This document shows positions 1 to 64,000 of a DNA stretch of 64,000 bases, one piece after another. How positions within the stretch are numbered: position 1 is the first letter of the stretch; the number at the start of each line of letters is the position of its first letter. The position numbers were made by a program, and so were the translations under genes. The DNA is taken from positions 370,825 through 434,824 of the forward strand of contig MNCI01000614.1 in the NCBI GenBank assembly GCA_015680685.1, written 5' to 3'. Under the pieces are notes generated by a model that made no database searches, was not told where the DNA came from, and saw only the letters and a program-made list of their open reading frames with translations. The DNA is from Gnetum montanum (taxonomy: Eukaryota; Plantae; Gnetophyta).

Positions 1-2039
1 TTGCTACATAGAGGCATCTTTATTGCAGAGTTTCTTGGGCACACCTGTTACATGGAGACATTTCCTCCATGTCATCACCCGATGAATCACTGTATGTGAT
101 GCATGAAACTATCCTATTCTCGATCTTTCCACATATGTTTATCTTAGAGATTTCCAAGGAAAGATCGCGGATCCTAAGGCATGTGTATACTATACTTAGC
201 CATGCCCTTCTCATTATAATTGGGAAGTCCCCTTCGTTGTTGTTCACTTTGATCACCAGAAAGTCAACTGGGTAGGACCAACCACACACAATGGTGATAA
301 CGTCCTTCATCAATCCTAAGGGAATGGTGATGGACTGGTCTACCAGCTCTAGTTGGATGTTGCTCTTCTTAAGTTATGGCAGGTTCCAGGCGTGATACAT
401 CTTTTGCGAAATTAAGTTGACTCTGGAACCTGAGTCAAGAAGAGCTCGATGTGGTGCATTTCCAGTGATCTGCAAATAAATAAAGGGACTCCCAGGGTCA
501 ATTAGTTTTCTGGGAAGGTGGCCTACCTCGATCCAATCAGTTATGGTATGTGTTAGCATAACCGTATGCGTTACACTCCTTTGGACTGAAGGGTTCTCTG
601 AAGCGTTAGTGGTTAGAGGCCTATACATGTACCTGTCCGCTTGTTGTTGCAAGAGTTTGTCTAGGATCCTAGTCCTGAAAAAAGGTCTTTTCTTTGTACA
701 ATTGTCACCAGAACTAGCACCCAGCTGGATATTTACATGTTGAATATTTACAGCTCTCGCGGCGTTACGTTGCTATGGTTGGGTAGGCAATTCCCCTTGC
801 ATTGTTGGAATAGGTTGTATGGGAACTACAGGAGGAAGAGGTGTGGGTGGAGTTAGAGGATGGACTGAATATGAGATGTCTCTCGGAGGAGAAGGAGTCC
901 TTCTGAAGTACTCCCGTGCTTGGTAGTGATGCTGGGGGGTAGTGTGACCCATAGAGTCACCTGGAGAAACTGGCTACTACACATAATAACCGTAAGGATC
1001 AGGCTACTGGTAAGGGTATTGATGTGTTGGCGGTGGCATCCCCCATGACTGTGGGTATTGCCACTACTGGTGTTGTTCAATGGGATGTGGAGGCGTTCCA
1101 CTTGGATAATATGTTAAGGGTTGGTGGAACTGCCTTGGGTTACCTTGTGGGTAAGGCAACCTTTGGGGTGTTTGCCGTTTATTAAGTCTTGGATTTAATG
1201 CATAGACCCTAGACTCCTGCAGATGTGAGATAATACGATAACATCCCTTAGGATGGTCATAGTAGCAGACCTCACATTCACTATCATTTTCTGAATCAAA
1301 ATTTACAGCCCCATCGGAGATAAGAATTTTTTCCTTACCCTTGTTATGTGCAGGGCTTAAGTTTCTCCGCTTGGTTTTTCCTTTGTCACTACCTTGCTCT
1401 ACCTTAGACTCTTCTATGATTTTCAAGAATATTTCTATTCGTGAGTCTAAGGAATCCTACATTTGGTCTACCTTAGCCGATACCTCAGTCGTTAACTTTT
1501 GGATCGGCACGGTTTTCCAGTTCACCAACTCTTCGAGTGGTGACTCATCCTCCTCATCTTAGAATTTCACTCCCTTCTTGTGAAGGGAGGGATCGCGGTT
1601 GTATTCTTCCACACTTTCTCTCTTCCGTAGCTCACCCTCTTCTTGCGCTACTTGTTCCAACAAGCTTTCAACTTCATGGGCTTTTAGTTGGGAGAGTCTC
1701 CCTTGGGCGTAAGTCCCAAGAGTTCTTCTCGTTTCATTCCTTAGCCCATCCACGATGTGGCGAAGTTGATCCCACTTAGCATACCCATGGCCCGGGCAAC
1801 GATGTAGCAGTGTATAGTAGCGGGCCATGGCATCATCCAAGGGTTCATAAGCACCTTGTTTCCAACCTTGGATCTGCTTACGCAAGTTGGACGCTCTGGA
1901 GTATGTTTGATATTTGTTGTTGAAAAGTTCAAGCATCGTACTCCACCTCCTGATGGTTTTCAGTTCTAAGGACTGGTACCAGCTCTTTGCTTCTTTAGTG
2001 AGTGTCCTTGGGAACAACTTGAGCTTCTGCCACTCATTA
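1..2039 (-). pseudogene. gag-pol: gag (Retrotrans_gag-like) plus aspartic protease of element 1, broken by stops
   Basis: ORF 1559-2017 reads FPRTLTKEAKSWYQSL..IRRWSTMLELFNNKY. ORF 374-652 contains the protease motif ALLDSGSRVNLIS. ORF 20-313 contains PVDFLVI..PIIM.RAWL. Confidence 0.9.
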
Positions 2040-2797
2040 NNNNNNNNNNNNNNNNNNNNNNNNNNNNNNNNNNNNNNNNNNNNNNNNNNNNNNNNNNNNN
2101 NNNNNNNNNNNNNNNNNNNNNNNNNNNNNNNNNNNNNNNNNNNNNNNNNNNNNNNNNNNNNNNNNNNNNNNNNNNNNNNNNNNNNNNNNNNNNNNNNNNN
2201 NNNNNNNNNNNNNNNNNNNNNNNNNNNNNNNNNNNNNNNNNNNNNNNNNNNNNNNNNNNNNNNNNNNNNNNNNNNNNNNNNNNNNNNNNNNNNNNNNNNN
2301 NNNNNNNNNNNNNNNNNNNNNNNNNNNNNNNNNNNNNNNNNNNNNNNNNNNNNNNNNNNNNNNNNNNNNNNNNNNNNNNNNNNNNNNNNNNNNNNNNNNN
2401 NNNNNNNNNNNNNNNNNNNNNNNNNNNNNNNNNNNNNNNNNNNNNNNNNNNNNNNNNNNNNNNNNNNNNNNNNNNNNNNNNNNNNNNNNNNNNNNNNNNN
2501 NNNNNNNNNNNNNNNNNNNNNNNNNNNNNNNNNNNNNNNNNNNNNNNNNNNNNNNNNNNNNNNNNNNNNNNNNNNNNNNNNNNNNNNNNNNNNNNNNNNN
2601 NNNNNNNNNNNNNNNNNNNNNNNNNNNNNNNNNNNNNNNNNNNNNNNNNNNNNNNNNNNNNNNNNNNNNNNNNNNNNNNNNNNNNNNNNNNNNNNNNNNN
2701 NNNNNNNNNNNNNNNNNNNNNNNNNNNNNNNNNNNNNNNNNNNNNNNNNNNNNNNNNNNNNNNNNNNNNNNNNNNNNNNNNNNNNNNNNNNNNNNNN
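2040..2797. other. Assembly gap (N run)
   Basis: 758 N. Confidence 1.
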
Positions 2798-2908
2798 TGT
2801 TTACCGTTATTTATGTTCTTAATTAATTGATTAACCCTAAGGTTCATTAAAGCTCACAACGATCTGAGTGATATCCCTTATGTTCTAATTGGCGTAAAAA
2901 ACACTTAG

Positions 2909-2926
2909 TCCCCAGCAACAACGGCA
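2909..2926 (-). promoter_or_regulatory. Degenerate tRNA-Asp primer binding site of element 1
   Basis: Minus strand reads TGCCGTTGTTGCTGGGGA 1 nt after the LTR end; homologous to TGGCGCCGTTGCCAGGGA at 62417. Confidence 0.7.
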
Positions 2927-3560
2927 ATGATGAGTGGCGAGGTACCCCTACACTCAACCATATGAAACAAGCGTAGCACATGTGATTCGGTCAAACTGCA
3001 CAGACTAAATGCCTAAACGCCACAAGGAACACTTGGGGTTAATCGTTCATTGTCTTCCCAGGCTTGCTTGTATGTGTCACAGTGTATGGTTAAGCAAGTC
3101 TGAGGTATATGATTTTTTTGGTATTTTCAGGTTTATCTCCTATGCTATGAGGGTGAAGGGTTGAGAAACTAACTAACTCTAACTAAGGACCTAAGTCTAA
3201 ATTAACTAGTGTCAGCATCCGTTCCCACTTACCGTACACACCCTGAATTGTGCAACTGTGGCTACCAAACGCTAATCGTTACTGGGATCACCACACATAA
3301 CGCACATGCTCGAAGTGGTCATGCTGAGGCACCTAGTTAGCCTAAGTGTGATAAGTAGCCGATTCCTTGGCTAGCTGTACACACCCGTGGGTGCTCGTAG
3401 CCAAGTCGTACTTATCCCATGTTCTAGCCTAATGTGATGAGTAGCCGATTCCTTGACTAGCCGTACACATTGGACTACCACTAGGATTACCAAGCACAGA
3501 TCCTGGAATACGCTACTGGGTTACCAAGCAGTCACAATGCTCGTAATCAAGTCGTACTCC

Positions 3561-3952
3561 NNNNNNNNNNNNNNNNNNNNNNNNNNNNNNNNNNNNNNNN
3601 NNNNNNNNNNNNNNNNNNNNNNNNNNNNNNNNNNNNNNNNNNNNNNNNNNNNNNNNNNNNNNNNNNNNNNNNNNNNNNNNNNNNNNNNNNNNNNNNNNNN
3701 NNNNNNNNNNNNNNNNNNNNNNNNNNNNNNNNNNNNNNNNNNNNNNNNNNNNNNNNNNNNNNNNNNNNNNNNNNNNNNNNNNNNNNNNNNNNNNNNNNNN
3801 NNNNNNNNNNNNNNNNNNNNNNNNNNNNNNNNNNNNNNNNNNNNNNNNNNNNNNNNNNNNNNNNNNNNNNNNNNNNNNNNNNNNNNNNNNNNNNNNNNNN
3901 NNNNNNNNNNNNNNNNNNNNNNNNNNNNNNNNNNNNNNNNNNNNNNNNNNNN
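3561..3952. other. Assembly gap (N run)
   Basis: 392 N. Confidence 1.
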
Positions 3953-4060
3953 ACGCGATATCGTAGGGGATGCGATATCGCGTCGGCCACGATATCGCGT
4001 ACACGATATCGTAGGGGATGCGATATCGCGTCGGCCGCGATATCACGTACGCGATATCGT
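3953..4060. repeat. CpG-rich palindrome array (CGCGATATCGCG-type) in LTR U3
   Basis: Seven GATATC cores arranged in a unit of about 48 bp. Confidence 0.9.
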
Positions 4061-4085
4061 GGCTTGTGCAATCTGCGTCTCATCA

Positions 4086-4342
4086 GTTTCAAATGCTTCC
4101 TCTCATTAATTTGTCTTCTTCCTAGTCCTTAGATCATCTTTATTTGATTTTTGAGATTTGTTTTTCTTCATACTCATCATTATTCTCATCTTTCACTTTG
4201 TCATTTCATTGTAGATATCATTTTCCTTGAGTTCTCATATCTCATTGTCGAGTTCTAGTTTATGTGTTGCAAACACAACATGCACAACAAGCATTCTATG
4301 GTCTCCATTTTCATTAATTTTTTGATGTACCAAAAGGTCAAA
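4086..4342 (-). repeat. 3' LTR of the copia element, truncated by element 1
   Basis: Aligns with about 8549-8820 (e.g. ttccttgagttctcatatct vs tcccttgagttctcctatct; taccaaaaggt). Confidence 0.85.
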
Positions 4343-4356
4343 ATCTCCCCATTTTT
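4343..4356 (-). promoter_or_regulatory. Polypurine tract of the copia element
   Basis: Minus strand AAAAATGGGGAGAT abuts the LTR. Confidence 0.75.
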
Positions 4357-6126
4357 GGTAATGTCCAAAACTTAAGAAAATGGGTTAGTAGGTCCTGAAA
4401 TCAATTGAGCTAAAGATGATACATCCCTACTATAGTACACAACTCATAAGTCATTAAGACATTTATGAATTTTGAATGAGAACATTTATGACAAAGAACC
4501 TAGGATAAGAACATTAGTACGATCATAATGTCAAAAAGATAATCATCAATACCATCATAAGATTAGAGCTATTTCTAGGTTATTATCATTTAATATCTAT
4601 ATTTATCATTACACTAGTTCAAATATATTCACCAAATCCTAATGTTTCTTAATCCATAAGATCATTGTCATATTTCATAAATCACAATCATCTGACAAGT
4701 CATCACTTCTAAGATCATCTCATTTATATCACAATCACATGTGATATCCATAATAGCATACCATGAAATTCGTTTTCTTTGTAGACATCATCAAAAAGGA
4801 GTGGAGCTTGAGAACTATCTATAAGATAGATCAAAAGAATGCACAATCTTCATCGAAGTAAGACCTCATAAAATTTTCTAAATACATTTCCATAACCACT
4901 AGAATTTCATTTGAACAAGTACATACATACTCAACTTATAAAAGATATATTAGTTCTTAGATCAAGAGATAAAGTAATTTCTAAGATGTCCATATTGATC
5001 TCATGTATCTTATGGAAGTTTAAGATATATTATCCATTCATTTTCAGAACTTCCTAAGAGGTTTTCATAATTTTAGAATCAAAGTGTAACTACTTCATCT
5101 TGCTTTATTTTTGTTCATATTAACAATAGAGGGCTTAAGTACTCAAAAGAATATATATTCATAGTATGTCAATGATGTAGTATTATCATATAGATATATT
5201 CAAATGAATTCTAGATACTCATACTATTAATGATCACTCTTAAGTAATAGAAATTTTAAAGATTGAATCAAAAACATTTTTCTCTTTTACCTTGAATTTG
5301 TATTAGATGAATATACCTTTTGTTGCCTTCCTAAGATTTATGTCTTGGAGAAGATCTTCATAAACTTCCAAGTATCGATGCTTCATAATAATTCATGAGG
5401 TCCAAGCTTCCCCTACATATGTGCTTATCCTTTATTTAACATTTTCAAAGCCTAAAGCTAATTTTTCATAATCTTTCTTATTTAAAAATATTAATTAATC
5501 CAAAAATATTTGTAGAAAGATAAAAATATTAAAAAAAATGAGTAGCCACATATCATAACAAATTTTTCTTTCTTGATCATTCAACCATTCCTTTCTTTAT
5601 CATTTTTGTACAAAACTTGGTTCAAATTAGTGGCATCTTATGATAAACATGGATACAATGTCATTCTTGATTCTCAGATTTAGATTTTCTTTAAGAATAA
5701 ACCTTTATAAGGATCTATAAGAAACTAAATAGTTTAAGAGATAGCATGAGAGATAGCCATACTATTTTATTCTCCTTTTCTATAGATAAATATGTTTTCT
5801 TTAAAAAGAATTTATTAAATATTCAAAAACTAACAAAAATTTTAACAAGAAAGTATGGAAATAGAAACCTACCATAACTTACCTTACTGGATTATTGAGG
5901 TGAGAAAGAACTAATGAAGTTTTAGATGAGGTCCTCTATCATGGAGTACCTCCTTACCTTTTGATTTTCTTTCATTAGTTCCTTTACTAATGTCTTCAAT
6001 CTTGTATGGCAGTCCTTCTTGTTCATGTTCTTCAAGATAGGAGAATCTATGGTCATTTATTATATCATCCATTATTCTAAATAATTTTCCAACTTTTAGC
6101 TCATTCTCATTCCAAGTTACTGCATC

Positions 6127-7660
6127 CTACAAGATACACTTACTAGGTTCCTTTTGACAAGACCAAGCATCAATGTTATTTTTTCCAATATGAGGATAAT
6201 CATAATTTTGTTTAAATCCATAGTTTTTACAAAAAAATAAAGTGTTTTCTTCAAGAATAGAGTTATCAAACTTAATTACACTTGATCTGGTGCCTACACC
6301 CTTTTGTGGGATTTCCTCTAAGCTTTCACTTCTAGGATGCATTTCATTATTTTCATTGACTTATTCTTCTAGAGTATCCTTGCATTTCTCTTCATCTAAT
6401 AGGATTAGTAGTTAAACCTCAACATTTATGTTTGAGATTTCCATTTTTAATTAGAAGATAAGGTATGAATTTTAGAAAAGTTTCTATTTATATTTTTCTT
6501 TAACTTTTTCAATAAATAATGTAGGATAAGAATTTCTTCACGTAGCTCACTATACCTATCATCATACTTACCTCTTGGTTCATTAGAAATTTGTGATGAA
6601 TTTTCATTTGTAAGTGGAATATATATAGGCTAATAATATTTTGCAGTATCATCAATCTTGTCTTCAATTTACACTCCATCATCTTGACTTATGTAGAAAT
6701 TGGTCTTATTTATGTCCATCTCAGTCTTATCCTTTTGTGATAACCCACCATTGCTAGGACATTCAGAGGCCACATGGTATCTTCCACTACATACCAAACA
6801 TTATATTGAAAAAGCATCAAAATTAGAATTTGAAAACGTTTAACATCTATTCTTACCTTTAGAGTTGGATTGGTTAGGTCCTAATTGATTGAGGCTTCTT
6901 CCTTTTCTTGCTAGAAGTCATTGAACTATTCTTGATAGAAAAGCTATTTTCTCTTTGCAGCTTGCATCTTGTTTAGATAGTTCCTTTTATTTGGATGTTT
7001 ATTTTAATGTAATGGGATTTTATTTTGTTTCCCCTTTTCTCATGATATTCATTTCATAGGAACTACAAGCACTTTTGAGTTATTCAAATTTTAATACCAA
7101 AAAATTCCTAATTTCTTCTGTAGTTGTAACCTTAGGTCTAAATTCAAGTTGTATTGTTTTAATAATTTTAATGATGACATCACTTTTAGACAAGTCCTTT
7201 CCTATACCTCTAATAGCTAAAAATATATCCTTTGCTCCAAAAAAATTAATCTTTTATCTTTTCTCCTTCCCTCATTTTGAGTTTGTCATACTAACTTTGC
7301 AAAACCAAGAGTTTTGATTGTTTAACTATGGATTTTCCCTCATAGGTAGCTTGTAAGGTTTTCCAAATTTCTTTAGTAGTTCTACAACTAGCTAACTTAT
7401 TAAATTCAGATTTATTTAATGCATAATATAAATAATTTTTTGCTTTAGAATTGTACATGAACTTATCTCTCTTTTGATGTCCAGTTGTTTTGTGGCTTGA
7501 TGGCCTTTGTTGTGATGTTGACAGGTGGTGTGTAACCTTCAAGGATGAACTCCCATACCTCAAACTTCATTGACTCAAAGAATCCTAGCATCCTTGCCTT
7601 TTAATAAGAAAAATCAAACCCATTGAACATTGGTAGCTTTGTATAGGATATCCCCTCCAT
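6127..7660 (-). pseudogene. gag: Copia gag (Retrotran_gag_2/UBN2-type) with CX2CX4HX4C zinc knuckle
   Basis: Starts MEGISYTKLPMFNGFDFSY*KARM at 7660. Contains YNSKAKNYLYYALNKSEFNKLASCRTTKEIWKTLQATYEG, and CLVCSGRYHVASEC at 6759-6800. Confidence 0.88.
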
Positions 7661-7703
7661 AGTTCACTCTTGAAAGTTGAATTTGAACATAAGATTACCA
7701 AGG

Positions 7704-7713
7704 TCTGATACCA
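7704..7713 (-). promoter_or_regulatory. Initiator tRNA-Met PBS
   Basis: Minus strand TGGTATCAGA, 2 nt from the LTR end. Confidence 0.9.
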
Positions 7714-7715
7714 CT

Positions 7716-8820
7716 TGAGGATCAAGAACCTACAAGAAGGGGATGAATACATTTCCAATTGAAATTATACCTACCACATAAAAATACAAAATTTTACATG
7801 GTTCCCTAACTTGGGTATTTCCACACTTAGAGGCTAGAATCTATGCACATCTCTAGACTTTGTTTCTTATTAAAATGTGAATTGAAGGGCATCACATCTT
7901 ATACAAGTTTTGAGCTCTGTACCAAAGTATTTTATCACTACCAAACCACTCAACCTTGCAAGGTCCCTATAAGCTCAAAATGTGGTTTTAAGGATTACAT
8001 AACCTTTACAAAATTGAGCTCTACTTTAGAGTGTTTTGACATTGCAAAATCACTCAACCTCATAATATTGCAAGCAGATCAATGTGGATGCCTTCTTACA
8101 AGAAGCACATCAACTCCATAGGGCAACAAGAAAAATAAAAAGATATAATGAAAGAATGTAACTAAAATTACAAGTCCTTGTGATTGAAGCTAAAGTCAAC
8201 ATACAACCAAGCATATGATGTCACAATGAAGAACAAGAATATAATAGCATACATATGATAATGATTGTTGTGATGTGAATAATACTTGCGTAATTCTCAA
8301 GAATTTAGTATCTTCTTATAGCCTCGAAGCTGCTGAAAACTCCTCTAAATTCATGCAATGGCTATCCAACAGCTAGTGTAGAAATCTCCTTCAAAGTTGG
8401 AACATCAACTTGAGATTAGCTTCAATTTAGGAGAGACATCTTGTTGAAAAATGGAATGTTTGCTATGGGATGTCTCTTGGGAGACATCTTCTCTGGGATA
8501 GAAACATCTAGTATTTCTAGGAGACATCTCCTCAACTCTTGGGCTCTAGTTTTAAAGGCTTATGCTCATCAATTTATCTTCTTTGGAGTCCTTGGGGCAT
8601 CTTCATTTTATTTATGACCTTTATTTTTATCTATGCTCATTCATGTTCTCATCTTGGGCCATATAGTCTTCACTTTATCATTTCGTTGTAGGTACCATTT
8701 CCCTTGAGTTCTCCTATCTTGTTGTGGAATTATTTTTTATGTCCTACAAACACATCATCCACAACAAACATTCTATTTTCTCCAGTGTCCTTAAAATTTT
8801 GACATACCAAAAGGTAAATA
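7716..8820 (-). repeat. 5' LTR of the copia element (about 1.1 kb)
   Basis: A TATTCATCCCCTTCT motif near the 3' end resembles SIRE-type LTRs. GAGACATCTC-type palindromes at 8430-8532. Homologous to 4086-4342. Confidence 0.82.
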
Positions 8821-11437
8821 AGATCTAGTTACTATGCATGCAATGGTAGCTTACCTTAGCTCTTAGCTATGTCTTGCAGTGCTATATGATGTAAAATGAA
8901 GTTCTTTTTTGTAAAACATGCTTTTATTTTTGTGGTTTTTAATCCAGTTATGACTAATTATGAGTTGCAACCCTTCACATCATGAAAATAATTTTTTTTA
9001 AAAAAAAAATTTAAAGTTGCAACCAACTATGAGTTGCATCTAGTTACATCCACTAAATTGAGGATCACACCTATCTAAGCTATTTTAAAAATCAGAGAAA
9101 GTAACATTATAATGTGGTGCACTCCAAGTTGTAGTCATCTACATTATTCAAAACCCAAAAAGATGAGTTCCAAAATGTAGTAAACTATGATCTAGAATCT
9201 ATTGCAGGTGCCAAACTGCAATAAATAAAATGTCCAAGGTGATAACAACTCGCAATCAAGCCCACAGTAAAAGTCTAAGAAATTGCAAGTTACACACTAT
9301 TTGCACTTCCTAGTCAAAAATAATTCTTCCACAAATATCAAGAAAAAGAAAAGAGAAAATAGAGTAAAGAGAAAAAAAAGAAAAAATAATAAAGAAAAAA
9401 ATTGTGATAGATGAATAACTAAGATGTTAATTCTTGGTAAATATAAAGAAATTTTGTTGAAAAAAATAAATTACTTTCAAAAGAATAATATAAATAAATG
9501 GCATTGTCTAGTTTAGACATTCATGAATCATTGTTTACCAACTTATTCATGTCTTATGGCACTATGCATCTCAAAATACAAAGTCTTCCCTACTAATAAT
9601 AGTTGTTAGTAATAGGAACTCATATGAATCAACATTATAACCTTTTCCTATGATCATGAATAAGAAAGAGCTTTAGCATCTAAAATACCTTATTACCTAG
9701 TAATTTTTTTTTTGTTTTCTTTTCTCTAGTGATTATATAATTATTGAACTACCATTAAAACATGGTCCATGAACAATGGAAACTTTTCTCTTGGTGTAGT
9801 TCCATGGTTTCATAGTATAAGATGTTTATTAGAAAAAACATTCTTAAATCTTTACACTAGCAATAGGTTATGATTGCGTTTCGAACTATCACTAGTTCAT
9901 AAACAATAGAATCTTTGCTCCTAGTAAAGATTCATTCCTTATGTAAATCATTTCCTATGAGTATCCCCATGGTTTATGTTTAATATCCCATAATATCTCT
10001 TATCCCATGTCTCTAATTAAGGAAGACCCAAAGCCTCAAGTTTGTCATGATATAGCATATTAAGCTAAGAATATGCCTAGTACAACTTAAGAGAATTTAA
10101 TCACTTGTGAATTGAGAAGGTAACAAACTCTATTCATAATCCAAAATTTTATCTATTTATAATGAAACATAAAAGTTAAAAAATATTTCAAAGATAAATA
10201 TTCCCAAAAATTCATGCCATAGAACAAGTCAAAGTTCCATCAATTTAACTCATTGAAGCCTAAATACCATGAAAGATATGTTATCATAGATACTACCAAA
10301 GACTCGATAAGAACAATGACCACTACCATGCATAATTATTAATAAAAATGTAATTTAGGGTTCATAGTACCTATTACCTAATACTTGTAGAAGATAAAGC
10401 ATATAACAACAATGTTATTAACCTACCATATTAAGAAGCATGAAGATCAAATAATCTCAGAAGGACCCATTTAGAACTAGTCCATGATCAAATTAAATTT
10501 AGCTTGTTCAGAAGCATTAGTTAATGTAATCATCTCACTATCAAGGAATGAATATTGTTAAAAATAATGTTTGAGTCATTGACCATTCACACATAAAGGC
10601 TTAGAACTACCATACCTAGGATCTTAGTAATCCTGAAAGATCCCTTCCATTTTGACACTAGTTTCCTAGAAAAATGTCTAAGCTTTATATTAAATAATAA
10701 CACTAGATCACCTTCTAAGAATAATTTTCTTATAATCTTCTTTTCATACCACATTTTCATCTATTTCTCATACAAACATTGCCTATCTAGAGTGTGCATA
10801 CTATCTTCATCTAAATGGTTTAAAGCTAATAAATGAGTAGAAAGACATGAGTCCAATTTTATTTCCAATTCATATTGCATTTGAAAGGACTTATTTTGTA
10901 TCAAATAAGGAATAAGGCATTTCTTACTGAACACTAATTCATATGGAGTAAAGGCAAGAGATGACTTATATGATGTACGAATAGCCCATAATGCATCTAC
11001 TAAATGATAAGACTAATTTGCTCTATTCTTTCCTACAACTTTCTGTAGAATGTTTTTTATTTTCTTATTCATACTTTCATCTAAATCATTTGATTAAGGG
11101 TGATAGCAAGTAGCAACATGATGCATAATTCCCATTTTGTGTACCAATTTTCCCATTATTTCATTAACAAAATATGTGCCTTGATCTCTAATTAGGATTT
11201 GTGGTTACCCAGAGCATGGAATTAAGTCTTCTCTTAAGAACCTAGCTAACATTTTAGCATCATCATCTTTAGTTTCTTTTTCCAGGACCCATTTGGTAAC
11301 ATAATCAATAGAAACTAAAATATACTTACAAGAGTTTCTTAAAGGAAAAGGTCCATTGAAATCAATGGTCCAAATATAGAAGGGCTCACACTCCACTGAG
11401 ATAAGTAATAATGATGAAACACCATCTAGAAAAAACA
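8821..11437 (-). mobile_element. Old Athila-type gypsy fragment: integrase core/C-terminus plus 3' non-coding region
   Basis: Integrase motifs at about 10500-11437. Bounded by the copia LTR on the left and Tat LTR A on the right. Confidence 0.8.
10500..11437 (-). pseudogene. pol: Gypsy integrase fragment
   Basis: EPFYIWTIDFNGPFP..KYILVSIDYVTKWV; HHVATCYHP; DALWAIRTSYK; SKWKGSFRI (GPY/F-like). Confidence 0.88.
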
Positions 11438-12861
11438 TGTTGTGACCTATAACCTTCACTAGCCAATGCAAGGTAAGAATTTATTATAAATGTAAGATTT
11501 GTGATCCTTAAGTTGCAATATTGCATAATTCAAATTTTTGAGGCTAAAAAGAATCCCTCATAAGTTGCTACTACATCACTTCCCATGTGAAAAAGGAAAT
11601 GTCATGTCTATATTTGGGCTTGGGAAGGCTAAAAATGCCTTGGGTAATGCCAAAATTGACATTTTCATTGGTTGTTGTGGGTGTATAGCCTCAACTACAC
11701 TAGAATCACCTAGACCCAATGTTGGTAGTGTTTGGTTTTTAGTTTCCCAACAATTCCCAGCATAGTTACCACAAAATGCAATGTGGATGTTGTAAGGCCT
11801 ATGTTGGTGATGTTTGGTTTTTAATTTCCTAGTAATTCCCAACATAGTTGCCAGAAAACCTAGTGTGGGAGTTGCACACACTAAGCGTTGGAGTTGTTGG
11901 GTTTTCCATCTTCACATGGCCAGCATAGTCATCTCAAATTTGCAGGAATCTTCACATGCCTAGTGTAGTTACCATATTTTCCAATAGCTTTCAACCATGC
12001 CAACATAGCTCTCCAAGGCTAAGGTAGTTGAGGTAAAGCTAGTGTACTCACAAAATTCTGAGTTGGTATGATTTTGATAGCCCTTGGGATCTCAAAACTT
12101 GCCATAAATAAACAACTACACTAGGAATAATAACCTATAACACCTACAAATGACACCAATTTGTTAGCAATCATGGCAAAACTTTGCAGCCTAAAATTAG
12201 TAACCTTGAAGCCTATAAAGGCCAAACTTGAACACATTATTCAATTTTTGAACATTTTTGCAACCATACAACCTTGGCAACCTTGATCACCTTAAACTCA
12301 TTTGACATTTGTAAGAATTTTGGAACAAATTGATATTTTTCTGAGTATCAAAGACTCTTAGCATAGTACCATTGCTGCAATGGTTAAACACCACCATTTA
12401 CACCACTTGTACCAAAAGCTACAAATTCAAGTAAAAACTAGCAAGAATCTCTTAACACTTGGGGTTGGGATGTACCTAGATGATGGAATTTGACTGTAGA
12501 TTATAACTTTTCAGTGGAACAAGCTTCAACCTTCATCCAAACAAGCTTCTTGTGCATTTGAACATACAATATGTACTTGAACTCTATACATTAAGCATTT
12601 TTACTATTTCAATAAAGTTTATCAATTCATTTGTAGTGTAGATTTCATTTCAAGTTTAATCCTATGTTTATTCTTAATTGAATCTAGAATTTTATTTTAT
12701 TTTTCCAATTTCCATTCTTTAAGTCCTTAGGTAATCAGCCAAACCATCAAAAGTAGCTTGAATCCTTTTTCTTGGAGGTTCTTGGAATTCAAGGTCAGAG
12801 CTATTTCTACATCCAAGATATTTAGTTGCTATTATAGTAATCAAATTTTTTGGATGTAATA
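11438..12861 (+). repeat. 5' LTR of Tat copy A
   Basis: Starts TGTTGTGACC and ends aatcaaattttttggatgtaata (decayed CAACA). Homologous to 19041-20512 and to the reverse complement of 34298-35834. Confidence 0.85.
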
Positions 12862-13826
12862 GTTTTCTAGCATTAGGACCTCCACCAAAATTTTCAGTCC
12901 AAACCTTTTTCAACCATTTTTCAAAATCAAGTTTTCCACATTCCAAAACCTTAAAATGTACAAACATTTAATACTAATCCAATGATGGTGCTTAAAAATT
13001 AACACCCAACATAGTTGTTGTAGGTGATTCAAGTGTTCACAATATTTTCATGGTAGCTACTAGAATCTTTGAAACTACCATAGTTTGCATTGAAACCTAT
13101 AATTTTTGCCTATTAAAATTTGCACACAATGTGTTCTAAGGGCTAGTGTAGTTCTATTGAGGCATTAAAAATCCTCGTACTATGAAATCTTATGCAAAGT
13201 CAACATAGAAACATTTAAGACTCTAGTGTAGTGCTTGGTCAACATCAAAATTTGCACTTAATTTTTCAAAACTAGTGTACATCCTATAGGATGAAAACAT
13301 CCCTAGATTGGTTTTACCAAGAAAAAAAATAATCTCACAGCACCTACCCTAACATAGTTAGCTAGGAAACATAGTAATCTATTGCACACCTACATAAACT
13401 TCCTCTTATTAATTTTTGTTTGAAGGCTAGCATAGTCCTCTACAACACCCAAGTGTACTACTAGGAAAATCAACATTACACATTCGTTGAGCCAAAATTC
13501 GTGCATTTCTCCTAGAGGGGGTATCACCAACGTAGTCTTTCTAGGTAGGAAAACCATTTCCTCATCCACCTTTAGCATAGACCTTGTTGGTAGAGCCAAC
13601 ATAGTTTGTTCTTTCAATACCTAAACTTTCACAGCTTCTTAAGTGTAGTATATAAGATTTCCACTACAACTTGCAATGTACTTGTAGTTGTAGTTTTAAC
13701 TATTTTCCAACCATATCTAGTCACATCCTTGTATAATTCCACTTGTTGGAATTTTTTTAAATTATTAATTATACATTTTATTAAACCAAATTCAAATCAA
13801 CAAACATTTCATTTAGCTAGTCAACT

Positions 13827-16800
13827 ATGTTGTCCCTCAACTTGACTAACATGGCTATTAACCATGATGCTATGAGGATCTATGACCTTAAAGATCCTAT
13901 TATAGCTAAGTGCAGGAAATCACTTAGATTAAGGAAGCAAAGCCTATATTTTTTGGTCATAAATGAAGATTACTAAAACTTAATTTATGCTAAAATCCAA
14001 GTTGTCTTACTCATTTTTGTGAATGAAGGCCAAGGCCAAGCATGAGTATGAGTTAGTCCATCAAAATGGAAAGGAGTGCATACCCTCCCCCTATGATAAA
14101 ATACCACTCAACAACACTCGTGCATGTATAATGATGCATTTAATTGAGTTGAATGAATATATTGAAAAGCTTAATTTTCAAAGCCAACAGGAGGAGAAAT
14201 ATGAGTTTGGGGCTAAGATTGAACTAGAAAACTTCATAGGAAGCCTCTTACAACAATTGGTACCTCAAACCATCGCAACACTTCAGGCTTCCATGCCACT
14301 TCTGTAGGACATGTACCTTAACCTTTGTCCCCTATCTACCCAACCATGTTTAGGTCAGCAACTATTATAGTATCCCATCAAGCACAGTCCATGACCCAAC
14401 CAATCTTCTATTACTCCTCTATATCTTTTTCCACAAAGATAAGGTCTACATAGCCATCAACGATGGTCTTCACCACTACTCACCCTTTCATTATACTAGC
14501 AGGCTTCATTGTGGGATCCCAAGTGATCCAAGGGTCATATACATCCTTCATAACCTTCGTTCCCCAAATACCTACTCCAACCTTGTTATTGTTTTTTGGT
14601 CTCCCTATGGCCAAGATGATCTAGCCTCTCTGTTTTGTGCCACAACCCATTTCAAGGCGATAGACCTTTCAATTCATATGACAACTATTTGTATAGATCC
14701 CCCAACCCACCAGAATTCTCCAAGACCTAGGTCAAGCATTCCAAATGATCCATGATCATACAAAAGAGTTATGTTAACTTAAAGCTTCGATAACTCAAAT
14801 AGTAAAAATAATGAACTTCTATTAAGATGATCCAAGTAGTCCTACTTTTCATAGATAACTCTTTCATTAGGAATTCCCATACCTCAATTCACCAAATACA
14901 ACAATGAGGGCAATCATAATGTGCACCTTATAACCTTTGATTTCAAGTGTTTATTATTGAAAGTCTAGCCACATATCATAATGTATATTTTTCCTATATC
15001 TCTCACTAGGAAAGCCTTGGACTAGTACTATGCATTAGCAATAAGATCTATATCCTTACTAGAAGACTTAATATCACAATTTGTTAACCATTTCAAATAT
15101 AACTTGAAACCAAACATGACTCTTAACTAACTAATGAAGGTCAAGCAAGAACTCCTTAAGCTAGTACAAAATTTTATACGACGATGGAACACTCTTCTCA
15201 ATGAGATTCTTGAATTAATCGCCAAAACTCACCTTATTGCTATATTAAAGGAGGTGGTTAATGACTTCATGAAGTCTAACCTCTACTACTTAGATCAATG
15301 ATCACTCAGTCAAGCATTTTTCCAAACCCAAAAGATAGAGGATGTGGCTGAGGCTAGTCATGGCCTTAAGTATGTGATGTATAAGAATTAACATACATAG
15401 AAGGACAAGGAAAGGGGAAGGCAAAGCAATGTAGCTATGGCCACTGTGACTAAAGAAAATAAAAAAACATAGAGGCCTAAAACAAATAAACTTAAGGCCT
15501 CCACAATGAATAATCAATCATCAACATGTGGGGCCTCTGCATCAAATAACATGTGATCCAATTTGGAACGAAAATATGAGTCTAAGTACACTACCCTACC
15601 TTTAAAACCATCTAAACTCCTTGATCAATTATTAAAGAGTGGAAGAATACAATATAAATAAATGACCAAGAATGCTCATAAGACATGATAAACTATGTGA
15701 AATCATTAAGAACCCCACTCATGGAACCAAGGATGACCCACTAGGACCTAAGTACTTCAACCTTGACCATTTTTACTACTTCTGCCAACTACTAGGTCAT
15801 GATACTGACTTTTTCCTAGTAGTAAAGGATGACCTATAGAAGATGATAGACAAGGTTGAGTTGGTGCTTGATGCCTCTAATCCAATTTGACTTCAAAACG
15901 AATCCATGTAGGTCTACAAGGACTCATTGAATGCCAATAGAAACTCATAGAGTATAGCTACGTTAAATGTGAACAATGATTCTAGACCTACATGGGAGTC
16001 ATTCATGATTTAGGTACCTTTTCATAATGATAGGGGTCCTTTACCTTAGTCTATTTCAAGGCCTTCTTTTTTTCTTAGGATACCATCGTCTATGCCTCCC
16101 ATTGAGCCTTTTGTGATTAAAGTAGCCTCTCCCACTAAAGAAAAGCCTATCATTGCAACATAACTAGATCCTCTCATAGTAGCCAACACAACAACTTCTT
16201 CTCAACTAAATAATAATAGCAAGAAATCACAAAACAAAAAATGTAAGAATTTCACACCAAAGCCTAAGAACAATGACAATAAGTAGGCCAAGGTATGGAA
16301 GGATGTGAACCCAACAAAGCCCACTCCCATCTCATCTACTCCAATGAGAAATAACACTTAAGCCACTTTAACTAGTCAATCACCCTAAGCCACAATAGGA
16401 GGGAAAATATGCCAAAACACAATGATAAAAGCATGAAGTTGACATCCTAAGATGCATGAAGGAAGTTAAGAACAAAAAAGATGAGAACCAACAATGAATG
16501 AAAATGACTTCCTCAATGCTATGGAATAGCTCAAGAAGTCACTAAAAAAAACATCTCCATTAGCCTATATGATCTTGTAATGACTTACACTAGACACTGT
16601 GAAGCATTAGTAAAGATGTTGATCTCCATTCTTATTAGCAAGGACATTTTCACTAGTGAAGAGTCCATCCATGCAATGATGGTACCACCTTCACCAAAGG
16701 AAGAAACAAAGTCAACAATGCTAGAGTTTCATGATAGCGAAGTCAAGAACAATCCCTAGGATGATAAGATAATCAAGGATTCCATTTTTATAATCATAAG

Positions 16801-17424
16801 GATAGGAAAATACAAGGTACATAGGATTCATGTTGATGATAGGGTGGTAACCAATGTGATATCTTATACCATTGTAGAACGTTTAGACCTAACAAAGCAT
16901 ATGTAATGTACTTCAACTTCTACTCTGAAATCCTTTAATGGATCTCAAGTTGTTATAAAAGGCTCCATTTCTTTGGACTTTGTGGTAGGGGAATAATTCT
17001 CCACAACAACCAATGTTTTGATGGTGAAATAGCTACTAGGATTCAATCTCATTGTGAGGAGGTCTTGGCTAGCTTAATTATGAGCTGCTTCCTTACTCAT
17101 CCACTAAGAAATTTATGGTCATTATGAGAGAGATGAGATAATCATCCATGGAAATAGTGCAGTTTCTTTGATAGTCAACAAAGTTAACATAGAACAAGAA
17201 TATGAAGTGAAGTTTCAAGAAGAAACTCTTGCTATTAACCACAAATTCAAGAAGCCTAATAGAGTACAACATGCCAAAACCAACAACAATGATCCTGTGA
17301 ACATACCAAGAGAAGAACTCCCCTTCAACATAGTTAGCAAAGGAAATGGAAAATAAAGGATTGTGCAAAGTAGACCATGTACATTTTCTAATATTTTGAA
17401 GATTAGGAAACATGTTCAAAATTG
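13827..17424 (+). pseudogene. gag: gag-protease ORF of Tat copy A (many stops and frameshifts)
   Basis: IPQFTKYNNEGN..VHL; FPISLTRKALD*YYAL; His/Cys box FYYFCQLLGHDTD..VKDDL*KMIDK; protease VHRIHVDDRVVTNVI; ends KIRKHVQN*. Confidence 0.85.
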
Positions 17425-17724
17425 ATGTATTTCCCTTTCAATTCACTTGCCCTTACATCTATAACCATGTGATCTCTTTCTATAGCCTTCTTAGTCTTGC
17501 TAAAACATTATTTACATGCACCATTTTGCTTTACTTTGTTTTACATTATTTTAACTTTACTTTACACGAAGCCTAAGATTTATTCTTATCTACCATTTTC
17601 CTTTATGACTTGTCTATTATAGAACATAAAACATAAAAATACCTTAAAGACTTTAAAACCTGAAAACTCATAAAAATTTTAAAACATAAAAATTTGATAA
17701 AAAGTTTTTATTTTTACATTGTAG

Positions 17725-17890
17725 GGTCCACCATGGCCTAAGCTTGGTAATGCATAGGGTTTTTCATGGCCTAAAATTGGTAAAATGCATGCCCCACCAT
17801 GGCCTAAAACTAGCAAAATGATGTTGGCCTGCCATGGCATAAAACTAGCAAAATCATGATGGCTTGTAATGGCCTAAAACTAGCAAAACT
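17725..17890 (+). repeat. Tandem array of about 35-bp units (CCATGGCCTAAAACTAGCAAAA), 5 copies
   Basis: Directly visible units. Confidence 0.85.
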
Positions 17891-18238
17891 TTTATAACCT
17901 TTATCACTATTCATAACCTAGTTCACATTCTAGTTGCATAATCAGTTTATTGTTTGTTACATTATGATTGCATAGGTTAACCAAAGTAGCTTTATAACAT
18001 GAACAAGAACAAAAATACATAGCGTACATGAAAAAATAAGTGTTAAAACATATAAAAACTTAAATTTTAAAATAATAATAGTCTAAATGTCTATCACAAA
18101 TTATGACAAAATTTTAAAGAATACATAAAATAATAAACCATCTCTCAACAAATAAAGGCTAACACTAGTCACAACATCAAAATTAGATGATCAACAATAA
18201 CAAATAAAGTAGCCAAATATAACAAGCAACTGATGGTG

Positions 18239-19040
18239 CTAAGGTGTTACAAGAGAAGGTGGAGCACTAGCATCATTGCCATTGGGGCCACCAATGTCAC
18301 TTGGTACATGTACCATAAAAACATAAGTCTAAGCAATAATTGACACATGAAACCAAATTACATTAAACTAGACTAAAATAAACATTCCAAAATAAAATAA
18401 ACTATGTAAACCTAGGAGGGATCTAGTGTAACATCCTCTGATGGGAGGCTCAAAAGGTCCATCTCCAAATGATGGAGGATTTGAACCTCAGCCATGTGAG
18501 CCCACTCCACCTCCTTGAGATTAGTATCTTCCAGAATGTTTCTTTCATTGATCTTGGTCCATGTAGGTGGCTTTCACGAAAATGTAGTAGTAATCACCTC
18601 CCCAAAAGTAGTAGAGACGTAAGGGGATGGGGAATCAACTATTGTTAAAGAGCCTTAAATACTTTGAAGATTTTTCTACTTAAATCCCTTTCATGAATAG
18701 CTCCAACTTGCAACTTTTAGTATACTACTCTTTCAACTTCTTTAGATAGGATTCATGTTTAACATTATAATTCTTTTTGTGGTCTTTTTATGCATAGCCC
18801 CACTCTAGGACCTATGCATAGTAGTCTCTCCATGTCTTAGTCTTACATGCCAATAAATCCATCTATAGTGTCTACTCAACAACCAATTGATAGTAGTTTC
18901 ATGGTGAGATATGCATAAAAGTAACAGAGTTTTTATCTAAAACATTAAAGCCATGAAAATTAGCTTGTACCTACTACAAAAATTCCAAAAGCTTAAACTA
19001 AATTTTACAAAATTATTACTGAAAACTACCAAAATTTGCA
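18239..19040 (-). pseudogene. 3' exons of the antisense cargo gene in copy A
   Basis: Last exon VPSDIGGPNGNDASAPPSLVTP* matches the last exons of B and C. 18420-18800 is homologous to 25870-26280. Confidence 0.7.
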
Positions 19041-20512
19041 TGTTGTAACCACTTTTTATCATGTAGCCTCCACCCCATGAAACTTGAGGCAAAACTTCAT
19101 TGCAAACATGAAGATTGTAAGACATGAGGGGTAATCTCATGTATATCATACTTTTGGGACTAGAAAATGCCTCATAAGTGGTCAAAGCCTCATCCCCCAT
19201 GTGGAAAAAGTCATGTAGTATCTATATTTGATCTTTGGAGGTCAAAAATGCATTTTCTGATGTAAAAAATGGAAATTTGATGGGTTTTTGTGTGTGTGTG
19301 TGTTGGGGGGTGGGGGGTGTGGGAGAAGGGGGGAGGTATAGCACTTTATATGGTGGAAATGCATGTATGGAGGGTGTGGTTCACCTACCCCAAATATAGA
19401 GATATAGATCTCACCTATTCCCAATGTCAAGTGGTACATCCCACCTACTCCCAGTGTGGAGGTTGTGGTAGTTATCATGCATAGCATGGAGGGTGGTTAA
19501 ACCTTATTTCCATCCTCCTAGCATTGATGCAGCTTCCCCATAGTATAGAACTAGCATGATCGAGGTTTCAAAGTTGCATCAACTCTAGCTAGGATCCTAT
19601 ATGTCAACATAGATGGTTGAAGGCCTAGAATAAAAGAACAAAGCCACCATGGATGGTGTGCCCTCATTACTATTTATAGTAAATAAAATGACCATGGAGG
19701 TATGGTACTTTTCATACATAGTAGTCCCCCCATCCAAATTGGACACCCATCTCATCTATACATGGAAAAAATTTGTAGCAATTTTTTAGCCAATTTGTAG
19801 CCACATTCATTTCCCAAAACCTATAAAATGTAAATAATCCCAACATCATTTTTAGGTTCCAAACTCTTAGCATTCATATGCTTTGGAATTTGTAGCATCT
19901 AAGAGCTCTTGCACACTTGTAGAAATAGAGCTTCTAAGATCTACTTAGCATGGAATCCCTATAGCCTTATAACTCCCTTTACCCCCTTGGGATTTATGAG
20001 TTTGTGGTTGTTACATTGTACTCCTAGAAACCTCCACTTCTAGTGTTGCTTACTTTGGTAGCCCAATTTTCTCACATTTCTCAGTCTCCAATAGTAACCA
20101 ACATTGTAGATTTGGAGTAGTAATAGAAGAGGTTCAATAGCATCAGGAGTGGCAGAACATTCAAAACATGGAGTTTATAGCATTAGCTTCAAGTGACTCT
20201 GAACCCCTATCTAAGGGAACCCCTTGCTCTCCTACGAGCATTAACTATACAAATTTCTCAAAATCATTCTTTATTTTTTAATAAAGTTCAAAGTTTTAGT
20301 TCTATGTGCACATTGTAGTTTCCTTTAGTTTTTAGATCTACATTCTTCATTTTTCCATTATTCATTTCCCCGTCCACCATGTCCTTGGATGATCTATCAA
20401 ACTACCTAGGGAATTGTGAATCTCAATTTTTTTAGGCCTTAGGGATTTGGGGTTGAGGTTGTTACACTAGGACTTTTGATTTTTTTAGTGATCAAATTTT
20501 TTGGTTGTAATA
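19041..20512 (+). repeat. 5' LTR of Tat copy B
   Basis: Starts TGTTGTAACC, shares acttgaggcaa..ttcattg with LTR C, TATA-like cctataaaa near 19820, ends atcaaattttttggttgtaata. Confidence 0.85.
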
Positions 20513-20519
20513 GTTTTAT

Positions 20520-20536
20520 TGATGCTAGAAGGAGGA
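20520..20536 (+). promoter_or_regulatory. tRNA-Asn primer binding site
   Basis: TGATGCTAGAAGGAGGA vs TGGCGCTAGAAGGAGGG, the complement of the plant tRNA-Asn(GUU) 3' end as recalled. Confidence 0.8.
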
Positions 20537-21227
20537 CCTCTACCTAATTTCTACATCTAATCCTATGACTATCATTGCCAATGTTCCTCTTAGCTTTAAA
20601 TGTACATTTTTTCTTAACAAGAACCTTAAAAACCTAATGCTACCATTTACCACCCAGCAATAGAAAATTCAATGTGAAAGTTGCACATGTGTGAGTGTTG
20701 GACTTTTGCAAGAATTTCTATGAATTTTCAAGTCAGTGCCAGTGTTGAAAACCTATTGTGGCCATTCCATCTTTTGGTACCATATTTTCTTAGCAAGGTC
20801 TACATTGGTAGTTTTAACAATCAAACCCTCATTCCCCATTTTCATTGCTATGAAAATAATAAACCTAACAAAACCATTTTTTTAGTGGAAAATACCAACT
20901 TTCCACTTTGGTTTTTAGCACTCCTCTCTACCAACGTTAGCTAGAAAAATGTAAGATCTTTCTATCTCCCTCCATTTCTTTTTCCTTAATACACTCAATG
21001 TAGGTGTAGCTAGGAAGCCTAGCATTGATAAGGTTGATTTAGTAAAGGGTTATACCCCTTTGGCAACCCCCTTATTATTTATAGCAAGTAACGTGTTTTG
21101 GCCATTTTCACCATTTTTTAACTCTTTACCATTTCCTTATTACTAGAATTCATAATTTTGACTATCCGTTTATAGCATATATCCAACCTTTTTAGCATTG
21201 TAATCATGTTCCTACAATAGTTAACAA

Positions 21228-24200
21228 AGTTGGCTTTCACATTAACTAATAGTAGGTCTAGCCAATAAGCTGTGAGGATATACAACCCTAAGTACTCTGC
21301 TACCATTAAGTGTGGGTAGTTTTTGAGGCTTAGTCCTAAATTTTTAGTCATAAATGAAGATCACTACAATTATATTTGTGCTAAAATGCAAGGTGGCATG
21401 CTAATTCCACATGTGAAAGTAGAAGCCAAAAGAGAGTTTGAGATCATACATTGAGATGAGAAGGAATACATCCTTTCCCCATATGACAAAATTCCCCTAA
21501 ATGATGCCTATGCTTGCATCCTATCTTAGCTGATTGAGATGGATAAAGAGGATGAAAAGCATAGCTCAGAGGAGCATGTGGAAGAGAAGGATGAGTTTAG
21601 GGTAGAATCTAAGCTTGAAAACCTCCTAGGTTGGTTTTTCCAATAAATAATCCCCATGGCTATAGAGCCTTCTTGTACCGCCTCCTACCTAATTATGTGT
21701 AGTTCCACACTAGTCATCGGTGCATAACAAACACAATCGATATCATAGTCAACCATGTTTTACTTTGCCATTCCATTCACCACCAAGCCTAGGTTAGTAC
21801 AACCATCATCAATGGTGGTTACCACCAACAACCCATTGATCTTTCAAATGGGATCCACCATGGGACCCTAAGTAGCCTAGGGGTCACATACTCCTTTCGT
21901 TCCTTTTGTGCCTAAAGTACTAGCATAAACCTCATTTTTTTTATTTAGCCTACTAACTAATGTTATAACACAACTTCTTCCCTCTATTTGACAATCGATA
22001 GTGAGGCCAGAAGCCTCCAAAAAAATATCACAATCCTTCATTCAAACCCCACAGCCTATTGGGACATCATAAGACCTAGATCAAGCCTTCTAGATTATCC
22101 AAGAATTGAAAGAGGAGTTGAAAAGGCTCAAGGCTTCTAGTTCTCAAAGAGTCAAGATCATGAATGTTTACCAGAATAATCCTATTAGTCCTATGGTCCC
22201 ACCCCTAAAAATTCCTTATGGTGTTTCTATTTCCCAATTTACAAAGTATAGTGATGAGGTTGATCTCAACGTTAACATTATAACATTTGTTTTGGAGTGC
22301 TTGTTATTACAAGCATGGCCACAATATTATGAGGATTTTTCCTATGTCCTTGACTAGGAAAGCGCTTGACTAGTACCACACCCTACCTAGAGGATCTATA
22401 TCCTTAGTTAAGGACCTGATAGCCCAATTCATTAACCTATTCTAGTATAACTTGAAGCCTAACACTATTCTTAATAAGCTAATGAGGGTCAAGCAATGAC
22501 ACCTTGAACTAGTGTAGAAGTTCATCCAATGATAGAACGAGTTGATAAATGAGATACTAGAGCCTATAGTTGAAACCCACCTTTTGGTTATATTCAAGGG
22601 GAAGATCAATGATTTTATTAAGTGTAAGCTATATTACCTTGATCCATGATCACTTAGTCATGCCTTCTCTCAAACAAAAAACATAGAGGATTTCATGGAG
22701 GCCAATCATGACCCCACCTACGTGGCATCCAAAAATCAACACACCTAAAAGGACAAGGAGAGAGGTAAATAGAATAACATGGTTGTGGAAATCATAACCA
22801 AAGAGGCTAGCACAACCAAATAGAGGCCAAAATCCAATCCACTCAAGGCCCCTTTTAACAACTAAGATATCTAGTTGTTGACCTCTAGGACCACTACATT
22901 AACTACACCTAGATCAAAATTTAACTAGAAGGACTATAGCAAGTACAATAGCTTACCTTTGAAGCCATATAAACTACTAGATTAACTATTGAAGAGTGGA
23001 CATATAAAATATAAACAAATGACTAAAGATACTCCAGAGAAGCACAAGTAGCTATGCAAAATAGCCAAAGATCCCACTCAAGTGACAAAGGATGATCCTT
23101 AACTACCTAGGTACTTTAAGCTAGATCACTTTTTCCATTATCATCAATTTCCTAGTCATGACAGTAACTTCTACCTTTCTTTGAAGGATAACTTGAAAAT
23201 GATGATAAATAAAAGAGAGTTAATCCTAGATGCCTCCAACTTGGTCCAATTGCCAAATTAGTTGATGCAAGTGTATAAGGACACTTTGAATGCTAATAAC
23301 AACCTTTACATTATATTGACATTTAACATCGATGACAATCAGAGATCTATGAGGAAACATTTTATGATTTAGGTAGCCCTTCTCGTGTGATAAAAGGGCA
23401 TCTTTAGCTTCGACTAGCTCAAGTTCTCCTTTTGTTGTGGGAGTACCATCATGAGTGCCTTTTTTCATTAGGGTGCCTTAGCCCATCACAACTTAACCTA
23501 CCTAGACATCTAAATAGTAACCTCCTATGATGGCTAATGCCACATCCTCTTCATCCTAGAGAATCAATGACAATCCAAAAGCCTTAACCAAATAGAGGAA
23601 GAAGCCTAGGTAGAAGGCCAACAACAATAACGATGATCAACAAACAAAGTCATGCAAGGAAGTGGGCCTATTGAACTTCACTTTCATATCCATAGTACCT
23701 ATGAATTCTACAACCCAAGCTATTTCTAGAAGTAAACCATGAGAGAAAAAAAAAAAGCTAAGAGAATAAGAAAGAGAAAAACCTACATGCATTTTGAGGT
23801 GCATGAAGGAAGTGAAGCACAGCCGAGGTGATAAGCCCATGGCCAAAGATAAGAACTTCCTGAGTGCAATGAATTAAGTCAAGTAGTTTCTCAAGTAGAA
23901 GAATACAACCTTGAGCTTGCATGACTTGATCATGACTTTTACTACACATCATGAAGTGCTAGTTAAGATGTTGACTTCTATCCATGTTAGTGAGGACATC
24001 CCTACTAACGAGAAATGCATCCATGCTATAGTTGTTCTCTTTTCACCAAGGAAAAAGAAGCCAACATTGCTGGTGTTCCACAATAGTGAAGTAAAGATTA
24101 ATTCCCAAAATAGCAAAGTAACAAGGGAACCTCTTTTTATAACCATATGCATAGGGTATTACAAGGTTCATCAAGCACATGTTGATGATGGTGCCACAAC

Positions 24201-24767
24201 TAATGTTATCCCATGCAACATTGTTGAGCACTTGAGCTTGACTAAGAAAATTCAACATACAACAACATCAGCTCTCAAGTCCTTCAATGGGTCAAGGGTA
24301 GTTGTCAAGGGGTATATATCCTAAGATTATTTGGTAGGAAAGAAATTCCCCTCCATTGCCAATTTCTTAGTGATGAAGCAGATGCCAGGTTTAACGTTAT
24401 CTTGGGAAGACCATAGTTAGCCCAATTATAGGTCATTTCTTCACCTATCCATTAAGAGATTCACCTTCCTTAGGAGGGAGGTGAAATCATCATTCATAAT
24501 GATAACATGGTTTCCCTGGTTGTTAACAACATAGATATAAAGTACGAGTCTAAAGTGTAGATTCAAGAAGAAACTCCTAGCTATGAAGTCTAGTAGCCTG
24601 AGAGAGTAGAGAAAGCCAAAAGTGACAATGATAAACAATGGAAAAAATTGTGGGAAGAGCTTCCCTTCAACATTGGTGGTGAACAAGGTGGGGAATAAAA
24701 ACTCATGTAGAATAGATCTTACACATTTCCTAATATTTCAAAGATTAGGAAAATTTTTCACAAGTGA
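21228..24767 (+). pseudogene. gag: gag-protease ORF of Tat copy B
   Basis: PLKIPYGVSISQFTKYSDEVD; HFFHYHQFPSHDSN..LKDNLKMMINK; protease HQAHVDDGATTNVIP (ORF 23911-24324); ends KIRKIFHK*. Confidence 0.87.
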
Positions 24768-25049
24768 GGTGCATCCCTAATCCTTTTGCATTATGCTCTT
24801 GTAACCTATGTAACCATGCACTGATAGCTAGTTAGCCTAGATTTCCTTTGTTTCTTGTTGAGTTTTTTTGTTTGCTTTATTTTAACCTTTTTCAACATGT
24901 AGCCTAGAGACTTCATTTTATTTGCATTTCTATTTATTGTGGTAGTTTTCTTTCTTTATTTTCCTTATTTAGCATGATATAAACTAGAAGACCCATAAAA
25001 AACTTTAAAAATGAAAATTGCCAGAATAAATATGAGTTTCCTTTCAACC

Positions 25050-25355
25050 TAGGTCCACCATGGGCTAAAACTTGTAATATTATATGCCTTGCTAGGGCCT
25101 TAAAATAGCAAAAAAAAAAGGAAAAAAAAAACACACCATCAAGGTCCCACCATGGTCTAAAATTGGCAAAACCTATGGCCTGCTAAGGCCTTAAATCAGC
25201 ACCAAAGTTAGCTGAGACTCTAAACTAGCATTGTAGTTTGCTAAGAATTTAAACTAGCACCGCAGTCCACTAAGACTCTCAACTAGCATTGTGGCCTACC
25301 ATGGCATTAAATTAGTGATAAACATATGGCCCACCATACCCTAAAACTAGCAAGA
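25050..25355 (+). repeat. Tandem array of 29-35-bp units with a TAAACTAGCA core (about 9 copies)
   Basis: Directly visible; homologous to 17725-17890. Confidence 0.8.
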
Positions 25356-25683
25356 AACCCTTATTCTATAGTGTTTCATAGTCTTATAGTTTTGTTGTTT
25401 TCTACATAGCCAACATAGCCATTCTCAACATAGCTATTTACAACATTGATAGCCTTAAAACCTTAAAACACTAATATATAGCCAAAAATAAAATGGAAAC
25501 TTAAAATTTCAAACATTTTAAGAAAAAAATATAAAAATATATATAGCCATGGCCACACTATGTGGCATAAGTATTAAAACAATAAGCCATAAATCTCAAA
25601 CTATCTACAACTCAAACATTAGCTAACATCAACCATATAACATCCAACATAAAAAGCCAAAATAAAATTAACAACAAGTGATG

Positions 25684-28600
25684 TCACATCAAGAATTTAT
25701 TGGGGGCATCCAGAAAAGGAGGTGGTTGATCATCATCATCATTATCATCACTAGGGTTGCCAACATCACTTGATGCCCCCTGTGACACAACAACATACAA
25801 TCAATTAGTAATCGATAACCAAAACTATAACTTGAAATCAAAATTGAAAACATAAAAGCCATCAATATTGAAGGGAATCTAGCTCCATGAAATCCTAAGG
25901 AAGATGTTGAAGGCTAGTCTCCAAATAATGGAGAATCTAGTCTTTCATCATGTTGGCCTAGTTAACATCCCCAAAATTGATGCCATTGAGGATGTTTGTC
26001 CTATCCATGCTCATCCATGATGGTGACTTCCATGAGACTGTAGTCCTAGAGATCTTGTCTATATCTATAGTAACCTAAGGAGAAGGAAATTTGACTATTG
26101 AGAGAGTGCTTTCAAAGTGTTTGTAAGTGCTCTAGGCTTGAATTCCTTGAATGAATAGCTCCATCTTATACCGTTCAGTCATCTCTTTCTTCAGCAACTT
26201 CAAGTATGCCTCCCAATCAATCTTATAATGTCCCTTATGATCATTTTGTGCTCAAACCCACTTTAGGACCCAAGCACTATAATTCTTTTAGTCTTGGATA
26301 TTTCAAGAGATCAAATTCATATGAATTTTCTACTTGGCTAGCTACTTGGAAAGGACCACCTTATCATGGATGGTGCACTAGTAGCAGGCCCACATGATCT
26401 CTTTGGTTTGTGAGTTTTCCAAGTTATTCACTTAAGCCTCCACGAAGGCTTATGGTCCTCAAGATCCCTAATCCTCTTAGCTTGCCTTTTATTTTCCTTC
26501 CTCAAGGCTACAACTCTCTCCCATAGGGATTAATTAGACCTCTAAAACTCCCATGAAGCTTTTGCACATGAAATTGCAAGATCAGTGGAAATTTCATCTA
26601 ACTTTAGTGGGATATTTTGAGTGTCAGGAGGAAGCTTAGGCAAGGATTCAAACTCCATGTCTTGGGCTAGGTCCCATGGAATTGATGGCACTAAAAACAA
26701 CACGTATAACCATAAACACAATATACAATCTCAAATAGCCATAACATGAAATAAAACCATATCAAAATGACTAAGGCATAGTAAAACATAGCTCTTAATA
26801 ATCTCAAGTGCAACCTATTGTAGCTAATTGATGATGTACTTTTCTATCCCATGCATGAGTTCTATCTTGTCTAGGACCTCTACTCATGGCTTCATGTGAA
26901 ACATGGATGTAGAGGCCTTTGTTGGAGGCTTAAGTACTACAAAAAGCATAACAATCATCAAGAGGTTAGAACAAAAACTAAGCATAAAACCATAAGCTAT
27001 AATGAGTAGGTCTAATGCATAGGCATACCTAGATCCCCATCCTCATTAGGAATGATGAATATGGGCTTCTTAGGTAATGGCTTATTAAACAAGACATCTA
27101 GATCATCCATATCAACATTGGCTAATCCTTTAGCCTCATGTTTCTATGAGAGTGACTCCTTTTCACACATTTTTTCCGCTACTATAGTCACCAGAAAGCT
27201 TTGCTCCTCAACAACATGTCTAGGCTTCTCCTTTGCATGCCTCTACTATTCTTCTATAGTGGCAGCATAAGCTATCCTCTCTTGCCATTGATCTGTAATC
27301 ATAACCTATTAGATAAGTTAGCACATGTAACCATAAGAAATAGAACATAACATAGCTAAAACATTAAAAATATAGCTAAGCTTACTTGCAACTACTTGAT
27401 GTGACTACTTTGTCCTGAAGAGGATCTTCTACTTGGTAGATGACTATGATGATGGTAGTGCTTCCAATGTGGGCCATTTCAACTTGGACCTATTTGCCCC
27501 ATTAGCCTTGAAACATAACCATCAGGCTCTTGAGATGTTCATAGAAATTGTCAAGGGCTCCTCCCTCATGCTATTAGTGGATTAATACTACATAAAACTA
27601 AATCCTTTGGTGGTAATAGACAATGAATCTTATGATGGATTTTGGGCCTACATAGTTGGATAAAGATGCTTTTTCCAAGGCCTAGAGAGTTGGTTTGGTT
27701 CCTGGCATGTCCATTGTCTATTTCTACTCACCTCCAAAAATTTGCAAATATCGCTAGATAACTTGCAAAAATGCAAAATGCATATATATTATCATGGAGA
27801 TGTCTTCGTGGAGTTTGAGGATTTTCTCCTTGAGGCCTATAGCCAGGAAAGTAGCCTAGCTAAAGTGTGTGACCTTTAGCAAGAGCTTTTTGAAGGTTCA
27901 TCCCTATGTGATATTGATTCCCCTGCTAGTGCACCTACATTATGCTTGTCATTCTCACTATGTGTAGAAGACCTAGATAGAGGAACCCATGCTAGGTGTT
28001 ACCCTAATGCATATTGAGAAGCAAACTAAGAAATGACCAAGGTAATGTAGGGGGCATTCCCACTTCCATAGTTGCCTCAGGGGATTGACATGAAAGTCTA
28101 GGCATGTAAGGTGATTGTGTTTAACACAAACATGTAGGAGGAAGAAACAGCTTCAAGGTAGGGGCATCCTTAGTGATCCTTCAGTGATCAAAAGGGCTAA
28201 AGGGATTTTCCCATGAAGAGGGACTCCTGACTCTCAAACACGATCCCATTGAATGAGAAAACTCAAGGACTTATTCCCTATAGCTTCTAGTATTTCATAA
28301 GTCATGTCCATCTTGCCACACTGAAGGGTTAGAAAGCAATCTTGAATGAACATTGATCATGTTTGAGAATGAATATTAATCATGTCACACCTTTCATGTG
28401 CATGACAACAGTTTGGGAAAGGCATGGGATCCAAATAAAGGATAACATTCCTTTTCTTCATGATTCATGAAGCCATCTATGACAAGTCTAGAGTGGTCAT
28501 TGCTAGCACCAAGCCACTCCTCAACTTCCTTATGATGGTTGACCTCCTTCACTATTTACGCAGTAACCATTATCCCATTAGTGGAAACATTGAACAAGTT

Positions 28601-31445
28601 ACAAAAGGTTTACTCATTTATAGCAATGGTGATAAGTATGCCTCATATGCTGGTGGGAACACATTGGATCCTATGTTAAAGAAGTTAATGATGTTCAACA
28701 TCTATGTAGAATGAATGGAAGGGCTAGGCACATGAAGACATCAAAAAAACTAGCAAGTGTGATGTTTGTCTAAATGTCCTCAAATTCTTGCCCTCTCAAT
28801 CACTCATGTGTCAGTCCCACATCATTGAACTTCAGGATGAGAGTATTCATGGAGCATCTGGAGAGGGATATGATGACATCAGAAGGAATGGAAGGTCCTG
28901 CAAGCCAACGATAATCGCCTAGCATTAGTACAAGCATGTTTAGACCAAAAATAAAGACCATAGGACACTTAAGATCCAAATAGCCATAAAATATTAAGTA
29001 TAACATAGAAAACTATTCTTATTCTCATCTTTCTTCTTCTTGTTTAGTGGAGCTCACTTAGTGATTTTAGTGGTAATGCCTTTATCTCTGACACTCTTGG
29101 AAGTCACCCACCAACTACATGTTATTTTGGTAGCTACACACTTCTTGTAGATAGGGTTGAAGTTAGTGGTGTATCAAAATTCCTTCTCAACTATTCATAC
29201 ATGATAGTTGGGATATTGGGGCCAATGGTAAATACATTTAGGGTATTTTGGACCACCACCAAGGTTTGATCATTTATGATCAAGCTTGGATCATTGACCC
29301 TATACATTCAGGAAGTTCACAAAACCAACAAATTAGGATAGGTGACAAAGCTAGTAAAGTGAAAACATCAAAAACCTATAATAATCATGCTTACCATTGT
29401 AAGTAATACACACTCAGAGGATTCTAGAATAAGGTATGGACTCTATGCACTATCATTAGAGTATGATCAGCATTGTACTGAGAATAATCTAGCATCCTCC
29501 AAATGCTTGAAAGGTAACATGTGTCAATAGTGTGCTTTGTCTCCATCGACTGTCGCGTTGCTTGGGTTACTAGATCAATAGTTATGAACCTAGCAATCAT
29601 CCTCGTTGACCTAGGTAGTAGGGTCTTAACTATGATGATCATAACATCTGTGGACAAGTTTAACCACATCATTACACTGAAATTTTGCAAGATGTAGGCA
29701 AGGAATTTCCTTGCCCTTGGTCAGAACCACAATGAGCCCCTCTTCAAGACGATGTCATCCAAAGGGATGTTTGCCTTTGGTTGGCTAACACAACAGAGGA
29801 TGCTAACTAGCTTAGCCATGATGAGTATGGGCTTTAGCAAGGTCCTTCATGGAGAAACAAGAACACCATTAGAACCATGTCTCAACACTTAGAATTTTCT
29901 TATGAATTTTGTAGAACATCTTAGTTGGGGGTGAAATTAGCCCTTGTATAAAAATCTAAAGTGTTTGTTAAAATTAATTTAGAGATTCAACAACAACCAT
30001 GTTACAAATCCCATATCCATTAAAATCTATAGACAAAAAATCACAACATTATTATGCCTTAGCTCAAACCATGCATCAACATAGAAAAATCTTAAGAACC
30101 TAGACATAGCCATAGTAAAAAAATCACTAAAAATAGCAAAAAAATTCTTATCTTTTGTAAAATCAATTAGAGCATAGTTAATATCTTTGGAAATCCTCAA
30201 TAGCATGGGATGTTGACAAGAAAAATTCTTAAGCATGTCAATGCTGCCCATATCCAAGGGATAAAGCTAATACAACTAAAAATTAAGCATAATTGACATA
30301 GCCTTAGTTAACAATTCATTAAAAATACATCCTAGCTCCAATTTTAGTGATTCTAACATGGAAGAAATTATAAAATCAAAATTTTTTTATCCATAGCTAG
30401 TATAACCAAAAATTTACAACCATTATTACATGAGACATAGCCAAAATTATACAATTGTAGCAGTTACCATAAACCCTCTTTCACGTAGGGTTGGAAAAAA
30501 TTTGTCAAAAAGGTTTTCACACTCCAAATGGAGTGATTCCATGACCATTTGAATGCTTGAATTGATTCCTATGCATATGAATTTAGAAAAAAAATTCAAA
30601 ACCTTTGTCATTTTTCAAAAAGCAATTTGTGAACATTCATTAAAATCTGAAAAATGGCATAAGCCCTAATTGTGAAACCTAACTAAAATGGCCATACTTC
30701 ATCATCACAACTCCAAATTGACCTATATCACAACCATTAAAAACCTTAAACATAATACTAAAAGCCCATAATCTTAGATTTTTGCAATCCCAAGCCATTT
30801 ACATAATAAAAATTTATAACTTTGCTTAATTTTTTCACCAAAAAAGCATCAAATAACACAAATTTTGCAAACACTATTTTAAGTTAGCCTTGAATTAAAA
30901 CTAAAATAGTTAAAAAACCTTAAAAATATGTAAAATTCATCAAAAATTTTCATGGAAGTTTTTCAAATTTTAATTTTGAAAAATATTGTAGCCTAGATCC
31001 AACAAAAATGGCTCCACCCCCAAATTGATGAAAAAAGGACATGAAACAACAAACTTAATTTTAAAATCAAATCAACTAAAGCATAAATAACAAAATTAAC
31101 TTAGGTCTATTTAGAAACCATCAAAATAAAATGTAGTATTTTATTGAAATTTCATTTTATCAATTCCCTTAAGATAGAACTAAAAAAATGACTCCTACCT
31201 TAGCTACGAAAGAATAAAAGTGGCTAGAAGACTAAAGAAAATGGCCAGGAATGGCCTAACTTGGGGTGTTTGAAAGAATAAAAATGGCTTGGAGACTAAA
31301 GAAAATGGCTAGGAATGGCTTAACGTGGGATTTACATAGACAAATATTGGATAAAAGATAGCTTGGTTAGTTGTGATATGTTCTTGATAGCCTCATCTAC
31401 CTCTTGAATCCTTGGATTTTTGCTACTATCTCCATGTTGCTTCAT
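25684..31445 (-). pseudogene. Antisense multi-exon cargo gene of copy B (NIF/FCP1-like domain, transposon-associated domain, charged/coiled-coil C-terminus)
   Basis: Exon 1 MKQHGDSSKNPRIQEVDEAIKNISQL. Exon at about 29395-29887 reads WF*PRARKFLAYILQNFSVMMW..LSSIWRMLDYSQYNADHTLMIVHRVHTLF*NP. Last exon ASSDVGNPSDDNDDDDQPPPFLDAP. Coding blocks and introns are collinear with 44343-48865. Confidence 0.75.
31208..31329. repeat. 64-bp-period tandem duplication
   Basis: gaaagaataaaa.tggct...agactaaagaaaatggc.aggaatggc.taac at 31208 and 31272. Confidence 0.9.
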
Positions 31446-32069
31446 CTCTACTATAATAATGTTGAAAAGGCTATAAAATCTAAAGGTTTGAGCTAACTAT
31501 GCTAGCTAGGAAGCAAGTTTTGTGCTTCCACACTAAAGAATGGATGGTGTTTGCTACAAGAACCTTTATTAGATCTCTTCTCTAATTTGTAGTATTTGAA
31601 ATGAGAGTTATGTTGATTGTATGCAAGAAAATCAAACATAAAACCAAGATTATAATCTAAAAATTTCCACTTATGCCCCTATTACCAATTTTGTTCACTA
31701 GAACTCAAGTTACACTGAAGTGCAAAGCATAAAATGTATTCTCTACAATGGGAATGATGGAAAATAAAATACAAAGTTCACATTTTTGAATTTTTGGTAG
31801 TAGGCCCCATATTATGCTCCCATGCATGGTGTTCCAAGCTAAGAAACTCCATCAATTCTTGGGTTTTTGACCCTTTTTTATATCTAAGATTATTACACAA
31901 CACATCCACCCTTGTATCCATGGTAGGCATCATGGAGCAAACATGGATACTAGCCTCCATTACCTCACAACGCTCCCACATTGGTCCACTTGCTATTTTT
32001 AGCACTAATGACCTACCTTGCCAAGCCCCATACTCTTGAAGGGAATTAGATCTTTATAAAACTTGATAT

Positions 32070-34175
32070 TGGGCATCCATGCTAGGGAAACCCTACCTAA
32101 CATGACGTCTTGTATGGAGAAAAGGGGATAAGACCCATACTTATTCCCCAATGCCCATCAAGCCTAGATCTTACCCCTAAGGTGGGCCCACATGACATAG
32201 AACCCTTCTAAGCACCTCTATCATCCTTGAAACCTAATCAAACCCAGTTGAAAGTGCTAAAAAATTTTGAATTTAGTTAATTGATGCTAAGGGGGGCTTC
32301 CTCCATGTTGGTCAAAATGGAGCCATAGTGGATAAATGATGGATGACCTAAAATAGCGAAAATCAACCAACTAATTTCCATATTGTTAGTTTTGGATAAC
32401 CTATATTTGCCAAAAATAACTCTATTTTTCACATCTAAACCCATCTCCATGCTGGTTGAACCCCCTCTCCTCTAAATTGCCCAATGTGAGGAAATTTTGG
32501 AAGCCTAGGGAGTGTGACATAAAACCATTATCCAAGTCTCAAATTGCCATAGATTTCACTTTGACAGTCCTGGTGCCCCTCCATGACCTTTGATAGTCAA
32601 TAGTTATTGGAACTTGAGTCAATTTTCACTTTTGAAACCTTCTCCATGATGGTGAACCCTCCTACACATTGCCTAGCATGGAGACAACATGATAGCTCAA
32701 AGGTTATGTAGTAAAACCTAGTTTACAACCAAAAATAGCCCCACAACCTACCCTACTAACTTCTAGACCATACAGGAGATTACCAAAGCCTTCAGACATC
32801 TTGAAACTAATCAAACATGGTAAAAAGGCTATTTCCTCCTTTCATCCACATGGGGCCACCCTACCTACTATGGAGAAAAGGGAAGATGATTGCATGAACA
32901 ACTATGAGCCTTCAAACTAATGAACATCAATGCCAAATCTTAACACTTAATCCTCTATAGTCTTGGTGGCTTCAAAGGCCTATCAAACCCTATCAAAAGT
33001 GGCTTAAAACTTGAATATAAGTTCATACATGTTGGGGAAGATCCTCTTCTATGGTGGTCAGTGCGGAGCTAGAGTGGATGGAAGCATTGGAGGGGGAGGG
33101 GTGAGGAGGAGGATAACCAAAATATCCAAGATCAACACTAAAATTAACTTTTGTTGAAAACCCAACATTCTCGAAGGTTCTGACAACTAAAACATGACAA
33201 AAATCATCTTATTTTAGGATCTTTCTAGATTTCATGTTGAGAAACAACATGGATGTAGCTAGTAAGGTTTCTAGAAGATCATAGATACATCAAAATAATG
33301 CTAAATTACTATATGCCTATCCTACAATCCTATCAACACTCCTGGAAGCCACCATATTGCCTGAAAATGATTAGAAATTGCAAAAATCTAACCTCCTAAG
33401 GTCCTCCACATTTGCCAACATGGAAATAGCATGATAAAAGAGGGGCAAGCCTAAAAATCAATTAAAAACTCTCAAAATTACAAAATTTTAACCCTATGCT
33501 TCAACCATCACCATCAATAACCCTAGAGATGTGCATGCATAATCAAAATTGATAAAAAATAATCAAATCCTAACTCTTTTAATCTTCCATGCTAGCTAGT
33601 GTGGAATCAAGGGGATAGCTTACAAAACCACTTAGAAACCATCCAAACTACCTAATTTTGATTCTAAACCCTATCCCTCAACACTGAAAATCTTGGGAGC
33701 TAACATGCATGGTCAATTACTACCAAAAATGGCCTACATCTAAAACTTATGATCTATCCATGTTGGGAACCCCCTCTTCGATGTTGGCCAACGTTGAGCT
33801 AGTGTGGTTGAGTTGCCTATCTCCCTTTAATAGTAGATCGACACTCCAAAAGACTGGAAACCTACACTAGTAAGGCCTAAGACCTCATAGCCTCAAGTTT
33901 ATACTTGTTATATCTTATGTTAATCTTTGAATCTCATCAACTCACATCCTTCATGTTGTAAAAATCTCCCCATCATGGATCAAATGGGGAATAACCTTGC
34001 ATGACCTTAAAAAACCCCTAAACATAGAATAAATTAGCTAAAAGCTTCAGAAATCATAGCTTACAACCCTTGGAGCCTAGAAACTTGGTTGATTTCATCC
34101 CTAGATTAGTCTAAGATTAAAAAGCAAGGGCACTCCCTCTCCTCCATGTTGGCCAACATGCATATAGCATTGAGA
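32070..34175. repeat. Spaced array of inverted-motif clusters (CTCCATGYTGG / CYARCATGGAG) in copy B
   Basis: About 12 clusters near 32080, 32300, 32450, 32645, 32845, 33030, 33235, 33410, 33590, 33760, 33950 and 34145. Confidence 0.7.
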
Positions 34176-34297
34176 ATATTCCAAACTTGTTTTAACACTC
34201 AAAGCCCTACCAAAATGGTCGTAAAGCCTAGTTAGGTGATACAAAACTACTAGATCTTGATTCCAAATGCCTATTCAATCTTGTTTGACCTTGTTTT

Positions 34298-35834
34298 TGT
34301 TGGTGTCGGAAATTTTGATTGCTAAAATAGGAACCAAAAGATCCAAGCACTAGAATAGTTTTAATCTTGAATCCCAAGGGTCTTCAAGAAATGGGATTTA
34401 GGGTACCTTGGATGGTCTTGCTGATCACCTATGAACTTACTAAATGTAAAGAAAAATGGCAAATGAAAATGTAAAAGTAGACCTAGATGAAATTAGAAAT
34501 GAAGGAAAAAATGAAAACATAAACATAAAAAAAAATGAACTTGCAATTATAGATCCAAAAATGAAGAAAAAGAAAGTGTAGAAGTAGAAACATGAACAAA
34601 AACTTGCACAACATGAATAATAACTTTATTAAAAAATAAAGAATAATGTTCATGAAGTATAGATTTTGTGCCAAAGGTACTAGGAGTTGGTGATAAGAGC
34701 TTGAAGTCTATTGGAGAGGGTAGGTTGTGTTATATTGCAACTTCATAATCTAGTTTCTTACCAACTCTAGTTTCTAGCAATTTTCCATTAGTTTCTACTA
34801 GGATCTGCAACGTTGTTACAGAAATGAGTTTTTTCTCTTAGTGTAATGGTAGCCATGTGGGAGTCTCTGTGCCTAGCTTAGTGCCACTTTTTGCTACCAA
34901 ACACTAGAAATAATGCTATAAATGGGTTTTATGAGTTGTGAAAATGCAAAAATTATTGTTATGAGTGTAAAGTTCGAAATTTCTACCAAGGATTGAAAGA
35001 ATGCCAAAGTGCTCGTAATGAAAAGGTGTTGGAACCTAAAAATGGTGTTGATGTTGGGTATTTATAGGATTAGTGTGGCTATTTTTCGGGTTGTACATCA
35101 CTACAATGATTGCTGATAGATTGGTGTCAATGTGTGGGTTCAAACAATCATCTACTTTAATGGTAGTTACCATTTATAATAAGGCTGCTATGAACTATAA
35201 CCAAAAAAATAATCTATTTATAAATAGTAAATAGACTTTTGTGACTATACTAGCACCATCCTTACTACACTATCCTTCATGGACTATTATGAGGTTGTTG
35301 GAAAGTAGCAAAAGTGATGGAAAATGTGCAAAAAGTTGGAATCTATGAAAATGGTGGAATTCGTTAAAAAGTATCATGTCTAGTGGAGAATGTTGTTTAT
35401 CCTAGCCATTGTTGACTTGGGATAACTACACTAGCTATTGTTGGAAAAATGGAAATTTCAATAACTCCAATGTTGCACTTATGCCTAGGTCTTGGTGGTG
35501 ACTACACTAGCTATTGTAGTACCACTATCTACTATAAGTACTATTCCTACTATAGCTACTATGTCTACTAAAAATGGCTCTAGCGTAGTTGGGGCTATAC
35601 CCCTAAAAAATCAATGAAAATTCCAATTTTAGCCATTCCCAAGGTTTTTTCAGCATTCCCAAGCCTAGATATACACATGATGTATCTTTTTCTATGTGGG
35701 AAGTAAGGTAATAATAGGTTTTGAGGCATTTTTTACCTCAGAAAGTTGAAGTATGAAAGATTGTAGCTCATGGACTAAATATCTCACATTTACAATGAAT
35801 CCTTGCCTCAAGTCAAGAAATTAAGGTTACAACA
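34298..35834 (-). repeat. 3' LTR of Tat copy C
   Basis: Intact inverted termini TGTTG/CAACA; reverse-complement homolog of LTRs A and B. Confidence 0.88.
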
Positions 35835-36794
35835 TGATTTTTTTGTGATTTTTCATTTGACCTTCATTGTTGATGTCTAGAGGATTAACCAAAGAGACAT
35901 CAACGAAGAATATAAAACACCACTACATGTCCATCACTAATGTTCCCTCTTCATGCTTGATCCAGTAGTGTCAAATCATGACCAAGAGTGCTTGTGATGA
36001 TGGGGGAAGGTTATGATAGTGAAATGATAGTAAGGTCATAAGGACATGGCCATGAAGGTTAACAATGCATCCCAATTGTTAACAACATGGCTATGGTATG
36101 GCATGGACATATTGATCTATCCATTTGGATTGTATGGTTCTCTCAACATATGCGTTTGAGGAACCAACACCTCACTTCAAGGTTAGTTCAGCCATTAGGC
36201 TCCTCCCTTTGTATGTTTGGAGGCATTGATCTATCCTTTAAGCTTCGTTAACCACTTGACTTCTTAGCAGTTTGCTTTCTCATTTCTTTTTCTAGGGTGA
36301 AACCTTCAATGGGTTTCTTTTCCAAAGCTGAATTTGATTTGGTTTTCCCATTGAGTGAGTTTTGTTACACTTGATGGAATAGATGGTTTTCCATTGAATG
36401 AAGTGCATTACATTCAATGGGCTTGATGGTGAAGCACAAGGTAAGAATGTCATATGGCCATAGAGCATGAATGTCAAATGTTAGTCAACATTATCATCCA
36501 AGGTAAGAAAGGTTATAATCAGGCTATGGGGTTGGGCTCAAGGAAATTGTAATAGAAAAAATATAAAACTATCACTCTTGACATGGTGGGAAAAACTCAT
36601 CGAATCTTTCACATCAAGGTCACGTTATGACTTACTACTATGATGAGTTGCACGTACAATGACTCCACGCTTCATCTTATAAGCACAACTCCAAGATGAC
36701 AAGAGAATGAAACAACAAAAGTTATGTTATTATAATGAAATACATAAGGCCACATAGAATAGTCAATAGATCTGATCATCAAAGGTTGCAAATG

Positions 36795-36872
36795 TTGCTA
36801 GTTTAAGGCCTTGGTAGGCCAGTGATGCTAGTTTAAGGCCTTGGTAGATAGTGTTGCTAGTTTAATGCTTTG
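36795..36872 (-). repeat. Three units of about 30 bp (TGCTAGTTTAAGGCCTTGGTAG) downstream of integrase
   Basis: Directly visible; reverse complement of the unit at 25170-25310. Confidence 0.85.
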
Positions 36873-36913
36873 GAATTCCATGGAAAGCAAGCTCAATTGT
36901 TGATTATTGTTAG

Positions 36914-39900
36914 CTACCTGTAGTATGATTTTAGATAGGAATGATTGATTGAATTTCCCAACTCATATCCATCCACATTTGCTATCTAGTAGGCCCCATT
37001 GCTATAGGCTTTGGTGATCAAGAAAGGCCCTTACTAATTGGCTGAGAATTTGTTTGCATGCTCATGGATAAACTTAAGAACAAGGTACCCTTCCTTGATC
37101 TTGCATTTTCCAAGGTTATGGTGATGTTGCTACTTTTTCCTATTATAGTAGCACTTGGTGTGAGCAAGCATTCACACATGCTGCTTTGCATTGAGTCTAG
37201 GTCCATGGTATGCAACTCCTTATTTTGTTTGTCATTGATAAAATTAGATAGGGTCATGACATCAAATATAATGATAACATTGGGAAAACCCCATTGAGTG
37301 AGTAATGATACCTACAATTAAAGAGGTAAAACTACTTCATTACCATAAATAAGAATATATTTGGTTATGCATATTGTAGCATGGTATGTGGTTTTGTAGG
37401 CCCAAAGTGCATGGCCAAACTGCTCATGCCACATGTGTTTACTATTGTTCAATATTTTCTTGAGCAAGTTGATGATGGCCTTATTTCTTACTTCAACTTA
37501 TCCATTGGCTTAAGGGTAATAAGGTGATGAGAAATAGTGGTTAATGCCTAGGTCATGACAGAAATTTTCTACTTCTTGGCTACTAAATTGTGGTTCATTT
37601 TCTGTGCCTATGGTCATAGGTATGCCAGTATGGGCTACTATGTTGTCAAGAATGAATCTATAGACTTTTTAAGATATCATTTTCCTTAGGGGAATAGTCT
37701 CAACCCACTTGGTAAAGTATTTGGTTGGGATGATGATGAAGATATTCCCTATGGAAGACTTAGGCATTATAGGTCCAATGATATCCAACCCCGATCATTG
37801 AAATGGCCAATTTTTCTGAGTGGTGTGTAACTTAGTTGGTGGTACAAGTATGAGATTATTATGTCATTGACATGTATCTCAAATTTTGACCTTTTTTAGG
37901 TAGTAATTTTCAATATAAGGCCAATAATAACCTAACCATCTAATTTTAGTAGCCATGGATTTAGATCCTATATGTCCTCTACACACACCCTCGTGAACTT
38001 GCTCTAAGACTCTTCTAGATTTAGTTTTACCTAAGCACACTAATAATACATCATCATAGGACCATCGACATAATGTGTTATTGCCTAATATGACATACTA
38101 TTTTGATTATTTATGTACATCATTCTTTTGAACAACAGTCAAGTCTTATGGAGGTTCTTCATGCATAAGGTAAAACTTGACATCATCATACCACTCCTTT
38201 ATAGGAGCAATATGAACTATGGCCACAAAGTTATCCTTAGTATTCTGCATGATGGGAAGAGCATAGTCCCTAATCAATGTTGACAACTTACTAAACACAT
38301 CTAGCATCACATTGAGGGCTAGCATTGTGATAACATCAACTATAGAATTTTTGTTTTGGGGTATATGTTGGATATCAACATTTGTAAATTGTTGTAATGG
38401 TTTCTTTCCAAAGTCATAGTAAGATTGTAAATATTTGGCTTTACAAATGTAAACCTCAATTACTTAGTTTAACATAAGTTTTGAATCACCTTTAATCATT
38501 AATCGTTTAATTCTTAGGTCACAAGCTATCATCATTTCCCCAATTAAACCCTCATAATTTACTATGTTTTTAGTGCATGGGAACTCAAGATGATAAGCAA
38601 ATGATTGGATTTCACTAGACAAGAAGGTAATAATGGCAACAAAACTATTCCCATGCAAAGTTGAAGCTCCATAAAAGTACATGTCTACCTTATAACCATT
38701 AGGTACTTGGCTAATGGTTTTAACATGTTCATCCAAAAACTCAAGGTCGATGATTGCATGGTCATCAATAGGTGAAATAATATGTTGTATAGCTATAGCT
38801 TGATCCTTTGTTGAGGATTGAGAGATGTAGTAAAGGTCAAACTCCACTGTTATGGGTTTTCATTAGGCTCTATGGCCACTTTCATAGATGTTGGTTATGG
38901 CTCTAAGTATATTATCCTTGAAAATGACATTAGCTTGGCTTTTGAAGAGGTAGTGTCTCCACTTTTTCAATGAGAGGACTAGTGCTAGATAATACTTCTC
39001 TAGTTTATTTTATTGAGTCTCATGGGTAACTAATGTAAGGATAAGGTAGTATATTGGCATATCTACTCCATCATCCCATTTTTGATAGAGTAGAGAGGTA
39101 ATAGATGTGTCAAAGATAGTAAGGTAGATATAAAATGGTTTACCTTCTTGTGGAGGATAGATTGTTAATGGTTGTGCTAACTCTTTCTTAAGGTTTTCAA
39201 AGGCTTCATGGCATTGAGCCATTCACTCATAATGAACTCCTTTCTTAAGAAAGTATTGCATGGCTTGTAACTTATCCATAAGGCTAGTGATGAACCTATG
39301 AATAAATTACAATCTACCTTACAATCCCTAAAGCTCCTCGAGGTTAGTGGGTGCTACCTATTTGGATATCATCTTAACCTTTAAGGATTGATGCATATCC
39401 CTACTTCAAACACTACAAAGTTTAGCATCTTATTGGTCTTGATACTAAAAAAATCTTGGGATTAAGCCTAAGTTCATACTTAAGGCATTATTTAAGAACA
39501 AGATCTAGGTCATTAGCATGATTTTTGGCCACTTTGGACTTAATGGTTGTACTGTCTATGTAATCATTGAGTAAACCTAGCATGTAATCACTAAATATAC
39601 ACATCATAGCCCTTTTATAGGTTTCTCCTACATTCTTAAGACCAAAAGGCATATTGGTATAGTAAAAAATACCTCAATGCATCATGAGAAATCATCTATA
39701 AAGGATAACAAGGCATGTCTGGCTGTAGTATTGATAATTTAATCAATACTAGGCAAAGTAAATTCATCCTTGATGGTTGCCTTATTTAGGTCTCAAAAAT
39801 CTATGAAAATGCAAATACTCCCATTTTTCTTAGGGACTACCATAATGTTAGATACCCATTATGTGTAATCAATGGATCTAATGAAACCAACTTAGTATAG

Positions 39901-40344
39901 CTTTGTGATTTCATCACGAACTACTAGGGCCAAATTATGTGTAATATTATAGAATGTTTCCTTAATTGGTCTAATGCTAGGGTCAAGTATGATGTTCTGC
40001 TACACTAGGCATTGGTATAGGCCTAGCATATCTTCATATGACTAGGTAAAGGACTTAATGTTGTATTATAGGACACTGGTAATGTCTTAAGCCCATTGAG
40101 GTTCTAGTCAAGAACTTAATTTTAGCATTTTCTCCTCACCACTATGTGTTGTGATAGGGACCTCAACCAGAGAATATTTGGTTGTGTCTCTTGCCTCTAG
40201 ATGAAAGGTCTTAATTAGGTTCTTATGCCATTCTAGAGGTTTCTCTATTGAGGCTATGTTCTCAACAAGACTCTTAGGCTCAAGATCATGATAATCATGG
40301 TCAATACACCACTTAACATCCCCATGAGGTCCATGTAGGCACAA
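36914..40344 (-). pseudogene. pol: pol of Tat copy C: RT - RNase H - archaeal-type RNase H - integrase
   Basis: RT: VSNIMVVPKKNGSICI, MPFGLKNVGETYKRAM, DYIDS (decayed YxDD). RH: CHEAFENLKKEL..PIYYL. aRH: MYFYGAS..FPCTKNIVNYEGLI..IKGDSKL. INT: GLDIIGPI..YFTKWVE, SSPYYP*ANG. Ends YLKSYYR*. Confidence 0.92.
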
Positions 40345-41239
40345 AGAAAAACTAATATGCTTCTAGATAGTCATACTTTAATCTTGAATGTCAACCAAAA
40401 GCATAGCAAGTGGCACATAGGTAGAAATGCATAAATAATGTTAAAATACTGTGATATCATGCAAACACATGTTATTCTAATGTTGAATATAATATAATCA
40501 AGGTTATCCAAGGCCATGGGAAGGTAGAAACAAGCAAAAATAATGGAAACAAGGTCAAATAAAGGTTTAAAAGACACAAATAAGATTAATAAATGGGTAG
40601 AAAAGGTTATGACCTTGCCAGTTTTAGGCCTTGATAGGCCATGGTGCCACAGTACCAGTGCTAGTTAGGGAAAGCCAAAATGAACTACCCAACATCAATC
40701 TAAGGCTAAACAAAGGTCCAAAAGGCTATAATAAAGAAAATAAAGGGAACATAAGGATACATAAAGTTATATAGGGAACTTATGATGGCCAAGCAAGTCA
40801 ATGATGAAAAACAAGGCAAAAAACAAGTCAAAACATCGTGACATAGGGTCACGTCAAGAAACATGGAATGCATGAGATAAAGATTGGCTAATTTCGATCA
40901 AATAGGAATAGAGTTTTCTACATTTAGGCCTTAGAAAGCCATGATATGGGGCTACAAGGTTGCTAGGAGAGTTTGGGCACATGAGGGGGTCATGTTGGGG
41001 TTGTTTTAAGGAAAATTAGCACTTTTTAATATGATTACATTGTGTTCTATTGGTGAATGCATTGGCCCAAAATAGTCCTAACTTCTCAAGTGTAGTCAAC
41101 ATTCAAATGTAGTTTTCTAGGCTTAGTATGGTGACTTTTAGGTTTCCAGTGGTCTAAATAGCTAGTGCAAGGATGGGTATTGAAGATTGAAAACTTTTGA
41201 CACTATTTTAGCTTCCCAGAAGGCTAAACAAACATAATC

Positions 41240-43780
41240 CCAGATATGACTATGCTAGGCTAGTAGGCCTTAGCATAGTCACATGGAATCACCAATTTTA
41301 TCAGGTTTCTAGAGTTAAAACGAAGTGCAATTATAGCTAGGAGGAATGGGGGTAGGGTTATGGTTATTTTGTGTTAGTTTTAGGTCATTTTGAGCTGTTT
41401 ACTATTGATTTTTATTGCCACATTTCCCCCTCCCATTGGGACTAAATTAGCCTAGTGTAGTCACCACCTTCTTTAATGTAGTCTTGCAAAAAATGAATTT
41501 TGATGAGTTTTGAAGCTTAATTAACCATGCTAATGGGCTTATGAGGCCATTGGTGTTGCCGGCTAGGGTTTTAGTGTTAAAATTTCTCATTTTCATGTCT
41601 ATTTGGATCTTTGATCATCAAATACCATGGGACTACATTGGGCATATAGTTCCCAATGTAGTTAAGGAATTTGGATGGAAAGATGATGGAAAAGAGTGAA
41701 GTTTGTCTTATTTACAAAGGTTTGAAGGTCTATGCATGCTCCAAAAAAGTTTTGGGTCTTTCCAAGAATCAATTTTAGAAGCTTTTGGGAAATTTTAATG
41801 ATTCTCAAGTGGAATACGCTAGGCCTTGGTAGGGACTATTGTGGTCCAACATAGTTTCAAATTTCTCCAGCATAATCAAGTTTCAAAACTTATAAAATAT
41901 TACTTTTATTACCAAATTGACTTTAGTTGATTTCAAAACTTCTAAAAGTGAATTCTAAGTAATTATGGACAAGTTTTTGGAAAATTTAGATGAACTACAG
42001 CTCAACCTATGTAAGGACTACATTGGCTTAGTGTAGTCCCAATTTCCTTCAGCATGTTTGTGATGGTTAAAATTGATAAGAAAAGGTATATATCATGGCC
42101 AAATAGGCTCCGATGAGGTTCTAGGGTTCATCAAAAATGAATTTTCTATCATATTAATCAATCTTAGGCAATTGGAAGTGGACTACACTAGGGCTTGAGA
42201 TGGACTATGCTGGACTGCCATAGTCCCATTCCTCCTTGGCATAGTTGGATTATGTTTGTTCAAAAATGATGAAATTTGACTCAAATCCAAGGTCTGATGC
42301 TTCTAATGTGTCTTGTCAAGTATCTAAAATTTAAAATGACATTCTGCTAGTTAAATTAAACTTGGTTTAAACCCCAAAATGTGGACTACATTGGCCTCCT
42401 ACTAAAACTATGTTGGCCATGCATGGTCCTCTCAATCTTCAATGTAGTCACACTTTGGCATAGAAAATGTGGATTTATATGATTAAAATCAGCTTTGAAA
42501 AGATCCTAGGATTTATTAGTAGTAGAGTTAGGTCATTTTTGGCTATTTTTCATGAATTTTTTATCGACTACATTGAGCTTTGGCAATGACTACATTGGCC
42601 CAACATAGTCCCACCTTTCTCGAGCGTAGTTAAGGTGGTGATGATTAAAAAGTGAAAATGGAGATTTTGGTAGTCAAACAAGCTTAGATAGGGTTTTAAG
42701 GCTTGTAAAAATTAGATTTAATTCATATTTAATAAATTTCAACTAGTTTTTTATGGACTACATTGGGCTCTGGAAGGGACTATGTTGGCCTAGTTTAGTC
42801 CCAATTCTCCTCTATGTAGTTAGGATTATCATGGTTAAAAATGAAGAAAAATTACAAGTTTTGTTGTCAAAAAGCCTCAAATAAGGTTCTAGGATTTACT
42901 AAAGGTATATTTTCATGGTTTCTTGATGGATTTTAGCAACTTTGGATGGACTACACTGGCCTAGTAGAGTCCAAGTCTTCCATTAGACTAGTTGAGGTTG
43001 GGGATGTAAAAAATCAAAAAATATGATAAGGTTCATATCAATCTTTAGCTCTGTTGGATTTTAGGTTTCTAGGGAGGTGAGAAGAACTAGGAAATGAGTT
43101 ATTTGAAGCTTCCTAGATGGAATACACCAACCATCTCTAGTGACTACACTAGCCTAGCATAGTCACTCTTGGGAAATGGTGTTTGGATTAAGAAAAGTCA
43201 AAAACTTGCTTCCATTCCTAGTCTGGCATGGTTTTGAGATCTCTAAAGATGGATTGGGACTTATGACTAATGGATTTATGGATTTTAAGTGGACTATAGT
43301 GGGAACCTACTAGGACAACACTAGCTCAAGAAAGTCCCCTTAGTCTCTAGTGTAGTCCCATGTGGAAGCATAGATTTATGGATTTTCTTTGAGTCTTTAG
43401 TTGATTGGTCAATAGTTTTAGGTTACTAGGGGTACTCAAAAGGTGTGGAGGTTTCGAGATGTAGTGTTAGAGGTTTTTGATCATCTGCATAACCCCTTTG
43501 ATCCTTAAACCTTGGGAGTACATTAGGCCAACATAGTCCCTGGGTTCCCCAGCATAGTCATGGGAAAGAGGGAAAAGTGGCACCATTTGTTGCATTTGAC
43601 CATGTTTTAGGCCTACTAAGAGCATAGACTAGGATTTAGAGAGATGGGCTGGCTATTCAGAGTTGAATGAAGGTTGGATGGAATGGATGGTATATTGTGG
43701 ATTGAATGGAAGCAAGATGTCTTACTAGACTATGCTGGGCTAGCGTTGTCCATCCTCAAGGTCAACATAGTCCTATGTTA
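41240..43780. repeat. Spaced array of nested inverted-motif clusters (GACTAYRYTRG / CYARYRTAGTC) in copy C
   Basis: About 14 clusters near 41250, 41450, 41630, 41820, 42000, 42180, 42385, 42565, 42755, 42950, 43120, 43290, 43520 and 43730; e.g. ggactacattggcttagtgtagtcc at 42015. Confidence 0.8.
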
Positions 43781-44342
43781 ATCAAGTTTTCCATATGAAT
43801 TTTGGAGGTTCTTGTAATCCCATTCATTACATATGTCAATACTTTCTTACTTGGTTTTTTTGGAAGGTCTTATCATGGCTAGGGATTGGGTTTTGGTAGA
43901 TGGATAGGAATTCGTATGAAGCAAGGTTTCCATAAGCTTCGAGCTCTATGTAGTCAAGCCTTATGGGCAAAATTGTTAGCATAGTCATAGTATTAACTTG
44001 CTTGCCTAGTGCCCTATGGAACCCACATGAAATTAGCAAGTTTAAATATTTTCATAACCTAGCTTAGTCTTTAGTTTCCAATTTCATCTCCAAATGAAGT
44101 GAAGTTGCACATGGAAACTAGGGTTTTGGTGTTGGCTCTTAGGTTTTAAGTGAGTTTTAGGGGGAAAATTTTGTAGAAATCATTATTCTCTCATATTTTC
44201 TTTGTTGTGCACAAGTTGGAGATCTTTTACTATCCTATTACCCATCCTTAGTGTAGTCAAGGATTTTCATACCAATAGTGCCAATGTAGTTACTTCAGGA
44301 TTGTCAGAACTCCATAGTTTTTTTTCATTCTCTGCATCAACC

Positions 44343-47300
44343 ATGAACAAGAAGGTGCTCATGAAGAATTCCACATTGGATGAGGTAAAGGAAGATGCAT
44401 AGGACTTATCACAGCTACCTTGTTCAAGGATTGGAGAAGGTGTTCCACTATTTATCCTAGGTACACATTTCTTACTAGTATTTTCACTTTTCCATTTATT
44501 TTATTTTTGGGGTTTTCTTTCTTTTCTCATATATAGGCTTGTGTATTCATTATTTTGAGATTTTGTAAAACTACCACCATATATCTAGTCAATTTTTATT
44601 CATTTTCAATGTTATTTGGGCTTTGGAGTTTGGTTGCATTAAATTTTAAATTCTTTTTCCATGATTTCCATGGCTATTTTGCTTTTTCTGCCAAAAAAAG
44701 CAATGCCACTTTTGAATTTTTTTTCTAACTAAATGACTAGGTTTTTAAATTTTCTAAGTCCATGAGGTTATTTTCTATCATGTTTTAGTGAACAATAGTT
44801 TTAAACCACCAAATTGTTCCTAATAGTTAATTTTCTATGGCTATTTCCGTTAGGCTGCATCAAGTCATGGTATGGGTTTGTATTTAATAGTTAATTTTCT
44901 AATGGTTCATGAAATTTCAAAATTTATGGTATGGGTTTGTATTTAATATTTCAAGGATTCCAACAAACTTTTAATCATTTAATTTTAAAAAATGTTTTGA
45001 CTTTTATTTTCATTTTCGTGAGCTCGTGCGAAATACGTTTCCAGCATGATGACCACAATTAGATCAATTTGGTAATTTTTTGTGAAAATATGCTTAATAA
45101 TTTTATTAGTTTATTATTATGAAGTTGTATTTCATGAATTCATGATTCCAATGGATATGGAATCATTTAATTTACTTAATTAGTTACTTTGTTATGGCCA
45201 TTTTTGTACAATCATGCAAAATCGTAGTTATAAGGTTGTTATGCATTTACCCCTATGAAGATGGGCAATGTTGAGATTGTGAAAAGTTTTTTCCTTAAAC
45301 ATCCCATGATCTTGGGGATATTTTTGGATGTTGGAAAGGGGTTGGAAGTGGTCTAGATAAAAAGAAATTTTTTTTCATATTTTTTAAGTGTTTTCCTATG
45401 GCTATTTTGGTATTAAATTGTAAATCTTGGTTGAATCCTGGTTATAGACTGGTTGTATTTTGGGTTTTTTTCTAATTGTATAATTTAACATTGAAGTTAA
45501 AATTTTATTCTTACATTTTCATTTTCTAGTTTTTATCTCTAAACTATCAATTCCATGTTTTCAGTTGTAATCAATCATTATTGCAATTTTAGTGTTAAAA
45601 TATCATTTAATGTGAATTGTTTCAATTTTTTCTAAGTGTTGTTTACTATGTTTGATGGTTATAAGACTAAAAAAATAGGTGTAGTAGTTGTAATGTTATC
45701 TTTCTTCTAAATTTTATGTATTTTTTTTAATTTTAGGTTTTGCTTTGTATTGCTATAATAGTTGTGGTTGGATGTTATAGGACCTTCTTGAAGGCCATGC
45801 TCATGGTTATAGAGATGGTGTGGCTTTTATGATACATCCATATCCATGGGCCTAACACTCCAATTCTAGATATGGAGTGGGATCACCGTGTGATATGGTT
45901 TAGGCCAAGAGCCAAAGACTTCCTTGCCTATATTCTTAAGAACTTCAGTGTGATGGTTTGGTCACACTTGATGTTTGAATCTATAGTAGTGATTATACAG
46001 TCCATCCTACTTGGGTCCTATAGCTTTTATTATTAAGTTTACAATGGATGAACTTGATTCTTGTGCAGAGGGAGAGAGAAATGATGGCAATACCAATATG
46101 GATTCTCGCAAATTGTTAAAAATTTGGAAGATGCCTGAATTGAGTTAGTATAATGTGGATAATACTTTGATTGTTGGCCACCATGCTCATATATTTTTCC
46201 AAAACCCTCCAGGTACCATTTACCACATAGAGGGGTAAGTAAGGTTGCCTTTGGGTTTATGGTTACTTTCTTTTTTATGTGCTTAAGGTGTAATGATATT
46301 TTCATTGTTTCACTTTCCTAAAAGATCAAGACAGATAAGTGAGGCTTAATCAAAGGTGAGGACCTATTTTTCTTACCGTACATAGCTTTTAGAGGTGTTT
46401 ATAAAAAGCCCAAATGTATGGCTTGTGATAGTGGAGCAGTTGGAGGATGACTTTGAAGAAAGCATTAGATGCCATCCTAAGTCTTATAAGAGATGTCTAG
46501 AGAATGGGACAATAGATAGTTGGTGAGAAAACCCATCTCTTGATGACATAGAAGTAAATCCATCTTCTAGAACTCTTAAGATATCTAAATCATATATGCG
46601 AAGTAAGTGTATTTTTGATTTGTTGATTTCATGCTAATGTTTTTCTAGTTATGTAGTCATTAAGCTATTTTGGTTTTGGCTATCTAAGTAGTTATATTGG
46701 TTTTGTTTTGTCTTGGCTATATTTTTATTGTAATTTATTTTACACAATGCACCTATGCTAAGTCTAACAAGCTATTCCTCATGTTTGGTGAGGTGGAATC
46801 CTCACAAGATTGGTTGATGGATCAGGAACCTAATGCTACAAGTGTGAGGATTATTCATGTGGGCCTATTTGACCTCTTCATGGCCCCAAGCCTGATCATT
46901 TCCACTACAGAGATGTTGAACATTATTAACTCTTTAGCAAAGGAGTCAAGAAGTTTTTCATTCATGTTCATAGTGTGATTTTTATTTTAGACATTACTGT
47001 GTCCACCTTTATTAATCTCTATGGTGTTCCAAATGATCGTATTCTAGTAATATCCAAAGCAGGGAGGGAAGTGAACCATTGTGGTACCAAGGGGTACTCT
47101 CTAAAATAGATAAAGTTACCATTGATTAGAGAAACGTATTTCTTGTTCTACTCCTAGGCATTTCCTAAGTTGTTATTATAGGGAAATATGCTTGACATAG
47201 AGCAAGGTTGGACCATGAAGTAGGTACTCTCAGAGGATGCTTGATTCAACTAGGCTACACACTTGATTTCTAAGCTACAATGGGAGATCCAAAAGCTTTG

Positions 47301-48865
47301 CAACAATCTCATCACAAAGTGCCATGTGCACTTCACACTTTTTGTATCTTATTTAAGGAGGGTGTTAGAGTTCCTAGTGGTGAGGAAGGGTGGGTGATGG
47401 ATTACCCAAGATCCATCCCAGCTCACCAAACCTTGGGTGAAGCTCCTTGCTCTAAGCATGTAGGCCAAAGACCTGCTAGAAGCCATGGGTGACTCACTAT
47501 CTATCACTACCAAGGGAATTAGTGGTAGGCAATATAAGGGCAAGGCCTCTTGCTTTTCTAGGTAACAATAAAAGGATCCAATGATTATACACTAAAGCTA
47601 ACAAGATAGCTAGGGCAAAGCTTAAGAAGCCCATAATTGAAGTAACATTGCTAGTGATCGCGGAGCCTTTGAAGAAGGGAAAGTTAACCATCAAGCTTAG
47701 AGATGTGGACCATGATGTTAGAGGTATGTGTTATTTTAGTTTCCTTTTTTAGTTATTGTTTTAAATTAGTTTAATGTTTCCTTTTAGGAAAAATTTGCTA
47801 ATTTTTTCTATGCTTTATAATTATTGTTCTTTCATATAAGTAACAGGAATAGAAAGCCATGGCCATAGTTGTAGTAGCTAAGGAGGAGTGAAGGAGTAAG
47901 GAAAAGGGGAAACTACAATGTTGAGAAGAGAAAATATTTAAAAATTATGAGGATGAGGCATTACAATAGCAAGTGAATAAGGGTTTATCCCCTCCTCCCA
48001 TAGGCCATTTCTATGCCTTATTCAGGACTGAGCAACTAGGTGATTTGCCTACCTTCTCATTAGATGGTGCACAAGGTATTAATCATTTTTGGTTTTATGT
48101 TTCATTGGATATTTTTTGACCTTGGACATAGTTGTTGATTGTTTTTTATACTTCTTGTAGGTTCAAAGTCCCAAGCTAAAGCTTCTAGGTCCACCTTCCA
48201 CATGAAACCATGGGTGGATACCCCTAATAAATTTGAATTTATGTAGGGTGTCACTGAAGACATGATTAGCTGGTTGCATCAAATAGCTCATAAAATTCCT
48301 AAGAGTTCTAGATTATTGTTCCTTTATTATTTATATGGGTTTCCATGGCTATGAATTTTTTGTTATATTTTTTTTTAATTACTAATTTTTTTTATTATTT
48401 TTTTGATTTTTGTTTTCCTATGTTGGTTATAGTGCCTAAATTGAGATTAGATCTTGACCAACTAGTGGAGGTTTTTACATTGCCTCTTTTAACTCTTAAT
48501 TTAGATAATGTCCCATGAAAGCTATATGAGGATGTCACTAGATGTGCACTCTCATGTGCTAAGTCTTTAAGAGAATGTAGGTTCTCCAACAAGTTCCTAT
48601 GGGAACAAGTTGTAGCATTGAAAAAGGAAAACACATAGTTGAAAGTGGAGGTAAAGGATAGAAGAGATCACAAGGATTTTATGGAGGCCCAAGTGACCAA
48701 CAAGGACTCCTTACGCATAAAGGAGATAACTTTTATTCATTATTGGAATGTGTGTTGTTTACTAATTGATTTTGTGTTGTCATGTCATAGGCACCATATG
48801 ATGATAGTGGCCCCAGCGATGATGGTGAAGATGATCCCCCACCTCCTCCTATAGATGCTACTTAG
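44343..48865 (+). pseudogene. Antisense multi-exon cargo gene of copy C
   Basis: Approximate exons: 44343-44460, 45737-46234, 46325-46602, 46750-47723, 47846-48075, 48161-48290, 48433-48725, 48791-48865, separated by T-rich introns, most with GT/AG ends. Peptides WFRPRAKDFLAYILKNFSVMVWS and RKLLKIWKMPELS*YNVDNTLIVGHHAHIFFQNPPGTIY; ends DGEDDPPPPPIDAT*. Confidence 0.77.
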
Positions 48866-49148
48866 TTCCATAACCTACCTTTCAGTTTTAGTTGTTTTTT
48901 TTTTTCATGTTTATGATGATGTATGGCTAGTGTTAGCTAAAACAATTTATTGTTTGGACATTTTTGCCACATTATGTGTTTATGATTAAGATGTTATGAA
49001 CATTTTAATTTTAATTTTAATCTTAAGTTTCATTTTTAATTATAGTTATAATGTTATAGCATTTTGGTTTTCTTCATGCTATAGTTTTATGTTGTAATCT
49101 ATGTTTTAGGTAATGTTAGCTTAACGTAGTTATAATGTGATAAAAGAT

Positions 49149-49591
49149 TGAAATGGCTAGGAAGCAAGGATATTTTAAATAATATGAGATCCTATTCATG
49201 TAATTATTATCCAATCCATGTTTAGGAGATCCCATATTAAAAAGATCCTTAAATATGATGATAAGGATCATTAATCTATTTTAAAGAAGAGATCCTATTC
49301 ATGTAATTCTTATCTAATCCATGTTTATGACATCCCATATTAAGAAGATCCTTAAATATGATGATAAGTATCATCCCCATGATTTCTAAGATTCATACTT
49401 ATCTCTCCAAATCTATTCTTGGGAGATCAAGGCCTATATAATTGTAGTAGCACATATTCAATCACAATAGAAAAAAATAATACAGAAAACATACAGAATT
49501 TAAAAAGCTTAACAAGAGTGTTCTTGTTCTAACAAAGTTCTTTATTTCCTTTAAGCTTAGTTCATAGATCCAAGGTCCTTTAGAATTTTCA
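49149..49591 (+). mobile_element. Solo LTR (443 bp) of an unrelated family
   Basis: Termini TGAAA..TTTCA; flanks AAGAT/AAGAG (4/5 TSD match); TATA-like cctatataa near 49433; internal 103-bp-period duplication (49186, 49289). Absent from the matching region of A and B. Confidence 0.7.
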
Positions 49592-49884
49592 AAGAGAAAA
49601 TATTTTTTAAAGTTATTTTTATGTTTTAAAAAATTTAAGGATTTTTTGACTTTAAATTTTTAAGAGGTTTTTCTCTTTTCAAGAAAAAAGAAAAGCTTTA
49701 AAAGTAAAAGCATGTAAACCAAAGTAGACTTTAAACTATAGGTAAACTTAAATTCAACATAAAGAAAGAAAGAAAAAATGAGATAACATGAAAAACTAAA
49801 GCAAAAACTAGGCTATTAGGCTATAGGTACATATAATTACAAGGTTATAAGTGCATAGGATATAAGAAGGATCAAGAACATATA

Positions 49885-51672
49885 TGACTTGTACAAGTGT
49901 TTCATAATCTTCAAGAGATTAGGAAATGTACATGTTTTATTTTGCACCAATTTATATTTTCCATCCCCCTCACTAACAAAGTTGAAGGAGAGCTCTTCCC
50001 ATAGCACATCGATGGGTTCATCATTGTTCACTTCAGCCTCTCCTACTCTATCACCATTTTTGATTTTTGTGACAAATAGTAGGACTTTCTTCCTAAAACT
50101 CCACTTCGAACCCTTGTTCCATATTAACATTATTAACAACTAAAGGGACTACACTATTGTCATGGATAATGATTTCACCTCCCTAGTAAGATAGATGGAT
50201 TTCTTAGTGAAGAGGAGAAGACAAAACTCATAATTAAGCTTGCCAAGATCTTCCTAGGATGAGGTTGAATCCTAATGTTTCTTGTACCACCAATAAATCT
50301 ACCATTATGGAGAATTTCTCCCCTACCACAAAATCTATATAAATGGAGCCTTAAAGGATTTAATGGTTGAAGTCATCATATGTTGCATCTATTCAATGAT
50401 GGTATAATGTATGACGTTGATTGTCATATCATGATCTACATGTACTATATGTACTTTGTATTTTTTAACTTGTATGGTTATGAAGAGGGGTGCCTTGGTT
50501 ACCTTGCCATTTTGGGGGTTAATCTTGATTTCATTGTCGTGAAACACTAGCAATGTTGACTTCAATTCTCTATGTGATGAGGGTACCATCATTGCATGGA
50601 TAGACTCTTCATTAGTAGGGATGTCCTCACTAATGGGAATAGAGATCAACATCTTAATAAATGTTTTGCTATGGGTAGCAAAAGTCATGACCAAGTCCTA
50701 GAAGATCAAGGTGGTATTCTTTTACTTGAATAATTGTTTAACTTGTTCCATCACATAAGGAAGTCTTTCTTATTGATCATTGATTTGTTATTTTTGACTT
50801 CTTCCATATGACCTAAAATGCAAACTTCATATTTAGATTGTTGTTGTGGTTTAGTCTCTTTCCTTTCTTCTTGGGGTTTGGGTTCCACTTGTGGTTTACT
50901 TGTTGAAGCACCTTAGGTTATGAAAGTTATGGAAACAAATGAGATGGGAGTGGAATTTGGTAGGTCCACTTCCTTCCCTGACTTTGACTAGTTATCAATG
51001 TTATTCTTGGCCTTCTATGTAGCCTTATTTTGTTGTTTAGTTAGAGATTTCTTGTTATCCTTAATTGGTTGCAAGGAAGAAGACATTGCATTGGCCACCA
51101 TAGGGGGTTGTTGCTCTATTGTTGGGGAAGGTTGTGTTGTAGAGGGATGGGGCACATTGATGAAAAAAGGCTCCTTAGGGGGCTTTCATTATGGTACCCT
51201 TACAATAAAAAGGAATCTTGAACTAGTAGAAGCAAAAGAGTCCCTTTTGTTATGAGGGGATACCTAAAGCATGAATGGTTCCCTCACACACATTTGATTG
51301 TCATTGACATTAAACACTGATATAATGTATGAACTATTGTTGGTTTTCAATGGGTCCTTATATACCTACATCAACTAGTTTTGAGGCCTAATCAAGTTTG
51401 AGGTATCTAGTACTAGTTCACCCCTATCAATCATCTTTTGTAGGTCATCTTTAAGTGGAAGGAAAAAAATTTTATCATGACTTGAAAATTGATGATAATG
51501 ATAGAAGTAGTCGAGCTTAAAGTACATGGGAACTGGAGGATCATCCTTAGTTACTAGAGTAGGACCTTTTACTATTTCATATAACCTATCATGTCTCTTA
51601 CAAAAAATCTTAATCATTTGCTTGTATTGTATCCTACTACTCTTCAACAGTTGGTCTAGAATCTATGATGGC
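49885..51672 (-). pseudogene. gag: gag C-terminus and protease of Tat copy C
   Basis: ORF 51375-51647 (YFYHYHQFSSHDK..LKDDLQKMIDRGEL), ORF 50389-50694 (VHIVHVDHDMTINVI) and ORF 49837-50139, all homologous to A and B. Confidence 0.87.
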
Positions 51673-52511
51673 TGATAAGTAACGAGGTACCCCTACGCCC
51701 AACCATATGAATATGAGTGTTATGAACGATTCAATCAAACTCCAAGGATTAAATGTTTATGCACTTACATAGAACAAGGATGGGTTATGTGAACGTTATC
51801 TTCCCAAGCTTACTTGTACAACATGATTTTATGGTTAAGTAAACTTGAGGTATATGATTTTTATGTTTTATGTTCCTAGTGCTTAAAATGGAGAAATAAA
51901 ATAATTGAGTTAACTAATTTAATTTCACTAATCCACTATGCTCTAAATAGTCCTAACACTAGCATCCATTCCCACTTGCCGAACACATCCTAAACCAGTG
52001 TAACACTACTGGGATTACCAAACACTAGTCATTATTGGGTTACCAAGTGTTCCATGTATGCTCAAAGTAGTCGTACTGAGTGTGCTAATTTTTTGATAAT
52101 TAAAAATTCAATAAAATAACATTAATTAGCTAATGAGAGTAGAAAATAATAGTAAATAACATTTAAATGAAATAATTAAGCTATTCTGAATGTTACAAGG
52201 TTTATCATAAAGTTCGTCATTATTTCCAGACATAAGGTTTGCTCAGGTACACAATGCTTGAATAAGGATCCATTCACTTTATGACTCCTACTACAGACAC
52301 TTAGAAATAATGCTAACTCTGGAAAGGAAAAACTATAAGAGTTTGGCTAAGGAACTAAGAAACTAACTACAAAATCATGTGCCCTTTTCTCTTATTTATA
52401 GATGATGAGACAAGTTCTGATATTGCATGTCTGATATCACTTTGGCACCTCTGATATCATGTATCAGATATCGATGGTTTGATATCATAGGTCTAATACC
52501 ATGACTCATCA
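51673..52511 (-). repeat. 3' LTR of element 2 (839 bp)
   Basis: TGATAAG..CTCATCA; direct repeat of 60780-61416; TATA at 52393-52400 (minus strand); TCYGATATCR repeats at 52415-52500. Confidence 0.92.
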
Positions 52512-52525
52512 TACCCCCATGACTA
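52512..52525 (-). promoter_or_regulatory. PPT of element 2
   Basis: Minus strand TAGTCATGGGGGTA abuts the LTR. Confidence 0.7.
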
Positions 52526-54479
52526 AATGAAAACTCATCCTCGAGTTCCTTACAAAATATTGGAAAGGTATGGGATTATTAACTAAATGACAACTGACGA
52601 TGACATGGAATGATAGACTCAAAGTGCCTGGTGAATGGATCGACAAACATATTATAGCATTAGTGTTCATAACCATTGTGGTGGACACTATACATAGATG
52701 ACATCTAGACCCTCATTTGATAGCTTGAAGAGATAGAGAAAAGAAAATGAGACATGTTGCTACCGATGTCAAAAATGTGCACACTATTGTTCATCCATGG
52801 CCACATGATCAAGCTTGTTCCTTACGTAAATGCTTTTTGCTCCTGTCCATCTTGAGTGCTCCCTTCTATCCTAGTCCATTATTCATGTGATTTCCATCTG
52901 CACACACAACATAATCACATATTAGCGAGGTTAGATAAGGTATAATGTAATTGATACCTTGCCTCGAGATGAAGCACATTGGCTAGGTTGTGGGTATGGC
53001 AGATACTAGGTTAGAGGTTTGCAATTAAAAACTACCCAAGGTGTAGGGGTGATATAAATAATGAAATTGAAAAATTTGCAATAGGCCCCCATGACTAAGA
53101 GAGAACCTCTGGTAGCAATAGGGTGGAAAATGAAAGAACAAGAGAGATGAGAGAAATAACAATGGTGAAGCCAATAAAACAAAAATAGAAATGGATGTCA
53201 TGGATGGGGTGAAACAAGAAAGAGTTGATTGTAGAAAATGTTTAAGGGTAAGAATTTAATAATTACACCAAAAATGAATGCTAGTGGGTCCTCCCCAAAG
53301 CAAGCTCATGTCCTTGATGCCCTAAAAAACCAAAAAACCAAAGAGTCTGTAGGCTCTAGGAATGTCATATGGAAACAATGGTTAAGAACTTACCCAAAAT
53401 AATTTACCAAAGAATAAAAATGCATCAACCAAGATATAGACTAATCATAAAATCAATAATGAGGTGGAATATGGAAAATAATGTGGAAAGAGAGAATGGA
53501 ATGGAATCCCAAAATCAAGGTTGTGTAAAGTCCCTTGTATATTATGTGATTAAGGTGACTTAATGAAATTCAGCCCAAATCCAGATTAAAACTAACCACA
53601 TCTAGTGACCTTGCATCAACAAAATTGACCAACCCATCCTCCTAAAGCAATGAGAATGCTTTCACAAAGCAACCACCATTCCAAAAGGAGAAGAATAGAG
53701 AAACAGGAACTGAGGAAGGGCTATAGTTAGAGGGAACCTTTAGGCATGGGTAAAATGTCTTTCAAGTGCCATAATCAGTGCTTATAGCCCATGTTTCTTT
53801 ATTATGTCTAAGGGGTGTGCTTTGAATTCTCACCAGTTTTTTTGAATGAGAACCACACCATGCAAAGACTTATTTGATTTAGTCAACTTCCTGATATTGG
53901 TCAATAGTGAAATGGTAGAAAACCTATGAAAAAAATCTAATTACCTAAGATAATAGGCAACTCAAATGTGTTGAATTCCCTTGAAATCACATCCTTTTCA
54001 ATCCATTTATATCTTTCCTTGGTTTGAAGAATAGCAAGCCACCAATTCATTAATAAGTTTTCTTAGAAAAAAGGATAGTCCATTTCCAAAATAAAGGGAT
54101 ACCATGGAGTTGTATGGATAAATGGATGACATGGACTCATTGCTTGTTTTATCAAAAGAAACCATATCTTAGCATCAACAATAAAAGTCAAAGGTAAAAA
54201 CTAAACATTATTGATCAACACCATTATAGTACAATCCACCATCATGAGCACTTATTATATGACAAGTGAGAGTAATTCAAAAAAAATGTAATAGAGAAAG
54301 AAATAGTAAAAATGTTAACAATGGTGTAAAACAAAAATAAGTAAAGATGAAGAATGTGTAAAATGAAAAAGACAAATTAACTAGGGGATTTAGAATGGTT
54401 AGCATTAGTGGCCATCTTTCCCACAACTAAGTTGGAAGGAGGAGATCCAAAATAATGAGCAAGGTTGTTCATTAATAGA

Positions 54480-57400
54480 GGTAGTGTTAGTACTAGCCAT
54501 TTTAGGCTCATGGAAAGGTTTGGTTTGCTGGATGTTGACCAATAATTTCCTATCTAGGCTTTCAGGTTTATAGATCATCATGGCCTTTGAAGAAAAAGAT
54601 TCATGAATGATATAAGGTCCTTACCACAACATTTGAAATTTAGTTCATTATGGCACATGTGTGGGATTCCAATACAGAACCTTATTTTCTGGTTGGTATC
54701 TAAGTTTCCTAATTCTTAAGTCATGACATTGCTTGTTGAAGGCCTTGTGTAATTCGTTGGATGATAGGGTGGCTAATCAATTTTCATCTAGCAAGTTAAG
54801 GTTCATTAACCATTCTTTCTATGCTAAACTAAGGTTGAGGTCGAGGTCACATGCTATAGATAGTATACAGAGATCAACTTGGATAGGGAGTGTTGGAAGT
54901 TTACTGTATACTAACTCATAGGAAGAATAACCTATAGGAAGTTTCCATGTGGATCAGTATGCCCAAAGAGAATCATTTAATTTGGTTCTCTAGTCTTGCC
55001 TATATTTGCTAATGGTTCGTGTCAATATTTTTGTGATCTCCCTATTGGTGACTTTGGCTTGACCATTCACTTGAGGATGATATGGTGTAGTCAACTTACT
55101 CAACTCCTAAGCGTTGCATTAATTTTTGAAAGGTCACACTTATAAAATGTGTACCATTATTGAAAATAAGTGCACGAGGCATGCCAAACCTACTTATGAT
55201 TTGTTGTTGAACAAATCGTGTAGTGGTAGATGATGTACAGTTAGTAATAGTGGCTACGTCTACCCACTTTGTAAAATAGTCAATAGCAATAAAAATGTAG
55301 GATTTTCCATTGGACATTGGTGTGATAGGCCCCATAAAATCAATTCCCCATATGTCAAAGGGTTCTAAAGATTAAATCCATTATTGTGGAACCTTCATTC
55401 TAGCAGTTGTTCCCCCATGGCATTGGTAGTGCTTACAAGATTGGATGAAATGATGAGCATCCTGGAACAATGTAGGCCAATAATATCCTGCACGTGATAT
55501 TTTAATGGCTATTTGTCTCCCAACATAATGAGCCCCACAAGGACCCTCATGAGCATATTGGAGGACTCGCAATTGGTCTCCATCGAGAACACACCATTGG
55601 ATAAAGCCATTAGAAAATACCTTATAAAGGTATCCATTGATTTCCATGAAATATTTGGCTCGGTGAACAAACTATTTTTTCTTTTTAAGGTCTAGCCCTT
55701 GTGGTATTTATTCTATGAGAAGATAGGTAAAAATGATACTATACTAGTTTGTCTCTATGGTTAATTGATTGTTTATTACACCTGCAAAGAGGAGTTCATC
55801 AAGGAAGCAGTCAAAAATTGGATATTCATCCTCTTTGCTATCCCATTGTAACTAAGATAAGTGATCAATCATAACATTCTTGGTGCCTTTATGATCCATC
55901 ATCGTAAGATTGAACTCTTGTAAGATCACGAGCCATCGTATGATGTAAGGGCTCACCATTGGTTTATTTATTAGGAACCATATTGCACTATGATTTGTGT
56001 GTACAAATATTTTATAACCCAACACATAGCACCTAAATTTTTCTAGTTCAAACACCACATCCATTAATTATTTTTCTATTATATTGTAATTGAGTTGTGC
56101 ACTAGCAATACTCTCACTTGCACAATGAATGTAATTGGGTCGTTTTTGGTCATCTAACTGTATAAGTATGGCTCCTAAAGCAAAGTTGGATGCATTAGTC
56201 ATTATTTGGAATGGTCTAGACCAGTTAGGAGCTTGTAGAATGGGTGTTTCTACGAGATTTTATTTTAAGGTTTGGAAAGCTAGAGCTCACATTCCTTGGT
56301 CCATTCAAAGGGTACATCCTTCTTCGTTAATTCTACCAATGGTTTTGCAATCTTTGAAAAGTTCTCAATGAAGCATCTATAATAGCTAGTATGTCCAAGG
56401 AATTATCGAATATCTTTCATAGTTTTAGGTTGATAAGTGATTTCTTGGATGAATTTAATCCTTTTGGGATCTACCTATATCCCTGTTTGTGAAATCTTAT
56501 GCCCTAACACAATGCCTTCTTGGACCATTAAATGGATTTTTTGCCAATTGAGCCTTAATTTGGTTTCTACACATCATTTTAGTACTTTCTCTAATTGGTC
56601 CAATGCTTGTTTGAAGTCCACTCTATAGGTGGAGAAATCATCCATAAAGACCTCCACACCATTTCCTATTTGCTGTTGAAATATACTTAGAAGTAGATGT
56701 TGAAATGTTGCTGGGGCATTGCACAAGCCAAATGGAATCTACTTATATGCAAATGTTTCCCAAGGAATTGTGAATGTAGTCTTGGCTTACTCTTCTGGTG
56801 CTATTTTAATTTGATTGTCTCCATTGTAACCATCCAAAAAACTATAGTAGAAATGCCCTACAATGGTATCTAGGACTTGGTCAATGAATAATAATGGGAA
56901 ATGGTCTTCAAACGTTTCCATGTTTAACAGCCTAAAGTCTATACACACACTCCATTTTCCTCCCTTTTAAGGCATAATGACTAATGGACTAACCCATTTA
57001 CTATCAAAAATTGGGTAGATGAACCCAGCTTTTAGAAGTTGTTCAATTTCTTCTTTAACCACTTGCTTAAGCTTTGGGTTCAATCACCTTTGCGGTTGTC
57101 GTTGAGGCTTCATGGAGGGGTTAGTGTAAATTCTATGTTGGCATATCCTAGGATCTATTTTGGTTAATTTAGGATATGACCAAGTAAAGGCTTTCTACCA
57201 TTTATTTACCATATTTAGTAGTCTTTCTTTTTATTGAGGAGTAAGCTTAGCGTTAATGATTACCAGTTTTCCATTCTTGAGAAATGTGTACTCCATACCA
57301 GTGGGCAATAGTTTTAACTCAAGGGGTTCTTGCTTAAACTCATCAAATATTTCTAGCTTTCTCCAATTGGTATTTTTAGTATTAGTACTTGGGAGTTGGT

Positions 57401-60400
57401 GATGGACTTACTCTAATGTATCTATGCTATCGATATAGGCTCAAGTCAAGCTCTCAGTTGGTTTCATGCATAGAGTTGAATTGCTCTCTTGGTCAGCTAT
57501 TAGTCACTAAGTGCCTTTTTGTCTTGTGGATACTACATACAGACATCTTTATATGTTAGTTACTTGTGCACACTGGTTACATGCAAGAAAGGTTAAGCAT
57601 TATACAAACCAGGCCTTCTGCACGTAGTTGCATCCTGTGTCATTATATGCAATGCATGGAAATTTTTTCTTCTTGATATTTCCAAATGTATTTTCCTTTG
57701 ATATTTTTATGGAGAGATCATGTATGCCTAGGCATGCATCAATCATACTTAACCATGCTCTTTCCATTATGATTAGGAAGTCTCCCTTATAGTTTCTGAC
57801 ATGAATCACTAGGAAATCATCTAGATACGACCACCCATAAACAATGGTGACAATGTCCTCCACTAGTCCTAATGGGACAGTGATGGACTGGTTGGCCAAC
57901 TCTAAATGAATGTTACTCTTTTCTAGTGGAGGCAGGTTCCAGGCTTTATACATTTCTTGAGAGATTAAGTTAAAACTAGAACCTAAATCCAAAAGAGCTT
58001 TTCAAGGCTCATTCCCAACGATTTGCAAATATATAAGAAGACTTCCAAGATTACAGAATTTCCTAGGAAGATGGCCAACTTTAATCCAATTGTTAATGGC
58101 ATGAGTCAACATGACTATGTGCGTTGGGTGTGATTTTTTGTTTGAAGGAAGTTCCAAAGATTCAAATGATGGTGAGAAAATTGGATAATTAGCCGCTTGT
58201 GGCTATAAGGACTTGGTTGGACTATTGATTCTAGAGAAGGGCCTCTTCTTTATGTAGTTGACTAAACTAACAATAGATAATATATTGACAGCCCTTGTAG
58301 TGTTACATTGCTGTAGCTGGGCAGGAAGCTCATCCTACATAGTTGGAGCAGGTGGTAATGGAGCCAATGGTGGAAGAGGTGCGGTTGGATGAGAAGGATA
58401 GTACATTTGTGGAACATCACTCCTAAGAGAAGGAGTTCTATAGTACTCGTGGATCTAGTAGTAAGGTTGAGGAGTGACGTGACTAATGGTGTTATGTGGA
58501 GAGATTGATTACTACATGTAGTACTTGTATGGGTTAGGTTGAGGGTAAGAGTATTTTTGATGTAGTAATGTCATTCCCCATGATTATGGGTGTTGCCATT
58601 ATTAATATTTTTCATTCAGTTGTAGTGGAGCTCCACTTAGATAATACATCAAGGGTTGGTGGAATTGCCTTGGGTCACCTTGAGGATAAGGTAACCTTTT
58701 GAGTGCTTACTATCTATTTAATCATGGGTTTAGTGCATACACCCCACACTCTTGCAAGTGTGAGACTACTAGGAAACATCCTTTAGGATGGTCATATTGG
58801 CATATCTCACATCTGACATCATTGTTTGTGTTCGAATCCACAACCTCTTCAATGATGGAAACTTTGCCCTTACCTTTGTTATGTGCAGACTTATCTTCTT
58901 TCTTTTTCCTTCTCTCTTAGTCACTACTTTGCTCTCTAGACTCCTCGACTATTTTTAGAATGGTTTGAAATTTATCATCTAGGGAGTTCCACATTTGATT
59001 TACCTTTGTCGATAAATTTGATGCAAATTTGTGAATGGGAAAATTCCTCCTATTCACCATCTCTTCAAGTGGTGACTCTTCTTCATCTTCACAAAATCTA
59101 ACTTTCTTCTTTTGGAGGGAAGGATCTCTATTGTATCCCTCTTCACTTTCTCTTTTCCTTAACTCACCTTCCTCTTTGGCAACTCTCTCCAACAATCTTT
59201 GTATTTTATGGGCTTTGAGCTTAGATAGCCTTTCCTAGGCATAAGTGCTAAGGGATCTTCATGTTTCGTATGTAAGCCCATCCATGAGATGGCGTAGTTG
59301 TTCCATTTGTGAGTAATCATGGCCAGGGAAATGATGTAATAATGTAATATCTGCCCATGGTAGCATCCAAGATTTCATGTCCTCTTTGTTTCCATCCTTG
59401 GATTTGCCTATGAAGGTTGGACACTTAGGAGTACATTTGATACTTATTGTTAAATAACTAACATGGTACTCCATCAAAAAATGGATTACAGTTCTAAGGA
59501 CCAGTACCAGCTTCCCTCTTCCTTGATTAGTGTTCGTGGAAACAACTTTAGGTTTTTCCACTTGTTTTATATATTTTGCAAGGAACATGCATCGTAAAAT
59601 TCTTGTAGATAGTTTTGAGGATCAACATTGTATCCCCCTTCAAATTGTGGGATGTTGTTCATGTCTAGTCTTTTGATCCTACTATCCTTCTGGTGCCTTT
59701 TTGGAATCTTAATGGCCTCTGTAATGTCTAACATACTTCGGGTGATGAGTAGGGATTCATCATGATCATATTGTCTATGGCATATATGATGCCTATGTTT
59801 TTTCCTACTCTCCCTTATTTCATGATGTGTTTCTCTAGAATGCCCTTGTCCCCTTTCTTGATTGTTTTGTCTATGATCTCTATTTCACTTACCATTGTAC
59901 TTATGGTCTTTTCTTTTGTGAATGCATTTAGATCCCAAAGGAAAGGGGGAAGGAGATGATGAAGGTGAAGAGGAAGGAGGACTAGCACCATGACAACACC
60001 TATCACTTTCTCTTTAGTAGTCTCAGCCTTAGTCATGGTTATGATCAGAATGTCTGTCAATGTCATGTGTTCATGTTCCTTTTTTAGACTCGTTGTGTTC
60101 ATTTGTATTAAAAACTAGGTTATGAATAGTTGAGTGAAGATTCTGATACACAACTCCTCGACCAAAGTCAACGAGAGGAACATCGTTTTGTGGAAAACCT
60201 CCCGAGGCAGGTTCATCACCCTCATTTTTACTTAGGACATACGGAACATCTTGAGACCACTTTCCCTTCATAGATTTGTAATGTCTCTTCTATTGTAGGT
60301 TCCTTTGGCATTGTGCCTCCATGGATCGATACTCTCTCAAGTCATGTTCATGCACAATGTACTCTACCTATAAGTGATGCATACCAATTTGCGTGAGAGC

Positions 60401-60660
60401 ATGAAGAAGCATGCTTGGGATTGAGCGATCAGGAGGTAATACTATGTTACCTTCTAAACCATGCCAACATAGTTGTTCATCCTAGTGGAGAATAAAGGTA
60501 AAGTTTGTTATATACTCATCTAGATCAGTGTATACCATGAAAAACTGTTGGGGCACTAGTAGTTCATCATGTGTACTATGACTTTGATTGTTCATTGTGT
60601 CGAACCTAGTCAGTGAAGCACTCTCATAAAAAGAAGGAGACATGATTAATTATTTAGTGT
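54480..60660 (-). pseudogene. gag-pol: gag-pol of element 2
   Basis: gag homologous to elements 1 and 3; protease LLDLGSSFNLIS; RT PFGLCNAPATFQ and VFMDDFS; RH FELEKFRCYVLG; [30 protein letters not shown]. Confidence 0.92.
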
Positions 60661-60760
60661 GTAATACTCTTTTTCAATGATTGTAGGATAACTAATCCTA
60701 AGGGTTCGTTCCAATGATGGAAATATTTCCTAAGTTCTAATCAGAACACAAACAACCAAA

Positions 60761-60778
60761 TCCTTGGCAATAGTGCCA
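60761..60778 (-). promoter_or_regulatory. Degenerate tRNA-Asp PBS of element 2
   Basis: Minus strand TGGCACTATTGCCAAGGA differs from TGGCGCCGTTGCCGGGGA only by transitions. Confidence 0.8.
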
Positions 60779-60779
60779 A

Positions 60780-61416
60780 TGATGAGTGATGAGGTACCAT
60801 TATGCCCAACCATACGAATACGAGCATTATGTGCAATCTGGTCAAACTCCAAGAATTAAGTGTTTATGCACTTACACAGAACAAAGATGGATTATGTGAT
60901 CATTGTCTTCCCAAGCTTACTTGTTAGCCATGGTTGTATGGTTAAGTAAACTTGAGATATATGATTTTTATGCTTTTTATGTTTTATGTTCCTAGTACTT
61001 AAAATGGAGAAATAAAATAATTTAGGTAACTAATTTAATTTTACTAATCCACTATGCTCTAACTAGTCCTAACACTAGCATCCATTCCCACTTGTCAGAC
61101 ACATCTTGAACTAGTGTAACACTACTGGGATTACCAAATGCTAGTCATTAGTAGGTTACCAAGTGTTCCACATATGCTTGAAGTGGTCATACTGAGTGTG
61201 CTAATTCGTTGATAATTAACAATTCAGTAAAATAACATTAATTAACTAATGAGAGTAGTGAATAATAGTAAATAACATTTAAATGAAATAATTAAGCTAT
61301 TCTAAATGTTGCAAGGTTTATCACAAAGTTCATCTTTATTTCTGGACACAAGGTGTGCTTAGGTACACAATGCTCGAATAAGCATCTGTTCACTTTATGA
61401 CTCCTACTATGGATAC
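60780..61416 (-). repeat. 5' LTR of element 2, interrupted by element 3
   Basis: Matches 51673-52300 up to ctcctactatggatac, then switches abruptly to TGATGAG. Confidence 0.92.
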
Positions 61417-62415
61417 TGATGAGATGCGACCTGAATGTGCCGCGATATCGCATCCCATGCGATATTGCGTACGCGATATCGCGTCTTCCCCTGCGATATC
61501 GCGTACGCGATATCGCGGTCCGCCGCCATATCTATAAATAAGAGGCGGCACTCCCTTCATTTCCCAATCCTGGCTAGAAGTAGCGAAGCTCTGGCAGATT
61601 GATCACTCCAGAGTTAGAATTTTTCCCATGTGCCCGCAGTAGGAGTCCTAGAGTGAACGGCTCTTTATTCGAGCAGCTTGTAACCTGAACCCAAGTTGTG
61701 TATGGCAATAAAGATGAACTTGATTGGATAAACCTTGCAGTACATGGTTTTACTGTTGTTTATTTATTGCTTTTCTAGTGCGCACAAGTATGACTTGATT
61801 ACGAGCATTGGCTGCTTGGTAACCCAGTAGCGTATTCCAGGATTCTACACTTGGTAATCCCAGTGGTAGTCCAATGTGTATGGCTAGTCAAGGAATCGGC
61901 TACTCATTGCTAGGCTAGAACGTGTGATAAGTACAACTTAGTTACGAGCACCCACGGGTGTGTACGGCTAGCTAAGGAATCGGCTGCTTATTACACTTAA
62001 GCTAAATAGGTGCCTCAGTACAACCACTTCGAGCACTTGCGTTATGTGTGGCGATACCAGTACCGATTAGCATTTGGTAAGCCACAGTTGCATAGTTTAG
62101 GGTGTGTCCAGTAGGTGGGAACGGATGCTGACGCTAGTTAACTTAGACTTAGGACATTAGTTAGAGTTAGCTTAGTTTCTCAACCCTTTCCTCTGATAGC
62201 ATAGAAGATAAACCGAAAAATACCAAAAAATCACATACCTCATACTTGCTTAACCATACACTGTGACACTTACAAGCAAGCCTGGGAAGACAACGAACGA
62301 TTAACCCCAAGTGTTTCTTGTGGCGTTAAGGCATTTAGTCTGCGGAATTCGACCGGATCGCGCGTGCACACTCATATTCGTATGGTTGAGTGTAGGGGTA
62401 CCTCGCCACTCATCA
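61417..62415 (+). repeat. 5' LTR of element 3
   Basis: TGATGAG..CTCATCA; CGCGATATCGCG-type array at 61441-61520; TATAAATA at 61533-61540; left flank GATAC. Confidence 0.95.
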
Positions 62416-62416
62416 T

Positions 62417-62434
62417 TGGCGCCGTTGCCAGGGA
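62417..62434 (+). promoter_or_regulatory. tRNA-Asp PBS
   Basis: TGGCGCCGTTGCCAGGGA, 17/18 match to the plant tRNA-Asp 3' complement typical of Athila. Confidence 0.92.
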
Positions 62435-62561
62435 CTAAGTGTTTTTTCACCAATTGAACATAAGGGATATCACTCACATCGTTGTGAGCTTAAAACGAAC
62501 CTTAGGGTTAATCAGTTAATCAAGAACATAAATAACGGTGAAAGCTAGCACACCATTAGAA

Positions 62562-64000
62562 ATGGCTTCTTCTCATGCAATCAACTCACCTAAGGACAAT
62601 ACAGGAGAAAGTCAGGATCATAAGCATAACCCAAATCAGCCAAGTCCTAAATAGTATTCGATAACTTATACTCATCCTGATCAGTATATCCCTGACTACA
62701 CTTTTACCCTTCATCAGGACGAACAGTTGCGCTGGAGAGATTCGGTTGGTAATATAGTTTTACCACCAGATCGATCCATTTCGAACATGCTTCTCCATGA
62801 ATTGGCATAGATTGGCATGCAAGAATTATTTGCTGAATACATTGCTGGAATATATCGCATAAGGGATTATCGTCCCACAAATGCCCAACGTATTCGGGAC
62901 GAAAGGCAGGAGAGCCAACATTCATTATTGAAGGGCAAGGTTCCCCATGTCATTAGTGATATAGGAGAAGAGGAACCCCTCACGATGGATTTCTTAGAAA
63001 ATGATGTTCCTCCTCCTCACTCTAGTGAAGAGGTTAGGCATCAGGGCCTTAGATCAACGATACATATTCCAGGCTCTGATCCCCGTGAGCACCAGCTGTT
63101 CACGGCAGGAACAATCACTCGCACTAATGACGGACTCGTTGATCGTCACAACGATCGGGGCCGAAGCAGCCGAAGAGAAGGCAAGAAACATCACCATGGT
63201 GATGGATCCCCTTCTTCTTCCCCTTCATCACATCATTCACCCTCTCCTTCCACATCTGGGCGCAGCCACCATGAGCATAACGCGGAGAGTAAAGGTAAAA
63301 GAGATGAAATGCCTCGACAAGAAGGTCGAGAGGAGTTAGGACAAGGGCAAGGACGTAGGGAGAATAGGGAACCACAACGTAGACATCACAGACGTCATGA
63401 AAGAGATGATCATGACGAACCCCTATTCGCAACCCGAAGTATGCTTGACATTAGAGAGGCAGTTAGGATTCCCACAAGGCATTTGAAAGACAGTAGGATC
63501 AAGCGTTTGGATATAAATAATATCCCACGTTTTGAAGGGGGATACAACGCTGATCCTCAACATCATTTACAGGCATTCCACGATGCCTGTGCCTTGCAGA
63601 ACATAGACAATGAGTGGCAGAAACTCAAGTTGTTCCCAAGGACACTCACTAAAGAAGCAGAAAGCTGGTACCGGTCCTTAGAACCGGAAACCATCAGGAG
63701 GTGGAGTACGATGCTTGAATTGTTCAACAACAAATATCAAACGTACTCCAGAGTGTCTAACTTGCGTAAGCAGATCCAAGGCTGGAAACAAGGAGCTTAT
63801 GAATCCTTGGATGCTGCCATGGCCCGTTACTACACACTGCTACATCGTTGCCCGGGCCATGGGTACGCTAAACGGGATCAACTTCGCCACCTCGTGGATG
63901 GGCTACGAAATGAAACGAGAAGAACTCTTGGGACTTACGCCCAAGGGAGACTCTCCCAATTAAGAGCCCATGAAGTTGAAGTTTTGTTGGAACAAGTAGC
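62562..64000 (+). pseudogene. gag: gag of element 3; in-frame TAG at 62652 and 62808, then open to the window end (not shown in the ORF track)
   Basis: MASSHAINSPK..; IPRFEGGYNADPQHHLQAFHDAC; KLKLFPRTLTKEAESWYRSL..CPGHGY. Confidence 0.9.

Follow-up and report, generated by a model that had tools for sequence, protein, structure and literature searches.

Does a short sequence word, repeated in the non-coding parts of decayed retrotransposons and changing its flank from one subfamily to the next, mark the binding sites of a protein that the elements themselves encode? This question is raised by the 64,000-nucleotide stretch of DNA analysed here (the window), for which an initial annotation described an array motif that switches between subfamilies in step with the LTR of each element. 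A parallel was drawn there with the VANC proteins, whose short target motifs lie in non-coding tandem repeats and co-evolve with the proteins (PMC5735166). Published work leaves the function of the antisense extra genes of Tat-clade retrotransposons unsettled (PMC7264820, PMC11963269). At this locus the element itself carries a candidate target, in the form of two natural word variants, each present in an LTR and an array.

Three nested Tat-clade elements

The window consists of repeat DNA of plant type, in which self-comparison, translation and alignment resolved three nested LTR-retrotransposon copies, A, B and C, which belong to one group and are old and heavily deaminated (CpG o/e 0.10-0.11, CHG 0.22-0.25). 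Their parts, in window positions, are as follows.

11440..12843, + strand: 5' LTR of A, from a three-way LTR alignment; 5' end approximate, terminus ATCA
11693-12125: C-type sites in LTR A, 8 sites by two-model scoring
13006..13606, - strand: seven C-type sites in the 5' UTR of A, in one shared orientation
13950..17430, + strand: gag-protease of A, with stops and frameshifts; 66% DNA match to B and C
18240..18890, - strand: 3' end of the A cargo gene, truncated by the insertion of B; matches B 26350-25900 and the last exon
19040..20494, + strand: 5' LTR of B; 5' end approximate, terminus ATCA; B-type sites at 19391-19615
21340..24790, + strand: gag-protease of B, broken
25700..29855, - strand: antisense cargo gene of B, ~7 exons, broken
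32070..34175, + strand: array B, (C)TCCACGCTGG-type sites (deaminated) in direct and head-to-head clusters, period ~188 bp
34316..35936, - strand: 3' LTR of C, TGAT...ATCA; purine tract 35952-35942; C-type sites at 35243-35590
36870..40330, - strand: pol of C, with RT, RNase H, second (aRH-type) RNase H and integrase; broken
41245..44295, - strand: array C; GACTACGCTGG-type sites cluster at spacings of 22 bp (direct) and 12 bp (head-to-head), with a period of ~190 bp
45776..48870, + strand: cargo gene of C, broken, on the strand opposite to the element; its introns are of GT-AG type and their places match those of B
49890..51670, - strand: 3' part of gag and protease of C, truncated at 51673 by another LTR

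Element B is interrupted by C immediately after array B. All three are Tat-clade, Ogre-like elements. The Pfam order in pol of C is RVT_1, RT_RNaseH_2, RVT_3, Integrase_H2C2 and rve, which places a second, archaeal-type RNase H (RVT_3) between RT_RNaseH and integrase, as is characteristic of the Tat clade. Within this clade, RT followed by RNase H, a second RNase H and integrase is the Ogre/Retand arrangement (PMC6317226); aRH between RH and INT, and gag-PR apart from RT-RH-INT, are two features shared with the Ogre subclade. The PR-RT gap in C spans ~9.5 kb and contains both the cargo gene and the array. For A, the gag-PR label is based on translation and on tblastn of the PR of B to Tat loci; PR shows a codon-position signal, and a Pfam search of the A gag-protease region gave no match.

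Several features of the surroundings were also recorded. Directly downstream of LTRs A and B, the sequence at the primer-binding site (12844-12862, 20495-20513) reads AATTTTTTGG(A/T)TGTAATAG and is degenerate. Related repeats of 29-35 bp follow PR in A and B (17797-17888, 25206-25292) and flank pol of C (36793-36873, ~40615-40650), and contigs with short sides join 36821 to 40614-40620, representing either pol-less derivatives or merely the repeat. A short insert at ~49135-49535, between the PR and the cargo of C, contains a 103-bp duplication (49186-49374) and, judged by eye, resembles a solo LTR of another family. Element A was inserted into minus-strand integrase-like sequence of another element (~10800-11430, recognised by eye). 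Younger, CpG-rich elements occupy the window ends (3956-4060, 61453-61517; CpG o/e 0.45 and 0.8) and bear tandem palindromic GCGATATCGC-type repeats, a second motif-array type of LTR element.

The word and its flank

The core A-CG-CTG-G is common to A, B and C, and is preceded by (G)ACT- in array C and in LTRs A and C and by (C)TCC- in array B. All six sites quoted in the initial annotation are present in the sequence, two of them off by one base (19450, 35580). The deamination-tolerant C word, ACTAYRYTRG, has 42 matches in the window, of which LTR A holds 6, UTR A 7, LTR C 4 and array C 22, with 3 elsewhere; in each of these four regions the count beat 200/200 dinucleotide shuffles. Thus, 39/42 matches fall where a single variant had been said to be shared by the array and LTR of C and the LTR and 5' UTR of A. 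In element B the same word is absent from the LTR, the UTR and the array alike. Conversely, the B word TCCAYRYTRG has 15 matches, nine in array B (0.1 expected), one in LTR B and five scattered, and none in LTRs A and C, UTR A or array C.

Two-model scoring at a threshold of >=9 bits agreed with these counts. The numbers of B-type/C-type sites were 14/0 in array B, 0/42 in array C, 0/7 in UTR A and 0/1 in UTR B; for the LTRs they were 2/0 in B, 0/8 in A and 0/4 in C (LTR B versus A and C together, Fisher p=0.011). Together, the two approaches separate B from A and C, which bears out the claim of a shared core with a subfamily-specific flank. When the flank was left free, T:A at position 2 was 13:1 and 0:34 in arrays B and C, and 0:7 and 0:4 in LTRs A and C, respectively; counted over cores, position 2 is A in 34/35 cores of array C and T in 13/17 cores of array B.

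The further claim that the LTR of B carries the variant of its array is firm for the array and holds to a moderate degree for the LTR, where two full sites, enriched partial sites and variants among related copies support it. LTR B contains one perfect 11-mer, five CTCCAYR against 0.8 expected (0/200 shuffles) and five relaxed B words against 0.6 expected (0/300 shuffles), and relaxed C words are absent from it. In the flank-free test, its T:A ratio at position 2 (4:1) is indistinguishable from the coding background (18:11, p=0.64). We compared the LTR B zone with the contigs of four runs (112-144 contigs each); the site at 19451 varies among related copies solely at four deaminable letters, and the C and G letters of these copies reveal two further TCT-type sites, at 19391 and 19541. 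Thus, the word of LTR B is (C/T)TC(C/T)ACGCTGG rather than strictly CTCC. Taken together, the flank switch is real, the evidence from LTR B is moderate, and positions 1 and 2 are the chief discriminators.

The ancestral CG and CTG that had been deduced for the core agree with the decay states of 46 C-type sites, which are CA 23, TG 20, CG 2 and TA 1 for the CG, and CTA 19, TTG 19, CTG 6 and TTA 2 for the CTG. With 2/46 surviving and ~96% deaminated, the motif CGs were unprotected in these dead copies. All four sites of LTR C align with sites of LTR A, and blastn of LTR A against array C, LTR B against array B and UTR A against array C returned no match. As LTR, UTR and array changed the same letters without other detectable similarity, linkage alone is insufficient to account for the switch. 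The elements of the window therefore carry a subfamily-specific short motif accumulated in non-coding regions, as in VANC-type systems.

Organization of the arrays

Sites in array C are spaced at 22 bp in direct and 12 bp in head-to-head orientation, and those in array B at 11 bp head-to-head and in pairs of 31-34 bp. On a larger scale the similar spacing noted at the outset was confirmed, with best periods of 188 and 190 bp. The cluster centres of array C, tested without three clusters beyond 43800, follow a period of 190 bp in 14/17 clusters (0/2000 random and 0/3000 hard-core sets); those of array B, four of which were placed by eye in part of the cluster-based tests, follow 188 bp over 9 clusters (20/2000 random, 21 and 76/3000 hard-core sets). 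Among 14 regions, the 10.4-bp phasing of AA/TT is strongest in the two arrays (array C z 5.6, array B z 4.8), followed by pol of C (z 3.4) and the B spacer (z 2.9), the remaining regions being below 2. In both arrays the clusters are G+C-rich and the spacers contain A/T tracts. The word AACCCTA occurs five times in array B, all on the + strand and none on the - strand, and five times in array C, all on the element sense strand, against 0.5 and 0.8 expected in the two arrays; in each, 4/5 of these words lie 70-89 bp from a cluster centre. Periodicity, AA/TT phasing, oriented AACCCTA and diverged spacers are additions to the first reading of this locus.

Tandem Repeats Finder called no tandem repeat in array B or array C. 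Most spacer pairs are unrelated, and related units form a single block in each array, with four units in array C (42192-42949, z 5-10) and three in array B (z 9-10). Same-sense pairs with z>4 number 12/78 for C-C, 5/55 for B-B and 6/143 for B-C, compared with 1/143 in opposite sense. The B units at 32860, 33415, 33595 and 33780 match the C unit at 41647 (z 5.6-9.5), which shows that the arrays are homologous and that the flank changed at corresponding clusters; a collinear unit-by-unit match between arrays B and C was sought and not found. The two arrays are therefore descendants of one old array that kept its grammar, let its spacers decay and changed the flank of its word. We infer one nucleosome per ~190-bp unit; in Arabidopsis the repeat-length peak lies at 170-180 bp, shorter than 190 (PMC6685187).

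The antisense cargo gene

The cargo gene is antisense and intron-containing, and lies between gag-PR and pol with the array directly upstream. Exon blocks and GT-AG-type intron contexts are common to the B and C copies. In B, exon 1 (29855-29400), which is NIF/FCP1-like, is followed by a middle part, a coiled coil, 155 codons that are also present in A, and a short acidic/proline last exon. Transversions by codon position were 69/45/97 over seven blocks (p=7e-5, biased upward by taking the best frame per block) and 13/13/28 over two more blocks; the controls gave 26/20/55 for PR and 7/11/4 for the LTR. This deficit at position 2, which resembles PR and not the LTR, argues that the cargo was under coding constraint during the divergence of the subfamilies. 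The 155-codon segment (B 25886-26350, A 18420-18890) also shows codon-position constraint, is absent from C and has no Pfam or PDB match. Between the start of the B cargo and the array, an A/T-rich tract (30001-31800) is AA/TT-phased (z 2.9) and includes a 174-bp block conserved with C; it is a candidate core promoter of the cargo.

The first exon is homologous to NIF: of the 21 profile matches with E<=0.001, Pfam assigns 20 to NIF, while the best-ranked one is a repetitive, non-NIF sequence. The corresponding C exon matches Pfam NIF at E=0.0055, below the curated cut-off, and has coiled-coil matches too. No close relative of the NIF exon was found among 1.84 billion representatives. The catalytic aspartates, in what we take to be motif I (DxD-type) and motif IV (DD), are absent from the cargo of both B and C. 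Motif IV is IVH in B and VGH in C, neither reachable from DD through C-to-T and G-to-A decay alone. As both copies are without the acidic catalytic motifs, the N-terminal NIF/FCP1 domain is likely to be inactive, that is, a pseudo-phosphatase.

By eye, the middle exon may resemble a plant mobile domain (PMD). Among 27, 34 and 28 read-through cargo pieces, Pfam returned no match to PMD, DUF1985 or Transposase_28, and with broken pieces as queries nothing in the PDB sequences fell below E 0.1. No relatives of the cargo middle were present among 252 and 1304 candidates, which is weak evidence, and a structure prediction of the middle domain was unusable (pLDDT 35.6). Separately, matches to DUF2835, C9orf72-like, SWIRM and similar weak Pfam matches were judged to be due to chance.

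Published Tat-clade genes place these features in context. Extra ORFs of Tat elements often are antisense and encode a PMD and a coiled coil (PMC4408406), and the PMD resembles the DUF1985 of VANC (PMC13547354; 10.1101/2024.09.27.615353). An anti-silencing role has been speculated for the PMDs of transposons (PMC5418596), and PMD proteins are described as associating with specific, partly palindromic motifs that adjoin teloboxes (10.1101/2024.09.27.615353). NIF was not found in the searched part of the supplements of Neumann et al. 2019 (PMC6317226), whose extra-ORF domain table may hold one.

Congruence of word, LTR and cargo

The visible material consists of two arrays, three LTRs and two near-complete cargos, the array and most of the cargo of A lying beyond view. 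LTR transversion distances group A with C (0.192, compared with 0.252 and 0.296 for the other pairs), whereas those of gag-PR do not (A-C 0.123, B-C 0.115, A-B 0.150). The motif likewise groups A with C, and the 155-codon cargo segment, lacking in C, groups A with B. Thus, the sole available contrast between cargo and motif, that of A, runs against simple congruence. The words of LTR and array agree in both elements that show both, and nothing in this material ties the word to the cargo sequence.

These results bear unequally on the two halves of the trans-factor/cis-site pair that had been proposed by analogy with VANC. The cis half emerges stronger than originally stated, with sites that are clustered and periodic, a grammar shared between the arrays and the same flank change in places that are not homologous. 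The trans half is a proposal: searches of the cargo gave no match to VANC, DUF1985 or PMD, and NIF/FCP1 is the sole domain identified in it.

Relatives and divergence across the family

When pol of C was compared with its ten matches, P0037 was 64% identical and the other 9/10 just 23-37%. P0037 is an open frame of 658 residues whose aRH-integrase part is the portion 64% identical to C, its N-terminal part being different, and no viral locus was found for it. As its frame is intact, less decayed relatives of the lineage exist. A further 19 loci from metagenomes belong to distant Tat elements (35-43%); each contains 0-3 words attributable to chance, none matches the cargo, and two have weak TRP28 matches; in viral contigs the palindromic C word has no match.

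RNA reads on 30100-50000 are few, nearly all <95% alike, on both strands and without a listed splice joint. Over the same interval, summed contig depth (at least 80%) was ~13,000-34,000 for pol, 470-1,500 for the cargo and 130-770 for the arrays, indicating that, within the family as a whole, divergence is much faster in the arrays and the cargo than in pol.

Possible functions of the arrays

The reading we favour, with a probability of roughly 0.4, is that a single sequence-specific protein, in all likelihood the cargo product, binds the arrays and LTR clusters and keeps chromatin open. Under this reading, the cargo protein would hold the LTR promoter and the spacer between cargo and pol in open chromatin. 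Each A/T-phased spacer of ~140 bp would wrap a nucleosome, the clusters falling in the linkers, and the head-to-head pairs would be read by a dimer, as suggested by the coiled coil of the cargo. The specificity of the factor would have changed first, its sites then tracking it via point change and local unit duplication. The effect would oppose DNA methylation or Polycomb, in view of the telo-box-like words that sit mid-spacer, and the N-terminal NIF domain would serve as a non-catalytic docking module. The more specific proposal of a private VANC-like anti-silencing system, in which an antisense pseudo-phosphatase/DNA-binding cargo in a giant PR-RT intron would read nucleosome-spaced linker clusters in the LTR, UTR and array of its own element and change together with them by subfamily, is one we regard as rather doubtful, and an anti-silencing function of word and cargo is put forward as a hypothesis.

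The position of the array, directly upstream of both the cargo gene and pol, and of the LTR clusters, upstream of TATAAA words, would also suit an enhancer or two-way promoter for host transcription factors, driving the antisense cargo and perhaps a separate pol transcript, with the subfamilies having switched host factors or site variants. There are precedents: the palindromic motifs of Sirevirus, which occur in the LTRs and again ahead of the env-like gene, are proposed host-factor sites (PMC2829016), the antisense gene of Grande is preceded by a promoter of its own (PMC7264820), and telo-box words are host-factor sites (10.1101/2024.09.27.615353). However, B and C share their host factors, and a flank switch at dozens of sites is simpler if the reader changes with the element; we find the host-factor reading rather unlikely. 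A mostly neutral origin, from an old ~190-bp tandem array with turnover by unit duplication and with LTR and array variants linked on one RNA or copied between regions, is more improbable still. The blocks of related units in each array fit it, and elements of the Tat clade often carry tandem arrays (PMC6317226; PMC11963269), but the spacers are mostly unrelated, while position 2 is A in 34/35 cores of array C and T in 13/17 cores of array B. CG/CHG words, moreover, should be the fastest to decay, and linkage leaves the same-letter change in LTR, UTR and array unexplained.

A role in RNA is the least probable of these alternatives, and we consider it very unlikely. Here, the head-to-head pairs would be hairpins in the long PR-RT intron to which Gag or the cargo protein binds, acting as signals for splicing, export, dimerisation or packaging. 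The 12-bp head-to-head pairs are able to form a 10-bp stem, and the region corresponds to the spliced intron of Ogre (PMC6317226). Nevertheless, many sites are single or in direct repeats, the seven UTR A sites all share one orientation, both orientations occur, and periodicities of 10.4 and 190 bp are on the scale of DNA and chromatin. Should the cargo product indeed read the words, as in the protein-platform interpretation, sequence-specific counter-silencing would extend beyond DNA transposons of the Mu-like type, and the spacing of 190 bp would illustrate how a protein of this kind can act on nucleosomal DNA.

Comparison with known systems

In VANDAL/VANC (Hosaka et al. 2017, PMC5735166), as here, a many-copy, subfamily-specific motif occupies non-coding parts and the element carries a multi-exon accessory gene. 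VANDAL motifs spread by unit duplication; related-unit blocks are present here too, but most spacers are unrelated and no repeat was called by TRF. VANDAL is a Mu-like DNA transposon, in contrast to the LTRs and RT-RH-aRH-INT of the present elements, and the VANC motif YAGTATTAY has no CG, whereas the word described here has both CG and CHG. The head-to-head clusters, the 190-bp period and the NIF-first cargo are further differences, and DUF1985/DUF287 were not detected on the broken cargo pieces. As there is no Mu-like element, and neither a VANC domain nor VANC activity is shown, the system is not a member of VANDAL/VANC.

Ogre and related Tat elements (Neumann et al. 2019, PMC6317226; Ustyantsev et al. 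2015, PMC4408406) share RT-RH-aRH-INT, gag-PR apart from pol, an extra ORF with a coiled coil, and large non-coding parts with arrays. The PR-RT gap of ~9.5 kb in C, however, far exceeds the average 274-bp intron of Ogre (PMC6317226), and it contains an antisense, intron-containing gene and an array, whereas known extra ORFs are found on the 5' side of gag or on the 3' side of pol. Retand/Grande elements with TRP28 (PMC11963269, PMC7264820) similarly have an antisense accessory gene with its own upstream region, nearby arrays and a proposed role as a DNA-binding regulator; their antisense ORF lies between pol and the 3' LTR, unlike the cargo between PR and RT described here, which has no TRP28/Transposase_28 match. 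In Sirevirus (PMC2829016), a palindromic CG-containing motif is found in the LTRs and again upstream of an accessory gene, but these are Ty1/copia elements with a core conserved across species, and that report, as far as it was covered, mentions neither subfamily switching nor a 190-bp period.

Outside retrotransposons, MAIL1/MAIN/MAIL2 with PP7L (10.1101/2024.09.27.615353) offer a parallel: these PMD-C proteins have paralogue-specific, partly palindromic motifs beside teloboxes, oppose silencing and are associated with PP7L, a partner of a phosphatase family. In contrast to the cargo, they are host genes in a Polycomb context; NIF belongs to a different phosphatase family, and for the cargo a PMD is only a possible resemblance seen by eye. 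A literature search, with subscription journals and some supplements outside it, found no description of this combination, nor, on the host-factor reading, of a nucleosome-spaced enhancer in a PR-RT gap together with an NIF-bearing cargo. Judged against the sources considered, a Tat-clade accessory gene accompanied by an array is already known (PMC11963269), and the combination found in these elements is a new form of it.

Follow-up and report, generated by a model that had tools for sequence, protein, structure and literature searches.

A decayed retrotransposon of Gnetum montanum carries, between an antisense cargo gene and its pol, an array of 15 palindromic motif modules that recur every ~190 bp and alternate with AT-rich stretches in which AA/TT dinucleotides are helically phased. 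The module spacings fall into classes one helical turn apart, a sister element holds a second array of the same geometry, and the motif recurs in LTRs. From these features we infer nucleosome positions, protein binding, a promoter role and selection: the array is probably, if far from certainly, an old tandem repeat in which the palindrome, the 10-bp spacing classes and the phased A/T runs were selected as a DNA-level chromatin platform. The array is real, and it was likely functional in the living element. All positions refer to the window, a stretch of 64,000 nucleotides (GCA_015680685.1 MNCI01000614.1:370825-434824), and are counted from its first letter.

Results

The host element and its neighbours

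Decayed plant LTR retrotransposons, nested in one another, make up the window (CG observed/expected ~0.1). Judged by its sequence, the host of the array, element C, is a decayed Ty3/gypsy element of Tat/Ogre-like type, reading on the minus strand from a gag-protease-like region (51673-49800) through the antisense gene, the array, RT, RH, aRH and integrase to an LTR (35836-34298). The broken pol (36920-40360, minus strand, upstream limit approximate) comprises RT (~40150-39200), RH (39222-39013), aRH (38463-38149) and integrase (38097-36920), and Pfam matches follow in this order on the minus strand: RVT_1 (E 0.021), RT_RNaseH_2 (1.7e-9), RVT_3 (0.013), Integrase_H2C2 (3.6e-4) and rve (5.5e-8). 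It was also located by tblastn with the relatives P0001-P0003, which have the same pol domains; outside the family, the closest pol matches are just 28% identical. The likely 3' LTR (34298-35836, minus strand, ~1.5 kb) is 59% identical over 1.6 kb to 11414-12849 in sister element A and matches 19082-20362 in sister element B in pieces of 63-69%.

The gag-protease-like region (49800-51673, minus strand) shares ~65% DNA identity with 14722-17436 and 22071-24844, is truncated at 51673 by another LTR element, and is disrupted upstream of gag. It contains what we take to be the protease catalytic pattern; the Pfam gag-asp_proteas match is weak and confined to sister copy B (E 0.11), and a search of the PDB with the protease-like profile gave nothing but a chance match. 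Colinearity suggests that gag-protease, cargo, array and pol form a single element C, of which the 5' end lies outside the window, as does B's pol. Protease and RT of this Tat-like element, with its aRH between RH and integrase, stand ~9.5 kb apart (49800-40360), and the gap holds the 4.5-kb antisense gene and the array. Element B matches this with a colinear antisense gene of its own, so that the succession of protease, antisense gene and spacer appears to be a family trait.

Element B lies on the plus strand, with an LTR from ~19043 and gag-protease at 22071-24844 (+). Just after its LTR stands a primer-binding-site-like word (20521-20537), which we take to resemble a decayed site of the tRNA-Asn type. 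Tandem repeats of 29-35 bp occur in all three sisters (17790-17888 in A, 25181-25353 in B, 36793-36873 in C); those of B and C enclose decayed forms of the 7-bp motif core and match each other at 76%. Element D (51673-61417) is a complete nested Ty3/gypsy element with LTRs 86.5% identical and protease, RT, RH and integrase on the minus strand; it has no aRH match, 11-mer motif or 10-bp signal and was used as a control. Elsewhere in the window are a copia-type gag piece (7294-7566), an integrase (11384-10614, minus strand) interrupted by element A's LTR, and palindromic, GC-rich CGATATCG repeats (3953-4090 and 61412-61532) that show little decay at CG and belong to a younger element family, pieces of which face each other at 1647-3558 and 61787-64000.

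The cargo gene

The cargo gene (44343-48880, plus strand) is broken, multi-exon and antisense to element C, with exon limits drawn from the sequence: a likely first exon (44343-44460), an FCP/NIF-like piece (45761-46223), conserved blocks (46891-48324), a coiled coil (48420-48674) and an acidic, proline-containing tail. Its counterpart in element B (25427-31200, minus strand), downstream of B's gag-protease, is colinear with it, the main blocks sharing 27-50% amino-acid and 56-62% DNA identity. An FCP/NIF-phosphatase-like domain heads the gene in both copies (45761-46223, plus; 29864-29403, minus), as judged from weak matches: Pfam NIF scores below the cut-off in C (E 0.0036-0.0059) and gives no match in B, and the sole PDB match is UBLCP1 (E 1.1), whose DD pair is unmatched in both copies. 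The domain is possibly a pseudo-phosphatase, apparently without the aspartate pair. Homologue searches, including one of 1.8 billion proteins with 0 matches, returned nothing, a weak negative given the decayed queries; the likewise decayed cargo frames had no matches to DUF1985, PMD or Transposase_28 and no recognisable DNA-binding domain. NIF terms were not found in five files of the supplement to PMC6317226, whose eORF domain table may still hold such a domain.

Motif, modules and spacing

The original prediction had described, at 41240-43780, about 14 clusters of forward GACTAYRYTRG and reverse CYARYRTAGTC sites with unrelated linkers between them. Clusters stand where it had placed them (42181/42203, 42566/42588/42600, 42756/42778/42790), and the position between a divergent cargo gene (+) and pol (-) is confirmed. 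The array is somewhat larger than thought: it spans 41033-43775 and has 15 modules, the first (41033-41097) lying left of the predicted start, and single or half-module reverse sites (43945, 43976, 44059, 44248 and 44281; minus strand, 43945-44291) reach up to the cargo gene's likely first exon. Matches to the 11-mer within 41240-43780 number 18 at no mismatch and 36 at one, against shuffle means of 0.01 and 0.38 (maxima 1 and 2 among 100 shuffles). Pol and cargo of C hold 0 matches each; C's likely 3' LTR holds four copies (35243-35590; 0.09 in shuffles).

The inner forward sites lie at 41055, 41248, 41440, 41631, 41834, 42016, 42203, 42406, 42588, 42778, 42949, 43142, 43314, 43516 and 43728. 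Regular spacing was rightly predicted and its values are now sharper: 171-212 bp with a mean of 190.9 (SD 11.8) in place of ~185 bp and a range of 170-230, which is, as proposed, about one nucleosome repeat length. A full module consists of a forward site at -22, a forward site at 0, a single base, a reverse site at +12 and a reverse site at +33/34, with gaps of 11 nt between the forward and 10-11 nt between the reverse sites, such that sites of the same direction are 21-22 bp, or two helical turns, apart. This arrangement of two forward and two reverse sites, predicted to be typical, is better called the full form: all four sites are present in 3 of 15 modules at up to two mismatches and in 7 of 15 at three. 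At up to two mismatches, the outer forward site is found in 7/15, the inner reverse in 11/15 and the outer reverse in 8/15 modules; the inner forward site served as anchor and is hence present in 15/15 by construction. In modules 41248 and 41631 the reverse site lies one helical turn further out, at +22 rather than +12.

Periodicity is well above background. Autocorrelation of 6-mers peaks at ~190, 380, 570, 760 and 950 bp (z 9.3, 10.0, 7.3, 8.7 and 5.8), while control regions give scattered values up to z 5.7 without a comb. Applied to the stretches between modules alone, the same analysis yields no clear 190-bp comb, and Tandem Repeats Finder does not detect the array.

Phased A/T runs and a probable nucleosome register

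What lies between the modules? In these stretches alone, AA/TT has a 10.3-bp period that 0 of 200 block shuffles reach, and, measured from the palindrome centre, it keeps phase at about ±40, 50, 60 and 70 bp (0/500 shuffles on each side). The phasing persists in the ten outer modules taken by themselves (reached by 6/1000 and 0/1000 shuffles) and is not significant in the five inner ones alone (100/1000 and 398/1000), nor when anchored on the midpoints of the stretches (178/500). Within a stretch the phase is kept over about ten turns; a slip of -4.0 bp (bootstrap -4.9 to -3.5) separates the two sides of the palindrome.

The spacings tell a matching story once the 147 bp of a nucleosome core are subtracted: the remainders are 24, 25, 35, 35, 40, 43, 44, 45, 46, 46, 55, 56, 56 and 65 bp, with 13 of the 14 intervals within 2 bp of 10n+5 and classes of 171, 182, 192, 202 and 212 bp equal to 147 + 10n+5. 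Non-modal spacings differ from 192 bp by whole turns (p 0.0003, or 0.004 with a duplicated trimer counted once). In yeast, AA/TT/TA has been placed at positions 8, 18 ... 139 of the 147-bp core, and linkers follow 10n+5 (Wang 2008, PMC2522279); a 45-bp linker centred on the palindrome puts these canonical positions at ±40, 50, 60 and 70. Scored in this way, 200 of 360 cells hold AA/TT/TA if the palindrome is in mid-linker and 81 of 360 if it is on the dyad, in a register recognised post hoc from C's own profile and with a Fisher p that is overstated, neighbouring cells having been treated as independent. Since the phased AA/TT falls at canonical positions, what the original prediction called linkers are likely the nucleosome seats, with the palindrome in the true linker DNA and the outer sites at nucleosome edges. 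The A-tract phasing and the 10-bp spacing classes thus make the nucleosome reading stronger than the prediction could know. A spacing of ~190 bp is also that of bulk nucleosomes genome-wide in maize (PMC3053214), and fibres of the 10n+5 type have been proposed to be transcription-competent (PMC7896024).

Phased A/T could, alternatively, act by bending. In such a curved-DNA barrier, comparable to the PATCs of C. elegans, the runs would disturb nucleosomes and protect the promoters of cargo and pol from silencing, and a protein site would recur at 190-bp intervals. PATCs derive from transposon minisatellites, disrupt nucleosome organisation and resist silencing according to a preprint (10.64898/2026.08.08.743475), and in element C the phased runs continue past the array: scored in windows of 2.4 kb, the 10-bp signal rises at ~29-36 kb and 38-45 kb and nowhere else, and is therefore local yet wider than the arrays. 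We nonetheless consider a barrier of this kind unlikely, as the runs are short (3-6 nt) and a continuous bend needs neither the phase slip at each palindrome nor spacings of 147 + 10n+5. Separately, neither the 7-bp core (z 4.0 at 38-40 kb) nor the AA/TT signal of 10 bp stops at the array: both reach into pol's 5' portion, where RT/RH is encoded (38001-40000).

Conservation, decay and a tandem origin

That the stretches between modules are unrelated, as predicted, does not hold. The central ones are homologous (42013-42274 versus 42585-42849, 67% over 268 bp; pair z as high as 6.3), which shows that the array began as a tandem repeat, and a trimer of 572 bp has been duplicated. Taken as a set they carry phased A/T runs; 14 of 91 pairs within C reach z of at least 3 against 0 of 70 control pairs, most pairs lying barely above chance. 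In a rerun, 11/91 pairs within C, 7/91 against reverse complements and 9/140 against B's stretches reached this level; since reverse complements and B's stretches match too, the likeness is in part a common A/T pattern.

The palindromes behave differently from the stretches around them. In an unanchored alignment, the best 23-column window has an identity of 0.691, against a maximum of 0.584 in simulations of uniform decay at matched mean identity; in each of three settings, 0 of 40 uniform-rate simulations reach 0.691. The motif is thus conserved far beyond its surroundings (0.69 versus at most 0.58), at variance with a simple old satellite in which both would be equally conserved; the prediction that only motif and spacing are conserved went too far in its 'only', the helical A/T pattern having been kept as well. 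Its reading of the variants as decay products of a CG/CHG ancestral form is borne out, both deamination outcomes being seen at either slot. Of 31 sites selected on the letters that cannot be methylated, 14 have CA in the CG slot, 10 TG, one CG and 6 something else; in the CHG slot, 13 have TTG, 8 CTA, 4 CTG and 6 something else. With such mixed products, most sites would have held both methylatable words until this copy died, by which time the stretches between them had already diverged. This pattern points to purifying selection on the motif core.

Could the array be a neutral satellite? A 190-bp unit with A-tracts and a palindrome may have been amplified, decayed and changed in length by A-tract slippage, which could yield 10-bp steps without selection, and the apparent conservation would then be an artefact of motif picking. 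The homologous central stretches and the duplicated trimer fit such a history, and tandem arrays with no assigned function are common in Retand elements (PMC11963269). Against this, the simulation was likewise allowed to pick its best window and still falls short of the observed core, the most mutable bases (CG and CHG) are among those kept, the motif also stands in non-homologous LTR contexts, and the arrays of C and B share a geometry although they can no longer be aligned. On balance we hold a neutral origin of these features to be improbable.

Array B and motif copies in sister elements

Element B has an array of its own (31900-34290, plus strand), which is placed with respect to B's antisense cargo gene just as array C is with respect to C's; the LTR of C cuts it. 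It repeats at offsets of 182, 197, 731, 738 and 744 bp, with the best comb at 183, and aligns with array C solely in pieces of 44-67 bp (E 0.017-0.044). Its motif has the 7-bp core of C (z 7.0), with CC in place of GACT as flank and no central base. Centres in B were picked by a score of our own, a choice that can flatter the array: of 17 picked, 14 entered the phasing test and 11 the slip, spacing, register and stretch-similarity tests, 6 having been excluded because they were irregular or lay beyond the array. Between the 11, the ten intervals are 169, 174, 174, 181, 183, 191, 192, 192, 192 and 193 bp. The modal spacing of 192 bp (191-193 in B) and the A-tract register are common to both arrays; AA/TT in B has a period of 10.1 (0/200 shuffles), and mid-linker and dyad models score 134/264 and 60/264 cells. 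Phasing on B's left side (110/500), the phase slip in B alone (-5.1 to +1.2) and its spacing classes (p 0.17) are not significant. The hallmarks of positioned nucleosomes, an AA/TT period of ~10 bp in canonical register and 10n+5 linkers, are therefore strong in C and weaker in B, with the register recognised post hoc. Similarity of stretches between C and B (mean z 1.14; 9/140 pairs at z of at least 3) is near that within C (1.48; 11/91), and shared ancestry of the two arrays, which a neutral satellite would also predict, is possible.

Beyond the arrays, 15 further copies of the C-type 11-mer lie in the LTR and 5' leader of element A (11693-13606; 0.35 in shuffles), mostly unpaired and without a 190-bp comb; B's LTR is not enriched (1 versus 0.39). 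All 30 bins of the array stretch are covered by contigs, mostly below 90% identity, from four runs that bear four organism labels (982-3362 contigs per run), and the array hence belongs to a dispersed family and is not a local accident. Many of these contigs match the palindrome core alone and then diverge, and two loose-end cells repeat the outer site 21-22 nt upstream. A pattern scan of viral contigs for the 23-bp palindrome found none, nor was a P0001-related locus found there. The sole metagenome match to that pattern, L001, was rejected as chance: it is a lone, perfect inverted repeat of ~70 bp (1400-1472), with an undecayed 23-bp palindrome at its centre, in unrelated-looking DNA without an array.

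An RNA-hairpin alternative

The original prediction had also offered a hairpin reading. In genomic RNA, such hairpins might serve packaging, dimerisation, splicing control of the long gag-pol gap or as a source of small RNAs. Palindromic modules necessarily fold; 73% of cells pair, and 4 of 12 folds reach z below -2. Sirevirus LTR palindromes can likewise fold as hairpins and have been proposed as a small-RNA source (PMC4728375). Covariation, the check proposed for this reading, is absent among 13 aligned modules of this one decayed copy (388/500 shuffles reach the score; 6 pairs changed on both sides versus 7.7 in shuffles), in a test that post-insertion decay blurs. An Rfam search found no match, the four arms share a single sequence, and many sites, including those in LTRs, stand unpaired; helical phasing, moreover, belongs to double-stranded DNA. 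We regard RNA hairpins as the least probable of the explanations considered, and a very unlikely one.

Discussion

What might such an array do? The ~190-bp motif period, the phased A/T runs and a sister array of the same geometry suggest that it seated nucleosomes in a row. Nucleosomes would occupy the AT-rich stretches and leave the palindromes exposed between them, where a dimeric or cooperative sequence-specific protein would bind in linker DNA; the same protein would bind the LTR sites. The region, which adjoins the cargo's first exon and is ~0.7 kb away from pol, would be kept open as a promoter/enhancer for the antisense cargo gene and possibly for pol, and the array would help keep the element's two flanking genes on, in the sense of anti-silencing. 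A bidirectional promoter/enhancer, as originally suggested, is plausible; pol could instead be reached by splicing from gag-protease, as in Ogre. On the pol side, a TATA-like word (40773) and acceptor-like sites (40726, 40661) were considered and set aside as within chance for AT-rich DNA. A sigma-70 promoter scan gave nothing above shuffles, its bacterial-type model being inapplicable to a plant.

The binder may be element-encoded, with the cargo product acting in the manner of VANC, or a host factor, at about equal odds; we lean slightly to the former because the motif flanks are family-specific, and the cargo protein would be the obvious candidate. Taken further, the lineage might encode its own chromatin fibre, with 10n+5 nucleosome seats and methylation-prone palindromes read by a co-evolving cargo protein, keeping an element split between gag-protease and pol unsilenced. 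We put this forward tentatively and consider it rather doubtful. If true, it would be the first sequence-specific retrotransposon anti-silencing system found in our literature search, with a nucleosome register built in. The chromatin-platform reading makes predictions at base-pair level: nucleosome edges ~22 bp on each side of the palindrome, a footprint on the palindrome, and family-specific binding. For a high-copy family, these are within reach of MNase, ATAC and bisulfite data that already exist. If that reading is true, it would show how promoter-open elements colonised giant, heavily methylated plant genomes, and it would provide a natural case in which selection acted jointly on motif, linker length and rotational phase.

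How does element C compare with known systems? Its order RT-RH-INT with an additional aRH is that of the Tat clade, and aRH between RH and INT is the arrangement of Ogre/Retand, reported from angiosperm lineages only (PMC6317226). The gymnosperm clades TatII and TatIII, with aRH between PR and RT and after INT, respectively (PMC6317226), differ from C in this respect. With Retand and Ogre, C shares the aRH position, a protease that lies with gag apart from pol (in C, with a weak protease assignment), an antisense extra gene and family-specific tandem arrays (PMC11963269, PMC6317226, PMC4408406). In Ogre, a spliced intron separates PR and RT (PMC4408406), and a PMD ORF stands before gag, where C is disrupted. 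In Retand, antisense genes (TRP28 ORFs) and arrays, whose origin and function that paper states as 'unknown', sit downstream of pol, between pol and the 3' LTR (PMC11963269), whereas C has both upstream of RT, its 9.5-kb PR-RT gap being filled by the 4.5-kb gene and the array, and its decayed cargo gives no match to Transposase_28 or PMD.

The closest functional parallel is VANDAL/VANC (Hosaka 2017, PMC5735166): as there, a short, family-variable motif has piled up in non-coding DNA by tandem repeats, with an accessory gene alongside. In a system of the VANC type, an element-encoded DUF1985/VANC-like protein binds the motif, and methylation is lost locally. A structural link between VANC and the PMD proteins of retrotransposons has been drawn through the PMD-C clade (10.1101/2024.09.27.615353). 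VANDALs, however, are DNA transposons with non-palindromic motifs of 8-9 bp and a demonstrated binder, and the word 'nucleosome' is absent from the text of that paper, whereas C is an LTR retrotransposon, described here from its DNA, with palindromic pairs at helical spacings, a nucleosome-length period and no VANC-like domain found. Sirevirus LTRs (PMC4728375) resemble C in carrying family-variable clusters of palindromic motifs in likely cis-regulatory DNA, but belong to Ty1/copia, have the clusters in the LTR, at four loci, and in the parts of that paper covered show no array of nucleosome period. Like C. elegans PATCs (PMC4947018; 10.64898/2026.08.08.743475), C has 10-bp periodic A/T in repeats; PATCs, as described there, act without short protein motifs. 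Maize CRM2 is a plant retrotransposon with 190-bp nucleosome phasing, which in C is predicted; according to the text of PMC3053214, however, CRM2 nucleosomes are phased in the absence of AA/TT periodicity, and those on CentC do not keep step with the CentC monomer. A search of the open literature turned up no account of a retrotransposon motif array in nucleosome register, nor of the present layout. Retand antisense genes and arrays were known already, as were Sirevirus palindrome clusters; what appears to be new is a palindrome array of nucleosome-length period in the PR-RT gap, in which, unlike in PATCs and CentC/CRM2, motif, period and A/T phase are locked together.

Follow-up and report, generated by a model that had tools for sequence, protein, structure and literature searches.

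The window and its retroelements

The window, a stretch of 64,000 nucleotides, holds three related LTR retrotransposons, here termed A, B and C. Their gag-protease regions lie at 14722..17412 (A, plus strand), 22071..24844 (B, plus strand) and 49804..51673 (C, minus strand, interrupted at 51673 by a further element, D), and were recognized through three-way homology, a weak match of the B copy to Pfam gag-asp_proteas (E 0.07) and motifs identified by eye. Three homologous LTRs begin with TG at 11438, 19041 and 35834, namely L1 (11438..12850, plus strand), the 5' LTR of A, L2 (19041..20500, plus strand), the 5' LTR of B, and L3 (34310..35834, minus strand), which is 59% identical to L1 over 1606 columns. 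As L1 and L2 share a further primer-site-like tail that is missing in L3, the latter is read as the 3' LTR of C. No element of this family has both LTRs in the window, and the primer sites are too decayed to call. B and C are collinear in opposite orientations, both across the gag-protease region (22963-24844 versus 51673-49804, 66%) and across a block of about 5 kb read antisense to it (25427-31046 versus 49105-44482, 56-62%); A retains the gag-protease region and the 3' end of the antisense block.

A pol region lacking the protease lies on the minus strand at 36900..40250 and encodes a reverse transcriptase (RT), an RNase H, a second, RVT_3-type RNase H and an integrase (RT_RNaseH_2, E 6e-17; RVT_3, E 0.003; integrase, E 7.5e-10) in the order typical of Ogre and Retand. 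The archaeal-type additional RNase H that distinguishes the Tat clade is present, as are the two Ogre hallmarks of an RH-aRH-INT order and a GAG-PROT region set apart from the RT, though this domain order also occurs in Retand. The sections of Neumann 2019 (PMC6317226) drawn upon here give RH-aRH-INT for angiosperm Ogre and Retand only, and the order would be notable in itself if the host is a gymnosperm or a fern. In C the gap between protease and RT measures about 9.5 kb and holds the antisense gene along with a non-coding spacer (40300..44480) with semi-palindromic repeats about 190 bases apart and no LTR-like sequence. Neither a conserved splice donor after the protease nor an acceptor before the RT could be called. 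The simplest reading, which we regard as probable, is that C is a single element with an antisense gene between its protease and its RT, a linkage of pol to C seen in one copy. If so, annotation would be affected, as standard tools would split such an element into pol-less and gag-less fragments.

A possible but less probable arrangement is that A, B and C are non-autonomous, have all lost pol by deletion and carry the antisense gene at its usual 3' site, and that the pol at 40250-36900 came from another element and was fused to C by recombination. In the window a pol is seen in neither A nor B, one and the same short tandem motif comes after the protease in A and B and after the integrase in C, the region downstream of B matches the spacer of C only weakly (best E 0.016), and pol-less Retand clusters are described in the portion of PMC11963269 consulted. 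However, each of A and B is cut by the next nested element before any pol could appear, and the tandem motif also occurs just upstream of the RT. Furthermore, no LTR-like sequence was found between L3 and the gag of C, L3 is homologous to the 5' LTRs of A and B, and the pol starts at the RT without a protease, which is the complement of what C possesses. The original prediction that the gene is carried by an LTR retrotransposon family is borne out, the gene being collinearly linked to gag-protease in B and C.

The tandem motif, 29-35 nt in length, occurs in related forms at 17797-17888 and 25206-25292 (after the protease in A and B) and at 36793-36875 and 40527-40647 (after the integrase and before the RT in C). 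Within the spacer of C, about 14 semi-palindromic repeats of 40-80 nt occupy 41054-43775, upstream of the antisense gene, with a nucleosome-like spacing near 190 bases; the region downstream of B (32226-33810) has different repeats spaced by 180-200. A reading of 31400-34300 as pol, and then as LINE-like, was ruled out; the segment is stop-rich in six frames and contains internal repeats. The elements appear to form a same-family nest, in which B interrupts A at about 19041, C interrupts B at about 34310, and D interrupts C at 51673. Element D (51673-61417, minus strand) has LTRs at 51673-52301 and 60780-61417 that are 86.5% identical, and its gag and pol-like frames look Athila-like by eye. 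A young, CG-rich element occupies both flanks, 1-4090 and 61440-64000, as two oppositely oriented copies that are 88-93% identical; their LTR edge bears 17/34/48-nt CGATATCG-type repeats, and assembly gaps lie at 2040-2797 and 3561-3952. Between 4085 and 8818, short direct repeats (4085-4341 and 8548-8818, 74%) surround what by eye is a Copia-like gag remnant, for which an element with an internal deletion is the likely explanation. The nest, which is old and has decayed slowly, gives the impression of a large genome with slow turnover.

Structure of the antisense gene

The antisense block includes an exon encompassing motifs I-IV of a NIF/HAD domain. In C it spans 45737..46234 (plus strand), with two stops and one frame break near 46015, and is readable in two frames (45785-46012 and 46020-46234). 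In B it spans 29394..29864 (minus strand), with two stops and no frame break, and the domain core is read in a single frame (29840-29394). The two domains are 35% identical, and both copies are decayed. A GT-AG intron (46235..46324, plus strand) can be deduced in C between PPGTIY and LLEVF; the donor in B, at 29394, has the same aligned position and codon phase. In the next exon of C (46325..46602, plus strand), which has three stops, the LLEVF..PNV stretch looks, on visual inspection, similar to the region of the C-terminal helix in the host family, and this exon obtains no score against the profile of NIF matches. The peptides quoted for B and C in the original prediction occur at the positions and on the strands to which they were assigned, and its count of one frameshift and two stops in C holds for the core exon, the next exon adding three more stops. 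The gene extends well beyond the 45737..46602 given there, a range that also takes in the 46235-46324 intron, which went unmentioned.

The remainder of the gene in C (46603..48750, plus strand) appears to consist of exons separated by T-rich introns (donor at 47724, acceptors at 48160 and 48432), the last exon being a coiled-coil-like one (48433..48720, plus strand) with 47% amino-acid identity to B over 72 codons and only weak matches to coiled-coil Pfam families (E 0.02 and 0.18). The corresponding part of B (25900..29393, minus strand) is collinear with C, and A retains a 3' remnant without the NIF part (17927..18876, minus strand), cut off by B. Throughout the block T-rich stretches alternate with richer ones, and splice signals occur at positions common to B and C. 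Upstream of the core exon, an AT-rich block in C (44482..45736, plus strand; 58% identity to B 30067-31046) is likely to comprise the promoter, 5' UTR and first intron. Outside the NIF core no Pfam family scores above its cut-off in the gene block, and no transposase, BRCT or dsRBD match was obtained. The NIF domain would accordingly be placed at the start of a putative multi-exon gene that ends in a coiled-coil-like exon and runs antisense to gag-protease. An exon-like region past the coiled-coil exon, present in B (25900-26330) and A (18350-18887) and missing in C, has no family match.

Identification of the NIF/HAD domain

The relationship to the FCP1/NIF phosphatases had been proposed from motifs alone, and single copies fall short of the curated threshold for it. 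The first piece of C matches Pfam NIF (PF03031) at E 0.007 with 16.5 bits, under the cut-off of 21.8; among eight other pieces the one further weak NIF match is a longer frame containing that same piece. B alone and the second C piece have no Pfam match, and NCBIfam matched none of the three pieces of B and C, which are short and decayed and were searched with X at stops. Thus the Pfam check is negative by cut-off and positive by reciprocal homology. When B and the two C pieces were combined into a profile and 1,835,955,588 cluster representatives were searched with it, 20 proteins were recovered at E<=0.001 (best 1.8e-8), every one of which carries Pfam NIF above its cut-off. The best match is a Sphagnum cluster, the others among the eight looked up coming from Ambrosia, a fungus and unnamed sources; several of the 20 are unnamed DxD-type proteins. 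In the reverse direction, a profile of the 20 proteins scores B at 62 bits and the C pieces at 48 and 29 bits. Against six-frame chunks of the window it gives six matches in 858 at E<1e-6, all overlapping B or C, with the next best at E 3, a test that is partly circular as the proteins were chosen using B and C. Among solved structures, UBLCP1 is the nearest to the profile of the DxN-type land-plant family (E 1.9e-18).

Word-based protein searches with the window profile yielded none of 44 and none of 695 candidates; with a host domain added, 24 of 428 passed, all of them ordinary NIF proteins with 36-55% identity to the host row. PDB sequence searches with the window rows alone gave no matches, the protein collections searched contained no intact element-type protein or cluster of its own, and a motif II DNA pattern found no match in metagenome contigs. 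On the strength of sequence homology, we consider it confirmed that B and C encode a NIF/FCP1-homology HAD domain. The motif order and spacing noted at the outset as those of plant FCP1-homology proteins are indeed common to B, C and the DxN-type land-plant family.

Structural modeling gave a mixed answer. Using the window rows alone the model attains a pLDDT of 41.5 and its fold is meaningless, whereas a model of B with 18 NIF relatives reaches 79.5 and its first strand ends at the motif I position. The PDB matches of the host-rich model of B are CTDNEP1, SCP1-3, Tim50, Fcp1 and UBLCP1 (TM 0.6-0.68), of which CTDNEP1 and SCP1/2 are the best, and a viral fold search with it places giant-virus NIF proteins on top. 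This agreement with the NIF/HAD fold is driven by the host sequences and is hence circular, showing compatibility rather than providing independent proof.

Loss of the catalytic residues

We aligned the two copies, both decayed, with 44 NIF domains (40 proteins, to which the two tandem domains each of P0001 and P0009 were added; P0054 and P0058 were dropped as short). In these domains the motif I Asp is conserved at 0.91, the motif III Lys at 0.98 and the motif IV Asp-Asp at 0.98 and 0.82. The motif I Asp position is occupied by Glu in C and Lys in B, in a register set by the global alignment and the model, the local profile alignment starting only at position 33. The motif II Ser/Thr position has Ser in C and Leu in B, the motif III Lys position Arg in C and Cys in B, and the motif IV acidic pair is replaced by Gly-His in C and Val-His in B. 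None of the four catalytic positions is retained in either copy, as against 17 of 21 other conserved columns in C and 15 of 20 in B, counting columns that reach at least 75% conservation and for which the copy has sequence (one-sided Fisher test, p 0.006 for C and 0.012 for B). The absence of the motif I Asp and the late Asp-Asp pair from both copies, as originally predicted, is therefore upheld, and the motif III Lys is gone too. In one unrelated natural contig (a single-contig row of run X4) the last of the four catalytic positions is likewise His, and the first is not Asp. Judged by the motif I Asp, the motif III Lys and the motif IV pair, the domain is predicted not to be an active phosphatase. 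Because the His is shared and the catalytic positions have been lost selectively, we infer that these residues disappeared before B and C split.

It is unlikely that the domain was an active phosphatase as long as the element was alive and lost these residues by decay after insertion. Decay is indeed heavy in both copies, which carry stops and, in C, a frame break; most related contigs also disagree with C in one or more residues of motif I, so that decay private to a copy does extend to the motifs. Nevertheless, decay would have to account for the survival of none of the four catalytic positions in either copy against 75-81% of the structural ones, and the His common to three copies requires a shared G-to-C change rather than the C-to-T or G-to-A changes usual in decay. 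Moreover, the codon positions of motifs I and IV are absent from the best 40 of 583 rows of the contig difference table, a selection that may miss minority copies with Asp.

In HAD phosphoryl transfer the motif I Asp serves as the nucleophile and the motif IV acids are needed for magnesium. A change of chemistry or substrate, for instance to a metal-free hydrolase or a small-molecule binder using the Glu, Ser, Arg and His of the C pocket, is very unlikely given this dependence on the motif I nucleophile and motif IV acids. In C the motif I residue is still acidic, motif II still has its Ser and the motif III residue is still basic, and host relatives also vary, with Asn, Glu or Cys at some positions, but B has Lys, Leu and Cys at those three positions. 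A weaker suggestion is that the pocket of C (Ser, Arg, His) could hold a phosphate without cleaving it, though B does not keep these residues.

Selection, abundance and expression

A protein-guided alignment of B and C provides 140 codon pairs with identities of 0.57, 0.66 and 0.36 at first, second and third positions, and a pN/pS of 0.59 (bootstrap 0.45-0.74) with near-saturated synonymous sites. In control comparisons four shifted or reversed frames give 0.80-1.20, the reverse (antisense) frame that shares third positions gives 0.64, and the protease of A versus B gives 0.35. The pN/pS of B versus C thus reveals a purifying pattern in favor of constraint, tempered by the availability of only two copies and by the 0.64 of the reverse frame. 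Because third-position divergence is well above that at first and second positions, the gene appears to have been long under protein-level constraint in the lineages of both B and C.

The stretch is partly present in 11 of 23 listed runs, which cover six organism labels and five studies. All four DNA runs analyzed have numerous contigs on a 1 kb segment at >=80% likeness (1098, 1331, 1321 and 1037), of which 651-753 per run, over half, are under 90% alike. The family is large and old and occurs in at least three organism labels. An apparent excess of contig depth over the deduced exons relative to the intron was discarded, as contig depth cannot rank gene parts. RNA was sampled from four of the six listed raw runs, to an extent of 2% in two of them and 26% in the other two, with 13, 19, 23 and 28 reads on the stretch per run among about 12.6-12.9 million records each, at a mapping likeness of 80% that would miss divergent subfamilies such as that of B. 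None of these four RNA runs contained a near-identical read (95% or better) or a splice joint. Copy C is silent in the sampled RNA, with relatives at trace level only; both window copies of the gene are broken and appear to be silent.

This lack of expression in the RNA runs might suggest that the block is a mere passenger, namely a gene-carrying DNA transposon or host fragment copied along without serving the element. The introns and antisense orientation would fit such a DNA-level insertion, and, according to the passages of PMC4408406 available, the PMD cargo carried by Tat elements has relatives among MULE transposon domains. However, we consider this most unlikely, as the far greater divergence at third than at first and second positions, the kept splice signals and the kept fold residues indicate selection in both lineages, and the block has no transposase family match.

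Origin of the domain

In a tree of 46 rows built with a quick method, B and C are joined with a support of 99 on a branch of 3.2 changes per column. The comparison with FCP1-homology proteins consequently resolves the B/C branch without placing or naming a donor. The best-matching named relatives form an uncharacterized DxN-type land-plant family, and since it is both the best match and on hand in the host, a gene of this type would be the likeliest donor. The original notion of a captured host phosphatase is accordingly likely as regards capture, by virtue of the NIF homology, but the donor could not be placed, given the branch of 3.2 changes per column, the unnamed DxD-type proteins among the 20 matches and the giant-virus NIF proteins heading the viral fold search. 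The land-plant FCP1-homology proteins in our set (P0001, P0009, P0037-P0060) mostly have DxN in place of DxD in motif I, and tandem domains occur in some of them. A literature search under the fission-yeast gene name applied to this family returned no papers.

Predicted function of the accessory gene

Taken together, the locus probably preserves a multi-exon antisense accessory gene of a Tat/Ogre-like family, whose product would combine a NIF/HAD domain devoid of its four catalytic residues, likely a non-catalytic binding module or pseudophosphatase, with a coiled-coil helper protein. Transcription of such a gene would start at a promoter of its own, antisense to the element and within the upstream block common to B and C, and its introns could have been kept because the genomic RNA of the element would be the other strand. 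Tentatively, we propose that a host nuclear phosphoprotein, or else partners of host NIF phosphatases, would serve the dead NIF domain as a docking site, and that the protein, oligomerized by its coiled coil, may shield the element from silencing or tune its transcription. Binding of the phosphorylated CTD, as had been suggested, is only one guess at its role, since the named nearest relatives, of the DxN-type land-plant family, are not proven Pol II CTD phosphatases; FCP1 and CPL, which bind phospho-CTD, have BRCT or dsRBD partner domains.

More speculatively still, a Tat/Ogre-like lineage might have made a captured NIF phosphatase into a pseudophosphatase, fused it to a coiled coil and lodged the spliced gene antisense in a 9.5-kb protease-RT spacer, its product being a decoy or reader in host phospho-signaling, of the Pol II CTD or a silencing complex, by which the element escapes silencing. 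If true, no pseudo-enzyme accessory factor and no antisense gene in mid-polyprotein position would have been described before in plant LTR retrotransposons. Most extra genes of these elements have no recognizable domain; here, in a family that abounds in several related species, a known fold with its catalysis removed and scaffold kept poses the testable question of which host phosphoprotein or complex the dead NIF domain binds. Two published findings, each taken from part of its source, serve as analogies only: the PMD proteins of hosts, which are related to the most frequent Ogre cargo, bind the putative phosphatase PP7L and silence transposons (PMC7156037), and accessory transposon proteins are predicted to have many host contacts (PMC13547354).

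Relationship to known systems

Among cellular proteins, the land-plant DxN-type FCP1-homology proteins (the Sphagnum KAH8970694.1 cluster, Ambrosia KAI7746456.1 and Olea LOC111372385) share with B and C the motif order, spacing and fold residues (RP..FL, F.V.VW, L..IW, NTL, NP). In contrast to these relatives, B and C, at about 20-29% identity to them, lack the catalytic Asp, Lys and Asp-Asp, have an unrelated C-terminal region and occur at high copy. UBLCP1, CTDNEP1, SCP1-3, Tim50 and Fcp1 are the best profile and fold matches, with 12-17% identity, but B and C lack their DxDxT motif. Tim50 is itself a catalytically dead NIF domain used for binding.

Among mobile elements, the closest counterparts are the antisense extra ORFs of Tat/Ogre/Retand elements (PMD-coiled coil, TRP28/Transposase_28, DUF390 and SMC-like), which are alike in being antisense genes of Tat-type elements with a dual RNase H, in having a domain followed by a coiled coil, and in their tandem repeats. 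Accessory genes of this kind, antisense and combining a domain with a coiled coil, have their precedent in the pages of PMC4408406 consulted. In the accounts of these elements, as far as our extracts go, the extra ORFs lie 5' or 3' of the polyprotein region, whereas the gene described here has a NIF/HAD domain and several introns and in C lies between protease and RT. The Ogre intron in the GAG-PROT/RT spacer likewise leaves separate gag-protease and RT frames; Ogre and Bianca spacers average 172-274 bp in the sections of PMC6317226 cited, against about 9.5 kb with a gene in C.

The NIF/HAD domain is absent from the CDD table of PMC6317226 (Neumann 2019, Additional file 4), which covers domains in five or more elements only, and from the parts of the Retand survey PMC11963269 covered. 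Neither it nor an extra gene between protease and RT is named in the excerpts of PMC4408406, PMC9289625, PMC11963269, PMC13317346 and PMC7264820 consulted. The openly available full-text literature searched contained no such report, in keeping with the original remark that this domain was not known as LTR-retrotransposon cargo. Sequence comparison thus points to a NIF domain in an antisense accessory gene of Tat-type elements as the new feature, accompanied by a loss of catalysis that is likely ancestral and by a position that is likely new.

By analogy, the accessory gene may work like the PMD-coiled-coil cargo without being one, and would instead derive from the NIF family. A parallel for such recruitment is the AlkB domain of the Ogre-related Gypsy elements of orchids, where, in the portion of PMC9289625 examined, a host enzyme fold is likewise fixed as an extra ORF in the Tat lineage; the orchid AlkB keeps its cofactor residues and is active in vitro, whereas the NIF domain here has lost its catalytic residues.
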